DNA from: Candidatus Thorarchaeota archaeon
GTDB lineage: Archaea > Asgardarchaeota > Thorarchaeia > Thorarchaeales > Thorarchaeaceae
NCBI GenBank assembly: GCA_963726195.1
Contig: CAVSBO010000003.1
Location: 531,970 to 595,969 of the forward strand
DNA: 64,000 nt
Reading direction: 5' to 3'
Shown: positions 1-64,000 of the stretch, in pieces
How positions within the stretch are numbered: the first letter of the stretch is position 1
Layout of the letters: the number at the start of each line of letters is the position of its first letter
Program-made: the position numbers and the translations under genes
Notes under the pieces: generated by a model
The model's database searches: none
Seen by the model: only the letters and a program-made list of their open reading frames with translations
What the model was told of the DNA's origin: nothing

Positions 1-42
1 CCGCCAGCCCAAATACCTGAGGGGCAAACGAGTCCATCATCA

Positions 43-135
43 TCACCCCCAGATGGAGACAATCAAAGTAACGAGAGCGAATGCGACGAGCAGAGCGATG
101 ATACCGAGACGGCGTTTGGCACTGGGCCTAGGCAT
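43..135 (-). CDS. Putative small membrane peptide (30 aa)
   Basis: MPRPSAKRRLGIIALLVAFALVTLIVSIWG: basic N-terminus plus one hydrophobic helix. GGAGA RBS-like sequence lies upstream of ATG 135, and tandem TGA stops follow. Confidence 0.4.
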   Translation of the reverse strand: MPRPSAKRRLGIIALLVAFALVTLIVSIWG

Positions 136-475
136 CGTGTCTCCGGTCTCGTGTAGCCAAGACCCTACTGAAGCGGCCCTAGTCTGAATCGTATCACGGC
201 CCTGTTCCATATACAGACGATACTCACACTGAAACTGAGTTCTCAAATCCGTAACGTCTCGCCAAATGTGTTCAGGCTCGGAGGGAGGTGGCGAAGGCAG
301 TCAATCAACTCCTGCAGTCCCGTTCGGCGCGTACTCTGAAAAGGAGCACCATACTCAGCACATGGTTGAGGGACCAAGACGAGTCCAGTGGCGCTTTCTT
401 TATATTGGACTTTCATAGTTGGTAGCTTTGCACAAACACATCCGCTATGCCACAGGCATTAATATGGGTGATAAG

Positions 476-895
476 ATGCCAAGCACTTACGAAGGAGCAA
501 CATCCGGCAGGGTTCTGGTTTTTGATGAGAGCGACAGTGTTCGGTTTCCCAAAGCGTTCAAGACAGCATTGGGCACTAGCAAGGGACTCATGGTCCTCGC
601 ACACAAGGACCGACTAATCCGAATCTACCCAATAGAAACGGATGAAGTGAGCTTTCTCTCGCTGGAGATAGGGAAGCTGACAAATGACTTTCTCACGAAG
701 CTGTCGCAGATTTTCAAGAAATCGGGACTTGTCGACCTGCTATATTCAACCGGTGTCTGCCTCCGTGGAACGAAGTGCTTCTACGAGTGCTATTTCTCAC
801 CAAAACAACTCTCAGTTGGGCTAGATGAGCTTCGAGGATCGCTCAAGAGCCTCGAAGGCGTCAAGAATGTCGTCATAGAGAAAGTGCCATCGTAA
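476..895 (+). CDS. Hypothetical protein, probable AbrB-like N-terminal domain plus ACT-like C-terminal domain (regulator)
   Basis: FDESDSVRFPKAFKTALG resembles the AbrB swapped hairpin. The C-terminus ends ...LKSLEGVKNVVIEKV, typical of ACT folds. GGTGA precedes ATG 476 and TATA-like TTTATATT lies at ~398-405. Confidence 0.5.
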   Translation: MPSTYEGATSGRVLVFDESDSVRFPKAFKTALGTSKGLMVLAHKDRLIRIYPIETDEVSFLSLEIGKLTNDFLTKLSQIFKKSGLVDLLYSTGVCLRGTKCFYECYFSPKQLSVGLDELRGSLKSLEGVKNVVIEKVPS

Positions 896-1116
896 TCATT
901 TCTCTCATCCGCAGGACTGCCCTTCACGTTCCTTTTTGACTGAGTGGATTAGTCTGTTGAAGGCGTGTCCGCTAGGCGAGCATCGTCTCTGCTCACTGCT
1001 CTGACAAACAGGTCGTCCTCAACAAGAGCTATGGAGGCATAGACGAGAAGCCAGAGGAGAGTCACAATTCTTAAGTGACGGATGATTGGGACAGTCGCTA
1101 GCCTCTGGTGAACCAT

Positions 1117-1542
1117 ATGCCCGGAACTACCTTGACTGAGATTAAGTGCGACAAATGCCAGAAAGTCTTCGAAACTGAGGTCATAGAGCACATCGATCTC
1201 GCAGAAGATGGAAGCCTAGCGACGCAAGTCAAGTCGGGAAAGCTGAATCGAGCAGTCTGCCCCCAATGCAAGAAGGTCACGTACAGGGAACGCCCCGTGG
1301 TACTCAACTTCGAGCCAGAGAATCTCATTGTCCTCTTTGATACATCAGCAAAGACACCTCAAGTGAAAGAGACGCTGAGAAAGGAGTACGAGACTCTAAT
1401 ACATTACAACGAAATCTTCGAGGAAGTTGGGAAGGAAACCGAGTTCCGAGTCATCAGTGAGCTGAACGAGTTGAAGAAGCTCATCGACGATTACGTCAAG
1501 AGTCACTGGCTGTCAGAATCAGAGCCGCTTTTTCCCAAGTAG
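1117..1542 (+). CDS. CpXC-domain (Zn-ribbon) protein
   Basis: CDKC...GKLNRAVCPQC pattern with CpXC-like spacing; GGTGA RBS upstream. Confidence 0.65.
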   Translation: MPGTTLTEIKCDKCQKVFETEVIEHIDLAEDGSLATQVKSGKLNRAVCPQCKKVTYRERPVVLNFEPENLIVLFDTSAKTPQVKETLRKEYETLIHYNEIFEEVGKETEFRVISELNELKKLIDDYVKSHWLSESEPLFPK

Positions 1543-2586
1543 GAACTCCTCGACCCAACGCTCTGCTTGGTACATCGTTGTGGGCACTGGCGGCTTCTTG
1601 AATCCGTATGCGGATATTGACTCAAGAGAACCACCGATTCCCCTCGTCAACGCAAGCTTCGAACCTCGGATAGCGTCCATCAATACCTGTCCGGCGTTAG
1701 GCCCGTCGGTGACCTCCATGCGGATGTCTATCGTGATGGGTGCTCCTCCGAACTGCTTACCAGTGATGTAGAAATACGACTCTCGGCCATTGTTCAGGAA
1801 ATTGACGTAGTCTGATGACCCCGCGACCATTGGCGCTTCGTATGGAAGATCCTGACTTATGGCTGCAGTCTTTACTTCACGCTTTCTCATACGTCCACGA
1901 TAGTGAGAATCAAGCGATTCTGCGCCTCCGCCTACGTCCAGCTGAAAGCTCTTGTCAACATGGACTCCTCGAGCAACTAGTAGTTGCAGTATGCTACGAT
2001 GAAGAACCGTGGATCCTAGCTGGTCTTGGATATCATCTCCCACTAATGGAATCTTTCTCTCCTTGAACTTCTTGCCCCACTCGGGATCCGAGGCAATAGA
2101 GACTGGCGTGCCGTTGATAAAAGCGCATCCGGCTTCAAGGCAAGCGTTTGCATAGAAACTGGTGGCCTGCTGCGCCGACCCTGGCAACAGACTAATCGCA
2201 ATTTCAGCACCGGAGTTCTTCAAGGCCTTCACAACATCAACGTCCGGAGAAGGAGAAATCTTCACGAGAGTTTTGAGATTGTCGTCGACTCCATCAAGCA
2301 GAGGCCCTCTGAGAACCTTGACTCCGGTCTTCGGCACATCGGCGAAATGAATTACGTTGTTTGGTTCCGCGAATATCGCACTGGCAAGATCGACACCGAC
2401 CTTCCGATCGGTGACATCGAATGCAGCAACGAACTTGATGTCCCTAACGTGATAGCCTGCAAAGTCAGGGTGGCTGATACCTATGAGATCTCCATCGCTC
2501 TTCGCGTCTTTGTAGAACTGAACCCCTTGAACAAGCGCACTTGCGCAGTTTCCTATGCCGAAGAGAGCTACCTTGATTCCATCCAT
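1519..2586 (-). CDS. ino1: myo-inositol-1-phosphate synthase
   Basis: KVALFGIGNCASALVQG, FVAAFDV, VGDDIQDQLGST motifs of the archaeal/actinobacterial INO1 family. Confidence 0.85.
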   Translation of the reverse strand: MDGIKVALFGIGNCASALVQGVQFYKDAKSDGDLIGISHPDFAGYHVRDIKFVAAFDVTDRKVGVDLASAIFAEPNNVIHFADVPKTGVKVLRGPLLDGVDDNLKTLVKISPSPDVDVVKALKNSGAEIAISLLPGSAQQATSFYANACLEAGCAFINGTPVSIASDPEWGKKFKERKIPLVGDDIQDQLGSTVLHRSILQLLVARGVHVDKSFQLDVGGGAESLDSHYRGRMRKREVKTAAISQDLPYEAPMVAGSSDYVNFLNNGRESYFYITGKQFGGAPITIDIRMEVTDGPNAGQVLMDAIRGSKLALTRGIGGSLESISAYGFKKPPVPTTMYQAERWVEEFLLGKKRL

Positions 2587-2713
2587 TAATCGTACCTCAG
2601 GTTCAGAGGATATTCTGCTTTTGGCTCAAGACTGTCCTTTAAAGTTTTATGGATATAGAATAGTATTGTGCGGAATGGGCACCCAAGAGCAGCAAGCCAA
2701 TTGGCAGGCTTCA

Positions 2714-3875
2714 TCAGAGGCTGTTTCCAAGCAGAACTGTAACGTCAGCAACATCGATGCTGCTCCCGCTGAGCTCCTTTCCTGCGCTGAGATTGTGCTC
2801 ACAGAATGGGCAGGAGCTGGCGATGATTCGGGCCCCAGTGGCCTCCGCTGTTCTGATTCGGTCTGCTGCAATCCTCTTTGCCAACTCAGGGGCAAACGAC
2901 TTGAGCCCACCACCTGCACCGCAACACATGGCTGCCTCTCGACTGGGGTCCATCTCGACCAGCTCCACGCCGGGTATCGACCGAAGGATGTCTCTAGGAG
3001 CATCATAGACTCCGAGTTCACGCCCCATATGACACGGATCGTGATAGGTGATTCTCATTCCTTGCGCCCGACCCTTTGGTCTGAGGCGACCATCCTTGAT
3101 GAGCTGTTGTGCGAACTCCGTTATGTGAAGGACAGGCGGCAATTCGATTCCAAACCTGTCGGGATAATCTTTCCTCAATGCCCTCAAACAGCCCGCACAA
3201 GACACAACGATTCTTTCCGCTCCGGTGTCGGCGATGCTTTGAGAACACGCTTTGCGCATTTTCCTCTGCCTCCTTTGTTCGTCCCGTTCTAAGCATCACA
3301 GACCCACAACATGGTTCATTCTCCATGACCGCGAAGTCAACTCTTGCGGCCTTCAGTACTTGAGCCGTCGACTTGGCAACATCAGGAAGCCTTAGTCCGG
3401 TAGTGCAGCCGACGTAATAGAGAGTCTCACCACGAGTTGGCACCTTGAAACCCAGCTGACGGACCCAGCTCCTCTTTGCAGAGGCGTTTTCGGAGTAGGG
3501 ATTTCCAGTCCGTGCAATAGCTTGCGCGAGTGAATCGCGGGTGTCATTGGGGATATCCACGAGTGTCGATCTCACTTTCTCGAGGCAATCTTTCGCATTG
3601 AATTCTGCGGCGCATATCTGAGCACAATTCCCACAAAGCGTGCAGGTGTAGAGAGACTCCGCATTCTCTGCAGTTCTCTCGAGCTCGCCATCAAGAAGAG
3701 CAAGAGCGATTTGGACCTTGCCTCTCATGAAGCTGGTCTCAAAACCGGTCGAAGCCTTCCAAACTGGACAGACACCGTTGAAGCCTTCATCTTCGTATAC
3801 GGCGTTGCGGCATATACCACATCTGCGGCATTGCAGAAGATTCTCTCTCAGTTCTTCAAGGTCGATTTCGGTCAT
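2714..3875 (-). CDS. Fe-S oxidoreductase (2x[4Fe-4S] plus CCG domains; HdrD/GlpC/GlcF-like), frameshifted near 3245
   Basis: ORF 3018-3875 carries CRRCGIC, CTLCGNC and CCG. ORF 2714-3259 carries YHDPCH, CCGAGGG and CPFC. The two join into one gene via a single frameshift. Confidence 0.85.
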
Positions 3876-3876
3876 G

Positions 3877-5283
3877 TCATATCCCTGCCATCACACCCGG
3901 ATTCATGATTCCATTCGGGTCGAGTAGCTTCTTCACAGATTTGACGAACTCAACGTATCGTTCAATATCTGTGACACCGTCTACCCAGTACGGTGCGAGC
4001 TTGAAAGGAACTGCACCTGTTGCGTACAAACGAGGCGCGAGCTCCGCATGTGCCTTTCTCACCTTTTGTTCTTCTTCCTTGTCGGCAGGATCGTAGAATA
4101 TCATCGGATACAGATTGTAGGATGCGTGGTCTGTCAGAAAGCCCGCGGTATGACCGAGCAGTCCGTATTTGTCCATGACCTTCCATATTTCCTCGATTGA
4201 CTTGTGCCAGTTTGTGATAGTCTCGTGATGGTACAGTATTCTCCAGTGCCAACCATGGGCATAGGAGGATCTGGCAAAAACCCACATCCGGTCTGTCCAT
4301 TCTCCTCGGGGAAGTTCTCTTATGCCGATGACCTCACCCGTGAGCTCTGAACAGATACGTTTCGCTTCCTCAGCGTCACTATTGAGCTGGTCCTCTCTAG
4401 TCCTTCCAATGGTTAGCGAGACTGTGTAGGGGGGCCATTCGTATTTTGGAATGCCATATTCTTCCCCAAGCATGTCCATGAAGAAGTTCAGAATCCTGCC
4501 TTCGTAGAGTGTGGCGAACAGCGAGTTGACATCATTGTTCCTCAGTTCCAGCAGGAATTTCTCCGCATTGGAGGAATCGTCGAAACCATAGGTGTTGTAA
4601 TCGAAATAATGCATGCGTTTGAAAGCCTTCAGCGAAACCTTGGTAATGATTCCGAAGCTTCCCAGGGAGCCGATGAACAAGCCAGTGATATCGGGGCCGA
4701 ATGCGTACCTGATGAAAGGACCAGGAGCATTCGGGTTCGCCTCGGAACCAGTCTGAATGATTTCTCCATTCGGAAGAACAACTTCCAATCCAAGCACCAT
4801 TTCTGCGATAGGACCGTACGTGCTCGAACCAGGTCCTGCTCCATTAACGGCAACATTGCCAGCCACTGTGCAGACTAGTGAAGACTCAGGATAGATTGGG
4901 ACCCACAGATCATGAGTGCTCAGGAACTTGTCAAGCATCCCGTAGGTTACTCCGGCACCCACAGTGACAGACCGAAGGTTCTCGTACAGAGTTATCTGAT
5001 CAAGCCGCATGAGTTCAACAACGAGACTGTCGGGCTTTGGAATGACCTCCCCTTGGAGACTTGAACCGCCGCCTCTGGGCACAATCGTGATTGCTTGGTC
5101 ATTGGCCAGCTTCAGAATCTGAGAGACCTCTTCGGCATTCGCGGGCCGAACGACTGCGCCAGGCAATACCGCATCATAACCTGTGGAGGCAGATGCCGAG
5201 TACGCAAGCAGAACATCTTTGCGAGTCGAGGCATATTCATTGCCGACTATATCACCCAGTTGCCTGACAATCTTCTGGTCCAA
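3877..5283 (-). CDS. FAD-binding oxidoreductase (VAO/GlcD/alkyl-DHAP-synthase family)
   Basis: VVRPANAEEV, PRGGGSSLQG, GLEVVLPNGEII, FIGSLGSFGIITK and C-terminal LDPNGIMNPG. Confidence 0.85.
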   Translation of the reverse strand: MDQKIVRQLGDIVGNEYASTRKDVLLAYSASASTGYDAVLPGAVVRPANAEEVSQILKLANDQAITIVPRGGGSSLQGEVIPKPDSLVVELMRLDQITLYENLRSVTVGAGVTYGMLDKFLSTHDLWVPIYPESSLVCTVAGNVAVNGAGPGSSTYGPIAEMVLGLEVVLPNGEIIQTGSEANPNAPGPFIRYAFGPDITGLFIGSLGSFGIITKVSLKAFKRMHYFDYNTYGFDDSSNAEKFLLELRNNDVNSLFATLYEGRILNFFMDMLGEEYGIPKYEWPPYTVSLTIGRTREDQLNSDAEEAKRICSELTGEVIGIRELPRGEWTDRMWVFARSSYAHGWHWRILYHHETITNWHKSIEEIWKVMDKYGLLGHTAGFLTDHASYNLYPMIFYDPADKEEEQKVRKAHAELAPRLYATGAVPFKLAPYWVDGVTDIERYVEFVKSVKKLLDPNGIMNPGVMAGI

Positions 5284-5309
5284 CTATCAGACCTCCGCAA
5301 GGATACGTT

Positions 5310-5636
5310 TTAGAAGATATGCCGAATCTTCATCAGGTCGCTGGCCGAGCCTTTCACTTTCAGCTTACGAGTTAGTATGGCTGAAGCCGCACCCATTTCC
5401 TCCATGAAGAGCTTGCGTATCGTGTCCGCGTCACTCTCAATTCTCATGTCGGGATTGTCGATGGGACCGTCGTGCACCGTTATGTTGTTGTCCTTCACAA
5501 TGAAGTTGTACTGCCTGCCATCTTTCAGAGTGAGCATGGCTGTTCTCTGCCAGCCTTCAATGGCTTCCTTCGTTTTCTCGCGCTCTAGTCCAACGACTAT
5601 TCGCTGTCTCATTACTTCCAGCAAGTCATCAGCCAT
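5310..5636 (-). CDS. SCP2 sterol/lipid-binding domain protein
   Basis: PDMRIESDADTIRKLF...AILTRKLKVKGSASDLMK is the SCP2 signature; 108 aa. Confidence 0.8.
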   Translation of the reverse strand: MADDLLEVMRQRIVVGLEREKTKEAIEGWQRTAMLTLKDGRQYNFIVKDNNITVHDGPIDNPDMRIESDADTIRKLFMEEMGAASAILTRKLKVKGSASDLMKIRHIF

Positions 5637-5678
5637 TTGTTAGTTCTCTCCAGTGATAAGAAGCGCTGTTAGCCCGTT

Positions 5679-6896
5679 TTAGTTGTTTCCGTTGTCCGAA
5701 ACTTGTCCATTCAGGACATCGTCCAGAACGGCGTTCGGTTCCTGTTTCATCGCGGAGCATGTGCCTCTCGCAGAGGCATGAGTCTCTCCGCTCTTGCAGG
5801 CGTTTTGAGTCTCCACCCAACTGGCGGCGACTGAACGTAAATTCATGGCGGCGTTCAGGTCCCGGTCTGCTTCGAAGCCGCAAACCGCGCACTTGTACGT
5901 TCTCACAGAGAGCGGTATCTCATACTTGACGGCTCCACAGTTGGAGCATCGTTTCGTGGAAGGATAGAATGGGTCCGCCTCCACGACCGTTCCTCCGTTC
6001 CAGTTTGTCTTGTATTCCAGCTGGCGGAGGAACTCTGCTATGCCTGCGTCCGCGAGATGCTTTGCTAGGTGGTGGTTCTTCAGTAGACCGGCTACGTTCA
6101 GGCTCTCCACACCGATGACTGACTTGGTTCTCGCCAGCACCGTTGTGGTCTTGTGCTGGGCATCCCTGCGGATGTTAGCAATTCTGAGTTCAAACCGGGC
6201 CAACCGAATTACAGTCTTGGCACGATTGCTGCTTCTCTTCTTCTTCCTTGCAAGAGACCTTTGAATTCGCTTCTTCTTTCGCTCCAAACGTGAAAGAGGC
6301 CTTGGATTTGCGATAACAGTTCCGTCGCTGACTGTGGCGAGCTTCGAGATACCGACATCAATGCCGACCACGGGACCAGTGTTGTTCGGCACCTCGATTT
6401 CCTCTTCTACACAAAGACTCACAAACCACTTCCCGGCCCTTTCTGACACAGTCACCGACAGAACGTGAACTCCCTTGGACGGCAGGTAGCCCTTTTCCTT
6501 CAGCCGAACAGCGCCGACTCGGGGTAACTGTACCGAATCATGGAATACCCTGATGGTTCCATTAAGCCTGAAACTGCCTACACCGAGTCTTCTGCGCTTG
6601 AACTTCGGGTATCCCGCCCGTCCCTCGAAGAAGCTCTTGAATGCTCTATCGAGGTCTCGGAGTGCTTCCTGCGGCGCGCACTTGGAGACCTCGTACATCC
6701 ATGGGAACTCCGTTTTCTTCAAGGCATTCAGTTGCTTGTGCAACCCGATGGCATTCGACGATGTTCCTGTCTTCTCGTACGCCTCCTTCCGTCGAGCAAG
6801 CCCCCAATTGTATGCAAACCTCGCTGTGCCACAGTGTTTGAGCAGTGTCGTGCCCTGGACGTTGTCAGGGTCCAGCTCTGTCTTGTAGGCTTTCAT
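5679..6896 (-). CDS. tnpB: TnpB RNA-guided endonuclease
   Basis: N-terminal KAYKTELDP...ARFAYNWGL; RuvC motifs VGIDVG, VESL and DRDLNAA all intact; Zn finger CSNC/CAVC. Likely start is ATG 6896. Confidence 0.95.
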   Translation of the reverse strand: MKAYKTELDPDNVQGTTLLKHCGTARFAYNWGLARRKEAYEKTGTSSNAIGLHKQLNALKKTEFPWMYEVSKCAPQEALRDLDRAFKSFFEGRAGYPKFKRRRLGVGSFRLNGTIRVFHDSVQLPRVGAVRLKEKGYLPSKGVHVLSVTVSERAGKWFVSLCVEEEIEVPNNTGPVVGIDVGISKLATVSDGTVIANPRPLSRLERKKKRIQRSLARKKKRSSNRAKTVIRLARFELRIANIRRDAQHKTTTVLARTKSVIGVESLNVAGLLKNHHLAKHLADAGIAEFLRQLEYKTNWNGGTVVEADPFYPSTKRCSNCGAVKYEIPLSVRTYKCAVCGFEADRDLNAAMNLRSVAASWVETQNACKSGETHASARGTCSAMKQEPNAVLDDVLNGQVSDNGNN

Positions 6897-6980
6897 GACC
6901 TTCGTCTTCTTGCGACCTCCGTCGCCGCTCAGAGCAGTTAGAAGCCTGTCCATATGTGATCTCAATTGGATATTAAACCC
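5689..6980 (-). mobile_element. Non-autonomous IS607/IS200-IS605-type element carrying only tnpB (boundaries approximate)
   Basis: tnpB with no transposase. A related motif ATGGACA(A/G)G occurs near both ends (minus strand ~6953 and ~5710). Putative right end ...GGACAACGG at ~5689. A GGRKK-coding remnant sits just upstream of tnpB. Confidence 0.55.
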
Positions 6981-7085
6981 GCCAAGGGTTTGAGTCCCTC
7001 CGACACGAACGGGTTTTCGATGGTCACGCAACCCGCCCTACACGGGCAGCAATGCGAGTGTTTGCACTTGAAATACAAACACCCT

Positions 7086-7137
7086 AAGAAAAAACAGAGA
7101 GGGGTCGGGCGATGACTCACGTGAAGCCAACCCGACC
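7086..7137 (-). terminator. Hairpin plus T-tract downstream of eda
   Basis: Minus strand GGTCGGG...CCCGACC stem followed by CTCTCTGTTTTTTCTT. Confidence 0.5.
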
Positions 7138-7189
7138 GAGTCTACCAATCTTCTTGTTGGAAGTATGTGAGCGGTGTTTCTGACACTGC

Positions 7190-7843
7190 TCACTTCTTTC
7201 TGTATTTCCGGACTATTTCCAAGAACTTCTTGACGTTCTCGGTGATGATGTCATAGCGACCGTCCTTGATGGCCTTGGCATCTGCTATTGCACTGCCTAC
7301 ACCGAGAGCGAATGCTCCCGCTTCAAGCATCGGTCCGGCAGTCTGCAAATCGACGCCGCCCGTTGGAATCAACGGTATATGCGGCAGCGGCGCTCGGACA
7401 GCCTTGATGTAGGCAGCCCCACCGACTTCGCCGCACGGGAACACCTTCACTGCATCAGCTCCCCAAGTGTAGGCTTGGAGTATCTCAGTTGGGGTGAGTG
7501 CCCCCGGGAAGCAAGGCTTAGAATACCGTCTAGCCATCTCTATGAGCTCTTTGGAATATGACGGAGCCACAATGAACTCGCTGCCAGCAAGTATGGCCCT
7601 TCGAGCTGTTTCTGGGTCCAGCACTGTTCCTGTGCCGACAAGCACCTTGTCGCCCACTTTGTCTGTCAGCTTCTGTACGACATCAGTAGCGCCTGGCACA
7701 CTGAAAGTTACCTCAATGATGTTGACGCCACCATTAAGGAACGCATCTGCAACCTTCATCGCAACATCAGCAGAGTCCACTCTGATGATAGGGATGAGTG
7801 CGGTGTCACGAACGAGCTTCATAGCATCTTGTTTGTCCCACAT
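7190..7843 (-). CDS. eda: KDPG/KHG aldolase
   Basis: IEVT, VGTGTVLD, PGALTPTEI, VKVFP (Schiff-base Lys), PTGGV. Confidence 0.92.
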   Translation of the reverse strand: MWDKQDAMKLVRDTALIPIIRVDSADVAMKVADAFLNGGVNIIEVTFSVPGATDVVQKLTDKVGDKVLVGTGTVLDPETARRAILAGSEFIVAPSYSKELIEMARRYSKPCFPGALTPTEILQAYTWGADAVKVFPCGEVGGAAYIKAVRAPLPHIPLIPTGGVDLQTAGPMLEAGAFALGVGSAIADAKAIKDGRYDIITENVKKFLEIVRKYRKK

Positions 7844-7854
7844 GTTGTTATCGC

Positions 7855-8849
7855 CTACCTCTGAATGCGAAGTCCTTTGCCGCCCTTTACGAGCGCCTCG
7901 ACTTCGGATTTGTAGATATACGCAAGGTCACCGGGCACTGAGTGCTTCAACGCAGACAGAGCAGCACCATAGTCGACTGCCTGTTGAATGTCCTTCAGCT
8001 CAAGGTAGCCGTAGATGAAACCTGCACTGCATGAATCGCCTGCTCCAAGCCTGTCGACTATCTCAACGTCGTATTCGGCGCTCGGATAAATCTTACCTTT
8101 CGAGTAAGCAAAGACTGACCACTTATTCAGCCAGACCAGTGGAGTCTTGCGGAGGGTTATGAGAACGACTTCGAAACCAAACTTGTCTGCAAGCTTCTTT
8201 GCTACCTCCTGATAGTCTTTGCCTTCTATGCCATAGACAACCTTCGTGTCTTCTTCAGTCGTGATTAGGATGTCAATGTTCTTAGACGCTGGCTCAGTGA
8301 ACGCTCGAGCCTGCTCTGGAGTCCAAAGCTTGCTTCTGTAGTTGACATCATAGGAGACCTTGCAGCCCTGTTCTTTTGCTGTCCTCATAAGCTTCTTCCG
8401 TCGCTTTTGCACACGAAGGACTGATTGCGGGAGTTATTCCGCTGGTATGGAAGAGCCTCGTGCCCTTGAGAATCTCTGCCCAACGAACCTCTCCGGGCTT
8501 GATCTTGCTTATGGCAGACTGCTCCCTGTCATATATCACTCGCTGAGCCCTTGGTGCCGAGCCGAATTCTACAAAGTAAGTTCCGCAGCGGCTGTTTGCG
8601 TCCCACAGAATATAGGACGTATCGACGCCCTGTTCCCTTGCTTTGTTGCGAATGAAATGACCAATGGAGTTGTCTCCAAGCTTCGTCACATACGCGGTTT
8701 TCAGGCCCATTCTCGCACAGGCAACCGCGACATTCATCTCCGCGCCGCCCGCATTCGTATTGAAGTCTATTTGCCTGCTCAATGCGCATGAAGTTGGGAG
8801 GGGAGAGTCTTAACATCACCTCTCCGAAGGTGACAACATCGTATCCCAT
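7855..8849 (-). CDS. kdgK: 2-keto-3-deoxygluconate kinase (PfkB family), two frameshifts (~8770, ~8400)
   Basis: VVTFGEVMLRLSP, GGAEMNVA, FHTSGITPA, SYDVNYRSKLW and IVDRLGAGDS are spread over three overlapping ORFs. Confidence 0.85.
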
Positions 8850-8941
8850 TGAATCACACTCGGATGAGTTGTTTAACTGAGTGAGATACGCTCTAGGCCG
8901 ATGTTAAACTTGTCGAAGTGTTGCTTTCATCTGCAACTGTT

Positions 8942-11293
8942 TCAGGCTACGCCGCTGCTGAATTCGGTACGAGCAATCACCTCGTCCTGAACAAACGGAT
9001 CTAGTTCGATGAAGTATGCACTATACCCTGCCACCCTAACTATCAAGTCTCTGTGCTGGAGAGGGTGAACCTTTGCATCCTCAAGCGTCTCTCGAGAGAG
9101 AACGTTGAACTGGACGTGCAATCCGCCAAGCTTGAAGTAGGCATCGATGAGTCCTATGAAGTTATCACGACCGGCCGCAGATGAAAAGATCTGGGGGCTG
9201 AACTTCATGTTGTACAGGGTTCCATTGTAACATAGGCCATGACCCAACCGGGCCACTGACTTCATGGCGGCAGTGGGACCGTGGACGTCCCTATTGTGAG
9301 CTGGTGAGACTCCATCTGACAGCATTACTCCCGCACGGCGACCGTCGGGCGTAGCTCCCACGGACTCTCCTTGAGGAATATACATCGACACTGAGAATAG
9401 CGCTGCATGATAGGGACCATTGCGGGTTGTCATCCTGCTCTGTACAGATTCGCAAAATGCCTTTCCAATTTCACGAGCTATCATGTCAACACGTTCAATG
9501 TCATTGCCATACTTGTCGGGGTCGTTCTCGAATCGAACCCTCATATCTTCAAAGCCCTCGTAGTTCCTAGAGAGAGCATTCAGAATCTGTTCCATTTTCA
9601 CCTTCTTGGTTTCGAAGACTTGCTTTCTCAAGACTGAAAGTGAATCTGTGGCAATCGCAATACCAACGCCCTGAATTCCTCCAGCGTTGTACTTTGCTCC
9701 GCCCTCCTGCATTGTCCGGCCTGTTTCGACACAGCCCGTGAGGAGAGATGAGATGAAGGAGGTAGGTGCGAGCTTTGCGTGGACTTCGGCGGCAACGCGG
9801 TCCGCCTTGGTGAGAAGATCGACTGTGTAGTCAAGCTGCTTTCTATATGCACCCCAGAGATCGTCATAACTCTTGAAAATGCGAGGATCGCCGGTCTCGA
9901 TTCCTACCATCATGCCGGTCTTTGGGTCCTTGCCGTTGTTCAAAGTGATTTCAAGGACCTTGGCGAAGTTGACGAAACCGATGTTGGGCCTGACGTCTGC
10001 CTCTCCCTCGATTATAGGTTCGACACAACCGAGGATTGAGTAGTCAAAGGTCTCCTTGGTGTCAACGCCCTTCTTCTTCATCATCGGGATAATGACTTCA
10101 TCATTGAACAGACCGGGCATGCCAAGACCCTTTGACACAACTTCAACAACCTTGAGCTTCGCATCCTTGGGCGTCTTGCTGTGCCAGCGGAAGGAGACCG
10201 TGGGCTGCGTGACTCTCATATTCTTCGTTGCCTCGAGGGCAAGATATGTGACCTCGTTGCTTGCATCGTTTCCGCGCTCGTCTTGTCCACCGATTGTCAG
10301 GTTCTGGAACATCGGGTGCCCCGCGAATGCAACGCTATAGTACTCATCTCGAAGCTTGATTAAGGAAGAGAACTTCATCCAGAGCATTTCGACCAGCTCT
10401 AGAGCCTGGTCTCTATTGATTTTTCCCGACTTGACATCCGCAGCATAGTACGGATACACGTATTGATCAAAGCGGCCCGTTGATATCGAGTGGCCATTAC
10501 CTTCGGTCTGAACGAGAAGCTGGACGAACCAGAAGGACTGCAATGCCTCTTGGAAGCTGGATGCAGGCTTCATCGGCACAGTACTACATATCCTTGAGAT
10601 CTCTTGTAGTTCCTTCTTACGTTGTGGGTCTTTTTCTTCATTCGCCATCTTCGCCGCGAGGGTGCTGAATCTTCGAGCAAAGCGGTCGATAGCGTTGATT
10701 TCGATTTCCACAGCATTATAGAATGAGGTCTTCTCAGGATTGTTGCGAGCTTGACTTCGCAGCTTCATCACCTGTCCTAAGACTGATCCGAGACCTGTCT
10801 GGATTACCTTCTTGTAGTCAACAATGACATGTCCTATCCCTGTACCGGGGGCACCAATGGTGAAGAGACCCGCTTGAGCTGCTCGCTGAGATTCCTGGGG
10901 CATGGTCTGAGCACAAATCTCAGCAGTGCTCTTGCCGCGCCAATACTTGAAAACCTCTCGCAGCTTGTCCTTGTCGTCCGGCCCTAGGTCGAACTTCTCT
11001 GTCCGCCTCTTGTCGAATCTGTCTAGCTCCTTTTCAATCCAAGTCCAGCTATACTCAGGGAAAATCTGACAGGACCTTGGGGTAGGACCCATGTTACCGA
11101 CTATCAGCTCACCGGGCTGAATCTGTATGGTCATGTTGTCCAAGACGTAGGCGAATGCCTTCGCCAATCTATCCTTCGTTGGCTCGTTCTCGTGTTGGCG
11201 CAAGTATTGTGTGAATAGGTACGCTCTTTCCGAGGATATGGTCGGGCGAGAGTTGAGCATACGGTCTCGCATCGCCATTGTGCGGGAGGTCAT
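8942..11293 (-). CDS. Glycyl radical enzyme, glycerol/propanediol-dehydratase-like eliminase clade
   Basis: Gly loop LIVRVAGYSAYF; Cys loop GCVEP (single Cys, not the CC of PFL); GIGH, GNGHSISTGRFDQY and FAGHPMFQNL. TATA-like TATATA at ~11317 favours a start at 11293 or 11278. Confidence 0.9.
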   Translation of the reverse strand: MTSRTMAMRDRMLNSRPTISSERAYLFTQYLRQHENEPTKDRLAKAFAYVLDNMTIQIQPGELIVGNMGPTPRSCQIFPEYSWTWIEKELDRFDKRRTEKFDLGPDDKDKLREVFKYWRGKSTAEICAQTMPQESQRAAQAGLFTIGAPGTGIGHVIVDYKKVIQTGLGSVLGQVMKLRSQARNNPEKTSFYNAVEIEINAIDRFARRFSTLAAKMANEEKDPQRKKELQEISRICSTVPMKPASSFQEALQSFWFVQLLVQTEGNGHSISTGRFDQYVYPYYAADVKSGKINRDQALELVEMLWMKFSSLIKLRDEYYSVAFAGHPMFQNLTIGGQDERGNDASNEVTYLALEATKNMRVTQPTVSFRWHSKTPKDAKLKVVEVVSKGLGMPGLFNDEVIIPMMKKKGVDTKETFDYSILGCVEPIIEGEADVRPNIGFVNFAKVLEITLNNGKDPKTGMMVGIETGDPRIFKSYDDLWGAYRKQLDYTVDLLTKADRVAAEVHAKLAPTSFISSLLTGCVETGRTMQEGGAKYNAGGIQGVGIAIATDSLSVLRKQVFETKKVKMEQILNALSRNYEGFEDMRVRFENDPDKYGNDIERVDMIAREIGKAFCESVQSRMTTRNGPYHAALFSVSMYIPQGESVGATPDGRRAGVMLSDGVSPAHNRDVHGPTAAMKSVARLGHGLCYNGTLYNMKFSPQIFSSAAGRDNFIGLIDAYFKLGGLHVQFNVLSRETLEDAKVHPLQHRDLIVRVAGYSAYFIELDPFVQDEVIARTEFSSGVA

Positions 11294-11337
11294 AAGAACC
11301 ATAGGCGCGTGAAGACTATATATCATTCATCATGTGG

Positions 11338-12507
11338 TCATCTGCTCTTCTTGAGCAGCTTGGGCAAGTAAGAGTCGAGGCGCCCCAGAGTATCCTGAAT
11401 CACCTCGGTAGATACTGCATAACACAGTCTCAGGTATCCTTCTCCGTATTTCCCGAACCCTGAACCATGCACCAAGACTACGCCAGTGTCATCAAGAATC
11501 TTCACTGCTAAGTCGAAAGACTTCATCTTGTACGCCGAAACGTCTGGGAAGACATAGAATGCTCCTCCAGGAGGGTCGACCTTGATGCCTTCGATTGACT
11601 GGAGACCTTTTGTGATGACGTCTCTTCGCTTTCTGAACGTATCGAGCATCGTCTTGACACAATCTTGGGGGCCGTTGACCGCGGCCTCGGCAGCTTTCTG
11701 GGAAATCGCTGTCGGCATCGACAGGATGTGCTCCTGCAGTCTGACCATTGCGGCAACTACCTCTTCTGGCCCGATTGCGAAACCTATTCTCCAGCCGGTC
11801 ATCGCATAGCTCTTGGAGAACGAGAAGAGCGTCACAGTCCTTTCCTTCATACCGGGCAGAGAACCAATGAAGAGTGGCTTCTCTGTTCCGTACCGGAACT
11901 TCTCGTATGCTTCGTCAGCAAGCACGAAGATGTTCTTCGCAATTGCCAACTCTGCTATCTTCTTGAGTTCCGAGCTGGGGATCGTGGCTCCAGTTGGGTT
12001 GTTTGGATAGTTGATGACAAGAAGCTTCGTCTTCTTTGTAATGAGTTTCTCAATGTCCTCGGCGCGGACTGCAAAGTCGTTTTCCTTCTTTAGCTGAACA
12101 GGAACTGGAACGCCGCCAGCGAGCATGATGTGAGCATAATGACTAACAAAGCCGGGGTCGGGATAGATGACTTCGTCGCCCGGGTTCACGAGAACAAGAT
12201 TGGCGAGTAAAAGAGAGCCCATGCCACCAGCAGTACAGATAATCTCTTTCTCCGGATTGGCCTCGATTCCATTCTCCTTCTTGGCTTTCTTTGCGAGTGC
12301 TTCCCGAACCTCGATAAGTCCAGCGTTGTGAGTGTATTTGGTGTAGCCATCGTCAATGGCTTTCTTGGCTGCCGCCTTGATGAAGTCAGGCGTGTCAAAG
12401 TCTGGCTGACCCACGGTCAGATCGAGGATGTTCGGGCGGCCTCGCGCCATGTTGTACATCTTGCGGATTTCAGAAGCGGGGACAAGCTTGGTTCTGTCTG
12501 CGAGCAT
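11338..12507 (-). CDS. PLP-dependent aminotransferase class I/II
   Basis: VGQPDFDTP, NYPNNPTGA, DEAYEK, SFSKSYAMTGWRIG. Confidence 0.92.
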   Translation of the reverse strand: MLADRTKLVPASEIRKMYNMARGRPNILDLTVGQPDFDTPDFIKAAAKKAIDDGYTKYTHNAGLIEVREALAKKAKKENGIEANPEKEIICTAGGMGSLLLANLVLVNPGDEVIYPDPGFVSHYAHIMLAGGVPVPVQLKKENDFAVRAEDIEKLITKKTKLLVINYPNNPTGATIPSSELKKIAELAIAKNIFVLADEAYEKFRYGTEKPLFIGSLPGMKERTVTLFSFSKSYAMTGWRIGFAIGPEEVVAAMVRLQEHILSMPTAISQKAAEAAVNGPQDCVKTMLDTFRKRRDVITKGLQSIEGIKVDPPGGAFYVFPDVSAYKMKSFDLAVKILDDTGVVLVHGSGFGKYGEGYLRLCYAVSTEVIQDTLGRLDSYLPKLLKKSR

Positions 12508-12708
12508 GGCTCATACCTACCTAGAATTGATGTGTGAGCCCGCTTTCAACGCCCTCTTAAAGATACTCGATTGTGACACCGAGGACAGGCGGTCTAGGCG
12601 GCCTCTCACAAAGCCTTCATTCCATAGCAGATTTAAGAAAGCCAGTATCACACCGTGCAAAGCGCGAACACATGGTGAAACACTACGGCGTCTCCAACGG
12701 CAGATAAT

Positions 12709-13155
12709 GTGCGAAAAGTTAGCATGGTTACTCTTGCCAGCGCACACGCAATATACGTGGAAGCAGTACGGAAGTCGATGGGAGGGAAAGGCCTCACCAC
12801 CATAGGCGAAGCCAATCGACTTCACGGCATCGAACTCGGAAAAGCGGGCATCAAGGAAGGCGGTCTCCGAAAAGGCGACCTCAAGTCGATTATTGAGTTC
12901 TTCATTGCGGCACATCCGTACTTCGGTTTTGAAATTGAACTTCAGAAAGCAACGGACAAGGAACTCGAGATGAAGGTCACCTACTGCCCTTGGATAGACA
13001 CGTTCAAGGCCGAACATGCGGGACAAGATATCTGTGATTGGGTCACGAAGATGGATGAAGGAATTGGTCAGGCAGTTGACCCCAAGGCGAAGATGACATT
13101 GCCTAAGTGCATGATGCGCGGCGATGAGTACTGTGTGTATCGTTACTCAAAGTGA
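12709..13155 (+). CDS. ATC-hydrolase/V4R-like small ligand-binding protein
   Basis: VTYCPW...CDWV...D...LPKCMMRGDEYCVYRY pattern of the L-2-amino-thiazoline-4-carboxylate hydrolase-like family. Start uncertain. Confidence 0.65.
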   Translation: MRKVSMVTLASAHAIYVEAVRKSMGGKGLTTIGEANRLHGIELGKAGIKEGGLRKGDLKSIIEFFIAAHPYFGFEIELQKATDKELEMKVTYCPWIDTFKAEHAGQDICDWVTKMDEGIGQAVDPKAKMTLPKCMMRGDEYCVYRYSK

Positions 13156-13190
13156 CCAGTATATGATTCATGGTCTTCAGGTGATGACTA

Positions 13191-13856
13191 ATGAGCAAGA
13201 AAGCAAGCATAATTGACCGATGCAAGAAGCTGTACGTGCCTGCGCTTTCCGATGGCGCAGACGAGATTGGACTGCGCAACGTCTGCATGGATAGCAGAAT
13301 TGCACCCGTAACCAAGAATAGGATTGTCGTGGGTTTCGCCAGACCGGCCAAGCTCGTGCCCACAGCCCCTCGAATCCCCTACAATGAAGTTCAATTGGAG
13401 GCTTTCATGAAGATAGCGACCGAGGCCAAGAAGGATGATGTCGTGGTCATCCAGATGTCTGGGGCCACAGACTGCTCAGGTTGGGGTCAGATAATGACCA
13501 AGATTAGCATTTCGCGCGGGCTGCGTGGGGCTGTCGTTGACGGCACGGTAAGAGACGTAGATGAGACGGACAAGCTCGGTTTTGCGGTGTTTGCGAGGGG
13601 TCGTCATCCTGGAACCATGCGGGCAAGGTTAGACATCGAGTCTATTGGCGAGCCGACAGTGTGCGGCGGAGTGACCGTGCATCAGGGAGACCTCCTCTTT
13701 GGAGATGGAGACGGTATTGTTCTGATTCCAGAGAACAGAACAGAAGAGGTCTTGGCAGCGGCTGAACGCGTGGTTGCAACGGACAAGTGGTGGGGGAGTA
13801 TGCTTGACCAAGGCAAGGACCCACAGGAACTTCACAAGCAGAAACCCATCCCTTAG
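13191..13856 (+). CDS. RraA/HMG-aldolase family protein
   Basis: WGQIMT, GAVVDGTVRD, CGGVTVHQGDLLFGDGDGIVLIP. Confidence 0.85.
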   Translation: MSKKASIIDRCKKLYVPALSDGADEIGLRNVCMDSRIAPVTKNRIVVGFARPAKLVPTAPRIPYNEVQLEAFMKIATEAKKDDVVVIQMSGATDCSGWGQIMTKISISRGLRGAVVDGTVRDVDETDKLGFAVFARGRHPGTMRARLDIESIGEPTVCGGVTVHQGDLLFGDGDGIVLIPENRTEEVLAAAERVVATDKWWGSMLDQGKDPQELHKQKPIP

Positions 13857-13991
13857 GACAGTGGACACGTATGGTCTGCAGACTCATCTGATGGGCCTGC
13901 CACTTTCGTCCTCACATGAGAAGAGTACTCCGTTCGTTATGCGGTCACTGAATTAGATGCGAACGACGACTTGCTCTGGCAGAATGGCACC

Positions 13992-15120
13992 CTAGGAGAT
14001 GGGGTAAGTGCCCTTCTTCTCGGCGTAGTCGTACAGGTACACTATCTTCTCGGGTGTAGAGTCATCCTGAATATTGTGGGCCGGCGCCAATATGTAGCCG
14101 CCGCCCGGTGCTAGAGCCTTGAGCCTCTTGTCCACTTCTGCTCGAAGGTCATTCTTTGTACCTTGTGAGGACATTGCATGCTGCAAGTCAATTGCTCCGT
14201 GGAAAGTCAGCCTGCTGCCGTACTTCTTCTTGAGTTCTGCAGAGTCCATACCTTTTGCCAGCGGCTCGAATTGGATTCAGGATGTCAACGCCCACCTCTA
14301 TGAGGTCGTTGATCATCGGTTCTATTGCTCCACAGCTGTGATACAGAATCTTGACATTGGGTGCTCTCCTGTGAATGTCTTGGTATATCCGCACATGTCT
14401 CGGCTTAACCAACCGTCGGTACATGGCCGGACTCATAATGAGCCCATTCTGGTGCCCAAGGTCGTCACCCACTTGCACCACATCTAAGTACTCTCCAACT
14501 TCGTCCAAGAAGACGCGATTCATCTCCAAAGCTAGGTCCATGCATTTGCCCATCATAGCCTCAGCGAGCTTCGTGTGCTCGACCAAGTCTACAAGAAACT
14601 TATCGAAGCCTCTCATGAAATGAGCACACATCTCGAAGACACCCCAAGGACCCCCGACCATACCGACAACTGCATACTCACCTTTCTCGTGCAGCTGCTT
14701 GGCCCATTCGACCACACCTTCCATTCTTGATGGATCGTCAGGGTCCATCCATTCGTACTCTTCTATCTGCTCGACTTCTGTGGCGTCTGCCCAAGGGTAG
14801 TACACGACCTCCCAGTACGGGCCATACCATTTTCCTCGGAAACCCATCTCACTATCCGTCGAGCCGTCCGGATAGGTCTTCGACTTGAAGGACGATGCTT
14901 CGTTCATATAGACACGTCTGAAATCCAAGTGGAGTCGGCGCAGCATTTCCTCAGATATCTTCCAAGAACTCATTATGCCCCATTCTTGGGTCTCAGGGGC
15001 CGTAATCTTGAGATAGTCGCGGACTTTCGCATACGCGGCTGGGGTGATCCAGAAGTCCAATGGAACCCTGTCCGGTTCCTCATGGTCGACTATCTTGTAG
15101 TATCTCTCTCGAGGCTTCAT
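13992..15120 (-). CDS. Uroporphyrinogen decarboxylase/MtaA-CmuA methyltransferase family protein, frameshifted near 14265
   Basis: HEEPDRVPLD, GDDLG, YHSCG and GVDILNPI, continued by LKKKYG...FHGAID...GGYILAPAHNIQ in ORF 13992-14249. Confidence 0.85.
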
Positions 15121-15275
15121 CAGGAGGACCCGACGGAAATCCACTATTAAAAGAGCTGCATACGAAACAATGCCGTCTTTAACAAGACTATTCCCGCGGA
15201 TTTAATAACTGGGAGTTTTCCTTGCTCGACCAACGTTATCCCATGTAAGGGGAGCATCATCTGGAGAGACATGCG

Positions 15276-16658
15276 ATGGTTGATGTTTCGAAAGTAACGC
15301 AGCTGCTCAAGCAGGCCGTGGATCCGAAACGCGTCACTGACCGGGATTTTGACCTAGTGGCATATAGCAGGGACTTGAGCCCTGCGAGACAGAAGATGGC
15401 CACACATATCGTAATGCCTGAGAGTCGTGACGAGGTTCGCCGGATTCTTCGAGTTGCATCTGACAGCAACGTCCCTGTCTACATTCGGGGAGGAGGCACG
15501 TCACACTGGGATGCTTATCTTCCTCAGGAGCCTGGAATACTCCTGGACATGAGCCTCATGAACCAGATACTCGAAATCAATGATAGAGATTTGACAGCAA
15601 CCGTCCAGCCGAACTGCACTTGGGCGAAGCTAGACGAAGAGCTTAGGAAGAAGGGTCTGACCTATCTTTGCAGCGAAGCGGGCGGCCCGGCAATGACAAT
15701 CGGAGGTTCAGTGATGAAAGCCGGCGGCGGTCCGCACGGCACTGCGAAGTTTGGGTTCCATGGCAATCAGGATGTCATAAGCCTCGAGATGGTATTGCCC
15801 AATGGCGACATCGTAGAAACCGGGTCAGCAGCTTGGCCATCAGCCGGTAAGTTCAAGCGGCAGTGTGTCGGACCCGACCTAGCTGGTCTCTTCATCGGTG
15901 CAGAAGGAATCCTCGGCATATGCACGGAGATTACTCTGAGAATCCGTCCAGCAACTGACATCAAAGAAAGGTTGGTTATGACAATGAAGACCCTTGATGA
16001 TGTCATCGAGTGAGGCCATTTCGTCAACCATTTTGTGGGCGATGAGTATCTTCAAGGCTTCTATCTCTGGGTGGATCCAAATTCACCTGAAACCTTCCTC
16101 GTGATGATGGACATTTTTGGCTACGAGAAAGAAATAGTTGACCACAGGAAAGCACGCATCTTGGAGAAAATCGAAGAGCTAGGAGGAACACTCGGTGACA
16201 GAGCTCCGGCCGATGACTATTATGGAAGAATTCTGACTGGGCTCACCGACATCTTCACTGCCGGTGTCTGGCATTTCTTCGGCTCGGGTTCACTGAGAAT
16301 AGATGACATAAAGTTCCTCTATCGTGTATGGCGCGAGGAGCTCATTGAGAAAAGAGGTTACAAGAAGGCGGGATTTGGAGGCCAGGTGCTTCCGAGAGAT
16401 TGGTTGGCATTCATGGTAACGAACTACAAAGAGCCCGCAGAATGGGACGAAATCATCAAAATCTCGGACGAAATCAATGATATTGTTCTGAACGGGCCCG
16501 TCGCTCCGTACGGAATCGGCGGTCGCGATGGCCTTCGACCGTTCCTTGAGAAACGAGACACCGGATACTACCGTCTACTGAAGACTATCAAGAAAGCGGT
16601 TGATCCGAAGGATATTCTGCAACGCGGCATGTTTATTCGAAAGGAGGATTTGATGTGA
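15276..16658 (+). CDS. FAD-binding oxidoreductase (GlcD/VAO family) with an in-frame TGA at 16011-16013
   Basis: IRGGGTS, LEMVLPNGDIV, FIGAEGILGI and C-terminal IKKAVDPKDILQ. ORFs 15276-16013 and 16035-16658 are in the same frame and separated only by one TGA. Confidence 0.8.
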
Positions 16659-17851
16659 GGATCGAGCAATATCGTGACATGATTTACGCCTGCGGAAGAT
16701 GTGAGTTCTGCCGAGGCACAGAGTTTAGTGATAGGTGTCCGCAGATCTTCACCCAGCGATGGGAGTCTTCGACGGCCCGAGGACGAATGGCCATCGCTCG
16801 CGCTATTCTCGAGGGCAAGCTCGATTATACAAAAGACCTCAGAGAGCGAGTCTTCGGATGTTTTCTATGTGGACGGTGCAGAGAGGAGTGCAAGAAAGCA
16901 GCTAAGATAGACATCGTTGCGATAACGAAAGCCATGCGTGCTGATTTCGTTGACAAGGGAATCGGCGCTCCTGAAGATGGCAGCAAGATGACAAATACGA
17001 TGTCTCAGAAGGGCAACATCTTTGCAGACCCGGCCGCTGAACATACAAAGTGGGCTCAAGGTATCAAGTTCCAAAAAGGATCTGGCACCTTGTTCTTTCC
17101 AGGTTGCCTCGCTAGTCACAGATTCAAAGAGAAGACCCGCATCGTTGTTCAGGTGCTACAGGCGGCTGGTTACAAGCTGGACTTTCTTGGAGATGACCAG
17201 AAGTGCTGCGGCACACCCATGTGGATTACAGGCGATGTCAAGGCGGCAAAGCAATGGGCCCAGGATTACGTCAAGAAGTTGAAGGCACGAGGAGTCAAGG
17301 AGATAATCACGCCATGTCCAAGCTGCTTCAGAGCCTTCGATGAGGAGTACACTCAGCTGCTTGGCTTGAAAGAACCTCCATTCAAGGTGAGACATACTAG
17401 CCAAGTGCTCGAGGAGATTGTGACTCAGAAGCGACTTCCACTGAAGACTAGTGTAGCAAAGGTTGTCACATATCACGACCCGTGTGAAATCGGTCGCTAC
17501 AGGGGAATGTACGACCAAGCTCGGAAAGTACTAACAGCGATTCCGGGCGTTCAGTTCAAGGAAATGTCTCGCATCAGGGAACAAGCGTTCTGCTGTGGCG
17601 GCGGAGGCAGCTTGAAGATAATGTACCCCGATTACTCGCAACAGGTCTCTGAAGAACGGCTGAAGGATGCCCTTCAGACGACTGCTTCTGTCCTTGCGAC
17701 CATATGTCCAGCCTGCGAACTCAATCTGACTCATGCAGCGTACAAAGCTGACGCTCCGCTGCGAGTAGCTGATGTTGCAGAGATTGTTGCGGTATCAGCG
17801 GGGCTAGCAGACAAGGCGATTCTTGAGTCGGACTATGTCTCTGAGGACTGA
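16655..17851 (+). CDS. Fe-S oxidoreductase (CCG-domain, HdrD/GlcF-like)
   Basis: CGRCEFC, CFLCGRC, CCG, CPSC, YHDPCEIGR, CCGGGG, CPAC. GTGA overlap with the upstream gene. Confidence 0.88.
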   Translation: MRIEQYRDMIYACGRCEFCRGTEFSDRCPQIFTQRWESSTARGRMAIARAILEGKLDYTKDLRERVFGCFLCGRCREECKKAAKIDIVAITKAMRADFVDKGIGAPEDGSKMTNTMSQKGNIFADPAAEHTKWAQGIKFQKGSGTLFFPGCLASHRFKEKTRIVVQVLQAAGYKLDFLGDDQKCCGTPMWITGDVKAAKQWAQDYVKKLKARGVKEIITPCPSCFRAFDEEYTQLLGLKEPPFKVRHTSQVLEEIVTQKRLPLKTSVAKVVTYHDPCEIGRYRGMYDQARKVLTAIPGVQFKEMSRIREQAFCCGGGGSLKIMYPDYSQQVSEERLKDALQTTASVLATICPACELNLTHAAYKADAPLRVADVAEIVAVSAGLADKAILESDYVSED

Positions 17852-17944
17852 AGGCGAACGGACCGTCCCCAACTTGTCGCTGAGTGAATCGACAGACCTC
17901 ATGCCAAATGAGCAGATAGAGATGTAAACGAGGACAGGAAGCCA

Positions 17945-18241
17945 CTACCCGCCGACGGCTGCAATCATGAAAACGACGAGGTCTCCATCAGAGAGTTTCG
18001 TCTTCTCCCCCTTGCGTGCCACCATATTCATGCCGTTGACAATCACTATCGTCTCTCTCTTCAGTGTCCTGTTCTCCGTATCGCTCAAGTAGATCCTGAA
18101 CCTCTGAGGTTGGTCCTCATACAGCTCGTCAATTAGGTCTCGTACCGTCGCATCTTGTCCTGTCTCGAAAGGAAACTTGTCATGCTCGGTTGACTTTAAC
18201 CCCTTGGCCATGAGCTTTACGAAGACCTGAGCCATACTCAC
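17945..18241 (-). CDS. MoaD/ThiS/SAMP ubiquitin-like protein
   Basis: TVRDLIDEL, IVNG, LSDGDLVVF and C-terminal AAVGG di-glycine. Confidence 0.85.
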   Translation of the reverse strand: MSMAQVFVKLMAKGLKSTEHDKFPFETGQDATVRDLIDELYEDQPQRFRIYLSDTENRTLKRETIVIVNGMNMVARKGEKTKLSDGDLVVFMIAAVGG

Positions 18242-18518
18242 TCAGCTCCTTCTCTACAGTCCTCTCTCTTCTTAAAGTTTATATTAAGCATTTGGTGAAC
18301 ACTTAACTACCTGTACTGCGCAAGAGCAAGTGAGCAGGACGACTGGAGAACGAGGCAGAACTCCCTCAAGCACGCAATCCTTGCTCGCCTGAGGACGACA
18401 GACTAGCTCGTTTTCCGCCGCGAAATCATCGACATGTGTAGCGGTATGATTTGAATCCACTGAAACTCCTGATGCACATGAGAGGGCCCAACAATAGAAA
18501 CCACGGCGGTGTCACACA

Positions 18519-19289
18519 ATGGAAGCAAGAGAGCAAAAACGAACCCTCAAGCAATGGCTGGCAGAGAATGCACGAGTGAAACCGGTGCACTACAAGGAAA
18601 TAGCGGGAGCACTTGGAAGAGATCCCGGTTCTGTGTCTGCGTCCTTGTCAATCGAGTGGAAACAGGCCCAGATGGATAAGCGTCCTGCGTATTTCATGAG
18701 AGTGGGTCCAGGTCTGTATCGCTACAACGATATTTGCGAGGGAGCCGTGGACGAAGACCTCATCGTAGAGGTAAGAGACCGAGCGGAAGAATTCAATGCG
18801 GTTACTCGGAGGGACATGGGAGAGGCCATTGCAGCACTGGATGTCAGAGCCTTCGAGAGGCTAGCGGAGATAGTCTTGACCAATATACGCGCTAGAGTTG
18901 AGGAGATGGAAGTAATCGGGCGCGAAGAAAACACGGTCATGATGAGGATTTCTTGGCGAGATGACGGTGGCCGCTCTCCGGTACTGGTATACGCGATTAA
19001 GTGCGAGCTCGAGGAAGAGATCGAGACTAGTACCATCCTGCAGATAAGAGGAGCTCTTCCGATATACGAAGCCAATCAAGGAGTATTGATTTCCAATGGC
19101 CGAGTCAGCGAACAAGCCCGGAAAGCGGCGCTCGGCTATAATAACCATGACAAGAGAGTTTCAGTTCCGCCAATTCACTTAATGGACATCGACATTATCT
19201 TGAATGTCTTGCTCGAAAGCAGGACCGGCGTGAGAACCAAGCAAGTCGAGGTCTTGGTCCTAGACACTGATTTCTTCAAGAGATTATAG
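18519..19289 (+). CDS. HARE-HTH plus Mrr-like (PD-(D/E)xK fold) protein with an apparently degenerate active site
   Basis: N-terminal PVHYKEIA...FMRVGPGLYR (HARE-HTH-like). C-terminal FERLAEIVL, QIRGAL, GVLISNG, IHLMD and LDTDFF (Mrr_cat-like). Confidence 0.65.
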   Translation: MEAREQKRTLKQWLAENARVKPVHYKEIAGALGRDPGSVSASLSIEWKQAQMDKRPAYFMRVGPGLYRYNDICEGAVDEDLIVEVRDRAEEFNAVTRRDMGEAIAALDVRAFERLAEIVLTNIRARVEEMEVIGREENTVMMRISWRDDGGRSPVLVYAIKCELEEEIETSTILQIRGALPIYEANQGVLISNGRVSEQARKAALGYNNHDKRVSVPPIHLMDIDIILNVLLESRTGVRTKQVEVLVLDTDFFKRL

Positions 19290-19523
19290 TACAAACCGCG
19301 CCTTTTCGATACCGTTCATGTCCGCACCAGATGAAAATTCGATTGAGTGCGGCGAAACTGGTAACCACACGGTGCCGCTTTGGTGTTGCGGCTGGAAGAA
19401 GGAGCCAGTTACTCCTTTAATCTGTGGCCTGTCCTAAGCTTTAAGTACCAGTATTTGCAGATTGTCTTCATCACGGAACTCGGACAAAGAGTTCGTGAAT
19501 GTAAAAATGGAGAAACGCGCAAG

Positions 19524-21074
19524 ATGAGCGACAGTAAACTCCTCTTCGTGCGAGAGAGTTCCGGTCTAGTCAAGGAAGTTAACACAGGCTTTGCCTTGTT
19601 GCTTCCTATTGCCTTGACTTTAGGGCCATGGTTCGCGTACGGTGGTCCACAGATTTCAACGTGGTTCCCGGGCACGACCCTAGTGATAATGTTCGCCTTA
19701 GGATCATTCGCTGTGTTCTTTGAGGCGATCGCACTAATGGTCCTGATGCTCTCAATGCCGAGGTCAGGAGCTTCCTACTACTTTACAGGAAGAGGCCTCT
19801 CACCAATCTTCGGTGTTATGGAAGGTTGGCGAAGCGTAATCACAAACCCTGTCTTCAGAGGAATTGGAAGCTTCCTAGCTGTGGAGGTATTCGCAGGCGG
19901 ACTCTATGTTATGGGTAGCGCAGCCGGCGACGCTGGACTTATAGCTCTTTCAGCTTTCATGTTCCAGCCAGTACCGCTGTTTGCATTCGCTGCAGCAAGC
20001 ATCTTCATAGGGTTCATCTTTGGTTACCTAAGCGTCAAGTGGCTAGGTTGGTTTGTGATAATACTGGGCTTAGTGAACATTCTGGCAATCGTGATTTCCG
20101 ATGTTGCCTTGCTGACTACACCTATAGGAGGTGCAGCTGGCCAGGCAAACTGGGATGCAGTCTTCGGCGCAGGAAACTACGCTTCCCTCCAAGCACTACA
20201 CCCTGACGTGTCTGCATGGACGACCTTCAACTGGGGTTCAGTTGGACCAGCACTCATCCTCACTGTAGGAATGATGTGGCCCTATTTGATCATGCCAGTT
20301 GCCGGTGAGGTTGCACAGCCAAGCAGGAACATCCCGCTTAGCAACCTAGGTGGTTGGCTGGGCATTGCTGTATTCTTCATTCTCTCAGGCTATGCACTCG
20401 AGAGCAGCATGGGCTCATTCCTCTACCAGAACAACCTCGCAGCTACCGGTGTGTTCCCAGGTTGGGGTAACTTCGCCGCAGTTGCAATGAGAGGTGGAGC
20501 AGCTGGTTGGTTCGTAATCTTCAGCCCGATCTATGCAAGCATCCTTGACTCACCAAGCAATGCGCTATGGGTGACAAGGCCATTCCACTCAATGGCTATG
20601 GACCGGTTCTGTCCTGAGGTGTTCGCAAGCGTTCATCCCAAGTACCATGTGCCACACGTCAGCCTGTACTTCTGGCTGATACTCTCGTTGGGCACACTGA
20701 CCTACGCATCCCTTCTGCAGATCTTCTTCGGCACTGCCTTGTCTGCACTCGTGGGTGTCGGATACACCTACGTCTTCATCAGATGGCAGATGGCCCTCGC
20801 TGCAGTCGGACTGCCGTACTATCGGCCGACCCTCTGGGAGCGCAGTGGTGCATGGAAGCTCTTTGGCATTCCACTGGTTTCAATCGGTGGTATTGTATCA
20901 GGCTCCGTGTTCTTCTGGGCAATAGTCGCCTATGTGCCAACATTGCCCTTTGAGGTGGCATTCACAGTCTTCGTTTACCTGTGGGGCCAGCTCATGTACC
21001 TGTACTACGGTGCTAAGAACAAGGCCAAGGGCATTGAGATGTCTGCTATATTCGGACAGCTTCCACCAGAGTAA
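19524..21074 (+). CDS. APC-superfamily amino acid/amine permease
   Basis: FVRESSGLVKEV N-terminus, SMPRSGASY, AGEV..P.RNIP, DRFCPEVFASVHPKYHVP, about 12-14 TM segments, C-terminal IFGQLPPE. Confidence 0.85.
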   Translation: MSDSKLLFVRESSGLVKEVNTGFALLLPIALTLGPWFAYGGPQISTWFPGTTLVIMFALGSFAVFFEAIALMVLMLSMPRSGASYYFTGRGLSPIFGVMEGWRSVITNPVFRGIGSFLAVEVFAGGLYVMGSAAGDAGLIALSAFMFQPVPLFAFAAASIFIGFIFGYLSVKWLGWFVIILGLVNILAIVISDVALLTTPIGGAAGQANWDAVFGAGNYASLQALHPDVSAWTTFNWGSVGPALILTVGMMWPYLIMPVAGEVAQPSRNIPLSNLGGWLGIAVFFILSGYALESSMGSFLYQNNLAATGVFPGWGNFAAVAMRGGAAGWFVIFSPIYASILDSPSNALWVTRPFHSMAMDRFCPEVFASVHPKYHVPHVSLYFWLILSLGTLTYASLLQIFFGTALSALVGVGYTYVFIRWQMALAAVGLPYYRPTLWERSGAWKLFGIPLVSIGGIVSGSVFFWAIVAYVPTLPFEVAFTVFVYLWGQLMYLYYGAKNKAKGIEMSAIFGQLPPE

Positions 21075-21085
21075 AACTATGGTCA

Positions 21086-21125
21086 AGAAGAGAGCATCGA
21101 TGCTCTCTTCTCTCCTTTTCTTTTC
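21086..21125 (+). terminator. Perfect 26-bp palindrome plus pyrimidine tract after the permease
   Basis: AGAAGAGAGCATC-GATGCTCTCTTCT followed by CTCCTTTTCTTTTC. Confidence 0.6.
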
Positions 21126-21189
21126 ATACTTGTTCGCACAAGATAGCAATAGGCCTGACAACGAACCAATGCAGACTACCACATGAAAC

Positions 21190-22038
21190 CTATTCCGGTT
21201 CCTCAAAATCATATATAGGCGGGAATCTGTTTCTGCTGGCCTTGCATCCAAAAGGCTCCAGATTGTCCCAGCTTCTGTGCAAAGATGAAGGAAATGACCA
21301 AGGCCTTATCGTCAGGACCTGCTTAACATCGTCCGAAGATCTGTATGCCTTTAGCGCCTCTAGTGCTCCAGCGAGAATTGCATCGCGGAGTTCCTTCTCC
21401 CAGACCTGCTGCCTATAGATGAAGGTATCTTCAAACCATTGGTAAGAAACCTCAATATCGTCTAAGAAGATGTTGTTGATGATTCGCCAGGGCCAGAATG
21501 TTGACATCTGCTCAAGCTGCTCGCTCGCACCATAGAAATCGATACCCATCCCCTCCAAACAGAACCAGTAGGTGGGCCCTATTTCCCTGAGCTTCTCGCG
21601 TGGTGAGCTCATGGGTGCGTTAGGAGACTTGTGCAGCCAGTCCGTCCAATCCGTCTTAAAGGTCGACAGGACATTACAGTGATTCACGACATACCTCACG
21701 ACTGCAGCCGTACCATGATGAGCAAGGCCCGGGGTGAGGGGCGCGCCAATGTACCTCTCCGCGAGTTCCTTGACTATGTCCACATCCTCCGACGGAAAAT
21801 AGGACCAAATCTGAAAATCAGCCTGGCGTTCAATCATTAAGTACACGAATAGCATGCCAGCTTGTCCAATCACATGGTAGTCAGGAGGAAGTTCCTCATC
21901 CGCCGGCCAGGACTTCTCATCCTTGCAGATATTGACCTTGCAGCAGTCATATGACACCACCTCAGGCCACTTAAGTTCAAACGACACCTTGATACGAGCG
22001 CGTCTTTCTCTCTCGTGGCAGGACAAACCTAGCGCCAC
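21190..22038 (-). CDS. Hypothetical protein (Trp/aromatic-rich); start uncertain
   Basis: 282-codon ORF fills the gap between convergent genes; no recognisable motif. Confidence 0.5.
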   Translation of the reverse strand: MALGLSCHERERRARIKVSFELKWPEVVSYDCCKVNICKDEKSWPADEELPPDYHVIGQAGMLFVYLMIERQADFQIWSYFPSEDVDIVKELAERYIGAPLTPGLAHHGTAAVVRYVVNHCNVLSTFKTDWTDWLHKSPNAPMSSPREKLREIGPTYWFCLEGMGIDFYGASEQLEQMSTFWPWRIINNIFLDDIEVSYQWFEDTFIYRQQVWEKELRDAILAGALEALKAYRSSDDVKQVLTIRPWSFPSSLHRSWDNLEPFGCKASRNRFPPIYDFEEPE

Positions 22039-22296
22039 CGGAACCCAGCATCAGCTGGGCAGGCGACTTGCTGTACGGGTCGTTGCCTTCGTACTCAAAG
22101 CCACTCAGCTGCAAATCCCTATACAATTTCCTTTTGTCATCGCTCTGCAATCGCATTACCTTCAAAGAGCCAAAGACGCTGTTTCGCAGATTGCCCAACC
22201 AGGTGTACTCTTAAACGAAACGGTTGGTCATATCCCAAGAAACATAAACGTTAACTGTGCATCGCGGCGACAAGATTTCCCAGAGGACTGAACACA

Positions 22297-22996
22297 ATGA
22301 GCCAAGCACCTAAGAGCAGAAAGGAGCCTCCGGCCCCGGACCTGGAGAGCTTCGAGTTCGATCCCGCCGGACTAGACATGAAGTGGAGCAAGAACCTGAT
22401 CAGCGTATTCGATGGCTATCGCATTCACAGGTGCTATGATCTCGCCTTCATCGAAAAGGCCATTGGACGCGGCGACGTTCCGAAGAGTTTCATAAAGCAA
22501 TGGGGAACAATCCGGCCCCTCCTGCACAAACTCGCCGCGGTCGGACCGAAGGTTCCAGGGAGTACAGAAGCTCATGACTCGTAGGCAGACTGTGAATCTG
22601 CTTTCGACCGTTCTCCTGACGATTGCATTTCCTCTGGTTGTGCTTGTCTGGGTATTCCACGTTGAATTCCTCTCATGGTTCACGACTCCTTTCACCGTAA
22701 TTACCCTTCTTCTCTTTTTGGGAGCATTCATTACTAGTGCATGGTACAACCGAAAAGTGGCATGGGTCATCTACCACTACATTGAGGAGAACGGGTCAAT
22801 GTTCGATACAGAATGCGGATATCTCAAGAAATGGGTCCAGACTCTCATATTCTATCTATCGAGGACTATGCGCAGAGACCAGCTCAAGGCCGAAAAGAAC
22901 CTAGTGAAGTTTTGGAATACTGACTATGATGGGATAGAGGTTTTCAAAAGCCCGAACTGGTTCAGAAAGAACTACGTCGTCCAACTCAAGGACTAG
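22297..22996 (+). CDS. Hypothetical 2-TM membrane protein, probably one gene frameshifted near 22565
   Basis: ORFs 22297-22584 and 22574-22996 overlap; the second has two hydrophobic helices. TTAAAC TATA-like sequence upstream. Confidence 0.55.
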
Positions 22997-23017
22997 ATAC
23001 AATCATCACGCTAGGTT

Positions 23018-23050
23018 GGCGGGAAAAACTCCCGCCTTCTAGCACAAAAA
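23018..23050. terminator. Hairpin between convergent genes
   Basis: GGCGGGA-AAAAC-TCCCGCC, with an A6 tract (T-tract on the minus strand) nearby. Confidence 0.45.
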
Positions 23051-23093
23051 AGTTTCCACGTAGAGCCCGTTGTGTTCGTGGCCCTCAGTGTTT

Positions 23094-24209
23094 CTACACA
23101 AGGCTCTCGATTGGTTTGTATGGTAAGTCAAAACCAAAGTGCTTCGGTCCAAGCACCTCAAGCCCTTTGGGCTCCCTGAAGACCGGAACACCCTTCATTC
23201 CAATCACTGTAACGTTACGTCCGTTGTCCAGATCAGTATTCGTAATTGGTTCGCCAGTCTTTGAGTCAATGACCTCGATTATGTCGGGGCTGGTGACCCA
23301 AGGCTTGTCATCAAGCCAAGATACATGGTTTTCATTCTTGAAGAAGATTCTCATCTTGCTGCCGGGCTTCAGTCCGCTGCCCTTTATCGTGGTTTCGCCC
23401 CACATGTATCCTTCTCTGTTCTCCCACTTCTTGGCAATGACTTGGCCCTTGAACAGGATCCAGCCGCCCACGCTTTCCACTATTTTCGCTGCGGCATCAT
23501 CACCGGACTGTTTGCTCTCCCGGATGATTTTTCCAACCTTGTAGCTCTTACTCAGAGTTCCTGGGATAATTGCGCGACGGAAATCAGATCCCTTCACGGG
23601 GAAAGCGACATTGCCCACGCGTCCCCAAGCCACCTCGCTCAAGGCTTTCGATATGCGTTCGCCCATCTCATAGTTGATGATCTTCGTGATTATGCTCGTG
23701 TTGCCGTACCAATCAATCAGGGCCAAAGGAGCCATCGAGTAACCAAGCACACAGACAGTATTCTGACAAATCTCTGGGACTGCACGGCCAGAGTAGTCTC
23801 CGTCAACACAAGGCACGCCATGCTTTACAGCGGCGTCGATAGGTGCGGGCGTGTTGACTCCACCTAGTTCGAAAGGTGCCACAGCAGTGAACTTCACACC
23901 CATGTGCTTCTCAAGAATATCGAGCCCCTGTGCAAGCTCCTTCTCGAATGACGACCAAGGAAACCTCTTTCTAGTCTTCTCAATTTCGGGAGTGGGCGGT
24001 GCAATCGTGCCTGAGTAATAGGCGCATGCAACCCAGTCATTGTCCTTTACCTTCGCCGTGTCGACAATCTCGATTTTCTTTCCCGCGTCGACGTGAGGAT
24101 AAAGCATGTCCAGGCCGATTTGCCTTGTGCCTCCGCCGCCAGTGCCAAAGAATGAACATCCGGCGGTGAGATCTTCAACGTCAGTTCTTGATTTGAGTAT
24201 CAACGCCAT
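23094..24209 (-). CDS. DUF917 family protein (thiohydantoin-desulfurase-like), paralog 1
   Basis: GCSFFGTGGGG, ELGGVNT, DGDYSGRAVPEI, FKNE, SPDII, GPKHFG. Confidence 0.88.
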   Translation of the reverse strand: MALILKSRTDVEDLTAGCSFFGTGGGGTRQIGLDMLYPHVDAGKKIEIVDTAKVKDNDWVACAYYSGTIAPPTPEIEKTRKRFPWSSFEKELAQGLDILEKHMGVKFTAVAPFELGGVNTPAPIDAAVKHGVPCVDGDYSGRAVPEICQNTVCVLGYSMAPLALIDWYGNTSIITKIINYEMGERISKALSEVAWGRVGNVAFPVKGSDFRRAIIPGTLSKSYKVGKIIRESKQSGDDAAAKIVESVGGWILFKGQVIAKKWENREGYMWGETTIKGSGLKPGSKMRIFFKNENHVSWLDDKPWVTSPDIIEVIDSKTGEPITNTDLDNGRNVTVIGMKGVPVFREPKGLEVLGPKHFGFDLPYKPIESLV

Positions 24210-24346
24210 GATTAAACACCTTTAAGCTGGTTGGATGAAGTTTAAACAGCGGCCTCTATATATTCTCGATGGAGGGTGTTGTGGAACCGGACGTTCAGGC
24301 TGATGGCGTCACGTCACTTGTTCACTGACTTCTGCAAATCACTTTC

Positions 24347-24379
24347 AAAAGAAGAAGGGGGAGTGCACAGGCACTTCCC
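24347..24379 (-). terminator. Hairpin plus T-tract after the metallophosphoesterase
   Basis: Minus strand GGGAAGTGC-CTGT-GCACTCCCC then CTTCTTCTTTT. Confidence 0.5.
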
Positions 24380-24393
24380 AGATTCAATTCTCC

Positions 24394-25353
24394 CTAGAGT
24401 TCAACACGACCGGCTGAAGCCTTTCCACCGTCGATGTTTATGATCATGCCCTTGAGAATTCCCTCTCTGTACTCGGAGCCAGGATTCACACAGAGGGTCC
24501 TTCCTATATTCCTGAAACCCACAGATTCATGGATGTGACCGAACATTCCAACAAGAGGCTGGTACTTCTCGATGCATGCTCGAACAGACTTGCTGCCGAC
24601 AGGTCCTACAAGTTCCATTGCTCCTGCTTTCGTAACGGCCTGTTGCGTTGCTCCTGTTTTTGAGACAACGTTCCTGAGCGTAGGTGCAGTGTCCAATCCT
24701 GAGTCAAATGGTGGGTCATGAAAGTTGCACAAGAGGTTCGTATAGTCGCTGACTCGCGCGAATTCTTCCTCTAGTTTGCCCATCAACTGATCATCAGGAC
24801 ACTCCCTGTAGGTCGACCAAGGTGTCTTACTCACCCATTCCATGCTGATCAGGGGGTATCCGTGAACATCTACTACCCTCTTCAGCGGATATATGATTCT
24901 TGGATGATTCTTGATGACTTCATCAATTACGAAATCATCATCGTTGCCCGGGTTCACTATGATATCAACATTCTTCGAGATCTTCTCTGTGGCCATGTCA
25001 AGCCACTCAGCAATCCGTTCCCTCATCAGCTTCGCGAAGATCTCTTTTACCAAGCTCTCGCTCGCTCTCATCTCTGCGAGCTCATCAGGGGTAATGACGT
25101 ATGGATAGAACCCTTCGTCCTTCGTAAACTTGACGAAGTGGTCCAAATCGCTCTGTTTCTTGAAGGTCTTCTTGCTCCCGTAAGGAGTCGCATACCACTG
25201 GCCTTCCTTCTCCTTGATAATCGGCAGTATGGCCTTGCCCGTCAGGTCGCCGCACATCATTGCCACGTCAGCCTTGAAGACATCGGGGGCTCTACACATA
25301 CCTTCCCACGTCTTTTGGCTTCCGTGAGCGTCTGCTGCTAGGAAGATTCTCAA
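24394..25353 (-). CDS. Calcineurin-like (Icc-type) metallophosphoesterase
   Basis: DAHGS, GDLTGK, PGNDD, FHDPP, GHIHE, NPGSEY. TTG start. Confidence 0.88.
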   Translation of the reverse strand: MRIFLAADAHGSQKTWEGMCRAPDVFKADVAMMCGDLTGKAILPIIKEKEGQWYATPYGSKKTFKKQSDLDHFVKFTKDEGFYPYVITPDELAEMRASESLVKEIFAKLMRERIAEWLDMATEKISKNVDIIVNPGNDDDFVIDEVIKNHPRIIYPLKRVVDVHGYPLISMEWVSKTPWSTYRECPDDQLMGKLEEEFARVSDYTNLLCNFHDPPFDSGLDTAPTLRNVVSKTGATQQAVTKAGAMELVGPVGSKSVRACIEKYQPLVGMFGHIHESVGFRNIGRTLCVNPGSEYREGILKGMIINIDGGKASAGRVEL

Positions 25354-25649
25354 TCATACTTCACCTGTTTGTTATGCGCCATCTGTTCATGAACGCGTTA
25401 AGCTCTTGCGCCTGACGGGGTTTAAGAGCTTGGCGGTGTAGCTTAAGATGGCAGGGCGAGATGTTGACACCGTGGGTTCCGTAGCAATCCTTGAAGACAG
25501 CCCGACTCACAAGTCCCCGTTGCGGAGCCTCAAAACTCGCCCTACCTCCCTTCTCTGCGTGTCGCAGTATTGACCTAAAGATATTAAAGACATATTCGAC
25601 ACGCGGCGATAAAGTCCTTTGTGACAGTTGACATAGGTGAGGAACCCGA

Positions 25650-26471
25650 ATGCCGGGAAAATACGGTGAAATAATCGATGACCTCGTGCAGGAAGCCCTA
25701 AGGATACATGACGCGGCTGAGCAGATTGGCTTGCCACTTCGAATTATGGGATGTATTGCTTATCGAATCAAGTCGCCACAATATGTTCAGTTGCATGAGG
25801 CAATGGGCCGAGAGATTACGGACATTGATTTTATCGGCTACTACAAGAATCAGCACAAGATAATCAATCTCTTCCGAGACGACTTGGGATATCAGTACGT
25901 AATGCCGGGATTCATCCGGGCCACAATGATGCGCGAACTGTTCACCAATCCCAAGACAGGCGGCCATGTAGACGTATTCTACGATGTGCTTGATTTCTGC
26001 CATAAAATCGAATTCAAGAAGTCTGACCGTCTGTCCAAGGATAATCCCACCATAACACTCGGCGACCTCTTCTTAGAGAAAACCCAGATAGTTGAGATCA
26101 ATGCGAAGGACCTCAAGGACTTGGTAATCTTGTTCCTCGCGAATGACATCAGCGATACCGATGATGATACAAAGATCAACGGTTCGTATATTACTAACAT
26201 AATGAGTGATGATTGGGGATTCTACTACACTTGTACAACAAACCTCAAGAAACTGCTCGACTTCGTGCCCACCGTTAATGTACTATCCCAAGCGCAAAGA
26301 CAGTTGGTCGTGTCACGCTCTCAGAAGCTTCTAGACATGATTGAAGCTGTTCCAAAGACTGGCGCTTGGAAGAGAAGAGCAACAGTTGGCACTTCCAAAC
26401 GTTGGTACCAAGTGGTGCACGACATTGGCGGTAGGATCGACTCAGAGAGCAAGACAATGAAAGGCCATTGA
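25650..26471 (+). CDS. Nucleotidyltransferase-fold (Pol-beta superfamily) protein
   Basis: LRIMGCIA...DIDF motif (hG[GS]xA...DxD), third acidic residue in HVDVF, EKTQIVEINAKDLKD helix. Confidence 0.6.
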   Translation: MPGKYGEIIDDLVQEALRIHDAAEQIGLPLRIMGCIAYRIKSPQYVQLHEAMGREITDIDFIGYYKNQHKIINLFRDDLGYQYVMPGFIRATMMRELFTNPKTGGHVDVFYDVLDFCHKIEFKKSDRLSKDNPTITLGDLFLEKTQIVEINAKDLKDLVILFLANDISDTDDDTKINGSYITNIMSDDWGFYYTCTTNLKKLLDFVPTVNVLSQAQRQLVVSRSQKLLDMIEAVPKTGAWKRRATVGTSKRWYQVVHDIGGRIDSESKTMKGH

Positions 26472-26482
26472 GAGAGACGACT

Positions 26483-27601
26483 ATGAAGCTTACAAAACAA
26501 AACGCATATGACATGCTCACCGGCGTAGGCATACTGGGCACTGGCGGGGGTGGCGACCCCGTCGGATTCGGGAAGCCACTAGTGGATTGGGACTACAACA
26601 AAGGCAGGGTCTACGAAATAACGGATCCTAAGGACATCAGAGATGATGCCTTCATTGTTTGCGGTGGATACATGGGGTCCGTGAAGGCCTTCACATCCGT
26701 AGGCGACATGCTGGAGAAGTGGGAGAAGCGATTCGAGCTCTTTGAAGTCACGAAGATAACCGAGAAACTGACCGGCAAGAAGGTCAATCACGTTGTGCCC
26801 TTCGAACTCGGCGGCCTCAACACAACTGTTATGCTCTCGCTGGCAGCCCGAGCCAAGATCACCTCGGTGGATGGTGATGGTCTTGGAAGGTCCGCTCCCG
26901 AGACACAAATGATCTCGTTCGTCGGTTATGGTATCTCTCTTTGTCCCATGCCAGTCGTGACAAAGGGCGGAAGCGTCGTAATAGTGCAAGAAGCCAGCAT
27001 ACCTGCTCTTGCAGATGAGATTGGCCGTTTTGCCGTTGTACAAGACGGAGGCGCTGGTGCGAACAATCATTACTACCAGTCGGGCGCACAGCTCAAGAAG
27101 AGCGTCGTGGCAAACAGCATCTCAAAATCGATCCGACTGGGAGAAGCTATTCGCGATGCTAATACAAACCGCAAGAACCCCATCGACGCCTTCCTAGATA
27201 TAATGGGCGGTCGCGTCCTAACAACAGGCACGATTAAGGAAGTGAAAGGTGAAGATCGTGCTGGACACTTGCATGAGCTCGTTACTATCAAGCCTGAGGA
27301 CATCAAGGGCAAGTTCCAGATTGTGGTGAAGAACGAGTACATGATGGCCATGTGCGATGATAAGCCAGTCGTCATGTTCCCGGACTTGGTTTGCATGCAC
27401 GACCCTAAGACGGGCCACGGCATAATGAGTTCCGACCTTAAGGAAGGGCTCAGAGTCACGGTTACTGCTCTGCCTGCACCTGAGAGAGTTCGTTACGCTG
27501 GAAACACCGAAATCGGGCGCAAAGCCTTTGGTCCGGAGAGATATGCTCATCCAGAGCTTCAGTACAAGCCAATGGAAGAGATAATCAAGAACCTTCACTA
27601 G
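26483..27601 (+). CDS. DUF917 family protein, paralog 2
   Basis: GILGTGGGGDP, ELGGLNT, DGDGLGRSAPE, KNEY, FPDLV, FGPERY. Confidence 0.88.
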   Translation: MKLTKQNAYDMLTGVGILGTGGGGDPVGFGKPLVDWDYNKGRVYEITDPKDIRDDAFIVCGGYMGSVKAFTSVGDMLEKWEKRFELFEVTKITEKLTGKKVNHVVPFELGGLNTTVMLSLAARAKITSVDGDGLGRSAPETQMISFVGYGISLCPMPVVTKGGSVVIVQEASIPALADEIGRFAVVQDGGAGANNHYYQSGAQLKKSVVANSISKSIRLGEAIRDANTNRKNPIDAFLDIMGGRVLTTGTIKEVKGEDRAGHLHELVTIKPEDIKGKFQIVVKNEYMMAMCDDKPVVMFPDLVCMHDPKTGHGIMSSDLKEGLRVTVTALPAPERVRYAGNTEIGRKAFGPERYAHPELQYKPMEEIIKNLH

Positions 27602-27657
27602 GAATAGCTTGGCGAAAACCAGAAGGGTACCTTCGATTCGGCGGCTACGGTGAGTGA

Positions 27658-28428
27658 TTGAACTTGAAACGAATTGCTCTCATTGGTGTGACTGGCATCG
27701 ACTGGTGGGTTGACCCTAAGAAGAAGAACTTCGTCCGTGCGGTCACCCCTCCAGGCTTTGTCATTGAGAATCTTCATGCCAGATATGGGACTCACAGTGT
27801 TGAGTCGCACTCTGATGAGGCCTACAATGCTCCTTTCATACTGGAACAGGTCGTCAAGGCGAACAAGGATGGTATGGATGTCATCGTGATTGACTGCGCC
27901 TGCGATCCAGTCTTGGAGGCAGCGAGAGAGGTCTCCAGTATACCTGTCGTTGGTGTAAGGAACACTGCTCTTCATCTGGCTCTCACACTTGGAACCAAGT
28001 TCGGAGTGATTACTGTCCAAGGGCAATCATTAGTCAGGTGCATGGAATGGGGGGTTCGCAAGGAGGGCCTAGAGAGCTTCTGCACAGGTGTCAGATGTCT
28101 AAGAATGCCAGTTCTTGAGATCGCCAAGAGGCCTGATGAAGCCCAGAGAGAACTCCTAGAGGAATGCCGAAAGGCTGTTTCGGAGGATGGAGCCGACGTG
28201 ATCGTGCTGGGATGCACGGGACTTTCACACGAGATTGACCTCAAGCCGATAATGAATGAAATGGGTGTGCCCGTAATCGATCCTTTTGTTGTGGCCGTGA
28301 GAACTGCTGCCATGCTCGTAGACGCGGGTCTCAGTCACAGCAAGGTGGCCTATCCATTTCCACCTAAGAAACCAATTGTCGAAGACCCGAGCATCAAGGG
28401 AGCATTCGACAAAGTGCTCAAGGACTGA
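27658..28428 (+). CDS. Asp/Glu/hydantoin racemase family protein
   Basis: VIDCACDPVLEAARE, IPVVG, ADVIVLGCTG, GVPVIDP, GLSHSKVAYP. Confidence 0.88.
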   Translation: MNLKRIALIGVTGIDWWVDPKKKNFVRAVTPPGFVIENLHARYGTHSVESHSDEAYNAPFILEQVVKANKDGMDVIVIDCACDPVLEAAREVSSIPVVGVRNTALHLALTLGTKFGVITVQGQSLVRCMEWGVRKEGLESFCTGVRCLRMPVLEIAKRPDEAQRELLEECRKAVSEDGADVIVLGCTGLSHEIDLKPIMNEMGVPVIDPFVVAVRTAAMLVDAGLSHSKVAYPFPPKKPIVEDPSIKGAFDKVLKD

Positions 28429-28445
28429 ATCACAGGCCAAGGGAC

Positions 28446-29696
28446 CTATTGTCTTCTTGAAGCTCTGAGCGCAGCTGCAACTAGAATGACAGTAATGATG
28501 CCGTATATCAGTGAAAGCCGGTATGGGAGCGTGAAACCAAACCCGGCAACCCAGCCGCCAGCCATGGGCCCTGCAAAGAAACCTACTCCTGCGAGACTCT
28601 CAACAATCCCGGCATGTGCGCCTTTCTCCTCATCGCTCGCGGAGACCACGATGTAGAGAGCGCCCAAATAGCTGAAACCTGCTCCTATGCCGCAGAGCAC
28701 CATCGCAATCATGAGAGATGTCAAGTCCGTCAAGAACGAAATCGGGAACATCGACGCTGTGATGAAAACAGTTCCTGCTATGATCGCACGGCCCATCCAT
28801 TTGTGTGGAAACTTGGAACAGGCTAGAAACGCAAGGGTCCTGGTCACATTCCAAACAACGAGGAGGTTGCCAAAGGTCTGGGGACCATATCCCGGAAGCC
28901 CCTGAATGTATGTTGGAAACAGCGAGAGTATCACCGTGGAGACGAATCCAAACAGGGCAAGAGAGAGATAGCTCGCGACGAAACGAGTGCTCGTTCTCAG
29001 ACTCCTGTGCCCTCCTATATTACCCGAATCCGGACCGGAATCCAACCGCGATTCGGATTTCGCGGCCGTCACAGGGGTAGTCTTTGTCAGCCGATAGTCT
29101 TTCACGGCGAAGCCTATCAAACCCAAAGTAACGATCTCGATTGCCAGAGCGACGTAGATGCTTGTTACGCTACCGAAGTTGGTAGCCATGTAGGCAAGGA
29201 CGAATGGACTCATAATCATCCCGGCACTCCACGAAGTGGAGAAGTTGCCAAGCACAGCTGCTTGACTTCCGGGACACAGCTCAGCTACCATTGCTTCTAC
29301 TGTCGGATTGAACAGCCCAAAGAACAGACCCTCCAACGCTCGTATTAGAATCAAATGCAGGGGAATGATGAAAGGCTGCGGGTAGAGCAACAGCAGACAA
29401 ATGTACGCGCCAGTCGCAATCATTAGGGACTTCTTTCTCCCGATTCGGTCGGAAATCTTGCCGCCTATTGCAGGAGAGAACATGTACACAATCCCGAAGG
29501 AGCCCATTGCCAAACCCATTTCAAAAGGTGTGGCCCCCAGTTTCCCAGCGTACCAAGAAGCGAAAATCTCTGTTATCCCAAGTGAGAACGTGGACAGGAA
29601 GGTCGCTGAGTATGCTACTATTCTGACATGTCTCTTCCGTGGTTCTGAGAGACACTCAGCCAATGTCCGGCCTTCAGTCTGTGTTCCTGCTGTCAT
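28446..29696 (-). CDS. MFS transporter
   Basis: GKISDRIGRKK (motif A), RALEG, 12 TM segments. Confidence 0.9.
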   Translation of the reverse strand: MTAGTQTEGRTLAECLSEPRKRHVRIVAYSATFLSTFSLGITEIFASWYAGKLGATPFEMGLAMGSFGIVYMFSPAIGGKISDRIGRKKSLMIATGAYICLLLLYPQPFIIPLHLILIRALEGLFFGLFNPTVEAMVAELCPGSQAAVLGNFSTSWSAGMIMSPFVLAYMATNFGSVTSIYVALAIEIVTLGLIGFAVKDYRLTKTTPVTAAKSESRLDSGPDSGNIGGHRSLRTSTRFVASYLSLALFGFVSTVILSLFPTYIQGLPGYGPQTFGNLLVVWNVTRTLAFLACSKFPHKWMGRAIIAGTVFITASMFPISFLTDLTSLMIAMVLCGIGAGFSYLGALYIVVSASDEEKGAHAGIVESLAGVGFFAGPMAGGWVAGFGFTLPYRLSLIYGIITVILVAAALRASRRQ

Positions 29697-29745
29697 TTGC
29701 GGTCACCCTATCTCAGAGGCATCGCTATGTGAGGGAGTGAGTTGT

Positions 29746-30753
29746 TTACCGAAGGTGAGGAATCACGTTTTTGGACAGGACCTTCATGGTCTGCTGCAAA
29801 TCAACGCCAGGCATTGGAAAGAGAACAGGCGTATTCGCTCCTGCGTCTATGAATTGCCTGAGGTACTTGATGCACGATTCAGCATCACCAACGACTCCCA
29901 ATGTCTGCACCATTTTGTCTGTAATCATGCTCGCCACATCTCCTCCTTCAGTGGCCGCTTTCATCATGGCTTTGGTAAGATCAGCTGGGACACCAGCATG
30001 CTCCATGAGGGGTCCACCAGGTTGAGAGTGTGGCAGATAGAGTTTCATTAGGTTCCGGGCAAGTCTTATCGCTTTGTCAACATCATCATCAATTGCCATG
30101 GGAATGTAGGAAACCATCTCGAAGCTATCGAGATTCTTGCCAGCCTTCTTAGCACCCTCCTTCACCCGATCCCACGCGAATTTGATGTATGATGGCGTGT
30201 TGAATATCGATAGGATGGCACCATCACCAATTTCGCCTGCAAGCTCGAGGCCCATCTTACCCTCGAAAGCCAGATAGATTGGAATGGACTTGCGTACTGG
30301 ATCGAAAATCAGCTTGACGTCTTTGGTCTTGAAGAACTCTCCTTCATGCGTGACATTCTGACCAGTCATGATCTTGCGAACGAGTTCGATGCATTCCCTA
30401 GTTCGTGACAAGGGTTTGTCAACGGTGTATCCCATCTGTGACATCCAGTAGGGAACACCTGCGCCGAGACCGAATACTAATCGCTTGTTCGCCATCTCAT
30501 CAAGCGCTCCAAACTCCATTGCAATTAGCGCAGGATGACGGGAGTAAGGATTGATCACTCCTAGTCCTATTCTGATACGCTCTGTTGCCATGCTAGCCGC
30601 TGCAATGTAGGGTATTCCGCCCCTGAAGAAGTAGTCCTCAGCGAACCATGCAGAACCGAGTCCAGCCTTCTCAGCGCCTTTTGCTAACGTGACAGCTTCT
30701 TTGACAGGAAACACACCTGTCATTGCGACACCAAATTCCTTGAATCCTTTCAT
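29746..30753 (-). CDS. LLM-class (Mer-like, F420/FMN-dependent) oxidoreductase
   Basis: AWFAEDY, ATERIRIGLGVINPYSRHPA, GLGAG, IPIYLA, LAGEIGDG. Confidence 0.88.
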   Translation of the reverse strand: MKGFKEFGVAMTGVFPVKEAVTLAKGAEKAGLGSAWFAEDYFFRGGIPYIAAASMATERIRIGLGVINPYSRHPALIAMEFGALDEMANKRLVFGLGAGVPYWMSQMGYTVDKPLSRTRECIELVRKIMTGQNVTHEGEFFKTKDVKLIFDPVRKSIPIYLAFEGKMGLELAGEIGDGAILSIFNTPSYIKFAWDRVKEGAKKAGKNLDSFEMVSYIPMAIDDDVDKAIRLARNLMKLYLPHSQPGGPLMEHAGVPADLTKAMMKAATEGGDVASMITDKMVQTLGVVGDAESCIKYLRQFIDAGANTPVLFPMPGVDLQQTMKVLSKNVIPHLR

Positions 30754-30855
30754 GTCAGAAACACACCAACCGCGATTTGTAGCCTGAATAAATGAGTTAC
30801 TAAACGACACAAATGCTCGCTTTGAACAAAAGAGAAGAGGAGGGAAGTAATCCCT

Positions 30856-32782
30856 CTACTTCTTTGGTAGCTTGCCCATCTTACCGAGATAGTCCGCTAC
30901 GTCTTTCAGTTGGAGCTTCTCCAGAGTCTCTCTGTATGGCCAGCTCGTCTTCAGGTCCCACTCATGAAGAGTATAGTACCTGTCCAGCATGCCATCAAGC
31001 TCAGCACGGGAGTTCATCGCACCCTTTAGAGGACCCGAGGCTGCCCCCTCGTTCATGAGACGCCAAGGCAGATCATCATGCTGTCGGGTTGCGCCTCTTG
31101 TTATATTGAAGGCCTTTTCAAGATTAACGACCCTGCGACCTGTTAGCATAATGTCTTTCTCAGTCATAGGTATTCCCGTGGCTGCCTCGTAGAGCCGAGC
31201 CATGTTGTCCGGGTTCACACCGAATGCCGCCGTCGATGTGAATACACAGAACCCGAGAGCCTCTGTGATCTCGTAGCAGTCTTCGTGCCAACGCACAATC
31301 TCTGCTCTATATTCGGTGAAGTGAGGAGATGCCCACTTCTTATCACCCGTCACCTTCTCGATCAGTGCCACGGCTTCAGGACTTGAACCGAATTCAGCGA
31401 AGGTCTCCGTCATCAAGTGATCATTTCCTCGCGGGTTGACAGCGAATGCAAGAGCGTATGCTTTTGCGGAACGTGTCTCAACGTTCGACTGCTCAAGACC
31501 TTTCGAGTTCATGATGGCCCACTTGTATGAATCTTTGCCGACCTTCTTCGTCGCAATCTTGAGACCATCAGCGAGCAGATTTCCAAGCTTTCCCTTGCGG
31601 AGTGCCAGTGCCTCAAGCATCTTCAGGAGTTCAGGTAGTTTTCCCCAACCCAGCTCAAGACCGTCGGTATCCGCCTTTGTAAGAACACCTCGCTCGTATG
31701 ATTCTATGGCCCACTGGCATACCCCACCAGCCGTAATCGTGTCGAGACCTAGGCGGTTGCAGATCTCATTTGCGAGTATCACACCCTCAGTATCGACAAC
31801 ACACGGACCGTTTCCCAAAGCCCCGAAAGTCTCGTACTCTGGGCCACCACTCGCTATGCCGGCGTGAGGACCTTTCTCAATGGCTGAATATCGGTGGCAG
31901 CCAATCGTACATCCAAAACACGCAACCCTCCTCTTGAGGTACCCCTTCTCTACGAGTGCTTGACCTGTGATTGGGTATACACTCGGAGTGTAGCCTGTTT
32001 GCCAGTTTTTGCCTGGAAGAGCATGAAGCTCGTTCACTGCTGCTACAGAAGCCGAGGTTCCAAAGTCGTGAAGCCCGATTGACCCGCTATCCTTGCGGAG
32101 AGAATCCCTCATCTCTTTCGCAACTGCCCGCGAACTTCTTGGGATCCTTCACCCTAACTGCCTTAGTTCCCTTGACGGATATGGCCTTCAAGTTCTTCTT
32201 TGCCATTACCGCGGCGCCTCCACCCCGGCCAGCAGCATGATACACTGAACACTGAATTGAACCAGCGCGCACAAGCTTCTCACCTGCAGGGCCGATATAG
32301 AGACCCCTCGAGTCGTCACCGTGCTTCTTCTTGAGCAAGAGATCGGTCTGAATCATGTCCTTGCCCCACAAGTCCTTAGCATCAAGAATGTCCACGTGGT
32401 CATCCTCGATGTAAATGTAGGAGGGCTTGGGAGCGACCCCGTGCACTACCAAGTGATCGTAGCCAGCAAACTTCAACTCTGCTCCCCAGTGACCACCGGT
32501 GTTAGTCTTGAGATACATCCCGGTTGTGCATCCAACCGTTGTGACCGAAGTTCGACCAGAGGCTGGAGCAGTTGTGCCAGTCAACGCACCTGGAGCGTAT
32601 ATTATCACGTTCTTCGGATCATCCCATGTTATGGTTGGATCCTTGCAGTAGTCCCACAGGATTTTAGCGTTGATTCCTCTGCTGCCAATGTACAACTTCC
32701 GCCATTCTTCTGGCAGCTCTTGATTCCAAATCTTGTTGGTGCTCAAATCAACATGCAGTATCTTACCCTGATGTGCATACAT
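30856..32782 (-). CDS. aor: Aldehyde:ferredoxin oxidoreductase (W/Mo-pterin), frameshifted near 32110
   Basis: ILHVDLS, GAELKFAGYD, IGPAGE, AGRGGGAAVMAKKNLKAI; C-terminal part has CFGCTIGC, GPEYET, LGLDTI and YYTLHEWD. Confidence 0.9.
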
Positions 32783-32785
32783 TTC

Positions 32786-33253
32786 TCAAGCAGCCTCCTT
32801 CGTGAGCTCACGGTACATAGACATTCTTGCAGTTCGCATCTTCTTCTTTTCCTTGAGACTCGCATCGGTCTGATCCACCCATTGCAGTGCACCTGGCACG
32901 CAATGATCGACGCAGTAGGGGTTGCCCGCACATAAATCGCAGACCAACGGATACTTGGCTTCCGGATGAAGCCGGATTCCATGATAGGGACAAGCAGGAA
33001 CACAATCGCCGCACCCGTTGCATGCTTTCCTGTCAACCAGAATCACTCCTGACTTCTTGTCTTTTGAGAGAGCCTTTGTAGGACAGGATTCAATGCACGG
33101 ATGTGGCTCGCACTGCTCGCACAATAACTGGATTCCAAGAGCAATGTCCTCTCGTTTCATAATCTTCAGTCGTCCACGATGTGTGTCGAACAGTTCTTCC
33201 TTCGTGAGAGAACAAGCGATAGTACATTGCTTGCATCCTGTGCACTTCTCCAT
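32786..33253 (-). CDS. 4Fe-4S dicluster ferredoxin-like subunit of AOR (frame is open ~30 codons further upstream)
   Basis: CTGCKQC..AC, CEQC...CIESCP, CNGCGDCVPACP, CDLC...CVDHC. Confidence 0.88.
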   Translation of the reverse strand: MEKCTGCKQCTIACSLTKEELFDTHRGRLKIMKREDIALGIQLLCEQCEPHPCIESCPTKALSKDKKSGVILVDRKACNGCGDCVPACPYHGIRLHPEAKYPLVCDLCAGNPYCVDHCVPGALQWVDQTDASLKEKKKMRTARMSMYRELTKEAA

Positions 33254-33578
33254 GTCTACAAGCAGAATCCTAGCAGGGGATGGGCCCGCCTTGCTTGTAC
33301 TAGGTGCAGCAGGTTGTGGCTTGCCTTTCTGTGAGTACGTTTTCTAGACTGCCTCCTTCATTCGGACAGATTGTTAAAGTTGGGAGTGGGCTATCAGCCC
33401 TCCATTTTAACTCTACTCTCTGCGTTATGTTCTGCGCTGCATGTCGGTGGTTCTGGGAAAGGATTCATAACCAGCTGGGGCCAAAAGTGGCCGGTAGGCA
33501 CTAGGTAAATTCCTCTTCCACTCTGCGGCTGTGGGAAAAGCCCTGACGCAGGCAACTATGACTTAATCTTGTTAAAGA

Positions 33579-35844
33579 ATGGCGGATGTAAATACATTGA
33601 GACAGCTTGGTGGAATTGAGCGGCAAGTTCACAGGTTGGCTACATTAGTAGATGCGACGCTGTCCGAACCCGACTTTCCACGTGAGCACGCCGAGCAGGT
33701 GAACCTCGCAGTAATGAGAATGCTCCTCGTCCATGCCCTGTCACAATATGACATAGCCACTTCCATTCCTCTGACAGAGCTTCTGTCAGAGCGTTGTTCA
33801 CGTGCTGGTGAATCTTACACGCAGTTCCTAAATATGTTCAGCACAAGACAGCGACGGCCAATCCAGAAACGTAGCCTCGAAGAACCATTGGACTATGAGG
33901 ATTGCTTGAGTCTCAGCCCTCTCGCTCTGGACGTATCTGAAGGTTACGTTGGACACCTCCTTTCAGACAACCAACTACTGGAATTCGCGACTGTCATCGA
34001 CAGAATGAATCTCGCCGGATACGGAAAGAGAGATCCAGTTAGCAAAGCTACTCTGCTCGGAAATGTCTACGAGTTTCTGAAGGACCGCACCAGCAAGAAA
34101 GAGCATGGAATATTCTATACTCCAGACCCAGTTGCGAGCTTGATATGTGACCTGAGTCTGAGTACATATCATCCGACTTGGGGACAAACTGATGAGACTA
34201 TCGATCTGGAGTCACTCGAGTGCTTGTTAGACCTACGCGTGTTAGACAACGCATGTGGGTCTGGTGTTTTTCTCTTGAACATGCTCAAGAAAATTGTCGG
34301 ACTACTCCAAAGAGCGGCACAGGATAATCCAAAAGCCTGTCACACGCTAGAAGGTCGAGGGGCTTACCCGGATGATACGTCCACTCTCGCAAGGCATGTT
34401 GTCAAGAGTAATTTGCATGGTAGGGACTTGGACAAGGCAGCCTTGCGAATCGCCAAGACTCAGCTCTGGCTGGCCATCTGCTCGATGGATCCGGAACGCA
34501 TGCCACTTCCATTGCCAGGAGCAGACCTCGTTGCCATGGACTCGCTTCTCGTGGATACGCAACAGGCGAGTGCATTCGATATAGTTGTGGGAAACCCGCC
34601 GTACATGAAGGCATCATCCCTTCCAGAGAGCGTCAGGGACCATCTGCGGGACAAGTATCCAATCCATGGAGAATACAACTCTCATGCTCTCTTCGTACAA
34701 TCTGCTCTGCGTCAGCTCAAGAGAGACGGAGTATTGGCATACATAGTTCATAAGAACATCTTCACCTTGGATAGTTTCCGTGATTTGCGTCATCTGCTGT
34801 TGGATTCGTATGAGTGCACCAATCTGGTCGACTGTGGTCCGGGCATCTTCAGGCGCGTGACGGCAGAGACCGGCATCATGGTTGTTAGAAACTCGCATCC
34901 AGCTGAAGATTCAAGTATCAGACTCTCGAAATACGTAAGGTCGACATCTCGCCTGCTACCCGCGGTTACGTTCTCACAGGCGGAATACTTGAGAGTGGTA
35001 CGTCCGTGGGAATATCGTTATGTCTTGAGCATAAGTGAAGAAGACAGAGCCGTCTTGAGTCTCCTTGAGAACACTGCCACGTCTAGACAAGTTTGTGTCG
35101 ATCAGACGTGGAATAGAAACAGGAAGGAACAAGAGATACCTTTCCTCGTCTCCGGATGAACAAGGGAACTGGATTCCGGTCTTGCGTGGAAAGGACATCT
35201 CCGCCTTCAGAGCCAGACATCGGTTTTACTTGAACTATCGCAGAGATGAACTATCGAAGCCTGGCCCGGTGGATCTGCTTCAAACACCAAAGCTGGTCGT
35301 ACAGCAGAACTCTAGACGACCGATTGCCTACTTCGATGAGGGACGCTTTCTAGTATTGAACTCTGCCACGTATGTATCGGAAGCTCCTCCTGACTTCCTG
35401 AAGTCAGTTTGCGTCTTTCTCAACTCTGGTCTAGTCGGTTGGTTCTTCCGAAAGGTCGTAACCAACGACGCGGGGTTGACTGTCAACATTTTACCTAACA
35501 ATCTCGGACTCATTCCTCTTCCCGCGCATTTCGACACGAGAGTTTTCGCCTGGCTATGTGACATGCTGACTTCACTAAACGGTGAGTCGGAACATATCAT
35601 CTTCGCAGAGAAGGAATCACTCCAAAATGCTGCGGACGCCGCCGTATTAGAGTCCTACTTCCCCCAGCAGTTTCCGCGGATGCGTGTGACTCGGATTCTG
35701 TCATCTGCTGCAAGGAGACCCGTGATAGGACAGCCATTTCCGGCTTGTGTGAGTGAAAAGAAGCTCAGGGCAGAAGCCATCCGAAATGCCTTCGACACTC
35801 CACTGGTGAAAGTAATTGCAGACCTTTCGGACCAGACACACTAA
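33579..35844 (+). CDS. N6-adenine DNA methyltransferase (Eco57I/TaqI-type with C-terminal specificity domain), frameshifted near 35070
   Basis: GIFYTP, VLDNACGSGVFL, FDIVVGNPPY. ORF 35065-35844 has RRGIETG, PVLRGKDI, PKLVVQ and LNS (TaqI_C-like). Confidence 0.85.
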
Positions 35845-35919
35845 CGGTTCAACCGTTGCGGGAAGGGGTGAGAAGAGAGCAAGGTCACAACGATAACGGA
35901 CATAAGTGATGAGTTCCTT

Positions 35920-36546
35920 GTGAATCCAATAACCATGACGGATTCTGAAGTCTCATCGAGGCGAGAAATGCACCCTGATGAGATTGAGTTTGACGATTTG
36001 TTGTGGAGTAGGCAACGTGAAATAAAAGAGAGCATCCACACGCTGATTTCTCATCATCCGCCCTCACTCTACGGACATTGCCTTCGAGTCTCTCTCAGGG
36101 GCCACTCAGTTTACTTCTGTGGTCGGTGCACTGGGATCTACGGTGGACTAGCTCTAGGCATTCTCATTCTCGTCGCTGTGAACGTCCGCCTCGAACCATC
36201 GTGGGCTTGGTTCTTCGCGGCAGTTGCAGTAGGATTCGCCACCGTAATTGATTGGACTACGCAGAGATTGACTTCCCGAAAGACCACCGTGAATGCTAGA
36301 GCAGTGACTGGCCTCATGAGCGGTTTGTCGTTGGCTGTCATATTCGTACTCGCCGACTTGATCTACATGCTGGTCGCCCTCAGTGTCATGATGGGAACTA
36401 TCGGGATAGTCAGCATAATCGAGAGTCGCACAAGGAACGTCAGCTGTCCGCTCATGATACAGAGCCGAAGGACATGTTTCGCGCCTCGCCCATTCATCGA
36501 GACTGGCTCCTGTGTCGGGCTCAAGGCAAGCATTTTAACCGAATGA
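35920..36546 (+). CDS. DUF2085-type membrane protein
   Basis: SHH...FCGRCTGIYGG, IDWTTQ, RAVTGLMSG. Confidence 0.7.
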   Translation: MNPITMTDSEVSSRREMHPDEIEFDDLLWSRQREIKESIHTLISHHPPSLYGHCLRVSLRGHSVYFCGRCTGIYGGLALGILILVAVNVRLEPSWAWFFAAVAVGFATVIDWTTQRLTSRKTTVNARAVTGLMSGLSLAVIFVLADLIYMLVALSVMMGTIGIVSIIESRTRNVSCPLMIQSRRTCFAPRPFIETGSCVGLKASILTE

Positions 36547-36571
36547 CACTGCTCCGAAGCCCGGTGACGGT

Positions 36572-37708
36572 ATGATTCCTGTGGCTAAACCGATTGTTGG
36601 AAAAGAAGAGATTGAAGCAGTCAGGAAGGTTTTGGAATCCGGAATGCTTGCCGAAGGAACTGTTGCTCATGAGCTTGAACATCAATTTGCAGCGTATGTC
36701 GGAGCAAAGTTCGCTGTTGCCACTTCAAACGGCACCACTGCGCTAAGCACCGCTCTTGACGCTATGAATATACAGCCGGGAGATGAGGTCATAACTACAC
36801 CATTCACTTTCATCGCTTCGGCAAACACCATAGCAATGCTCGGCGCCATCCCTGTGTTTGTCGATGTCCAACGAGACACGTACAACATTGACCCAGATTT
36901 GATTGAGAAGGCAATCACCAAGAAGACCAAGGCAATAATGCCTGTCCACATTTTCGGCATGCCTTGTGACATGAAGCGCATAATGGAAATTGCGAAAGCC
37001 CATGACCTGCTCGTTATCGAAGATGCGGCCCAGGCTCACGGAGCCGCCATTGACGGCAAGAAGGTTGGGTCGTTCGGTCATACAGCCGCATTCTCCTTCT
37101 ATGCCACCAAGAACATGATGACGGGTGAGGGCGGCATGATCATGACCAATGATGAGGAGATTTATGATAAGGCTAACATGATCAAGAACCACGGTAGAGG
37201 CAAAGAGGGAGGCTACAGTCATCATCGTATTGGTTACAACAGTCGAATGATGGATCTGGTTGCTGCAATCGGCTTGGAACAACTGAAGAGACTACCAAGT
37301 GTCTTGGCAGCCAGACGAAAGAACGCACAGGCATACGACAAGATGTGCTCTGAGCTGAAAGGGATTCGTCCGCAGGCAGTCAAGAAAGGCTTCGAGTCAG
37401 CATACCACGTGTACGCGCCGTGCTTGAATTCTCCAAAAATGAATCGTGACAAGATGATAGAGTACCTCAAGCAGAATGAGGTTGGATCTCGCACTGTCTA
37501 TGCTCTGCCTTGCCACAAGCAAGACACCTACCTCAACATAAAGGACTGGCGCTGGGCGAAGTTCGTCAAGTACCCCAATTATGCAGCGTTGAAGCTGCCA
37601 AACTCCGAAGAGATAGGGGCACAGCATTTCGAGATTCCAGTACATCCATCAGTGACCGACCAAGACCGAGCCCGGATTGACCAGCTGATCAGAAAGGCGC
37701 TCGCTTAG
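36572..37708 (+). CDS. DegT/DnrJ/EryC1/StrS sugar aminotransferase
   Basis: NGTTAL, TPFTFIASAN, IEDAAQAHGA, SFYATKNMMTGEGG, GYNSRM. Confidence 0.92.
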   Translation: MIPVAKPIVGKEEIEAVRKVLESGMLAEGTVAHELEHQFAAYVGAKFAVATSNGTTALSTALDAMNIQPGDEVITTPFTFIASANTIAMLGAIPVFVDVQRDTYNIDPDLIEKAITKKTKAIMPVHIFGMPCDMKRIMEIAKAHDLLVIEDAAQAHGAAIDGKKVGSFGHTAAFSFYATKNMMTGEGGMIMTNDEEIYDKANMIKNHGRGKEGGYSHHRIGYNSRMMDLVAAIGLEQLKRLPSVLAARRKNAQAYDKMCSELKGIRPQAVKKGFESAYHVYAPCLNSPKMNRDKMIEYLKQNEVGSRTVYALPCHKQDTYLNIKDWRWAKFVKYPNYAALKLPNSEEIGAQHFEIPVHPSVTDQDRARIDQLIRKALA

Positions 37709-38343
37709 TCCTTCTTGAAATATGGCAGAATTGTTCTGAGGTCCTTTGATCGGATGGTGACAGAAGCAGCACTGCCAACCCTTTCTGTTTGCGGGTTGAA
37801 TGCAATGCTAAGTGACGACGACTTGAACAGCTCTAGGTCGTTCTCGCCGTCACCTACACTTGCCAAGTTCCGAGAAGAGAGCTTCTTCGCCTTTAGGTAC
37901 TGAAGGACCTTCTCAGCTTTCTGAGGCCCCTGCATCACGTACTGCACTGTGCCATCATGCTTCCCGTTCTTCTCACCCAGCACGTTCGAAAAGGCAAAAT
38001 CAAGGCCAAGCCTGCGAGCAAAGGGCTTCATGAAGAACTGACTAACACCACTGGACACGCAGCCCACTTCATAACCGAGCCCCTTCAAAGACACTACGGT
38101 CTCTTCGGCACCTGACATCAGCGGGATTGTCTCAACAAGCGGGTCAAGCGTGCCGTCAACGGGAACGCCAGCCCATATCTTGGCTCCTTCAACGATGGAG
38201 TCTTTGAGCGACAACCGTCTCTTGACAACGCCCAGGAATGCTTGTTCCAGTCCCAGCTGCTTAGCAAGTGGGTATGCCGCGCTCGGTCCATCAAAAAGGA
38301 CTCCGTCCAGATCCAGCACAACCACAGTAATCTGACTTCGCAT
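37705..38343 (-). CDS. HAD-IB hydrolase, phosphoserine phosphatase SerB-like
   Basis: DLDGVL, VSSG, K, VGDGENDL, IAFN. Confidence 0.8.
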   Translation of the reverse strand: MRSQITVVVLDLDGVLFDGPSAAYPLAKQLGLEQAFLGVVKRRLSLKDSIVEGAKIWAGVPVDGTLDPLVETIPLMSGAEETVVSLKGLGYEVGCVSSGVSQFFMKPFARRLGLDFAFSNVLGEKNGKHDGTVQYVMQGPQKAEKVLQYLKAKKLSSRNLASVGDGENDLELFKSSSLSIAFNPQTERVGSAASVTIRSKDLRTILPYFKKD

Positions 38344-38726
38344 TAATCCTTCACGTCGCTCAGGTCATATAGAGATGGAACGAAAAGGCGAGACCGTATT
38401 ATCGGTTTTGGTTGCGTGCCGTGTCGCAACCGTGTGCATGAGCTGGCCTGAAGTGTGAGACGGACATGAAGTGGTCAAGCATGCCCTTCGTATGAAGGCA
38501 GCATTTCTTAGTACGGGACTCCTAGAGGTCGTGTCTCAGGGGATTTGACACCGTGGAAAATGAACTTAGAATGAATGAGTGTCTCAATGTGACCAAATCG
38601 GGCTCTCTAGGCCCGCGGAGGGTCTGCTGTCTTATGAAAGACATGGACAAATGGTTAAAATACGCTAGTGCATCAAAGAACCGTAGCTACTACGCACGCA
38701 AGCAGCAGTAGTGTGAGGCGACTAAT

Positions 38727-38822
38727 GTGAGCGAAAACAAAGACAAGATTGTTCCCAAGGTTCATGGTCCGAAGAATCCCTTCAAGGGTGGAAACCCATA
38801 CAAGAAGGGCGACAAGAAGTAG
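38727..38822 (+). CDS. Putative 31-aa basic small protein (MSENKDKIVPKVHGPKNPFKGGNPYKKGDKK)
   Basis: GTG start with GTGAGG RBS-like sequence upstream, TTAAAATA TATA-like box at ~38655, and a T7 tract immediately after the TAG. Below the ORF-track cutoff. Confidence 0.5.
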   Translation: MSENKDKIVPKVHGPKNPFKGGNPYKKGDKK

Positions 38823-38929
38823 AGGTTTTTTTCACTGCATGGGAGTATCTGCCTGGCCAAAGCCTGCGCAGATACTTGTCCTTGCAACATTGCTTCTGAA
38901 TGCTCTCAGACCCCGGATGCTAGCTGCGA

Positions 38930-39880
38930 ATGACTCTGACTTTGCAAGTTCCTGAGAGTTACGATTTGCTTTCCTCCATTCACGCTTGGATCTACCCGGA
39001 CATCCAGCCCGTTCCGGAAATCACATGGAATGCTGGTTTTGGAAGGGTGTTTACATTCGATGAGACACGAGCGCCTGTGATGATAACGCAGGATTCGCCG
39101 GGCAACAGACTGCATGTGCAATACTGCAGCGAAGAAGTGAGTGCCTCCGAGGTTCGGCGCAAGATAAAGCGAATCTTGGGTTTCAGCATTGACACCAAGA
39201 ATGCACTGAGACACATTGCAGACGATTCGGTCATACATCCCATCGAATCAACTGTCAGAGGAATCCACCCCTACTGCACGGATACTGTGTTCGAGGCACT
39301 GGTCAAATCCATCATCCAGCAGGAGGTATCGTATCGAGCGGCGAACACTCTCACGAAACGCATGATATGTGATTTGGGATTGCCATCTGCACTCGGAAAC
39401 CGTCTTCTCTATTCATTTCCTGCTCCCATGGCCATAGTGAACGCAGGAACAAGGAAGCTATCTGAATACGGACTCGGATTCAAGGCGGGTTACGCATATG
39501 GTGTCTGTTCGGCAATAGACTCCGGGTCACTAGATGTCGAGCATCTATGGGGCAAGACCGCCGACGATGCAAGGGGAGTACTCACATCACTGCGCGGCAT
39601 AGGGGATTGGACCGTTGACGCCCTTGCCATATCGGGTCTTGGAGATTTCTCTGTCTATCCTTCTGGGGACTTGGGTATGAGGAATCTTCTCGGTAGACTA
39701 TACAACAAAGGAGTACCGATGAAAGAGAGCCAAGTTGTCCAGAGAGCGGATTCGTGGGGTAAAGACGGCCCGATGGTGCTTTACCTGCTTATGTGTGCTA
39801 ATGTTCTCGGGGCGATTGGCCCAGCAGGAAGTCCGAAAACGCATAAAAGGGAACCACTGAAGACCCAACCAGAATCCTAG
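38930..39880 (+). CDS. alkA: DNA-3-methyladenine glycosylase (AlkA/HhH-GPD)
   Basis: FEALVKSIIQQEVS, FPAP, LTSLRGIGDWT (HhH), PSGDLGMR. Confidence 0.85.
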   Translation: MTLTLQVPESYDLLSSIHAWIYPDIQPVPEITWNAGFGRVFTFDETRAPVMITQDSPGNRLHVQYCSEEVSASEVRRKIKRILGFSIDTKNALRHIADDSVIHPIESTVRGIHPYCTDTVFEALVKSIIQQEVSYRAANTLTKRMICDLGLPSALGNRLLYSFPAPMAIVNAGTRKLSEYGLGFKAGYAYGVCSAIDSGSLDVEHLWGKTADDARGVLTSLRGIGDWTVDALAISGLGDFSVYPSGDLGMRNLLGRLYNKGVPMKESQVVQRADSWGKDGPMVLYLLMCANVLGAIGPAGSPKTHKREPLKTQPES

Positions 39881-41056
39881 GTGAAGTCCTTGTCTCAGAG
39901 CCCTCCTCCCAAGCGGAAGAAGAATACCAAGACTTGGCGAATATGGTCGATGCTCCTGAAAGAGCTAAGGCTAATCGCGATTGATAAATTCGCATTACTG
40001 ATGGTATTCGCCCTGCCCGGAATGATCATGGGGACGCTTTGGGTTGCTAGACTGCAGGCTAACGTCTCGACAATCGGCACAGGTACTGGTAAGAATTCGG
40101 GCGCTCTTACCATAGGAGTCGTGGACCTAGACCCTACTGATACTTACCCAGGCCAAGACTTGTCTGCAAACTTCACTTGGTATTTGCAAAAAAACCCTGA
40201 CTTCATCGTTGTCAATTTCGCTACAGAGCAAGATGCTCTTAACGCACTGTATGACGACTCAATTACAGCGTATGCAGTAATTCCCTACGGATTCGAGGGC
40301 AACATAACTGGGGACATTCCGGCATTCATACCGATACATATCAGTAGCACCAACTTTCAAAAGGAAGCAGCTGTGTTCGGACCGTTTGAGACTGCAGTTG
40401 CTGATTTCCGCTCTGACCACGGGTGGGTGAAGGGTGAGATTGATGTGAAAACCATCCGTGAATTCCAGCCTGTGGGAGACTACTCTGCGGCATCATTTGG
40501 TGTGTTCTTGATTGTCTTTTCGTCGTTCATAGCAGTCGCAGCGACCGCTGCCCAAGCAATCGTGGGTGATGTGCCTTTGAACAGAATGCTTCTGACACCC
40601 GCCACAAAGATGGAAGCGATTCTGGCGAAGGTTCTCGCATACTTCGTATTGGGCATGGTTCAGGCTCAGTTCCTGCTTCTGCTTTGGATGGGTCTATTTG
40701 GCATTGTTCCAAACGCAGACTACCTGACGCTCAACGGCGTGTTGGCTTTGATGTCAATTTCGGGGTCCGCTCTCGGAGTTTTCATATCAACGCTGTGCAG
40801 GACACGACTGCAGGCAAATCAGTCATTTCTGCTTCTCCTATTCAGCTCCTTCATCGTGGGCACGGGGTTTCTCGACGTCGGCCAAATTGATCAGTACTAT
40901 CCCTTGAACCTTGGGCGGATTATGATAATCGATACTGCGTTCAAGGGAGTATCGCTCTCAACGTTCTCAAGTGAGATAATCCGCATATTCGCCTTCACGT
41001 TGATCTTGATCATCCTCGCTTGGGCTGTTTTGGCAAAGAGAACCACGCTTGCATGA
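39881..41056 (+). CDS. ABC-2 type transporter permease
   Basis: KELRLI..DK, GVVDLD, extracellular domain, RMLLTP, six TM segments. Confidence 0.8.
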   Translation: MKSLSQSPPPKRKKNTKTWRIWSMLLKELRLIAIDKFALLMVFALPGMIMGTLWVARLQANVSTIGTGTGKNSGALTIGVVDLDPTDTYPGQDLSANFTWYLQKNPDFIVVNFATEQDALNALYDDSITAYAVIPYGFEGNITGDIPAFIPIHISSTNFQKEAAVFGPFETAVADFRSDHGWVKGEIDVKTIREFQPVGDYSAASFGVFLIVFSSFIAVAATAAQAIVGDVPLNRMLLTPATKMEAILAKVLAYFVLGMVQAQFLLLLWMGLFGIVPNADYLTLNGVLALMSISGSALGVFISTLCRTRLQANQSFLLLLFSSFIVGTGFLDVGQIDQYYPLNLGRIMIIDTAFKGVSLSTFSSEIIRIFAFTLILIILAWAVLAKRTTLA

Positions 41057-41168
41057 AGATGCCTCAGTAGGCTCAACGACTGGCGTCCACCGTGGTTCTG
41101 ATTCGACCCGCGCAATCAGAATCAAGTGCTTGACTCATCTCTCCTCTGATTCCTAGTCCCAAATTCAG

Positions 41169-42044
41169 CTAGTAACCCAAGCTAGCAAGGACAACAACCA
41201 TCGCATTGTTGAAACCATGTGCGACTGCCGGTCCGAGTATGGAGTATCGTCTCTTGTCAGCAAGGTACCCCAAGAATAAGCTGAGAGCGAATAAGGATGG
41301 AAGTCCAGTCAAATCAAGATGAACAGCCGCGAAGATTAGCGAAGTGAGCGCAATCGCTATCGCTCTGCTTCTCTTTGAGCGAACCCGGAAGTACATCTGC
41401 ACTCTCCGTTGCAGAAAACCTCTGAACACAGTCTCCTCGCTGAGCCCCACGACCACGAACATCACGACAATCCACGCTATGAGCTCCTGCGGACCTGACG
41501 CGGCAAACATGTTTGAGCCTGTTGAGATTGGTCTCCCAGTCACAGTGTAGATCATCCAGTTGATTAAGCCTGTCACTCCGATGTTCACCAAAAGCATGAC
41601 CATGCCTACTCCAAGGCCCAAGGCTATGTCGGTTACAGGAGCAGATGACTTCAGCCCGACGGATGCAAGAGGCAAATGGCGCCTCCTAGCGTAGAGCACA
41701 GGAGGAATAATGAATCCAAACTCTGAGAGAGAAAGCAAGAGAAGCGCCCACGGGGCATAGCGTATTTCAACCGAGATTAGGTCGACTACTATCATCCTTG
41801 ACACAATCAGAGGTATCATGATGACTACCACTAGGGCCATCGTGAAAATGAACGAGGCTCCAGTGAAGAGCAGCACACGAAAGAGACTGTCCCAGTCAAT
41901 CTCACGCTCGACTTGTGTGCCCGGCTCGTAAATCTCAATCCCCCTATACTCTTCGAACTCGTAACGATCGGGATCTTCAATGACCAATGGCACAACCTGA
42001 GCGGAGTGGCCGGGGGTTTCGTGATAAAGTTGCTGATGTGCCAT
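41169..42044 (-). CDS. CPBP (Abi/CAAX) intramembrane metalloprotease
   Basis: SEETVFRGFLQ, FAAVH, AHGFNN motifs. Confidence 0.9.
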   Translation of the reverse strand: MAHQQLYHETPGHSAQVVPLVIEDPDRYEFEEYRGIEIYEPGTQVEREIDWDSLFRVLLFTGASFIFTMALVVVIMIPLIVSRMIVVDLISVEIRYAPWALLLLSLSEFGFIIPPVLYARRRHLPLASVGLKSSAPVTDIALGLGVGMVMLLVNIGVTGLINWMIYTVTGRPISTGSNMFAASGPQELIAWIVVMFVVVGLSEETVFRGFLQRRVQMYFRVRSKRSRAIAIALTSLIFAAVHLDLTGLPSLFALSLFLGYLADKRRYSILGPAVAHGFNNAMVVVLASLGY

Positions 42045-42098
42045 TCTTTATCAGTGTGCCAACAATTCTCCTCACGCGCAATTGCTGAAGGGAGAATT

Positions 42099-44123
42099 GT
42101 GGTCTCGAACAACGAAGACTACGAAATGCCTGCGAGGCCCAGAAGAGGAACTGCACTGCTCGTGAGCACCATCGTAGTTGTTGCCATGTTCACCTTCGCT
42201 TTCGTAGCCCCGGGTGGTATCGGTCCAGCGGGAAGGACTGTCAGAGTAGCGGTCATCGACTCCGGTATAGATGCAGAGGGGATTCTCTGGGATAAGGTCG
42301 TGGCTGTGAGGAGCTTCGTAGACGTGAAGTATGGGTACTCCAACACCGACAACTCCACCGAAGATAGTGCTCCTCACGGGTTTCTGCATGGTTCCTACGT
42401 GGCCAAGATTATTATCGAAAACGCCGCTAGTGCATTGTTTGTTAATGCGAAAGTCGTTGATGCAAGCAACACAGCACTTGAACTGGCGATCGTCGCGGCA
42501 ATACATTGGGCGGTGATGGAACAGGATTGTAATGTAATCAACCTGAGTCTAGGAGGTCTCGCGTCCAGTCAAGACATACTCCGTGATGAAGTGAAGTGGG
42601 CATTCGAGAGAGGAGTCACGGTTGTTGCTGCTGCAGGCAACAACGGTCAAGGAGGAATCGCAGGCAGTTCAGTGGAGTCGCCAGCAGCCTATATCCAAGC
42701 AATTGCCGTTGGAGCGGTCGATGATAAGGGACTTCCGTACGTATTCTCAGGACGGGGGCCCCTAAGAAACGGCACAGCAAAACCGGATGTCTCAGCAGAT
42801 GGATGGTATACGGACCGTGACACATCGACGACGGTGCTCGGAACGAGCTTCGCGGCACCACGTGTCACTGCTGCCGCTGTCTCTTTGATTAGCCACTGCA
42901 AGGAAAAAGGATGGAAATGGACACCGGGAATGGTCAAGGCCACGTTGATAGTTAGCGCACGCCATTCGTTGTCAGACTCTTGGGAAGTGGGAGCAGGCTA
43001 CCTAGACACAGAATCAGCAATGACATACTTAGATGCTTTGCCTAGAGCGAACAACCTTCCTCTGGTTGCTTGTGTCCTGCCCGCCAATAGACCGTACAGC
43101 TTCGAGAAATGGTTTGTGAACTCTACGAGCATCGTAGACTTCTCCGTATTCACGAGCAGCAATGCCACCCTCAATGTAGTTTACGGGGGTTCAGCAGCAC
43201 CTTGGGTCACTGGGCCCGAGAGTATTGCAGTCAACCAGACTTCCTCCCTTTCCTTAAGAGTGTGTGTGGTCTCAAGCAGTCCAATTCATAACCTCAGAGC
43301 CTTGGTTACCCTTACTGCCCCCGAGTACCCGCCTGTTCATGCCCAGCTCAAGTTCAATGCGTCAGTTGGGATGGGCGTCGTCGCTTTCGACACAAGCCAC
43401 ACTCCATGGTGGATTGATTCTATTTTCGGTCAATTCAGGAAATTCTACGAGCTGCTCACTACATTGGGCATAGCTGTGGAGGAGATAACGAGCTCCGAAC
43501 AACTACAGCTTAGCTCGATGCTGAAATACGACGCTATCGTGATTCTGGATCCTTGTGCATGGAACTTTGTGACGGTGGATAACTGGTCGGTGGTTACGGG
43601 CTCCGCTTCGTACTCACAACAGGAGATTGAGTCATATTCCTCATATTGGAAAGCTGGGCGAGGGCTCTTGGTCGTGGGTCTGCAGAATTCGAGCATTGAT
43701 GTTCAGAGTGTCAACCAGCTTCTTTCGCCTTTCAATGTCAGTATGAACTTTGACAGCATTCCGCCCATCACGATCGTTGTGAACGGGATTGCATCTACTA
43801 TTGCTGTGACAAACCTGATAAATCATAATGTCACTCGCGGTGTAGAATCATTCGATTACAATGGCTGCTCTCTTAATCTCTCTGGCCAATGTTTTCGGCT
43901 TGCGTGGTCCGAGCTGAATTGGACTGATTCGAAGCGTATTTCCCATAGCGAGAACAAGACGGTAGTTGTCGGCCTTGAAGGAACGAATGGTAGCAGGCTA
44001 CTGGTGATCGGCACCAACTACCTCTTTGATAACTGGGGAATAATGGGTCTGTACAAATCAACACAGAACTCAAAACTAGCCCTTCAAATGATTCTCTGGT
44101 TGACCAAGCTCAAATGGCCCTAG
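42099..44123 (+). CDS. Membrane-anchored S8 subtilase with a C-terminal GATase-like/ABC_transp_aux-type domain (site-1-protease-like architecture)
   Basis: Catalytic D (VAVIDSG), H (HGSYVA), oxyanion N (AAGNNG) and S (GTSFAAP). N-terminal hydrophobic anchor. C-terminal VAFDTSH...YDAIVILDP...EIE...GLLVVG...NQLL. Confidence 0.85.
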   Translation: MVSNNEDYEMPARPRRGTALLVSTIVVVAMFTFAFVAPGGIGPAGRTVRVAVIDSGIDAEGILWDKVVAVRSFVDVKYGYSNTDNSTEDSAPHGFLHGSYVAKIIIENAASALFVNAKVVDASNTALELAIVAAIHWAVMEQDCNVINLSLGGLASSQDILRDEVKWAFERGVTVVAAAGNNGQGGIAGSSVESPAAYIQAIAVGAVDDKGLPYVFSGRGPLRNGTAKPDVSADGWYTDRDTSTTVLGTSFAAPRVTAAAVSLISHCKEKGWKWTPGMVKATLIVSARHSLSDSWEVGAGYLDTESAMTYLDALPRANNLPLVACVLPANRPYSFEKWFVNSTSIVDFSVFTSSNATLNVVYGGSAAPWVTGPESIAVNQTSSLSLRVCVVSSSPIHNLRALVTLTAPEYPPVHAQLKFNASVGMGVVAFDTSHTPWWIDSIFGQFRKFYELLTTLGIAVEEITSSEQLQLSSMLKYDAIVILDPCAWNFVTVDNWSVVTGSASYSQQEIESYSSYWKAGRGLLVVGLQNSSIDVQSVNQLLSPFNVSMNFDSIPPITIVVNGIASTIAVTNLINHNVTRGVESFDYNGCSLNLSGQCFRLAWSELNWTDSKRISHSENKTVVVGLEGTNGSRLLVIGTNYLFDNWGIMGLYKSTQNSKLALQMILWLTKLKWP

Positions 44124-44512
44124 AGCAATGGAGCTATTCTATCACAGGCAGTCTTCGCGGCGTAAACGAGAAGACCTGTCTTCAGGCTCTTAGCAGCAGC
44201 CAACACGAGAATGGCCTTGTCTCCTGCGCTCTTCAACAGCATCATTCCATTCTCGTTGGTCACTAGGACTTCCTCTAGCGACCCTTGTTCTAATCTTTCT
44301 GCAGCAAGGTCAGCGACTCCAAGAATCGCGGCAGACATCGCTGCAATCTCGGCTTCCTCCAGTCCCTGTGGTACGGCAGATGCAATGGGCAGACCCTCCT
44401 TTGATAGGAGCATCCAAGCGCGCACCCCAGAGGCCATGGATGTGGCTTCCTCCATGATTTGTCTCAGCTTGCCCTGCAGTTTTTCAAACTCGGGGTTTAG
44501 GATGGCTGCCAC
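44120..44512 (-). CDS. Roadblock/LC7 domain protein
   Basis: LLSKEGLPIAS, IAAMSAAILG, LEQGSLEEVLV, GDKAILV, KTGLL. Confidence 0.9.
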   Translation of the reverse strand: MAAILNPEFEKLQGKLRQIMEEATSMASGVRAWMLLSKEGLPIASAVPQGLEEAEIAAMSAAILGVADLAAERLEQGSLEEVLVTNENGMMLLKSAGDKAILVLAAAKSLKTGLLVYAAKTACDRIAPLL

Positions 44513-44680
44513 TCTCCGAAATCGGCGTACTGGTCGCTGATTTAGATTTGCGCGTTAATAAAGTTTGGTTGATGGACAATCGAAAGTGCACAAACCAGAA
44601 TGCACACTCAGAGTAATAAGCCGTCCATCCACTAATAAGCTTACCATCATGTTGGAAGACCTCATTCCAGGTGTGGACCC

Positions 44681-45301
44681 ATGACCGATGACGTACACGA
44701 CCTTGGATCATCCGAAGTTCACGAAGACACAACCGGATGGAAGATCGGTGCCCGAGCCCTTGGCATTGCAGAGAGCTTCGAGCAATCAGATGAATGCAGC
44801 ACTGTCGCAGGAGTCGTGATGCGGGGTGACATGAGAATCGACGGTTATGGTTTCTGCCGTCCATCGATAGGCGGGGCCAACGCAACGGAGGAGCTGATAT
44901 CCATGTATCATTCACTCAACAGGCAGGATATCAGAGCTTGGATGTTGGGTGGAAGCGTAATCTCTTGGTTCAATATCGTAGACATTCAAGAACTGCACGA
45001 AAGAACGGATACACCGGTTGCATGCGTATCGTATCGTCCGTCAGAGGGCATCGAGAAGTACCTGAAGGAGTATTTCCCAGACGACTGGCAAAAGAGAGCA
45101 GACGTGCTTGAACGGACTGGCGAGCGGGTCGAGATACACCTGAACACAGGCCACTCAGTATTCCTATCTGTGGCGGGAATAAGCATCAACAAGGGCCGCC
45201 GATTGATAGACATGTTTACCTTGGATGGTGCAGTGCCAGAGCCTATCAGAGCAGCGCGAATCCTCGCCGCTTCAATACGCCATTCAGGTTGCTTCCAATA
45301 G
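44681..45301 (+). CDS. DUF99 (endonuclease V-like) protein
   Basis: LGIAES, GVVMRGD, WFNIVD, VPEPIRAAR. Confidence 0.8.
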   Translation: MTDDVHDLGSSEVHEDTTGWKIGARALGIAESFEQSDECSTVAGVVMRGDMRIDGYGFCRPSIGGANATEELISMYHSLNRQDIRAWMLGGSVISWFNIVDIQELHERTDTPVACVSYRPSEGIEKYLKEYFPDDWQKRADVLERTGERVEIHLNTGHSVFLSVAGISINKGRRLIDMFTLDGAVPEPIRAARILAASIRHSGCFQ

Positions 45302-45303
45302 TC

Positions 45304-45936
45304 CTAGCCAGAGCGGCCGAGCCTGTTCCTGTGCATATCGTACAGCTGCTCAAATAGAGATTGGGCCACGTCCAAGTGGAGATTGGTGATTTCGGCTTTC
45401 GCATGTTCGAAGAATTCCTCGAGGTTTTGAGAAGGAAAGCCAGAACTCTCAAGACGAACTGCATGTGCTAACATGTCAAGCTTGTCAGCGGCAACGACGA
45501 CCCTTGCTTCAAGGGTCTTGGAATCCTCAAACTCATCCCATTGCTTTCTCAGCGTCTCCCCAGCTGCTCCGAGTGGACGAAGCATCAGCCTCATTGCGCT
45601 CCGCTCGGTCTCTCTCTTTCCCGATTTCATTGTCGTGCCGCCCAGTTCGACGGCTTTGTGTGGGATATCCGATATCATGGCTTCGGGCAAGTCATGAAGG
45701 ACTGCCATTGTCAAGAGCCTCTCAATGTCGACACTCGTTCCTTGGGATTTGATATGGTGCGCTAAGAGGAGAGCAATGAACACAGTCCCCCAGCAATGAG
45801 ATGCGACGGTCTCGCACTCCGGAGGGTTCTGTCCAGCTAGAATCCAGCCAGTGCGCGAAAGTCGTTTGAGAGACTCCGATTTCAGGCAGACTTCAATAAT
45901 CTCTTCTGCATTCATATAAGACGCCTCCCACTCCAT
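45304..45936 (-). CDS. HD-domain hydrolase (HDDC2/YfbR-like 5'-deoxynucleotidase)
   Basis: LKRLSRTGW, ETVASH, LHDLPEA..SDIP, EARVVVAADKLD. Confidence 0.85.
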   Translation of the reverse strand: MEWEASYMNAEEIIEVCLKSESLKRLSRTGWILAGQNPPECETVASHCWGTVFIALLLAHHIKSQGTSVDIERLLTMAVLHDLPEAMISDIPHKAVELGGTTMKSGKRETERSAMRLMLRPLGAAGETLRKQWDEFEDSKTLEARVVVAADKLDMLAHAVRLESSGFPSQNLEEFFEHAKAEITNLHLDVAQSLFEQLYDMHRNRLGRSG

Positions 45937-45979
45937 TGGGGCTGAGCACTTTTCGTTTGCCCTGTGACCATAATGCTAC

Positions 45980-47078
45980 TCATGGAGTGACGGTGATGGT
46001 GCCATTGACAATCATATCTTTGTAAATGCGAATGACGTTGAATATGTTCGCAGATATGTACGTGTTACTGTACGAGAATGCTGTTACATTAGCACCACCG
46101 TTGGCCAAGTTGTATTGGAACTGATTATTGGGTGGGGCTGGGAACGCGTTCCACAGTGTCGCGTTGATTATCCAAGATACTGCCCAGTCTATGCGAGGAA
46201 CGACACTGGTTGGAATCCAGCTCGGCGCAACGGGCGCTAGAATATTGGCACAACCAAGGTAGTCTAGGTTGCCATCAGCAGCTATCACGAGAGGCATCCT
46301 GTGTTTGAGATGAAGAATCGTGCTGTTGGCCAAGAGCATTCCGTTGCGCACTCCGATGATGCTAGCACGGACAGGCGCGAACAACACGGATATTCCGGTT
46401 GCGGTGAACAAATGAAATGTTGCATTGCCGGCAGCAGAGTTGTTGTTGTAGCTGCCCACGTACTCTGTTGGCGCAAGTGTCACGTTCAACACATAGGTGG
46501 TATTCGCGGCAATGACGCCCTGCACGAAACCGTTGATTAGACTCGTGACCGCTGGATCATCACTCATCGATGCAAGAATCCCAACCACCTTAGTGTAGTT
46601 CGTGCTAGCGGAAAGGAGTGCTGCAAGAACACCCGCAAGGAAAGGCGGCCTGTTCGGAATGGAATATGCCGCACGCAACATTAGGCAAAGTGACATTACC
46701 ACCAATCATGGCAAACTTCTGGTGCGGGTATGCTGCGGCAGTACTATTCAGCGCAGATGTAAGTTTCTGCCCAATGACCACAATAAGGTTGTACTGGCCT
46801 GAAGATGCAAGACTCCGCATCAAGGTCTCAGCCTCAACAGCCGTCTTCGGATATGGACTAGGTATGACATACTGAACAGTGAAGTTGCCAGAGATTTGAT
46901 TCATCCCAATCTGGGCTTGGTCTGCCATGCTGAGGTCGCCGAAGCCAGGGTCCAGTACGACAATTGCAATCTGAGGAGGTCGGTACTGATTCGTGACATA
47001 GAGAAAAGCGCCCACAGAACCGAAGATCACAATCACAATCACAAGTGAAGTAAGCAATGAGGTCCTTGTGCTCGGCAT
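45980..47078 (-). CDS. BMP-family ABC substrate-binding protein, frameshifted near 46640
   Basis: N-terminal TM anchor, GFGDLS, HQKFAMI, FLAGVLAA, GFVQG. Many N-x-S/T sequons. Confidence 0.7.
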
Positions 47079-47298
47079 TATACTTCCCTCAGCGTCGAAC
47101 GGGAGCCGAGCACCTCGGGGTTGATTTAAACTTGTTGTTCAAAGAATCTTGGAACATGAATACTACATGGGTACGACGAGAAAGATACCACGAGTCTTTT
47201 CGCTCAATCAAGTGCGAATGACTACTTTTTCATCGTCCTGCGGTTGACCACAGCTTATATAGCGGCAGTTGGTTACACGCTCGCAATAGAGGTTCAAG

Positions 47299-48027
47299 GT
47301 GATGGCTGGAGAAATACTTGGGAAAGTTGCAGACCTTCTCGCAGACGCATTGAAGGTCCACCGCTCCGTTAAGGATGTGATACTGTGCACTAAAGAGGGA
47401 GTGGTCGTAGCGGCGGTCTCCAGGAAGAATGAGAGCATCGACCCGAAAGTCCTGTCTACTGTATCAGCTGCACTTGTATGGGCTGGAACAAACGTACTCG
47501 GCCAAGTGGGCAAGGCCAAGCCGACGCATCTAATGCATTCCACACAGGGTGAGACCATACTCACGGTACTGCAACCACACTATCAACTGGTCGTTGTTTT
47601 GGCGAGAGCTGAGCAGACAGGAGTGGATTCTGCCACACTGGTTTCCAGGTTCCAGTCTGTCGCCACACGTATTGAGCTGCTCATGGGTTCAAGTGCCGCA
47701 CCCTCAAGAGAGACGCTTCTTGGGAACATTGTGAAAGCATTCCCAGAGATAACTCAGGCCATGCTTCTCACGGCTGAGGGGTTGCCTCTTGGCTCGGTTG
47801 GTCTCGAGAATTACGTAGAGATTGCCGCGTTGGTCAGTTCCATCTTCGCGAACGGACTCACGTACTCGAATCGCACCGAGAGCATACTGATCAATTCTGA
47901 ACAGGTTGACCTGTTAGTAACTCGAGTTGACGAAACGCGCCTGCTCGCAGTTGTCTGCAGAGGCACTCAGCCCGATGTTCTGTCCAAAAAGGTGATGGCA
48001 TTCATTCAGGAAAACTTGGCGCTCTAG
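47299..48027 (+). CDS. Tandem roadblock/LC7-domain protein
   Basis: Two repeats: ILCTKEGVVVA...LSTVSAAL and MLLTAEGLPLG...IAALVSSIF. Confidence 0.75.
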   Translation: MMAGEILGKVADLLADALKVHRSVKDVILCTKEGVVVAAVSRKNESIDPKVLSTVSAALVWAGTNVLGQVGKAKPTHLMHSTQGETILTVLQPHYQLVVVLARAEQTGVDSATLVSRFQSVATRIELLMGSSAAPSRETLLGNIVKAFPEITQAMLLTAEGLPLGSVGLENYVEIAALVSSIFANGLTYSNRTESILINSEQVDLLVTRVDETRLLAVVCRGTQPDVLSKKVMAFIQENLAL

Positions 48028-48737
48028 TGAACCTTGGTTGGTTCGGCAATCTCGGGGGGGACTGTATCATCTTCGCTGACTAAATCGAGTTGCCACTCCC
48101 TTAGATTAATCTTTATGTAGCAGTCTTTGCCTCTCTCGGGGCAGTCAATCCGAATGGTCACATGGTCCTGCGTCTTCTCTTTGATTTCCGGATTCAGACA
48201 ACCGCCCTCCAACTTCTCCATCAACCACATAACATACGCTTCTGTTATTGAGTTCAGGCTGCCGTCCAAAAGGGCTTGGCCCAGATGAGCCAGATAATGC
48301 CTCTTCTTCCGTCCTTGCTTTTCAACACTAACCAGTCCAACCTCTTCCATGCGTGAGATGTGCCAACGGACTGTGTCGTGATGGACACCAAGAGTCTCAG
48401 CCATTTGTTCTTGATAACACCCGGGGTTGTTCACAATGTATGAGAATATTCTTCTGGCGGTCTCGCTGCGCATCGTCAGGTATGCCATTTCTGCTTCTTG
48501 AGACCTTAACATTCTAGGGTAGTAGAGTCTCTTTCCTGCGAACTTGATTGACTTTACGAGCCCTTCCCGTTCAAGAATCCTGAGATGCCATGTCAAAGTG
48601 CCAAGAGGACTCTCGAGCATCGACACAAGCTCGAGAAGGTAGGTGCCGGGATTCTCGCAGAGGACCTGATAGAGGTCCCGCCTAAACGGGTGAAGAAGCA
48701 ACGTCAAGCGTTTTTGCTTTTTGCTTTTTGCTTGCAT
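48024..48737 (-). CDS. Double winged-helix (ArsR-like) transcriptional regulator
   Basis: Two NPG...WHL/WHI..LE..GLV repeats. Confidence 0.85.
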   Translation of the reverse strand: MQAKSKKQKRLTLLLHPFRRDLYQVLCENPGTYLLELVSMLESPLGTLTWHLRILEREGLVKSIKFAGKRLYYPRMLRSQEAEMAYLTMRSETARRIFSYIVNNPGCYQEQMAETLGVHHDTVRWHISRMEEVGLVSVEKQGRKKRHYLAHLGQALLDGSLNSITEAYVMWLMEKLEGGCLNPEIKEKTQDHVTIRIDCPERGKDCYIKINLREWQLDLVSEDDTVPPEIAEPTKVH

Positions 48738-48897
48738 CAGCCAGTCCTCTTGCGTCGGCGTTCATTCAAATGGGCTGAAAGGTCATAAAAGGTCTTCGAC
48801 AAGTTGAGTGCCACGGAACATTAGACCTAAGCTTCGGAACCTTTTTCGGCGTATTGTGACATCCAAACGGTAGAATCTCGGCTTAGAAGGTCTTGAC

Positions 48898-50730
48898 TTG
48901 TGCGGCATAACTGGTATTGTGAGCCTCAACCGGGAGGACATTGGTGAAGTTCTTGTCAAGTGCGGCCGCAAGTTGACGTACCGAGGTTACGACTCCGTGG
49001 GGCTCGCAGCTGTTCATAATGGCACAGTTGACCTCAGGAAAGACGTAGGGACAATCGATGCAGTGGACAAGTTGCTCGGATTGTCAAAAATGAAAGGAGA
49101 CAGAGGCATCGTCCAACTTAGATGGGCGACCTACGGTCCGCCAACAAAGCTCAATGCGCAGCCACATTTCGGATGCGACGAGTCAATCTACGGGGCTCAC
49201 AATGGCAACATCCACAATTATGTGGAGTATCGGAAGGAACTCGTGGAGACAGGTCATATCGTACGCTCTGAGAATGACGGGGAGCTTTGTGTCCACGCTG
49301 TCGACAAGTACTATGAACAGACTGGCGATATGCTAGAGGCCGTAAGGCTTTCTACGCGGGACCTGAAGGGTGCGTTCTCGTTCGCCGTGGGCAGAGCGGA
49401 TAGCAAAGAGATCTATGCCGTCAAGATGGGATCCTCACTCGTTGCAGGAGTCGGCAATGGCGAGACAATTGCATCAAGTGACCTTCCCTCGATTCTGCCA
49501 GTCACAAACAATGTGATTTACCTTGCAGATGGCGAGATGCTAGCGCTTTCTCCAGATAGGGTTGAGGTCTACAGAATCGAAGATGGAAAGCGGCTGCAGC
49601 GAAAACCGGAGCCCACTACGATCGACGTACACTCAGCCGAGAAGGGCGGCTTCCCACACTTCATGCTGAAGGAGATAAACGAACAACCAAAGGTTGCACA
49701 AGACGTGATGGGAGTTCTTCAGGGAGCGAAGTCTGACGAATGGCTCAAGTTGATAGAGGAAGCAAAGAGCCTCTACCTTGTGGCGTGCGGCTCGTCCTAC
49801 AATGCGGGTATCGTCGGAGCGTACTACTTCAATCGACTAGCCGGCATACCTCTAGTTCCCTCAATCGGCGGCCAATTCGAGCCTATGTACGGCCGGACTC
49901 TAGATGAAGATAGCTTATGCATCCTTGTTTCCCAAAGCGGAGAGACCAAGGACATACTGAACGTCCTGAATCTCGTGAAAGGTCAGGGCACCGGCAAGAC
50001 TCTGGGCATCGTCAATGTCATCGGCAGCACCTTGATGTTCAACGCAGACGCGTACGTACCAATGGTCTGCGGATACGAGGTCAGCGTCCCTGCCACAAAG
50101 ACCTACTTCTCTCAGACAGTCATCTTTGCATACCTTGCTGCGGTGCTAGGCGAGAGAAACGGTCGCCTTGACCGGAAGGAAGCAAGATCCATTGTTCGAT
50201 TGTTGAGCCAAGACTTGCCAGTACTGGCTCAATCAACAATCGACCGCACGGGAATCCTTGCAAAGAACCTCGCGAGGACATTGACCGGCACTAAGGACCT
50301 TTACTGTCTCGGTTATGGTATGACTGACGGCGTAGCGCATGAAGGGGCACTCAAGATCAAAGAGATATGTTACAACCATTGCGAAGGAATGTATAGCTCA
50401 GAGTTCAAGCATGGACCTCTAAGCATAGTCACGAAGGATTACCCCGTGATATTCGTAACAACGCCAGAAGATAGCTGGATGGTCATTAATCATATCAACG
50501 AAGTCAAGTGCAGATTTGGTCGTGCCATAATCGTGGGTGAACGGGAGAGCACTCTTGAGCCGTACGTGGCAAATGAGACCGACTACTTGGAAGTCCCAAA
50601 GGCGAATATCATTCTCAATCCTATGTTGGATGTCATCCCGCTCCAGCTACTAAGCTATTTCCTCTCTGTTGACTTAGGAATTGACCCAGACTTGCCGCGC
50701 AATCTCTCTAAGACGCTAACCGTTGACTGA
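48898..50730 (+). CDS. glmS: Glutamine-fructose-6-phosphate transaminase
   Basis: MCGI N-terminus, YRGYDS, RWAT, HNG, SQSGET, EGALKIKE, PRNLSKTLTVD. Confidence 0.95.
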   Translation: MCGITGIVSLNREDIGEVLVKCGRKLTYRGYDSVGLAAVHNGTVDLRKDVGTIDAVDKLLGLSKMKGDRGIVQLRWATYGPPTKLNAQPHFGCDESIYGAHNGNIHNYVEYRKELVETGHIVRSENDGELCVHAVDKYYEQTGDMLEAVRLSTRDLKGAFSFAVGRADSKEIYAVKMGSSLVAGVGNGETIASSDLPSILPVTNNVIYLADGEMLALSPDRVEVYRIEDGKRLQRKPEPTTIDVHSAEKGGFPHFMLKEINEQPKVAQDVMGVLQGAKSDEWLKLIEEAKSLYLVACGSSYNAGIVGAYYFNRLAGIPLVPSIGGQFEPMYGRTLDEDSLCILVSQSGETKDILNVLNLVKGQGTGKTLGIVNVIGSTLMFNADAYVPMVCGYEVSVPATKTYFSQTVIFAYLAAVLGERNGRLDRKEARSIVRLLSQDLPVLAQSTIDRTGILAKNLARTLTGTKDLYCLGYGMTDGVAHEGALKIKEICYNHCEGMYSSEFKHGPLSIVTKDYPVIFVTTPEDSWMVINHINEVKCRFGRAIIVGERESTLEPYVANETDYLEVPKANIILNPMLDVIPLQLLSYFLSVDLGIDPDLPRNLSKTLTVD

Positions 50731-50731
50731 T

Positions 50732-51114
50732 TCAGTCTTGACCTGTCTCGCCGATTCTGATGACTCTCATGGCGGAAGAAGATACATTCCCTGCATCAAA
50801 GCCCTCTCTGATGTTGACCAACTCGTCGTCACCAACTTGGAATACGCCAGTCAGCTTGGTCTCATCAGCCAGAGCCCACTGGCCAAAGATGTCGAGATTG
50901 GTGTCAGTCTTGCATTCGAGAAGACCAGTAGTCCCTGAGCTCGACCACCAGCTGAACACCTGCCACATTGGCCAAGACTGGCAAGCATCTCCCTCCACAG
51001 TTTCTTGAGCCGCGTAGGACCGTGACTGTTGAAGAATGTTATCACAACGTTGCCTTTTCGTCCTTCGAGCTCTTGACGGATTGTCCCCATCTCTGACTCT
51101 GAAAACAGCATCAT
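50732..51114 (-). CDS. Hypothetical protein, probably one gene frameshifted near 51000
   Basis: Overlapping ORFs 50851-51114 and 50732-50998 fill the gap; TTTTAAC TATA-like sequence on the minus strand upstream. Confidence 0.4.
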
Positions 51115-51192
51115 TTGACTGTGTGCCTAAGCCCGGTCCGTTAAAAGCTCCGCGCTACGGATAAAAGGAGAAGCAGGACCCGTTGAATCGAG

Positions 51193-52098
51193 TTGGACAT
51201 TTTGCCGAAAGTATACTCCGAAGTCGGACTCTTTTCGTCCGATCCATACTCTCCTCGCGTGCAAAGCTTAACCACGGCATTTCAAAGCTTGGGAGTTGAT
51301 ACAACCCAGGTAATGCCCTGGAAGGTTGCACGGACCGGCTCGACAAATATGCATAGTATCATGATAGACGGCAAGGACCTGACGGACCTAGACTTGATGC
51401 TCGTGCTAGACCTTGGCGCTACTGATATCGGGGCATTTTTCAATCGCGTGGGATTACTCTCGGCCTTGGCAGAACTAGGTGTGGAGATTGTGAACTCGGT
51501 TTCTTCGATACTTCTCATGCGGAACAAAGCCGAGACTATGCGGAAGCTAGTTTCTGCTGGGCTCCCCGTTCCGGAGACCCTCATCACGGAGTCAATCGAC
51601 CACGCAGCTGAGTTCGCGAAATCGCACATCCCCTGCGTACTGAAACCCATAACTGGCTTCGGAGGGGAGGGCGTTCAGCTCATTGAACGCGAGTTCGACC
51701 TTGAGAACATCCATGACTACCTCAAGGTTCACAACCAGTATCATGGAAAAGGAGCCTTTCTTCTTCAAGAGTACATCCGAAATTCCGGGTACGATATTCG
51801 CGCCCTCGTTGTCGAGAATGAGGTTATCGCGACAATGCAGAGAGTAGGAGGAGAGGGCATCACTAGAAACATCCATGCAGGCGGCTTGCCGCGTCGAAAT
51901 GAGGTAGATGTCACGGACCTGGCAGTTAGGGCGGCGAAGTCGGTTCGGGGTAGGCTCGTAGGAGTCGATCTCATTCCAGATGTCGACGGCCAACTCTGGG
52001 TCTTGGAAGCAAACGCCACACCGGGCTGGTCAGGCTTGCAGCAAGTTACGAATTTCGACATTTCAAGAAGGATAGCCCAAGTCTTTTGTCGCCGCTAG
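51193..52098 (+). CDS. RimK/CofF/MptN-family ATP-grasp ligase
   Basis: NKAET, PVPETL, VLKPITGFGGEGV, LQEYI, DIRALVV, NIHAGG, GVDL, EANATPGW. Confidence 0.88.
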   Translation: MDILPKVYSEVGLFSSDPYSPRVQSLTTAFQSLGVDTTQVMPWKVARTGSTNMHSIMIDGKDLTDLDLMLVLDLGATDIGAFFNRVGLLSALAELGVEIVNSVSSILLMRNKAETMRKLVSAGLPVPETLITESIDHAAEFAKSHIPCVLKPITGFGGEGVQLIEREFDLENIHDYLKVHNQYHGKGAFLLQEYIRNSGYDIRALVVENEVIATMQRVGGEGITRNIHAGGLPRRNEVDVTDLAVRAAKSVRGRLVGVDLIPDVDGQLWVLEANATPGWSGLQQVTNFDISRRIAQVFCRR

Positions 52099-52141
52099 CC
52101 CGTTATTTCCATAAGCTTAAAAGCAGGCCAGATGGCGTGCC

Positions 52142-52209
52142 ATTCGTCCGGTCCAGAGGGTAACCTCTGCCCGGCGGAATATCGTGGAATCCGTCCTGCT
52201 TTGCAGGAC
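52142..52209 (+). promoter_or_regulatory. Structured 5' leader (two hairpins) upstream of the coiled-coil gene
   Basis: CCGG..CAGAGG-GTAA-CCTCTG..CCGG (GNRA loop) and GTCCTGC-TTT-GCAGGAC, downstream of TATA-like CTTAAAA at ~52116. Confidence 0.4.
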
Positions 52210-52238
52210 AGCAAGACGAAATTCTGAGGTTCAATTGG

Positions 52239-53258
52239 TTGACAGAAGCCGCTGAAACAGTTCCAGAAGACCTCGAGTTTCTGAGAACCAAGCTCAGAGA
52301 ACTCAAAACCCAAGCACGTGAAGACCTAGAGCAGTTGCGTAGAGACCGCGACAAGATGCGGGAATACAAGACCATCCGCGACGAGCACAACAAGGAAGTG
52401 CGTGCCCTCATTGAATCGGTGAAGGCTGAACGCGAGGAACGTGACCGCATCAACGCAGAAATCACCGAAGCTAAAGATAAGCGAACCGCAATTCACGCAC
52501 AGCTCAAGAGCGTCTATGACGAGATCCGCGACTTGAGGGACAAAATCGTGGGCAGTCCCTCAACAGATCAGAGAAGAATGATGCGGAGAGTCGAGGAACT
52601 GGAGTGGAGACAGCAAACAGAGCAGCTGTCCATGGACGAAGAACGACAGATTGTCGATGAGATTGCAAAGATTGAAGCACAGCTTGTCAAGATAGGCCAG
52701 GAGAAGGAGAAGCAGGACAAGATAAGTGAACTCCGACGAATGGCCCGAAGACTAAAGGAGGAGGCCACAGAAGCTCACCAGAAGGTGCTTACTCTTTCTG
52801 AGCAATCACAGGTACACCATCAAGAAGTCGTGAGAATCAGACCACAACTGGAACAATACAAGAAGTCTGCTGACACGGCGCACCAGAACTTCGTGGAATG
52901 GCTCAAGAAGGTCAAGGATGGAGAGACTAAACTCAAGGACGCCCGCACTCAGATTGACGATATTCACGAGAAAATCAGGAAGCAGATGTCTGAAAGAAGA
53001 GAATCTGAGAAGACTGGCAAGAAGGCACAGTGAAGAGAACAAGACAAAGAACGTGCTGATCTCGCAGTCGAAAAGATGACCACTGGCAAGAGAATGACAT
53101 TCGATGAGTTCATTCTTGCTCAGCGAGTCGTTAGTGATGACAAGAAGCGGGCAGATAAGAAGAAGAGAGCAACAGCAGACGAAACCGAAGAAACAACTGC
53201 GGAAACAACAGAATCAGAGCCAACCAAGGATGAACCAGCCGAGGAAGATAAGGAGTAG
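52239..53258 (+). CDS. Archaeal coiled-coil protein (COG1340-like) with an in-frame TGA at 53031-53033
   Basis: RDEHNKEV, ELEWRQQT..LSMDEERQIV, and family-typical C-terminal KMTTGKRMTFDEF in ORF 53076-53258, which is in the same frame. Confidence 0.75.
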
Positions 53259-53307
53259 CTGAGACTGTCTCTCGTCACGTGCATGAAAGACCGAGGCGAC
53301 CAAAGCT

Positions 53308-54591
53308 TTGAGTAGCACAAGCGAGAGGCCTGTCAGCCGCCATTCTGCTGTTACAATCTTCTACTTTCTGGCTCTCGGTTCCGGAGTGATGCGTACATTC
53401 TCCGTCGGTTTTGACATTGTCGCTCTCAACACTGTGATTGACCCTAAAATCGATGCATCCTACGCCTTTGCGTACGGTTTCATGGCACAGTGGGTCAGCT
53501 TCGTGGCCACAAGCCTACTCGTATTAGTCCTGAGTGCGAAGAAGAGAATCGACGAAAAGCCAAGGGCGCTAGGTTACTTGGTCGACCCCGACTTTGGCAG
53601 AATAGGTTTCCTCCCGAAGAAAGCCATGATGTACACTTTCATTGGCGGTGTCTTCGCAGGCATCTCGACCTACTCCTATTACTGGTTGATAGGGACCACC
53701 ACAGACGCATCTGCTGTCCTACCTTTTGGTCAACTCGCCGTCATCTATCTTCTGATGGGAGACTTGATGGCCGAAAAAGACACGCCCACGATCATCGAAG
53801 TTCAATGCATTATGTCCATAATGTTCGGAGTGCTTCTTGTGGGAGTCTCTCCTCAAGGAGGGTTCAATATCGGTACATTGCTCGTAGTGCTCGTGCCAAT
53901 GAACATGTCATCTGCAGTATTAACCTATTATCAACGGAAGACAAAGCGCTACGAAATCAGGCCAGGACTTCAGGTCGACACAATCAATATGCGTCTCTGG
54001 TCACTGCTATTTCTAAACACGGTATACACTATACTCGCCATTCCCTCGATGTCAGCAAGCTTCTGGCAGATAATGAATGTGACATTTGTGCCCTTGCTGT
54101 GGATAACCGTCGGCGGGTCTCTCACGGCATTCTTCTCAATCGTGATGTATTCAAGGGCGCTTGGACGGGGATCGATGGCTATCGTCAACTCATTGTCCTC
54201 GATTTCAGTCGTGCTCGGGATCCCCTTGATGCTGATTGGGAACCTAATTGTCCCCGGATCCTTTGGAGCAATTAGCGCCAATGTTTCCCAATGGATTTTC
54301 AAGATGTTTGGTGTTTCCCTTGTCATGATCGGAGTAATTGCTCTACAGGCATCAGATGTGAGAGCGATTGTCATAATCAGAGTGAGACCAGAAACCGGAG
54401 ACCTACTGCCCCTGCTCTTCAATATCAAGGGAGTTGAGAGCGCTTCTGGGGTCGCAGGTGATCTTGATTACCTTCTGAGCATCAAGGCTCGCAGCCTCGC
54501 GAAGACACGGACTCAGATACTGAATCGGGTTCAGGAGGTTCCCGGTGTTCAGAGCGTTCACACGCTCATTGTCCTTAAGGATTACAGATAA
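53308..54591 (+). CDS. DMT/EamA-like 10-TM membrane protein fused to a C-terminal Lrp/AsnC ligand-binding domain
   Basis: About 10 hydrophobic segments, then RAIVIIRV...IKGVESASGVAGDLDYLLSI...VPGVQSVHTLIVL. Confidence 0.7.
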   Translation: MSSTSERPVSRHSAVTIFYFLALGSGVMRTFSVGFDIVALNTVIDPKIDASYAFAYGFMAQWVSFVATSLLVLVLSAKKRIDEKPRALGYLVDPDFGRIGFLPKKAMMYTFIGGVFAGISTYSYYWLIGTTTDASAVLPFGQLAVIYLLMGDLMAEKDTPTIIEVQCIMSIMFGVLLVGVSPQGGFNIGTLLVVLVPMNMSSAVLTYYQRKTKRYEIRPGLQVDTINMRLWSLLFLNTVYTILAIPSMSASFWQIMNVTFVPLLWITVGGSLTAFFSIVMYSRALGRGSMAIVNSLSSISVVLGIPLMLIGNLIVPGSFGAISANVSQWIFKMFGVSLVMIGVIALQASDVRAIVIIRVRPETGDLLPLLFNIKGVESASGVAGDLDYLLSIKARSLAKTRTQILNRVQEVPGVQSVHTLIVLKDYR

Positions 54592-54632
54592 CAATGTGGA
54601 TATGATTGGTCAAACCAGTTCGAGGTGGAAAG

Positions 54633-54888
54633 ATGGGTAACTCAATTCAAGCGTACGTGCTTATGGACATCGAAATAGGGCAGTTGGACAAAGTTGTTGA
54701 AAAGCTGAGACTCATTCAAGAAGCCAACAAGATTGCCGTGGTAACAGGACATTACGACATCATAATGCGGCTTCAGGTCGAAAGCCTGGAGCGAACTCTA
54801 CGATATCACTATCCAAAGAATCCATACGATACCAGGAATTAGAGAAACAACCACGGCAGTGATTGAAAAAATATACGTAGTGCACTAG
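54633..54888 (+). CDS. Stand-alone Lrp/AsnC ligand-binding domain, frameshifted near 54790
   Basis: AYVLMDIE...VTGHYDIIMRL, continuing in another frame as ELYDITIQRIHTIPGIRETTTAVI. Confidence 0.75.
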
Positions 54889-55020
54889 TTCATTGTTAGA
54901 GCGGCGCCAGTGCTGTTGCGACCCAACACCTTTTATGTCGACGACCCTCGCTCCTGACGTCGGCATGCCACCACAACGTAGTATTGGCACGCCATGTCAT
55001 GGTCTCTCATGGTGGTCTGT

Positions 55021-55965
55021 TTGTCAGAAGAAGTCGAAATACTTGGATTGACAAAGAACTTCGGGAAACTTGTCGCTCTCGACCACATTGAAGCCTCCAT
55101 TCCTCAAGGGTCCATCTTCGGACTCCTTGGTCCCAACGGAGCAGGGAAGAGCACAACCATTCGGCTCCTATGCACACTGTTGAGGCCTACTGATGGAACG
55201 GCGAGAGTCTCTGAGTTCGACGTTATAGAGAACCCCGTCAAGGTGAGAGAGATTACTGGTGTCCTCCCTGAAGAGGGAAATCACACTCTGTACCCCTCGC
55301 TGACTGTCTACGCCAATCTTGAGTACTTTGCGCGACTGTATGGAGTCCCAGAAGAAGAAATCCCCATCAGAATACAGGACCTTCTGAATTTCATGGAACT
55401 CTGGGAAAGAAAAGACGACAAGGCCGGGAAACTGAGCACCGGCAACAGACAGAGGGTCGCTCTGTGCCGAGCCATGCTTCACAAGCCGAAAGTTCTGTTG
55501 CTAGACGAACCGACATCTGCTCTTGACCCTGTCGCGGCAAAGAGAGTTCGTGAACTGATTCTCAATCTCTCTCGAAAGTACAAACAGACGTTCTTCATCA
55601 ACTCGCACAACCTAGCCGAGGTCCAACGTATCTGCGATAGAATCGCGATAATAGACGAAGGGAAGATTCTACTGACAGGAATGACGACGGAGCTTCGTGA
55701 GAAACTCCATGGACAGCAGGAGTATAGGATAAGAGTCGTGGGCGACGTAGGCAAGGCTGAGTCAATAGTCCGGTCTGTCGACTTCGTGGAGTCTACAAGC
55801 ACCGAGATTGATACGATTGTTGTGAAAGTCAAGGACCCACTGCAAAACAACTCAAAGCTCATTCGCAAGCTGGTCGATAGTGGTGTTAACGTCGTCGAGT
55901 TCTCCGAAGAGGAAGCAAGTCTAGAGGACTTGTATTTGCAGACAATCAAAGGAGGCACCAAGTGA
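55021..55965 (+). CDS. ABC transporter ATP-binding protein
   Basis: GPNGAGKST, LSTGNRQR, LLDEPT, SH, SLEDLYL. Confidence 0.92.
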   Translation: MSEEVEILGLTKNFGKLVALDHIEASIPQGSIFGLLGPNGAGKSTTIRLLCTLLRPTDGTARVSEFDVIENPVKVREITGVLPEEGNHTLYPSLTVYANLEYFARLYGVPEEEIPIRIQDLLNFMELWERKDDKAGKLSTGNRQRVALCRAMLHKPKVLLLDEPTSALDPVAAKRVRELILNLSRKYKQTFFINSHNLAEVQRICDRIAIIDEGKILLTGMTTELREKLHGQQEYRIRVVGDVGKAESIVRSVDFVESTSTEIDTIVVKVKDPLQNNSKLIRKLVDSGVNVVEFSEEEASLEDLYLQTIKGGTK

Positions 55966-56729
55966 TGGCTCGTCGGAAGGCAATGCTGGTCGCGAGAACA
56001 GACTTAAAGATGGCTCTTCAAGTTAGATACGTAAAGCTCAGCCTGATTGCCATGGGAGCTTTGGGGCCCTTCATCGTGCTGTTTCTGATTGGTCTAATGG
56101 CAGCGGCCGTGCCGTTAGGGGCGGAATATGATGTTCTCATGTCTATATTCCCACAAATCGGATCAACAATGATCGCTATGTTCTCGGTGATACCTGCTAC
56201 GATGATAGCCGCGAACGCTCTAGTCGGTGAGAGGGAGCAGAACACATTGGAAGCAATCTTGTCCACGCCTCTTACAGACCGCGAACTCCTGCTCGGCAAG
56301 ACACTCAGTTCGTTCATTCCGAGCATAGTTCTCCTCTTGAGTGGAACAGCCGCAGTCATGATAGGGACCACGGTTGAATTCTTCTTTGCGCATAAGCCTT
56401 GGATGATGATTCCAGGTGTCGAAGGCCTTTTCGTAATCCTAGCCGCAGCGCCCCTCGTAATCTTGGCTGCTGTATCCATAAACATCCTGATTAGCGGGAA
56501 GGTGAAGAGAGTCTACGAGGCATATCAGTCGTCAGGAGTGGTTATACTGGTTCTCATGATTCCCATGTTCATTCCTATCATCGGCCTCAATCCAAGCGGG
56601 GTTCCAAATCCAAACATCATTTGGTTTGGCAACTTACTGACTTTCCTTGTCAGCGCGGTGCTCGTAACAGTCACTTGGGCAGTCGCACTTAGGCGGTTCA
56701 ATAGGGATGCCATGGTTTCCCGAAGATAG
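55962..56729 (+). CDS. ABC-2 transporter permease
   Basis: VGEREQNTLEAILSTP...ELLLGK; six TM segments; GTGA overlap with the ATPase gene. Confidence 0.88.
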   Translation: MMARRKAMLVARTDLKMALQVRYVKLSLIAMGALGPFIVLFLIGLMAAAVPLGAEYDVLMSIFPQIGSTMIAMFSVIPATMIAANALVGEREQNTLEAILSTPLTDRELLLGKTLSSFIPSIVLLLSGTAAVMIGTTVEFFFAHKPWMMIPGVEGLFVILAAAPLVILAAVSINILISGKVKRVYEAYQSSGVVILVLMIPMFIPIIGLNPSGVPNPNIIWFGNLLTFLVSAVLVTVTWAVALRRFNRDAMVSRR

Positions 56730-56812
56730 GAAGAAGATGATGTACCACGCCTCTGTCTCTTTCTCAAGGTTGTTCGCAGCGAAGAGGAGAGTTGCCTACA
56801 GGGCTATGTGAA

Positions 56813-57340
56813 CTAATCACGTAAGAGCTTCAGACCCGTTGGATACCTTAAGGCTAGGTCTCTGTAGATTGCCTTGAACTTTGAGAGCTCTTCCTTGTGA
56901 CGTTGCTGTACGTCGCCGATCACTTTCGCAGGCACACCGACTGCAATCTTCTCGTCAGGCACCTGAAGGCCCTGAGTAATGACCGTCCCTTCTCCAACAA
57001 TGGCCCAGCGTCCGACAACGGCATAGTCCGATACTATTGCGCCCATACCGATTACGGCTTCGTCTTTGACCGTGGCATTGTGGACAATACATCCATGTCC
57101 CAGCGTCACGTTCTTGCCAATGGTTGTCTTCTCTCCGGGCCTTGCGTGCACAACCACATTATCCTGAACACTCGTGCCATCACCTATCGTCACTTCCCCG
57201 TAGTCGCCCTTGACAACGGCCCCAGGAGCGACATAGCAGAGACTCCCGATCGAGACCTTTCCAATCACTGTCGCAGAGTGACTGATGTACGCCTTGTCAC
57301 TAATCGCAGGGACCCTACCTTCGAATTCGTACACTGTCAT
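56813..57340 (-). CDS. Gamma-carbonic anhydrase family (left-handed beta-helix) protein
   Basis: VIGKV, KGDYG, VQDNVVVH, GHGCIVH, GVPAKVI. Confidence 0.88.
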   Translation of the reverse strand: MTVYEFEGRVPAISDKAYISHSATVIGKVSIGSLCYVAPGAVVKGDYGEVTIGDGTSVQDNVVVHARPGEKTTIGKNVTLGHGCIVHNATVKDEAVIGMGAIVSDYAVVGRWAIVGEGTVITQGLQVPDEKIAVGVPAKVIGDVQQRHKEELSKFKAIYRDLALRYPTGLKLLRD

Positions 57341-57473
57341 GGAGAATCACGAGAATAGCAGGTGCCAACCTCGATATTAGTGTGAAGGTCAGTATTGCCT
57401 TTACAGGCGTATCTGGCGAAACGTTAAATGCCAGCGCGGCTGATTGATTACTGATTATATTCCAACGATAGGG

Positions 57474-57881
57474 ATGGCGTACATGACAAAGAAGACATCG
57501 AAGAGTGAAGAGCCACACGAGTTTCCCATCCTCAGGGGCGAATCGGTTGGACGAAGTGGCGAGTTCACTGGTCGAGTAGTCATTGTTGCCGATCCCAAGA
57601 ACCTGAAACGGCGCTGGGCATCGGACGAAATCGCGGTTTTGGGGATGAATCTCGAAAAGCACTTCAAAACAAACGCGCAGGACATGAAGAATCTGTTCAG
57701 CAAGGTGTCAGCGATACTAGCTGAGTTCGGTGAACCAATTGGTGAGTTCGCATCAATGGCCTACGCTCACCAAACAATGGGCATAATAAACGTCCGCGAC
57801 GCAACGCACGTACTCGAAACCGACATGCACATTCGCTTGCTGTCCTCAGAGAATCAGGGTGAAGTCTTCTTTATCTCATGA
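57474..57881 (+). CDS. Stand-alone PEP-utilizer swivelling (mobile) domain lacking the phospho-His
   Basis: ILRGESVG..FTGRVVIV, AILAEFG, ..VRDATHVL resemble PEP synthase mobile domains. Confidence 0.55.
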   Translation: MAYMTKKTSKSEEPHEFPILRGESVGRSGEFTGRVVIVADPKNLKRRWASDEIAVLGMNLEKHFKTNAQDMKNLFSKVSAILAEFGEPIGEFASMAYAHQTMGIINVRDATHVLETDMHIRLLSSENQGEVFFIS

Positions 57882-58125
57882 ATGATGGAAACTGAAAGCC
57901 CTTATCGAGAGCAACCCTTGAGGCCTCTTGGAGACAAGTGATGCCCAAGCCAGAGGAACCAAAGAAGCAGTTAACGATGCTCGACCTCTTCACGTCCTAG
58001 TCTACGTGCCCTCCGTGTCGCCGCCTAGACGGGAGGCAGAGCACGAAGGAAATGGGCAGGCTGAGTGGACTGCTTGTCGCTAGATTCAATAAGACCCTTA
58101 GAACGTAAGTCTTCTGACAGTCAAA

Positions 58126-59319
58126 ATGGCAAGAACCATCGGCATAATCGGCAACGGCGTGACTGCAGTCACTGCAACACGTGAAATCGCACGTATTGAT
58201 TCGAGTGCGAAAATCGACGTTTTCACTGACGAACGGCATGCATACTATCCCAGACCTAGACTCATAGACTACATAGCTGGTCACGTGAACGAACAGGACA
58301 TAATTCAGTACGATCAGGATTGGTACGAGAAGCATGGCGCACACCTTCATCTCTCTCAAGCAGCTGTGAAAGTGGACCCCCAGACAAGAAGCATAGTCAC
58401 CGAGTCCTCCAGTCATTCGGGCTACGATGCTGTTCTGATTGGAGTTGGAAGCTATCCATTTGTGCCCCCGATTCAGGGCATGGACAAACGAGGTGTGCAC
58501 GTCCTCAGGACCTTAGACGATGCAATAACGATTCGGGACACAGTAGCGAGTTCAAGGCAGGTGATCGTAGTCGGAGGAGGAATCCTTGGAATAGAACTCG
58601 CCGCTGCAATTAAAGAATCGGGTCAGGAGCCGATTGTTGTCACGAACATAGACACACTGCTACCCGCACAGTTAGATCGAAACGCAAGCGACCTGCTCGC
58701 GAAAAGACTCGAGAAGTTGGGCATAAGGGTGCTAACGAACTTCGCTTGCAAGCAGGTAACAGGAAATGAACAGGCTAGTGGTGTCATCTCAACAGCTGGG
58801 GGCACAGTTGATGGCGACATGATAGTTGCTGCTACGGGCGTCAAGCCGAATGTTGAGCTGGCGAAGACAACAGGTATTGGGATCGGCAAAGGCATAATCG
58901 TCGATGAAACAATGCAGACCTCCATTCCAAAGATCTTTGCGGCAGGCGACTGTATCGAATGGAAAGGAACCTACTACGGAATCATACCTGTAGCATTGGA
59001 GACCGCGAAAACCGCTGCACAGAACATGCTCAAGCTGGGTTCCAAGAAATACGAAGGCACTATTCCATCAAACACTCTGCAAGTTGCTGGCATAGACTTG
59101 ACTTCTATGGGTGTGTTCAATCCACAGACACCGGAGTACGAATCGTCAGTGCGAACCGACCCAAAGAGGGGAACATATCTCAAAGTTGTTAGCAAGGATG
59201 GTATTGCAGTTGGCGGCATTGCCTATGGTGACAGGAAGTTCGCCATCAAACTGAGAGGCTTGGTGATGAACCACAGGGACATATCAAAGCTCAAGAATAC
59301 CATATTCGATACGGAATGA
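58126..59319 (+). CDS. NAD(P)/FAD-dependent oxidoreductase (NADH:rubredoxin oxidoreductase/NirB-N-like)
   Basis: IIGNGVTA, LRTLDDA, VVGGGILGIE, ATGVKPN, FAAGDC. Confidence 0.88.
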   Translation: MARTIGIIGNGVTAVTATREIARIDSSAKIDVFTDERHAYYPRPRLIDYIAGHVNEQDIIQYDQDWYEKHGAHLHLSQAAVKVDPQTRSIVTESSSHSGYDAVLIGVGSYPFVPPIQGMDKRGVHVLRTLDDAITIRDTVASSRQVIVVGGGILGIELAAAIKESGQEPIVVTNIDTLLPAQLDRNASDLLAKRLEKLGIRVLTNFACKQVTGNEQASGVISTAGGTVDGDMIVAATGVKPNVELAKTTGIGIGKGIIVDETMQTSIPKIFAAGDCIEWKGTYYGIIPVALETAKTAAQNMLKLGSKKYEGTIPSNTLQVAGIDLTSMGVFNPQTPEYESSVRTDPKRGTYLKVVSKDGIAVGGIAYGDRKFAIKLRGLVMNHRDISKLKNTIFDTE

Positions 59320-59476
59320 TATTTCACTCTTGGGTTTCAGCCAAAGGCTGACGCCCTTTGTCTCCTTCAGAGTTTCCACATAACTCACGGAAACGGGACT
59401 ATTGCTGACTGTCATGAAATCTAGTAGTGAGAGCGGCATGCGTTCTAGTATTTCCATATCTCTCCCATGAAGTGCA

Positions 59477-59530
59477 CAAAGAAAAAGAAACGCGGAGGAA
59501 GCGTGCTCACTCGATGACTACATCCTCCGC
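59477..59530 (-). terminator. Hairpin plus T-tract downstream of the GH3 gene
   Basis: Minus strand GCGGAGGA...TCCTCCGC followed by GTTTCTTTTTCTTT. Confidence 0.45.
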
Positions 59531-59609
59531 TTTGCCCGTTCTCACGAATTGCGAGACCGGGAGGAAGACCGAGCGACAAACCAACTCAACGCAGACGATG
59601 TAAATCGCA

Positions 59610-61148
59610 TCAATCAGATGTGGCAAGTACCTGAGTATCGGTGGTCAGCGTCACGGGTTTGGCCTGTATGTGCGTTGCTCGAACAACCTTCTCGGAGTAT
59701 GAAGACTTCATGAGTGCAAGAGTCGTGGGACCAAGTGCACCCGACTCCCTTACTATGCGAAACTCCTCGCTATCCGCCATCAGCGCCTCTTCAAGAGCCA
59801 TCAGGAATTGAACCGTGTCGATATTCCTGTTACCCAGCATCAGAGCCAGTGTGTAGTGTGGAACCCCGTTCTCGACTAGACCTACCATGCAATAATCGGA
59901 GACCTGAACACCAGTCATTGAACATGCTGTGGCCATTGCTTTCGCAACATGCTTGTCGGAGAGCTTTTCGCCCGACATGCTCACAACCTTGCCTTTTCTT
60001 CCTATCGATCGAATCGTGTATGGGTCAGTGCTCGAGAACGTCACCATGTCACCAAGTCTGTACCTATAACATCCCGCATTGGTTGTCAGGACAATCTCGT
60101 AACGGAAACCCTTCCTAACCTCCAACAATGGTACGACCGTGGGGTCCGGTACGTCAACGTCACTCTCAGGAATAAACTCAAAGTAATTGAGGTTCGGAAG
60201 TAGCTGTACCCCAAGTTCTTCAAAGAGCTGACCTCCATAGACCCCTTCGGACCCTCCATACATATCAAGAAGCGTTGTTGTGGGGAGAGTCTTACTGATC
60301 CATTCTCTGTAGGGTGCGCAGTCTATTCCTGTTGCTGTCATCAATCGGAGGTTAGGCCACAAACCTTGCACGTCCAAAGTGCCATCATCGTCAATGAAAC
60401 GACGAATTCTCTCTTCATGACGAGTCCCCCTTAGGGTTTCGAGCAACCACGGACCATATTGGCTCTGCATCCGGCGAATCAATGCAAGCAATAGTGTGGT
60501 TATGCCCATTAGGGCAGTCACATTCTCCGTGGCAAGGAGTGTAGCGAAACGCCTCATTTTCTCATCAATATCCATGATATTGAAGACATCTTCGCCTGGT
60601 TTCATTAGTCGCTTCATTATTGGGTTCAGGTTCCGGGCTATGGCACCAGTCATGTAACCTACTGGGACGCCATTCATATAATCAACGACAGCCGGAGCGC
60701 CGAGTGTCACAAGGGATCCTTCAAACATCTTCGCATTTGCAGGGTCTCTGTTCACAAATGACAACAGAATGAGCATTGTCGCCTTGGACGAATCATCGGC
60801 TCCCCCTGTCGTCACGGGAATACACTTCGGCTTGCCCGTGGTTCCCGAAGTCTTATAGTAATGGATTACCGGGTCGGCCGTCAGAATATGTCCCTTTGGA
60901 TTGTCATATGTCATCTTCCAGTACGGTTCCATATCGTGGCAGTCGAACAGCGGGACCTTCGAAGAATACTCATCAGGATTTCTCAAAGAATCAAACCCGT
61001 ATCTCTTGCCAAAGACGGTCTCTTTGTGGCGAGCAAGCACCGACATCAGCTTCTCTTCAGTGAGCTCGATTGGATTACTGAGGATTCGCTCGATTTCTCT
61101 TGCCTTCCTCTTGGCCATTGTTGAAACAAGTTGTCTCATAATCGACAT
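59610..61148 (-). CDS. GH3-family acyl-adenylate-forming amido synthetase
   Basis: TSGTTGKPKCIP, YGGSEG, YFEFIP, YRYRLGD, GEKL. GGAGG lies upstream of ATG 61148. Confidence 0.85.
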   Translation of the reverse strand: MSIMRQLVSTMAKRKAREIERILSNPIELTEEKLMSVLARHKETVFGKRYGFDSLRNPDEYSSKVPLFDCHDMEPYWKMTYDNPKGHILTADPVIHYYKTSGTTGKPKCIPVTTGGADDSSKATMLILLSFVNRDPANAKMFEGSLVTLGAPAVVDYMNGVPVGYMTGAIARNLNPIMKRLMKPGEDVFNIMDIDEKMRRFATLLATENVTALMGITTLLLALIRRMQSQYGPWLLETLRGTRHEERIRRFIDDDGTLDVQGLWPNLRLMTATGIDCAPYREWISKTLPTTTLLDMYGGSEGVYGGQLFEELGVQLLPNLNYFEFIPESDVDVPDPTVVPLLEVRKGFRYEIVLTTNAGCYRYRLGDMVTFSSTDPYTIRSIGRKGKVVSMSGEKLSDKHVAKAMATACSMTGVQVSDYCMVGLVENGVPHYTLALMLGNRNIDTVQFLMALEEALMADSEEFRIVRESGALGPTTLALMKSSYSEKVVRATHIQAKPVTLTTDTQVLATSD

Positions 61149-61764
61149 CTGCGTGACTAGCCTCCAGACGCTTGGAACAGGGAGTCCCAAGCAGTGCTGC
61201 GGAATGCGACACACCCTGACAAATATCCCCAGCGCATCACGCGGAGCAGTATAATGCGAATCTCTACCAGCGTCTTGGATACTATGGAGCTCCCGAAATA
61301 GAAAATGCACTCTATTATTATGAATTCTTGACACCAACAGGTTATGACATGCGTTACGATATACTCATTACGGAGTTCCTCGATTATTCAGCATTCAGTC
61401 GTGATTACTAGAGTGTGAAGTCAGGAGATCCATGAAAACAACTCAAAATACCTACTAGCCCAGGCGCGCTTCTACGGCCTCAATGCACCGTAGGGCAGCA
61501 CGCTAGCGATATGCCCACAGACTCTGCAAACCCTTTCGATTCTCCGAATGCAAGGTGGTATCACAGGGCCTGCACTTCTCCGTAATCCCGTTGTTTGTAC
61601 GGCCATCTTGTACCCCCGATGCTATGAAAAAGCATCCTAATGACTCTACTGCATCTCAGCGTTCCTTTGGCATTCGCTTGGGTCTTCTCTGGTTCTATAC
61701 ATGTCCACGACGTTGCATCCTAACACCCAAGAATCCAGTAAGGAGTTGTGATCATGGTGAAGAA

Positions 61765-62517
61765 ATGATAGCCAAGTTAGAGGCTCAGCTGCTTTCGCTC
61801 AGCGCAGTTCGCAGAAACGGCGTCGGCACGGTGGATGTCACAGGCCCACTTCAAGTGATGTTGAACAACGGAGACCGTTGCATCGTCAATGCAAGACTCC
61901 GATATCATGGGCCAGACACTAGTTCGTGGCTTGCGGTGGTAGTCGGTCTCAGGAGTCGAATTCTCGCCCCATTCAGCAGGTTCGACAGCGAGAGAAACCA
62001 GTTCTTGCCTTGTGACATCCCCGGTCTGGTCCCCGCTTTAGCTCTCACGGTGGCCCATCAGGATTGCGGACTCGCAGTGAGTGCCATAGCACATGATACA
62101 TTCACCCACCTTGTCCTTGTGTTCGAAGGAGATGTAGCCGCCAAGGGAGGTAATCTGAGATCGCTCGCCACGTCTGTTTGGAGCTTCATGAAACGTTGGA
62201 CAGACTGGACGGATGTATTGCTGGCCACTGCTTCGCGTGATCCATCAGTAGCTCAGTGGAACGTGGACTGGCGTGAATTCCTCGCTGGAGAGTCAGGGTT
62301 CGTGACCATGCCCTGGTTCAAACCGATGAATTACTCAGAGAGAGCTCTTGGGCTAGAGACAATCGTGGCGGCCTCTAAGTCTCTCTTGGCATCTGTTCTC
62401 AGCCAAGCTCAGATGGAGGATTCTGCAATTCGAACACTCACTTCTTGGCTGTATCAACTCGCACCACTTGTAGAGATTGTCGGGGGAATGGAAGCGGCAG
62501 AGGAGGCTGAAGTCTAA
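61765..62517 (+). CDS. Hypothetical protein (first gene of the RadA-paralog operon)
   Basis: 250-aa ORF with GGTGA RBS before ATG 61765; no recognisable motif. Confidence 0.65.
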   Translation: MIAKLEAQLLSLSAVRRNGVGTVDVTGPLQVMLNNGDRCIVNARLRYHGPDTSSWLAVVVGLRSRILAPFSRFDSERNQFLPCDIPGLVPALALTVAHQDCGLAVSAIAHDTFTHLVLVFEGDVAAKGGNLRSLATSVWSFMKRWTDWTDVLLATASRDPSVAQWNVDWREFLAGESGFVTMPWFKPMNYSERALGLETIVAASKSLLASVLSQAQMEDSAIRTLTSWLYQLAPLVEIVGGMEAAEEAEV

Positions 62518-62518
62518 C

Positions 62519-62986
62519 ATGATGTGTGAAGATGAATGTCGAAACCTTCCGAGATTGACTGTAGAGATCATGGGGCCCTCATGGATAGCCGGAGCAGTGA
62601 CCGGCATCAAAGCGTCCAGAAGACGAAGCACGGATTGGATTTGGGAATGTTTCGTCGAGGAGTTGTATGACACAGTCGAGCGGATGGGAGGAATTCAACC
62701 AGCCGAACCAGCCAGCTCACCGGCGGACGAGGACGGCTTCGCGGGCTCAGCATACGACACGCTGGGGGGTTACGTGAGCACAGCAGGCGAAATCCGTTCT
62801 CAGGGACTCTACTTCAGTCTCTCTCCGAAACACTATGAGAACGTTATGAGCCTGCTTCCGGACTTTGTGATGCTCAGGGCAAGAGGTGGTCTCATTGTGC
62901 CACACTATGAACTACGTTCCTTCCTGAATCTCGTGCCTGTGAACGGGCCGTTGTTGGACCAACTAGCCGAGGGGGGCATGCAATGA
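62519..62986 (+). CDS. Hypothetical protein (second gene of the operon)
   Basis: ATG 1 nt after the upstream TAA, GGAGG RBS, and an ATGA overlap with the RadA-like gene. Confidence 0.65.
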   Translation: MMCEDECRNLPRLTVEIMGPSWIAGAVTGIKASRRRSTDWIWECFVEELYDTVERMGGIQPAEPASSPADEDGFAGSAYDTLGGYVSTAGEIRSQGLYFSLSPKHYENVMSLLPDFVMLRARGGLIVPHYELRSFLNLVPVNGPLLDQLAEGGMQ

Positions 62987-64000
62987 CAGAGCTTGAGGCG
63001 GTATCAGGAGTCGGGCCTGCAGTTGCCAAGAAACTGCGAGAAGTGTTTGTGACAACAGCTGAACTTCTAGCTGTGCAGAATCATGTGGACTTGCAGAACA
63101 AGACCAAGATGGGAGAAGGCACCGCTCTGAAGATCATACGAAACGCCAGACAATTGGTTGGGCTTTGCGGTTTCAAATCCGGTCTCGAAATCGAGCAAGA
63201 GATGTCGAGCAAGCCTAGGTTGAGTGTGGGAATCGACAAGGCAAATGCAGCACTTCTTGGCGGAATTGAAACAGGTTCGGTCGTGGAGTTCTACGGTGCT
63301 GCCCGAAGTGGGAAGACACAGTGGTGCGGTCAACTTGCTGTTATGGTTCAGCTACCCAAGGAAAAGGGAGGACTTGAAGGCCGTGTGCTTTGGCTGGACA
63401 CGGAGAGCTCCTTCAAACCATGGATTATCCGGGCAAACGCAGTGCGGTTTGGTCTGGACCCGGATGTTGCCTTGGGAAACATAGGTCATGCTCACATCGT
63501 AATGACTGAACAGATGACGCAGCTGTTTGAGAATATACCGCAGCTGTGCGCGGAGCAAGACTACAAGCTCGTAGTGATTGACTCATTGACTGGACTGTTC
63601 AGAGCTGAATACACCGGGCTTGAGCTACTGAGAGTGAGGCAGCAGGAAATGAACAGCCTCCTCAATCTGATGAGACGAACTGGTACCGCGACTGGCACAA
63701 TCTTCTGCTACACCAACCAGGTCATGGCGAGCATGGGGACATTCAGGTCGAACCCGAACTCGCCCGTTGGCGGGCACATACTCTCGCACGCTTCTGACTA
63801 TAGGTTCTACGTCAAGAAGAAGCTGAAGGATGTGAGGGGTCTTCAGCTTCAAGATAATGCTGGAATACCCGAATTCGATCTTGATGTTGTCATTGGTTGG
63901 GGAGGGTTTTACACAGATGCGAAAACGAAGAAGAAACTCGAAGCAGACGTTCTAGAGTATCTTAGGAAAACCGGCTGGAACCCTGAGATCGCAGAGAGTG
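62983..64000 (+). CDS. RadA/Rad51-family recombinase paralog (3' end runs off the window)
   Basis: Manual translation: HhH N-domain LEAVSGVGPAVAKKL, LLGGIETG, Walker A GAARSGKT, VQLPKEKGGLEG, LDTE, Walker B LVVIDS, FRAEY, RQQ, TNQV, GGHILSHAS. No stop before 64000. Confidence 0.9.
   Translation, partial: MTELEAVSGVGPAVAKKLREVFVTTAELLAVQNHVDLQNKTKMGEGTALKIIRNARQLVGLCGFKSGLEIEQEMSSKPRLSVGIDKANAALLGGIETGSVVEFYGAARSGKTQWCGQLAVMVQLPKEKGGLEGRVLWLDTESSFKPWIIRANAVRFGLDPDVALGNIGHAHIVMTEQMTQLFENIPQLCAEQDYKLVVIDSLTGLFRAEYTGLELLRVRQQEMNSLLNLMRRTGTATGTIFCYTNQVMASMGTFRSNPNSPVGGHILSHASDYRFYVKKKLKDVRGLQLQDNAGIPEFDLDVVIGWGGFYTDAKTKKKLEADVLEYLRKTGWNPEIAES

Follow-up and report, generated by a model that had tools for sequence, protein, structure and literature searches.

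Within a 64,000-nucleotide stretch from the genome of an uncultured Candidatus Thorarchaeota archaeon (the whole of the DNA analysed here, hereafter the window) we have found an oxygen-sensitive glycyl radical enzyme (GRE) encoded in a co-directional minus-strand run, aminotransferase (AT) > GRE > KDG-kinase-like PfkB kinase > KDPG/KHG aldolase (Eda), an arrangement that recurs in related Asgard archaea far above chance. Judged from its sequence, the GRE belongs to a distinct specificity group outside every characterised clade. It may be a lineage-specific (Thorarchaeota-type) radical enzyme of the 1,2-eliminase/isomerase type, a sugar-acid 2,3-eliminase that feeds the kinase (KdgK) and Eda, a reading that we put forward tentatively, as one nearly in balance with its negation. 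According to the part available to us of a June 2026 review, all PFL-like GREs of known function are bacterial, and the archaeal clades stand without validation (PMC13450708). The clade described here offers a concrete hypothesis with its own coupling enzymes, since pyruvate formed by way of KdgK and Eda can serve as a simple read-out. The features of the window that are relevant here are the following.

11338..12507, minus strand: class I/II (AspAT-type) aminotransferase of 389 aa that opens the operon (Pfam Aminotran_1_2, 264 bits)
8942..11326, minus strand: glycyl radical enzyme, 794 aa, with Cys434, Glu436 (CXE), His166 and Gly767 (PFL-like and Gly_radical domains)
7855..8849, minus strand: KDG-kinase-like PfkB kinase, in three frames in the assembly (two fragments match Pfam PfkB)
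8389..8390: extra A (one of two), causing a frame change in the kinase (alignment to the related locus L010)
8766: second extra base shifting the kinase frame (alignment to L010)
7190..7843, minus strand: KDPG/KHG aldolase Eda, 217 aa (PF01081, 152 bits)
12709..13155, plus strand: ATC-hydrolase-like, divergent from the operon, conserved neighbour (Pfam)
13191..13856, plus strand: RraA-like, divergent from the operon, conserved neighbour (Pfam)
13995..17851: conserved neighbours, namely a URO-D/MtaA-like gene with one frameshift on the minus strand and, on the plus strand, a GlcD-like FAD oxidase and a CCG/Fe-S protein
19380..21074, plus strand: APC-family permease (Pfam AA_permease, 47 bits), varies with the cluster
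5310..5636, minus strand: SCP2, conserved downstream neighbour
3877..5283, minus strand: second GlcD-like oxidase, conserved downstream neighbour
2714..3875, minus strand: second CCG protein, one frameshift, conserved downstream neighbour

The open reading frames and Pfam families bear out the four genes, their coordinates and their common minus strand as an earlier note on this DNA had given them, and the intergenic spacing along the run is 11, 92 and 11 bases. The same note had counted the kinase as a single gene, but in the window two single-base insertions break it into pieces in three frames (see below). An intact orthologue of 330 aa at locus L010, with 91% identity to most of the window copy, was taken to stand in for it. 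The best solved match of this orthologue is the KDG kinase of T. maritima (2afb, 267 bits), followed by 1v19 (147 bits), 2v78 (120) and 1wye (116), so that it has the PfkB fold with KDG kinases as its nearest characterised relatives, although it stays below the NCBIfam equivalog cut-offs (haloarchaeal KDG/KDGal kinase 308 against 440; others 181 against 400 and 85 against 400). Eda, the only PF01081-type gene of the genome, passes the KDPG/KHG aldolase model TIGR01182 with 185 bits over a cut-off of 156. The best solved relatives of the AT are the Asp/aromatic aminotransferases of P. horikoshii (1gd9 and 1dju, 314 bits), and because two paralogues (39% and 31% identity) are found elsewhere in the genome, the operon copy is a dedicated one.

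Family and active-site residues of the GRE

The GRE matches PF02901 (PFL-like) with 714 bits and PF01228 (Gly_radical) with 114 bits, which places it in the GRE superfamily, and it is the sole PFL-like gene of the genome. The motifs named in the earlier note can all be read in the translation (GIGH at 163-166, NGHS at 277-280, GCVEP at 433-437 and ADVRPNIG at 443-450), together with RVAGYSAYF, whose Gly767 aligns to the Gly loop of glycerol dehydratase (GD). The closest solved enzymes are the B12-independent glycerol dehydratase of C. butyricum (1r8w, 667 bits), the GRM3 propanediol dehydratase (9rco, 657) and the propanediol dehydratase (PD) of Roseburia (5i2a, 645), all matching over the full length at about 41-43% identity and sharing with it the CXE Cys loop, the His, the NGHS stretch and the Gly loop. 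In contrast to the glycerol and propanediol dehydratases, the activase is not adjacent to the GRE, and the neighbours are an aminotransferase, a kinase and an aldolase instead of aldehyde-handling genes. A cognate radical SAM activase is found unlinked from it at G000:C4:374981-375844 (TIGR02494, 323 bits, cut-off 174).

Two catalytic features can be tied to published chemistry. The enzyme carries the CXE motif (Cys434-Val-Glu436), which the review, in its available part, defines as that of GRE 1,2-eliminases and isomerases, and its His166, invariant in 29 clade members, aligns in the HMMER alignment to 1r8w with His164 of GD, described in the same source as the His that protonates the leaving hydroxyl (PMC13450708). 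At the distal substrate positions of the glycerol and propanediol dehydratases, by contrast, the GRE differs. The HMMER alignment sets G444-W445-H446-D447 of GD against V445-R446-P447-N448 of the GRE, and Trp445, His446, Asp447, Tyr339, Tyr640 and Gln636 of GD become Arg, Pro, Asn, Phe, Phe and His, with Arg446, Asn448 and His640 of the GRE invariant in the 29 clade members. The earlier note had proposed that ADVRPNIG replaces the WHD motif of GD, and this stands insofar as Arg replaces Trp445 and Asn replaces Asp447, but the register it had assumed was one residue off. The note's further suggestion, that this Arg (Arg446) might bind a carboxylate, is a conjecture. The GWHD stretch and Tyr339/Tyr640, which we take to be substrate-pocket residues of GD, are thus absent from the GRE, which sets it apart from the glycerol and propanediol dehydratases; among 28 PD-type Clostridia loci, GWHD was kept in all 27 in which the Cys loop was found. 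Phe340, Phe644 and Val646 of the GRE are hydrophobic where GD is polar, which is unexpected for the pocket of a fully hydroxylated hexonate.

These residues also bear on the possibility that the GRE works independently of the kinase and aldolase, for instance as a small-diol dehydratase, and owes its neighbours to the inheritance of a genomic island as a block. The nearest solved relatives are indeed C3 diol dehydratases, and Phe340 and Val646 equal the propanediol dehydratase residues; however, the GRE has other residues in place of their Trp445, His446 and Asp447, and no aldehyde-handling or microcompartment genes were seen in the island. Together with the genomic distribution discussed below, we consider such independence quite unlikely.

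No characterised specificity could be assigned by models. The GRE remains below every NCBIfam equivalog cut-off, those of HypD, CutC, HpfG, HpsG, PflD and the decarboxylases among them (HpfG 612 against 1000, PRK09983 597 against 1109, HypD 592 against 1100, HpsG 564 against 1000 and CutC 561 against 1050), and only the generic TIGR01774 is passed (748 over 678). At 50% identity its clade forms a single cluster out of 1.84 billion representatives, with the next relative 41% identical, and in the tree it has a support of 1.0 and a long stem and is nested among dehydratase-type GREs. The expectation that the GRE might fall outside the characterised clades is thereby supported, and its orthologues were detected solely in the window's own family. 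Several of the orthologue matches contain single TGA codons which, from the open-frame lengths, seem to lie near the 5' end, ahead of the real start, though a reading as selenocysteine is conceivable.

Enzymes of this kind have been given quite another function in print. Zhang et al. (2021) named Asgard GREs from Hermodarchaeota and Thorarchaeota Ass/Bss at 29-33% identity, although the available part of that paper itself states that these homologues are not monophyletic (PMC8163825), and a protein 68% identical to the window GRE (P0078) is named 'Benzylsuccinate synthase alpha subunit' in the public record. The GRE does share the superfamily and the single catalytic Cys with the X-succinate synthases (BSS, MASS). 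However, TutD (318 bits) and MasD (315 bits) score half of the 645-667 bits of the diol dehydratases, the position in the tree is among dehydratase-type GREs, and the protein has CXE and the dehydratase His, that is, eliminase residues. BSS and MASS carry small HiPIP-like subunits, as described in the part of the review available (PMC13450708), and across the 52 related loci no genes for such small Fe-S subunits adjoin the GRE, the neighbours being instead AT, kinase and aldolase. An alkyl- or benzylsuccinate synthase is therefore extremely improbable.

Recurrence of the gene order in related Asgard genomes

The earlier note had asked whether the synteny recurs in other genomes, and it does. 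Of 52 related Asgard loci, 46 have the AT, 45 the kinase, 40 Eda and 38 all three together. At loci with enough flank these partners appear in 43/45, 40/42 and 40/42, respectively, and the order AT>GRE>kinase>Eda is seen in 38 of the 52 loci, given as 40/42 where the contig reaches far enough. None of the three neighbours was present at any of the 28 PD-type Clostridia GRE loci. Median gaps between the matched stretches across the Asgard loci are 52, 86 and 12 bases. With the GRE outside the characterised clades and the synteny widespread, two of the three grounds on which the earlier note would have abandoned its proposal, a GRE inside a known clade and an arrangement unique to this genome, fall away. 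Further out, the ATC-hydrolase-like gene was found in 31/52 loci and the RraA-like gene in 37/52.

A similar picture is given by presence and absence. In the window's family (76 genomes), 52 have both GRE and Eda, one has only the GRE, three have only Eda and 20 have neither; these are counts over related genomes and not over independent samples. The APC permease was found in 47 of the 52 family genomes having GRE and Eda and in none of the 24 others. The permease tracks the block equally well, so that the co-occurrence partly reflects linkage: an island of ~20 kb, which includes the permease, the oxidases and the URO-D-like gene, is gained or lost as a block. This block inheritance is what would be expected if the GRE were independent of its neighbours, as is the fact that it can be relocated away from AT>kinase>Eda. 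Against such independence, the tight operon spacing is kept across loci in which the GRE shares only 64-89% identity with that of the window, and in the genus in which the GRE is unlinked from AT, kinase and Eda (g6) the genes are still kept, broken or absent together: all intact in G689, 3 stops in the GRE and a frameshift in Eda in G463, and none in G483 (98% complete).

A different division of labour is suggested by two genomes (loci L101 and L102) where AT, kinase and Eda are adjacent without the GRE, which lies elsewhere, so that the trio could be a complete module by itself. The AT-like PLP enzyme, rather than the GRE, would then supply the 2-oxo acid to kinase and aldolase from an amino (sugar) acid taken up through the APC permease, and the GRE would act earlier (e.g., by HypD-like H abstraction next to an amine) or be a second entry to the same lower pathway. 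The AT is the first operon gene in the 46 loci that have it, besides being a dedicated paralogue, and the distribution of the permease (see above) is also in line with this. The sister clade of the GRE in the tree comes from amino-acid-fermenting Bacillota and Synergistaceae, and most of the characterised neighbouring eliminases use hydroxyprolines, according to the available part of the review (PMC13450708). Relatives of the sister-clade member P0140 (50-54% identity) were found in one genome only, within a 400-genome Clostridia sample plus a 150-genome order sample, next to a MutL-like protein, a B12-binding protein and POR, a context that hints at amino-acid fermentation but is unspecific.

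Several observations weigh against supply by the AT. The enzyme is nearest to ordinary Asp/aromatic aminotransferases, and we know of no natural amino acid that would give a KDG-type acid by transamination. The Pfam match of the permease is weak (47 bits) and uninformative on its substrate. Sister-clade loci recovered from metagenomes with the sister-clade alignment are very diverse, many with CXQ rather than CXE and 23 of 32 with the activase adjacent, and in that scan no kdgK or eda was found beside these GREs. On balance we regard this alternative as unlikely, if somewhat less so than full independence of the GRE.

A candidate radical entry to KdgK and Eda

A KDG-kinase-like enzyme encoded next to Eda resembles the semi-phosphorylative Entner-Doudoroff branch known from archaea and bacteria (gluconate dehydratase, KDG kinase, KDPG aldolase), from which the operon differs in having the GRE in the slot of the dehydratase and the AT at its head. 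None of the known KDG- or KDPG-forming enzymes searched for was found in the genome, which is 88.9% complete, so that these absences fall short of proof: IlvD/Edd (PF00920), UxuA, UxaC and Mannitol_dh_C (UxuB-type) gave no match, and there is no enolase-type dehydratase, the only MR_MLE_C match being enolase itself. The lack of IlvD/Edd and enolase-family sugar-acid dehydratases that the earlier note had reported for the window therefore extends to the whole of the assembled genome. The search for KDG/KDPG formers covered the IlvD/Edd, enolase-type and UxuA families. As to the supply of gluconate, no route to it was found: no SGL lactonase scored over the cut-off in the genome; three MDR alcohol dehydrogenases pass Glu_dehyd_C, a model that is unspecific. 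A Zn-ADH beside some of the loci was also considered as a supplier of substrate and rejected, being Thr-DH or sorbitol-DH-like and having no orthologue in the window's genome.

The GRE, encoded in the same operon as the aminotransferase, the sugar-acid kinase and the aldolase, may well use radical chemistry to make the 2-keto-3-deoxy acid on which these act. In the mechanism that we propose, in which we infer what the substrate is, in what order the steps run and what the AT does, the unlinked activase would put the radical on Gly767, the thiyl of Cys434 would take the hydrogen at C2 of a 2-hydroxy sugar acid, the 2-OH would lose its proton to Glu436, and His166 would protonate the leaving group at C3 (conceivably OH, a ring ether or an amine). 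Return of the hydrogen would yield a KDG- or KDGal-type 2-keto-3-deoxy acid, to be phosphorylated by the kinase and split by Eda into pyruvate and a triose phosphate. As a variant, the kinase might act first and the GRE on the phosphorylated acid, which would make it the radical counterpart of Edd.

The nearest precedent for this pathway logic is that of YbiW and PflD, where a CXE-type GRE is also followed by an aldolase. The review, in the part at hand, describes them as GRE isomerases of 1,5-anhydrohexitol 6-phosphates whose keto product is then split by the aldolase (PMC13450708). They differ from the window GRE (489-509 bits) in being bacterial, in acting on a phosphorylated cyclic ether and in feeding a different aldolase. 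The words 'gluconate' and 'keto-3-deoxy' do not occur in the available text of this 2026 review, and no description of a GRE converting a sugar acid into a 2-keto-3-deoxy acid was found in the literature searched, in agreement with the earlier note, which knew of none.

A broader and more speculative proposal, which we hold with less confidence than the eliminase reading itself, is that this clade could be the first among archaeal PFL-like GREs to which a role can be assigned, converting an aldonate (or its 6-phosphate, 3,6-anhydro or 2-amino derivative) to KDG or KDPG and replacing the Edd/gluconate-dehydratase step of the Entner-Doudoroff pathway in strictly anaerobic Asgard archaea. If true, a radical sugar-acid eliminase, a reaction class not yet described, would be added to GRE chemistry, and the feeding of the otherwise orphan KdgK and Eda in these archaea would be explained. 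It would also speak against the view that such GREs of Asgard archaea are succinate synthases that activate hydrocarbons, and would bear on claims that these archaea degrade alkanes and aromatics anaerobically.

Integrity of the kinase gene and of the island

The two insertions in the kinase, at 8389/8390 and 8766, are probably assembly errors or very recent, since contigs from other public runs are without both bases and the dN/dS of the kinase against L010 is 0.031 (neighbours 0.02-0.07). The extra A at 8389/8390 is missing from contigs of runs X1 and X3, and in a near-identical contig of run X2 (1 difference in 517) positions 8391-8401 follow directly after 8389. The extra base at 8766 is missing from contigs of runs X1, X3 and X5.

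One could also suppose that the pathway is decaying in this particular genome and that all the damage is real, in the kinase frame as well as in other genes of the island, together with a TnpB insertion. Five lesions are found in ~15 island genes, two of them in the kinase and one each in the URO-D-like gene, a CCG gene and a GlcD-like gene; the kinase insertions sit outside long homopolymers, eda and SCP2 are separated by a TnpB gene that L010 lacks, and genuine decay occurs in related genomes such as G463. We nevertheless find such decay rather unlikely, in view of the contigs and the low dN/dS just mentioned, and because split genes are seen outside the island too (e.g., AFOR 30856..32782), which fits an error-prone assembly. 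The lesion in the plus-strand GlcD-like gene is an in-frame TGA at 16011; selenocysteine was ruled out at this position, the codon standing in place of a Leu in L010.

The operon and its glycyl radical enzyme

The genome that contains the window (G000; the window spans C3:531970-595969) is archaeal and comprises 2.9 Mb in 19 contigs, with a completeness of 88.9%. Genes for an aminotransferase (AT), a glycyl radical enzyme (GRE), a KDG-kinase-like PfkB protein (KdgK) and a KDPG/KHG aldolase (Eda) are arranged head to tail, all on the minus strand, with intergenic gaps of 11, 92 and 11 bases. The order and shared direction given in the earlier note are right, although the kinase frame is broken in this assembly (see below).

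12507..11338, minus strand: class I/II aminotransferase, 389 aa
11326..8942, minus strand: GRE, 794 aa (PFL-like, 714 bits; Gly_radical, 114 bits)
8849..7855, minus strand: PfkB kinase, frame changes twice
7843..7190, minus strand: KDPG/KHG aldolase (Eda), 217 aa
5679..7031, minus strand: TnpB, IS200/IS605-type, 450 aa (OrfB_IS605, Cas12f1-like TNB and HTH domains)
Contig C4, unlinked: GRE activase (TIGR02494, 323 bits), flanked by transporter genes and GNAT

The GRE is the single PFL-like gene in G000, and its translation contains the motifs quoted earlier (GIGH, NGHS, GCVEP and ADVRPNIG) and likewise RVAGY. It reached no NCBIfam equivalog cut-off. Its best solved matches were the Clostridium butyricum glycerol dehydratase (GD, 1r8w; 667 bits), 9rco (657 bits), the GRM3 propanediol dehydratase (PMC12756279), and the Roseburia propanediol dehydratase (645 bits), with lower scores for CutC (562), PflD (509), HypD (494), Archaeoglobus fulgidus PFL2 (448), TutD (318), MasD (315) and PFL (165).

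GD and the window GRE share, in the HMMER alignment, the catalytic Cys with a Glu two positions after it (CXE), the His at GD His164 and NGHS. This alignment shifts the register of the earlier note by one residue. Different residues occupy the positions that we take to contact glycerol in GD, Trp445-His446-Asp447 being replaced by Arg446-Pro447-Asn448, Tyr339 and Tyr640 by Phe, Gln636 by His and Ser642 by Val, with Arg446, Asn448 and His640 invariant across 29 clade members. According to a June 2026 review (PMC13450708), CXE is a common mark of GRE eliminases and isomerases, and in GD Glu435 deprotonates the carbinol while His164 protonates the leaving hydroxyl.

An isolated clade in a conserved neighbourhood

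Among 1.84 billion 50%-identity representatives the GRE clade is one cluster (69% identity, 1261 bits); the nearest protein beyond it in the same set stands at 41% identity and 665 bits, and just one of the 60 nearest representatives reaches an equivalog (CutC). In a FastTree phylogeny of the window GRE, eight others of its clade and every representative above 700 aa, the clade has a support of 1.0 on a long stem, and its sister group (support 0.945) consists of four clusters, three assigned by source name to Emergencia/Eubacterium, Bacillota and Synergistaceae and one without name (P0122). The comparison with characterised clades proposed in the earlier note leaves this GRE outside all of them. 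Asgard GREs have been named succinate synthases in print (PMC8163825), a name that one clade member also carries in its database record; this function is not supported for the clade and appears most improbable. A clostridial locus (L099, G347:C1:1779000-1798900) has two paralogous sister-clade GREs 8 kb apart, each with its own activase, and neighbouring genes for a MutL-like (PF13941) protein, a B12-binding protein and POR.

In a phylum sample of 301 genomes, orthologues with at least 64% identity were found in 53 genomes besides the window's own, all within its Thorarchaeota-type family f1 (76 scored), other families having paralogues at 35–41% only. Seven orthologue matches (G662, G677, G608, G674, G501, G683 and G545) have exactly one TGA within the aligned stretch; open-frame lengths suggest a position close to the 5' end, ahead of the true start.

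Species-representative genomes yielded 231 GRE relatives, the best 80 of which were compared: 52 Asgard loci (Thor-, Hermod- and Promethearchaeota; 64–89% identity) and 28 Clostridia loci (38–41%). The GRE-kdgK-eda synteny does recur. Of the 52 Asgard loci, 46 have the AT, 45 the kinase, 40 Eda and 38 the complete trio; where the flank was long enough, the figures for AT, kinase and Eda were 43/45, 40/42 and 40/42, respectively. Missing partners fall mainly at contig ends, with three exceptions (L030, L038 and L048). The Clostridia loci among these 80 are of the propanediol dehydratase type (GWHD in 27 of 28), and no kinase, Eda or AT gene neighbours the GRE in any of the 28. The conserved array reads permease < Mrr-like < c9 > CCG < GlcD < URO-D-like > RraA-like < ATC-hydrolase-like < | AT > GRE > kinase > Eda > SCP2 > GlcD > CCG > ... 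MIPS-like. In the window TnpB, with no TnpA beside it, is inserted between eda and SCP2, where the locus of the closest relative (L010) has ~280 bases.

Partner enzymes and proposed function

For the intact orthologue of the kinase the closest matches are KDG kinases (Thermotoga maritima 2afb, 267 bits, then the Thermus thermophilus and Sulfolobus enzymes), with a score under the NCBIfam equivalog cut-offs (308 vs 440). Eda exceeds the TIGR01182 cut-off and is the sole Eda gene in G000, which has no second KDG-type kinase. The AT is nearest to Pyrococcus horikoshii Asp/aromatic aminotransferases (314 bits) and has paralogues elsewhere in G000, so the operon copy is a dedicated one. The lack of IlvD/Edd and enolase-family dehydratases, noticed before for the window, extends to the whole genome (88.9% complete), in which the sole enolase-superfamily match is enolase itself and UxuA, UxaC and UxuB-type genes are also absent.

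The best-supported reading, which we hold tentatively and at a little under evens, is that the GRE supplies a 2-keto-3-deoxy acid consumed by KdgK and Eda. It would take the C2 hydrogen from a putative 2-hydroxy acid substrate and then eliminate the C3 substituent; alternatively, the kinase might act first. A precedent is the YbiW/PflD pathway, in which a CXE-type GRE acts on a sugar derivative and an aldolase follows (PMC13450708). Literature searches found no paper in which a GRE has a sugar acid as substrate or is tied to KDG/KDPG, in keeping with the earlier statement that no GRE making 2-keto-3-deoxy acids from sugar acids was known; 'gluconate' and 'keto-3-deoxy' appear nowhere in the text of the review, which reports no characterised archaeal PFL-like GRE.

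Our caution comes from the substrate being putative, from several hydrophobic pocket positions and from two genomes that retain AT>kinase>Eda without the GRE. Because of these two genomes, two other explanations remain: the AT, a PLP enzyme, might make the oxo acid out of an amino acid taken up by the cell, which we judge unlikely, or the GRE might be functionally independent of kinase and Eda, which seems distinctly unlikely.

Of 76 f1 genomes besides the window's, related and hence not independent, 52 have both GRE and Eda and 20 neither (several of them 95–98% complete), one (66% complete) has the GRE without Eda and three (62–74% complete) Eda without the GRE, a co-occurrence that is in part linkage, since the island is one block. 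More telling is genus g6, where the GRE is located apart from AT>kinase>Eda (L101, L102): all four genes are intact in G689, G463 has three stops in the GRE and a frameshift in Eda, and G483 (98% complete) has none of the four. The distribution of the APC permease follows that of the island: it is present in 47 of the 52 genomes with GRE and Eda and in 0 of the 24 others.

Disrupted genes and other features of the window

By alignment, the window kinase has two single-base insertions (8389/8390 and 8766) relative to L010, from a Thorarchaeota MAG with an 89% identical GRE and an intact kinase gene of 330 aa. Contigs of four public runs were aligned to this stretch. Those of X1 and X3 leave out both inserted bases and that of X5 the base at 8766, all three being relatives at ~91–97% identity. 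The X2 contig, nearly identical to the window (1 difference in 517 bases) and without coverage of 8766, ends at 8389 followed by 11 loose letters equal to window 8391–8401, and is therefore without the extra A. With the two inserted columns removed, kinase dN/dS against L010 is 0.031, compared with 0.041 for the AT, 0.071 for the GRE and 0.021 for Eda.

Frame changes also affect the URO-D/MtaA-like gene (~14254-14270), the downstream CCG/Fe-S gene (3246-3253) and, outside the island, an aldehyde:ferredoxin oxidoreductase gene split into 30856..32112 and 32087..32782 (frame change at 32087-32112). The GlcD-like FAD oxidase gene (15276..16658) has an in-frame TGA at 16011-16013; selenocysteine was rejected here, L010 having Leu, in favour of a nonsense change or base error. 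We read the kinase and other lesions as the product of an error-prone assembly or as very recent, since small errors or young pseudogenes seem frequent in this assembly; that they are real and mark a pathway decaying in this genome is rather unlikely. At 33579-35844 (plus strand) a TaqI_C specificity-domain ORF overlaps an ORF for an Eco57I/N6_Mtase methylase; the two together resemble a type IIG restriction-modification gene that a frame change has divided.

Elsewhere in the window, two S-Me-THD-like (PF06032/PF20906) genes cluster with an Asp/Glu/hydantoin racemase gene (23094-28428); adjoining genes encode an MFS transporter and a luciferase-like oxidoreductase, and the group may be a hydantoin-type catabolic set. 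This archaeon also encodes a GH3-family protein (auxin-amido-synthetase-like, PF03321/PF23571/PF23572; 575 aa, 59610-61337, minus strand). A Roadblock/LC7 domain protein (47299-48027, plus strand) and RadA of the Rad51 family (62983-63999, plus strand, at the window's end) are consistent with an Asgard archaeon.
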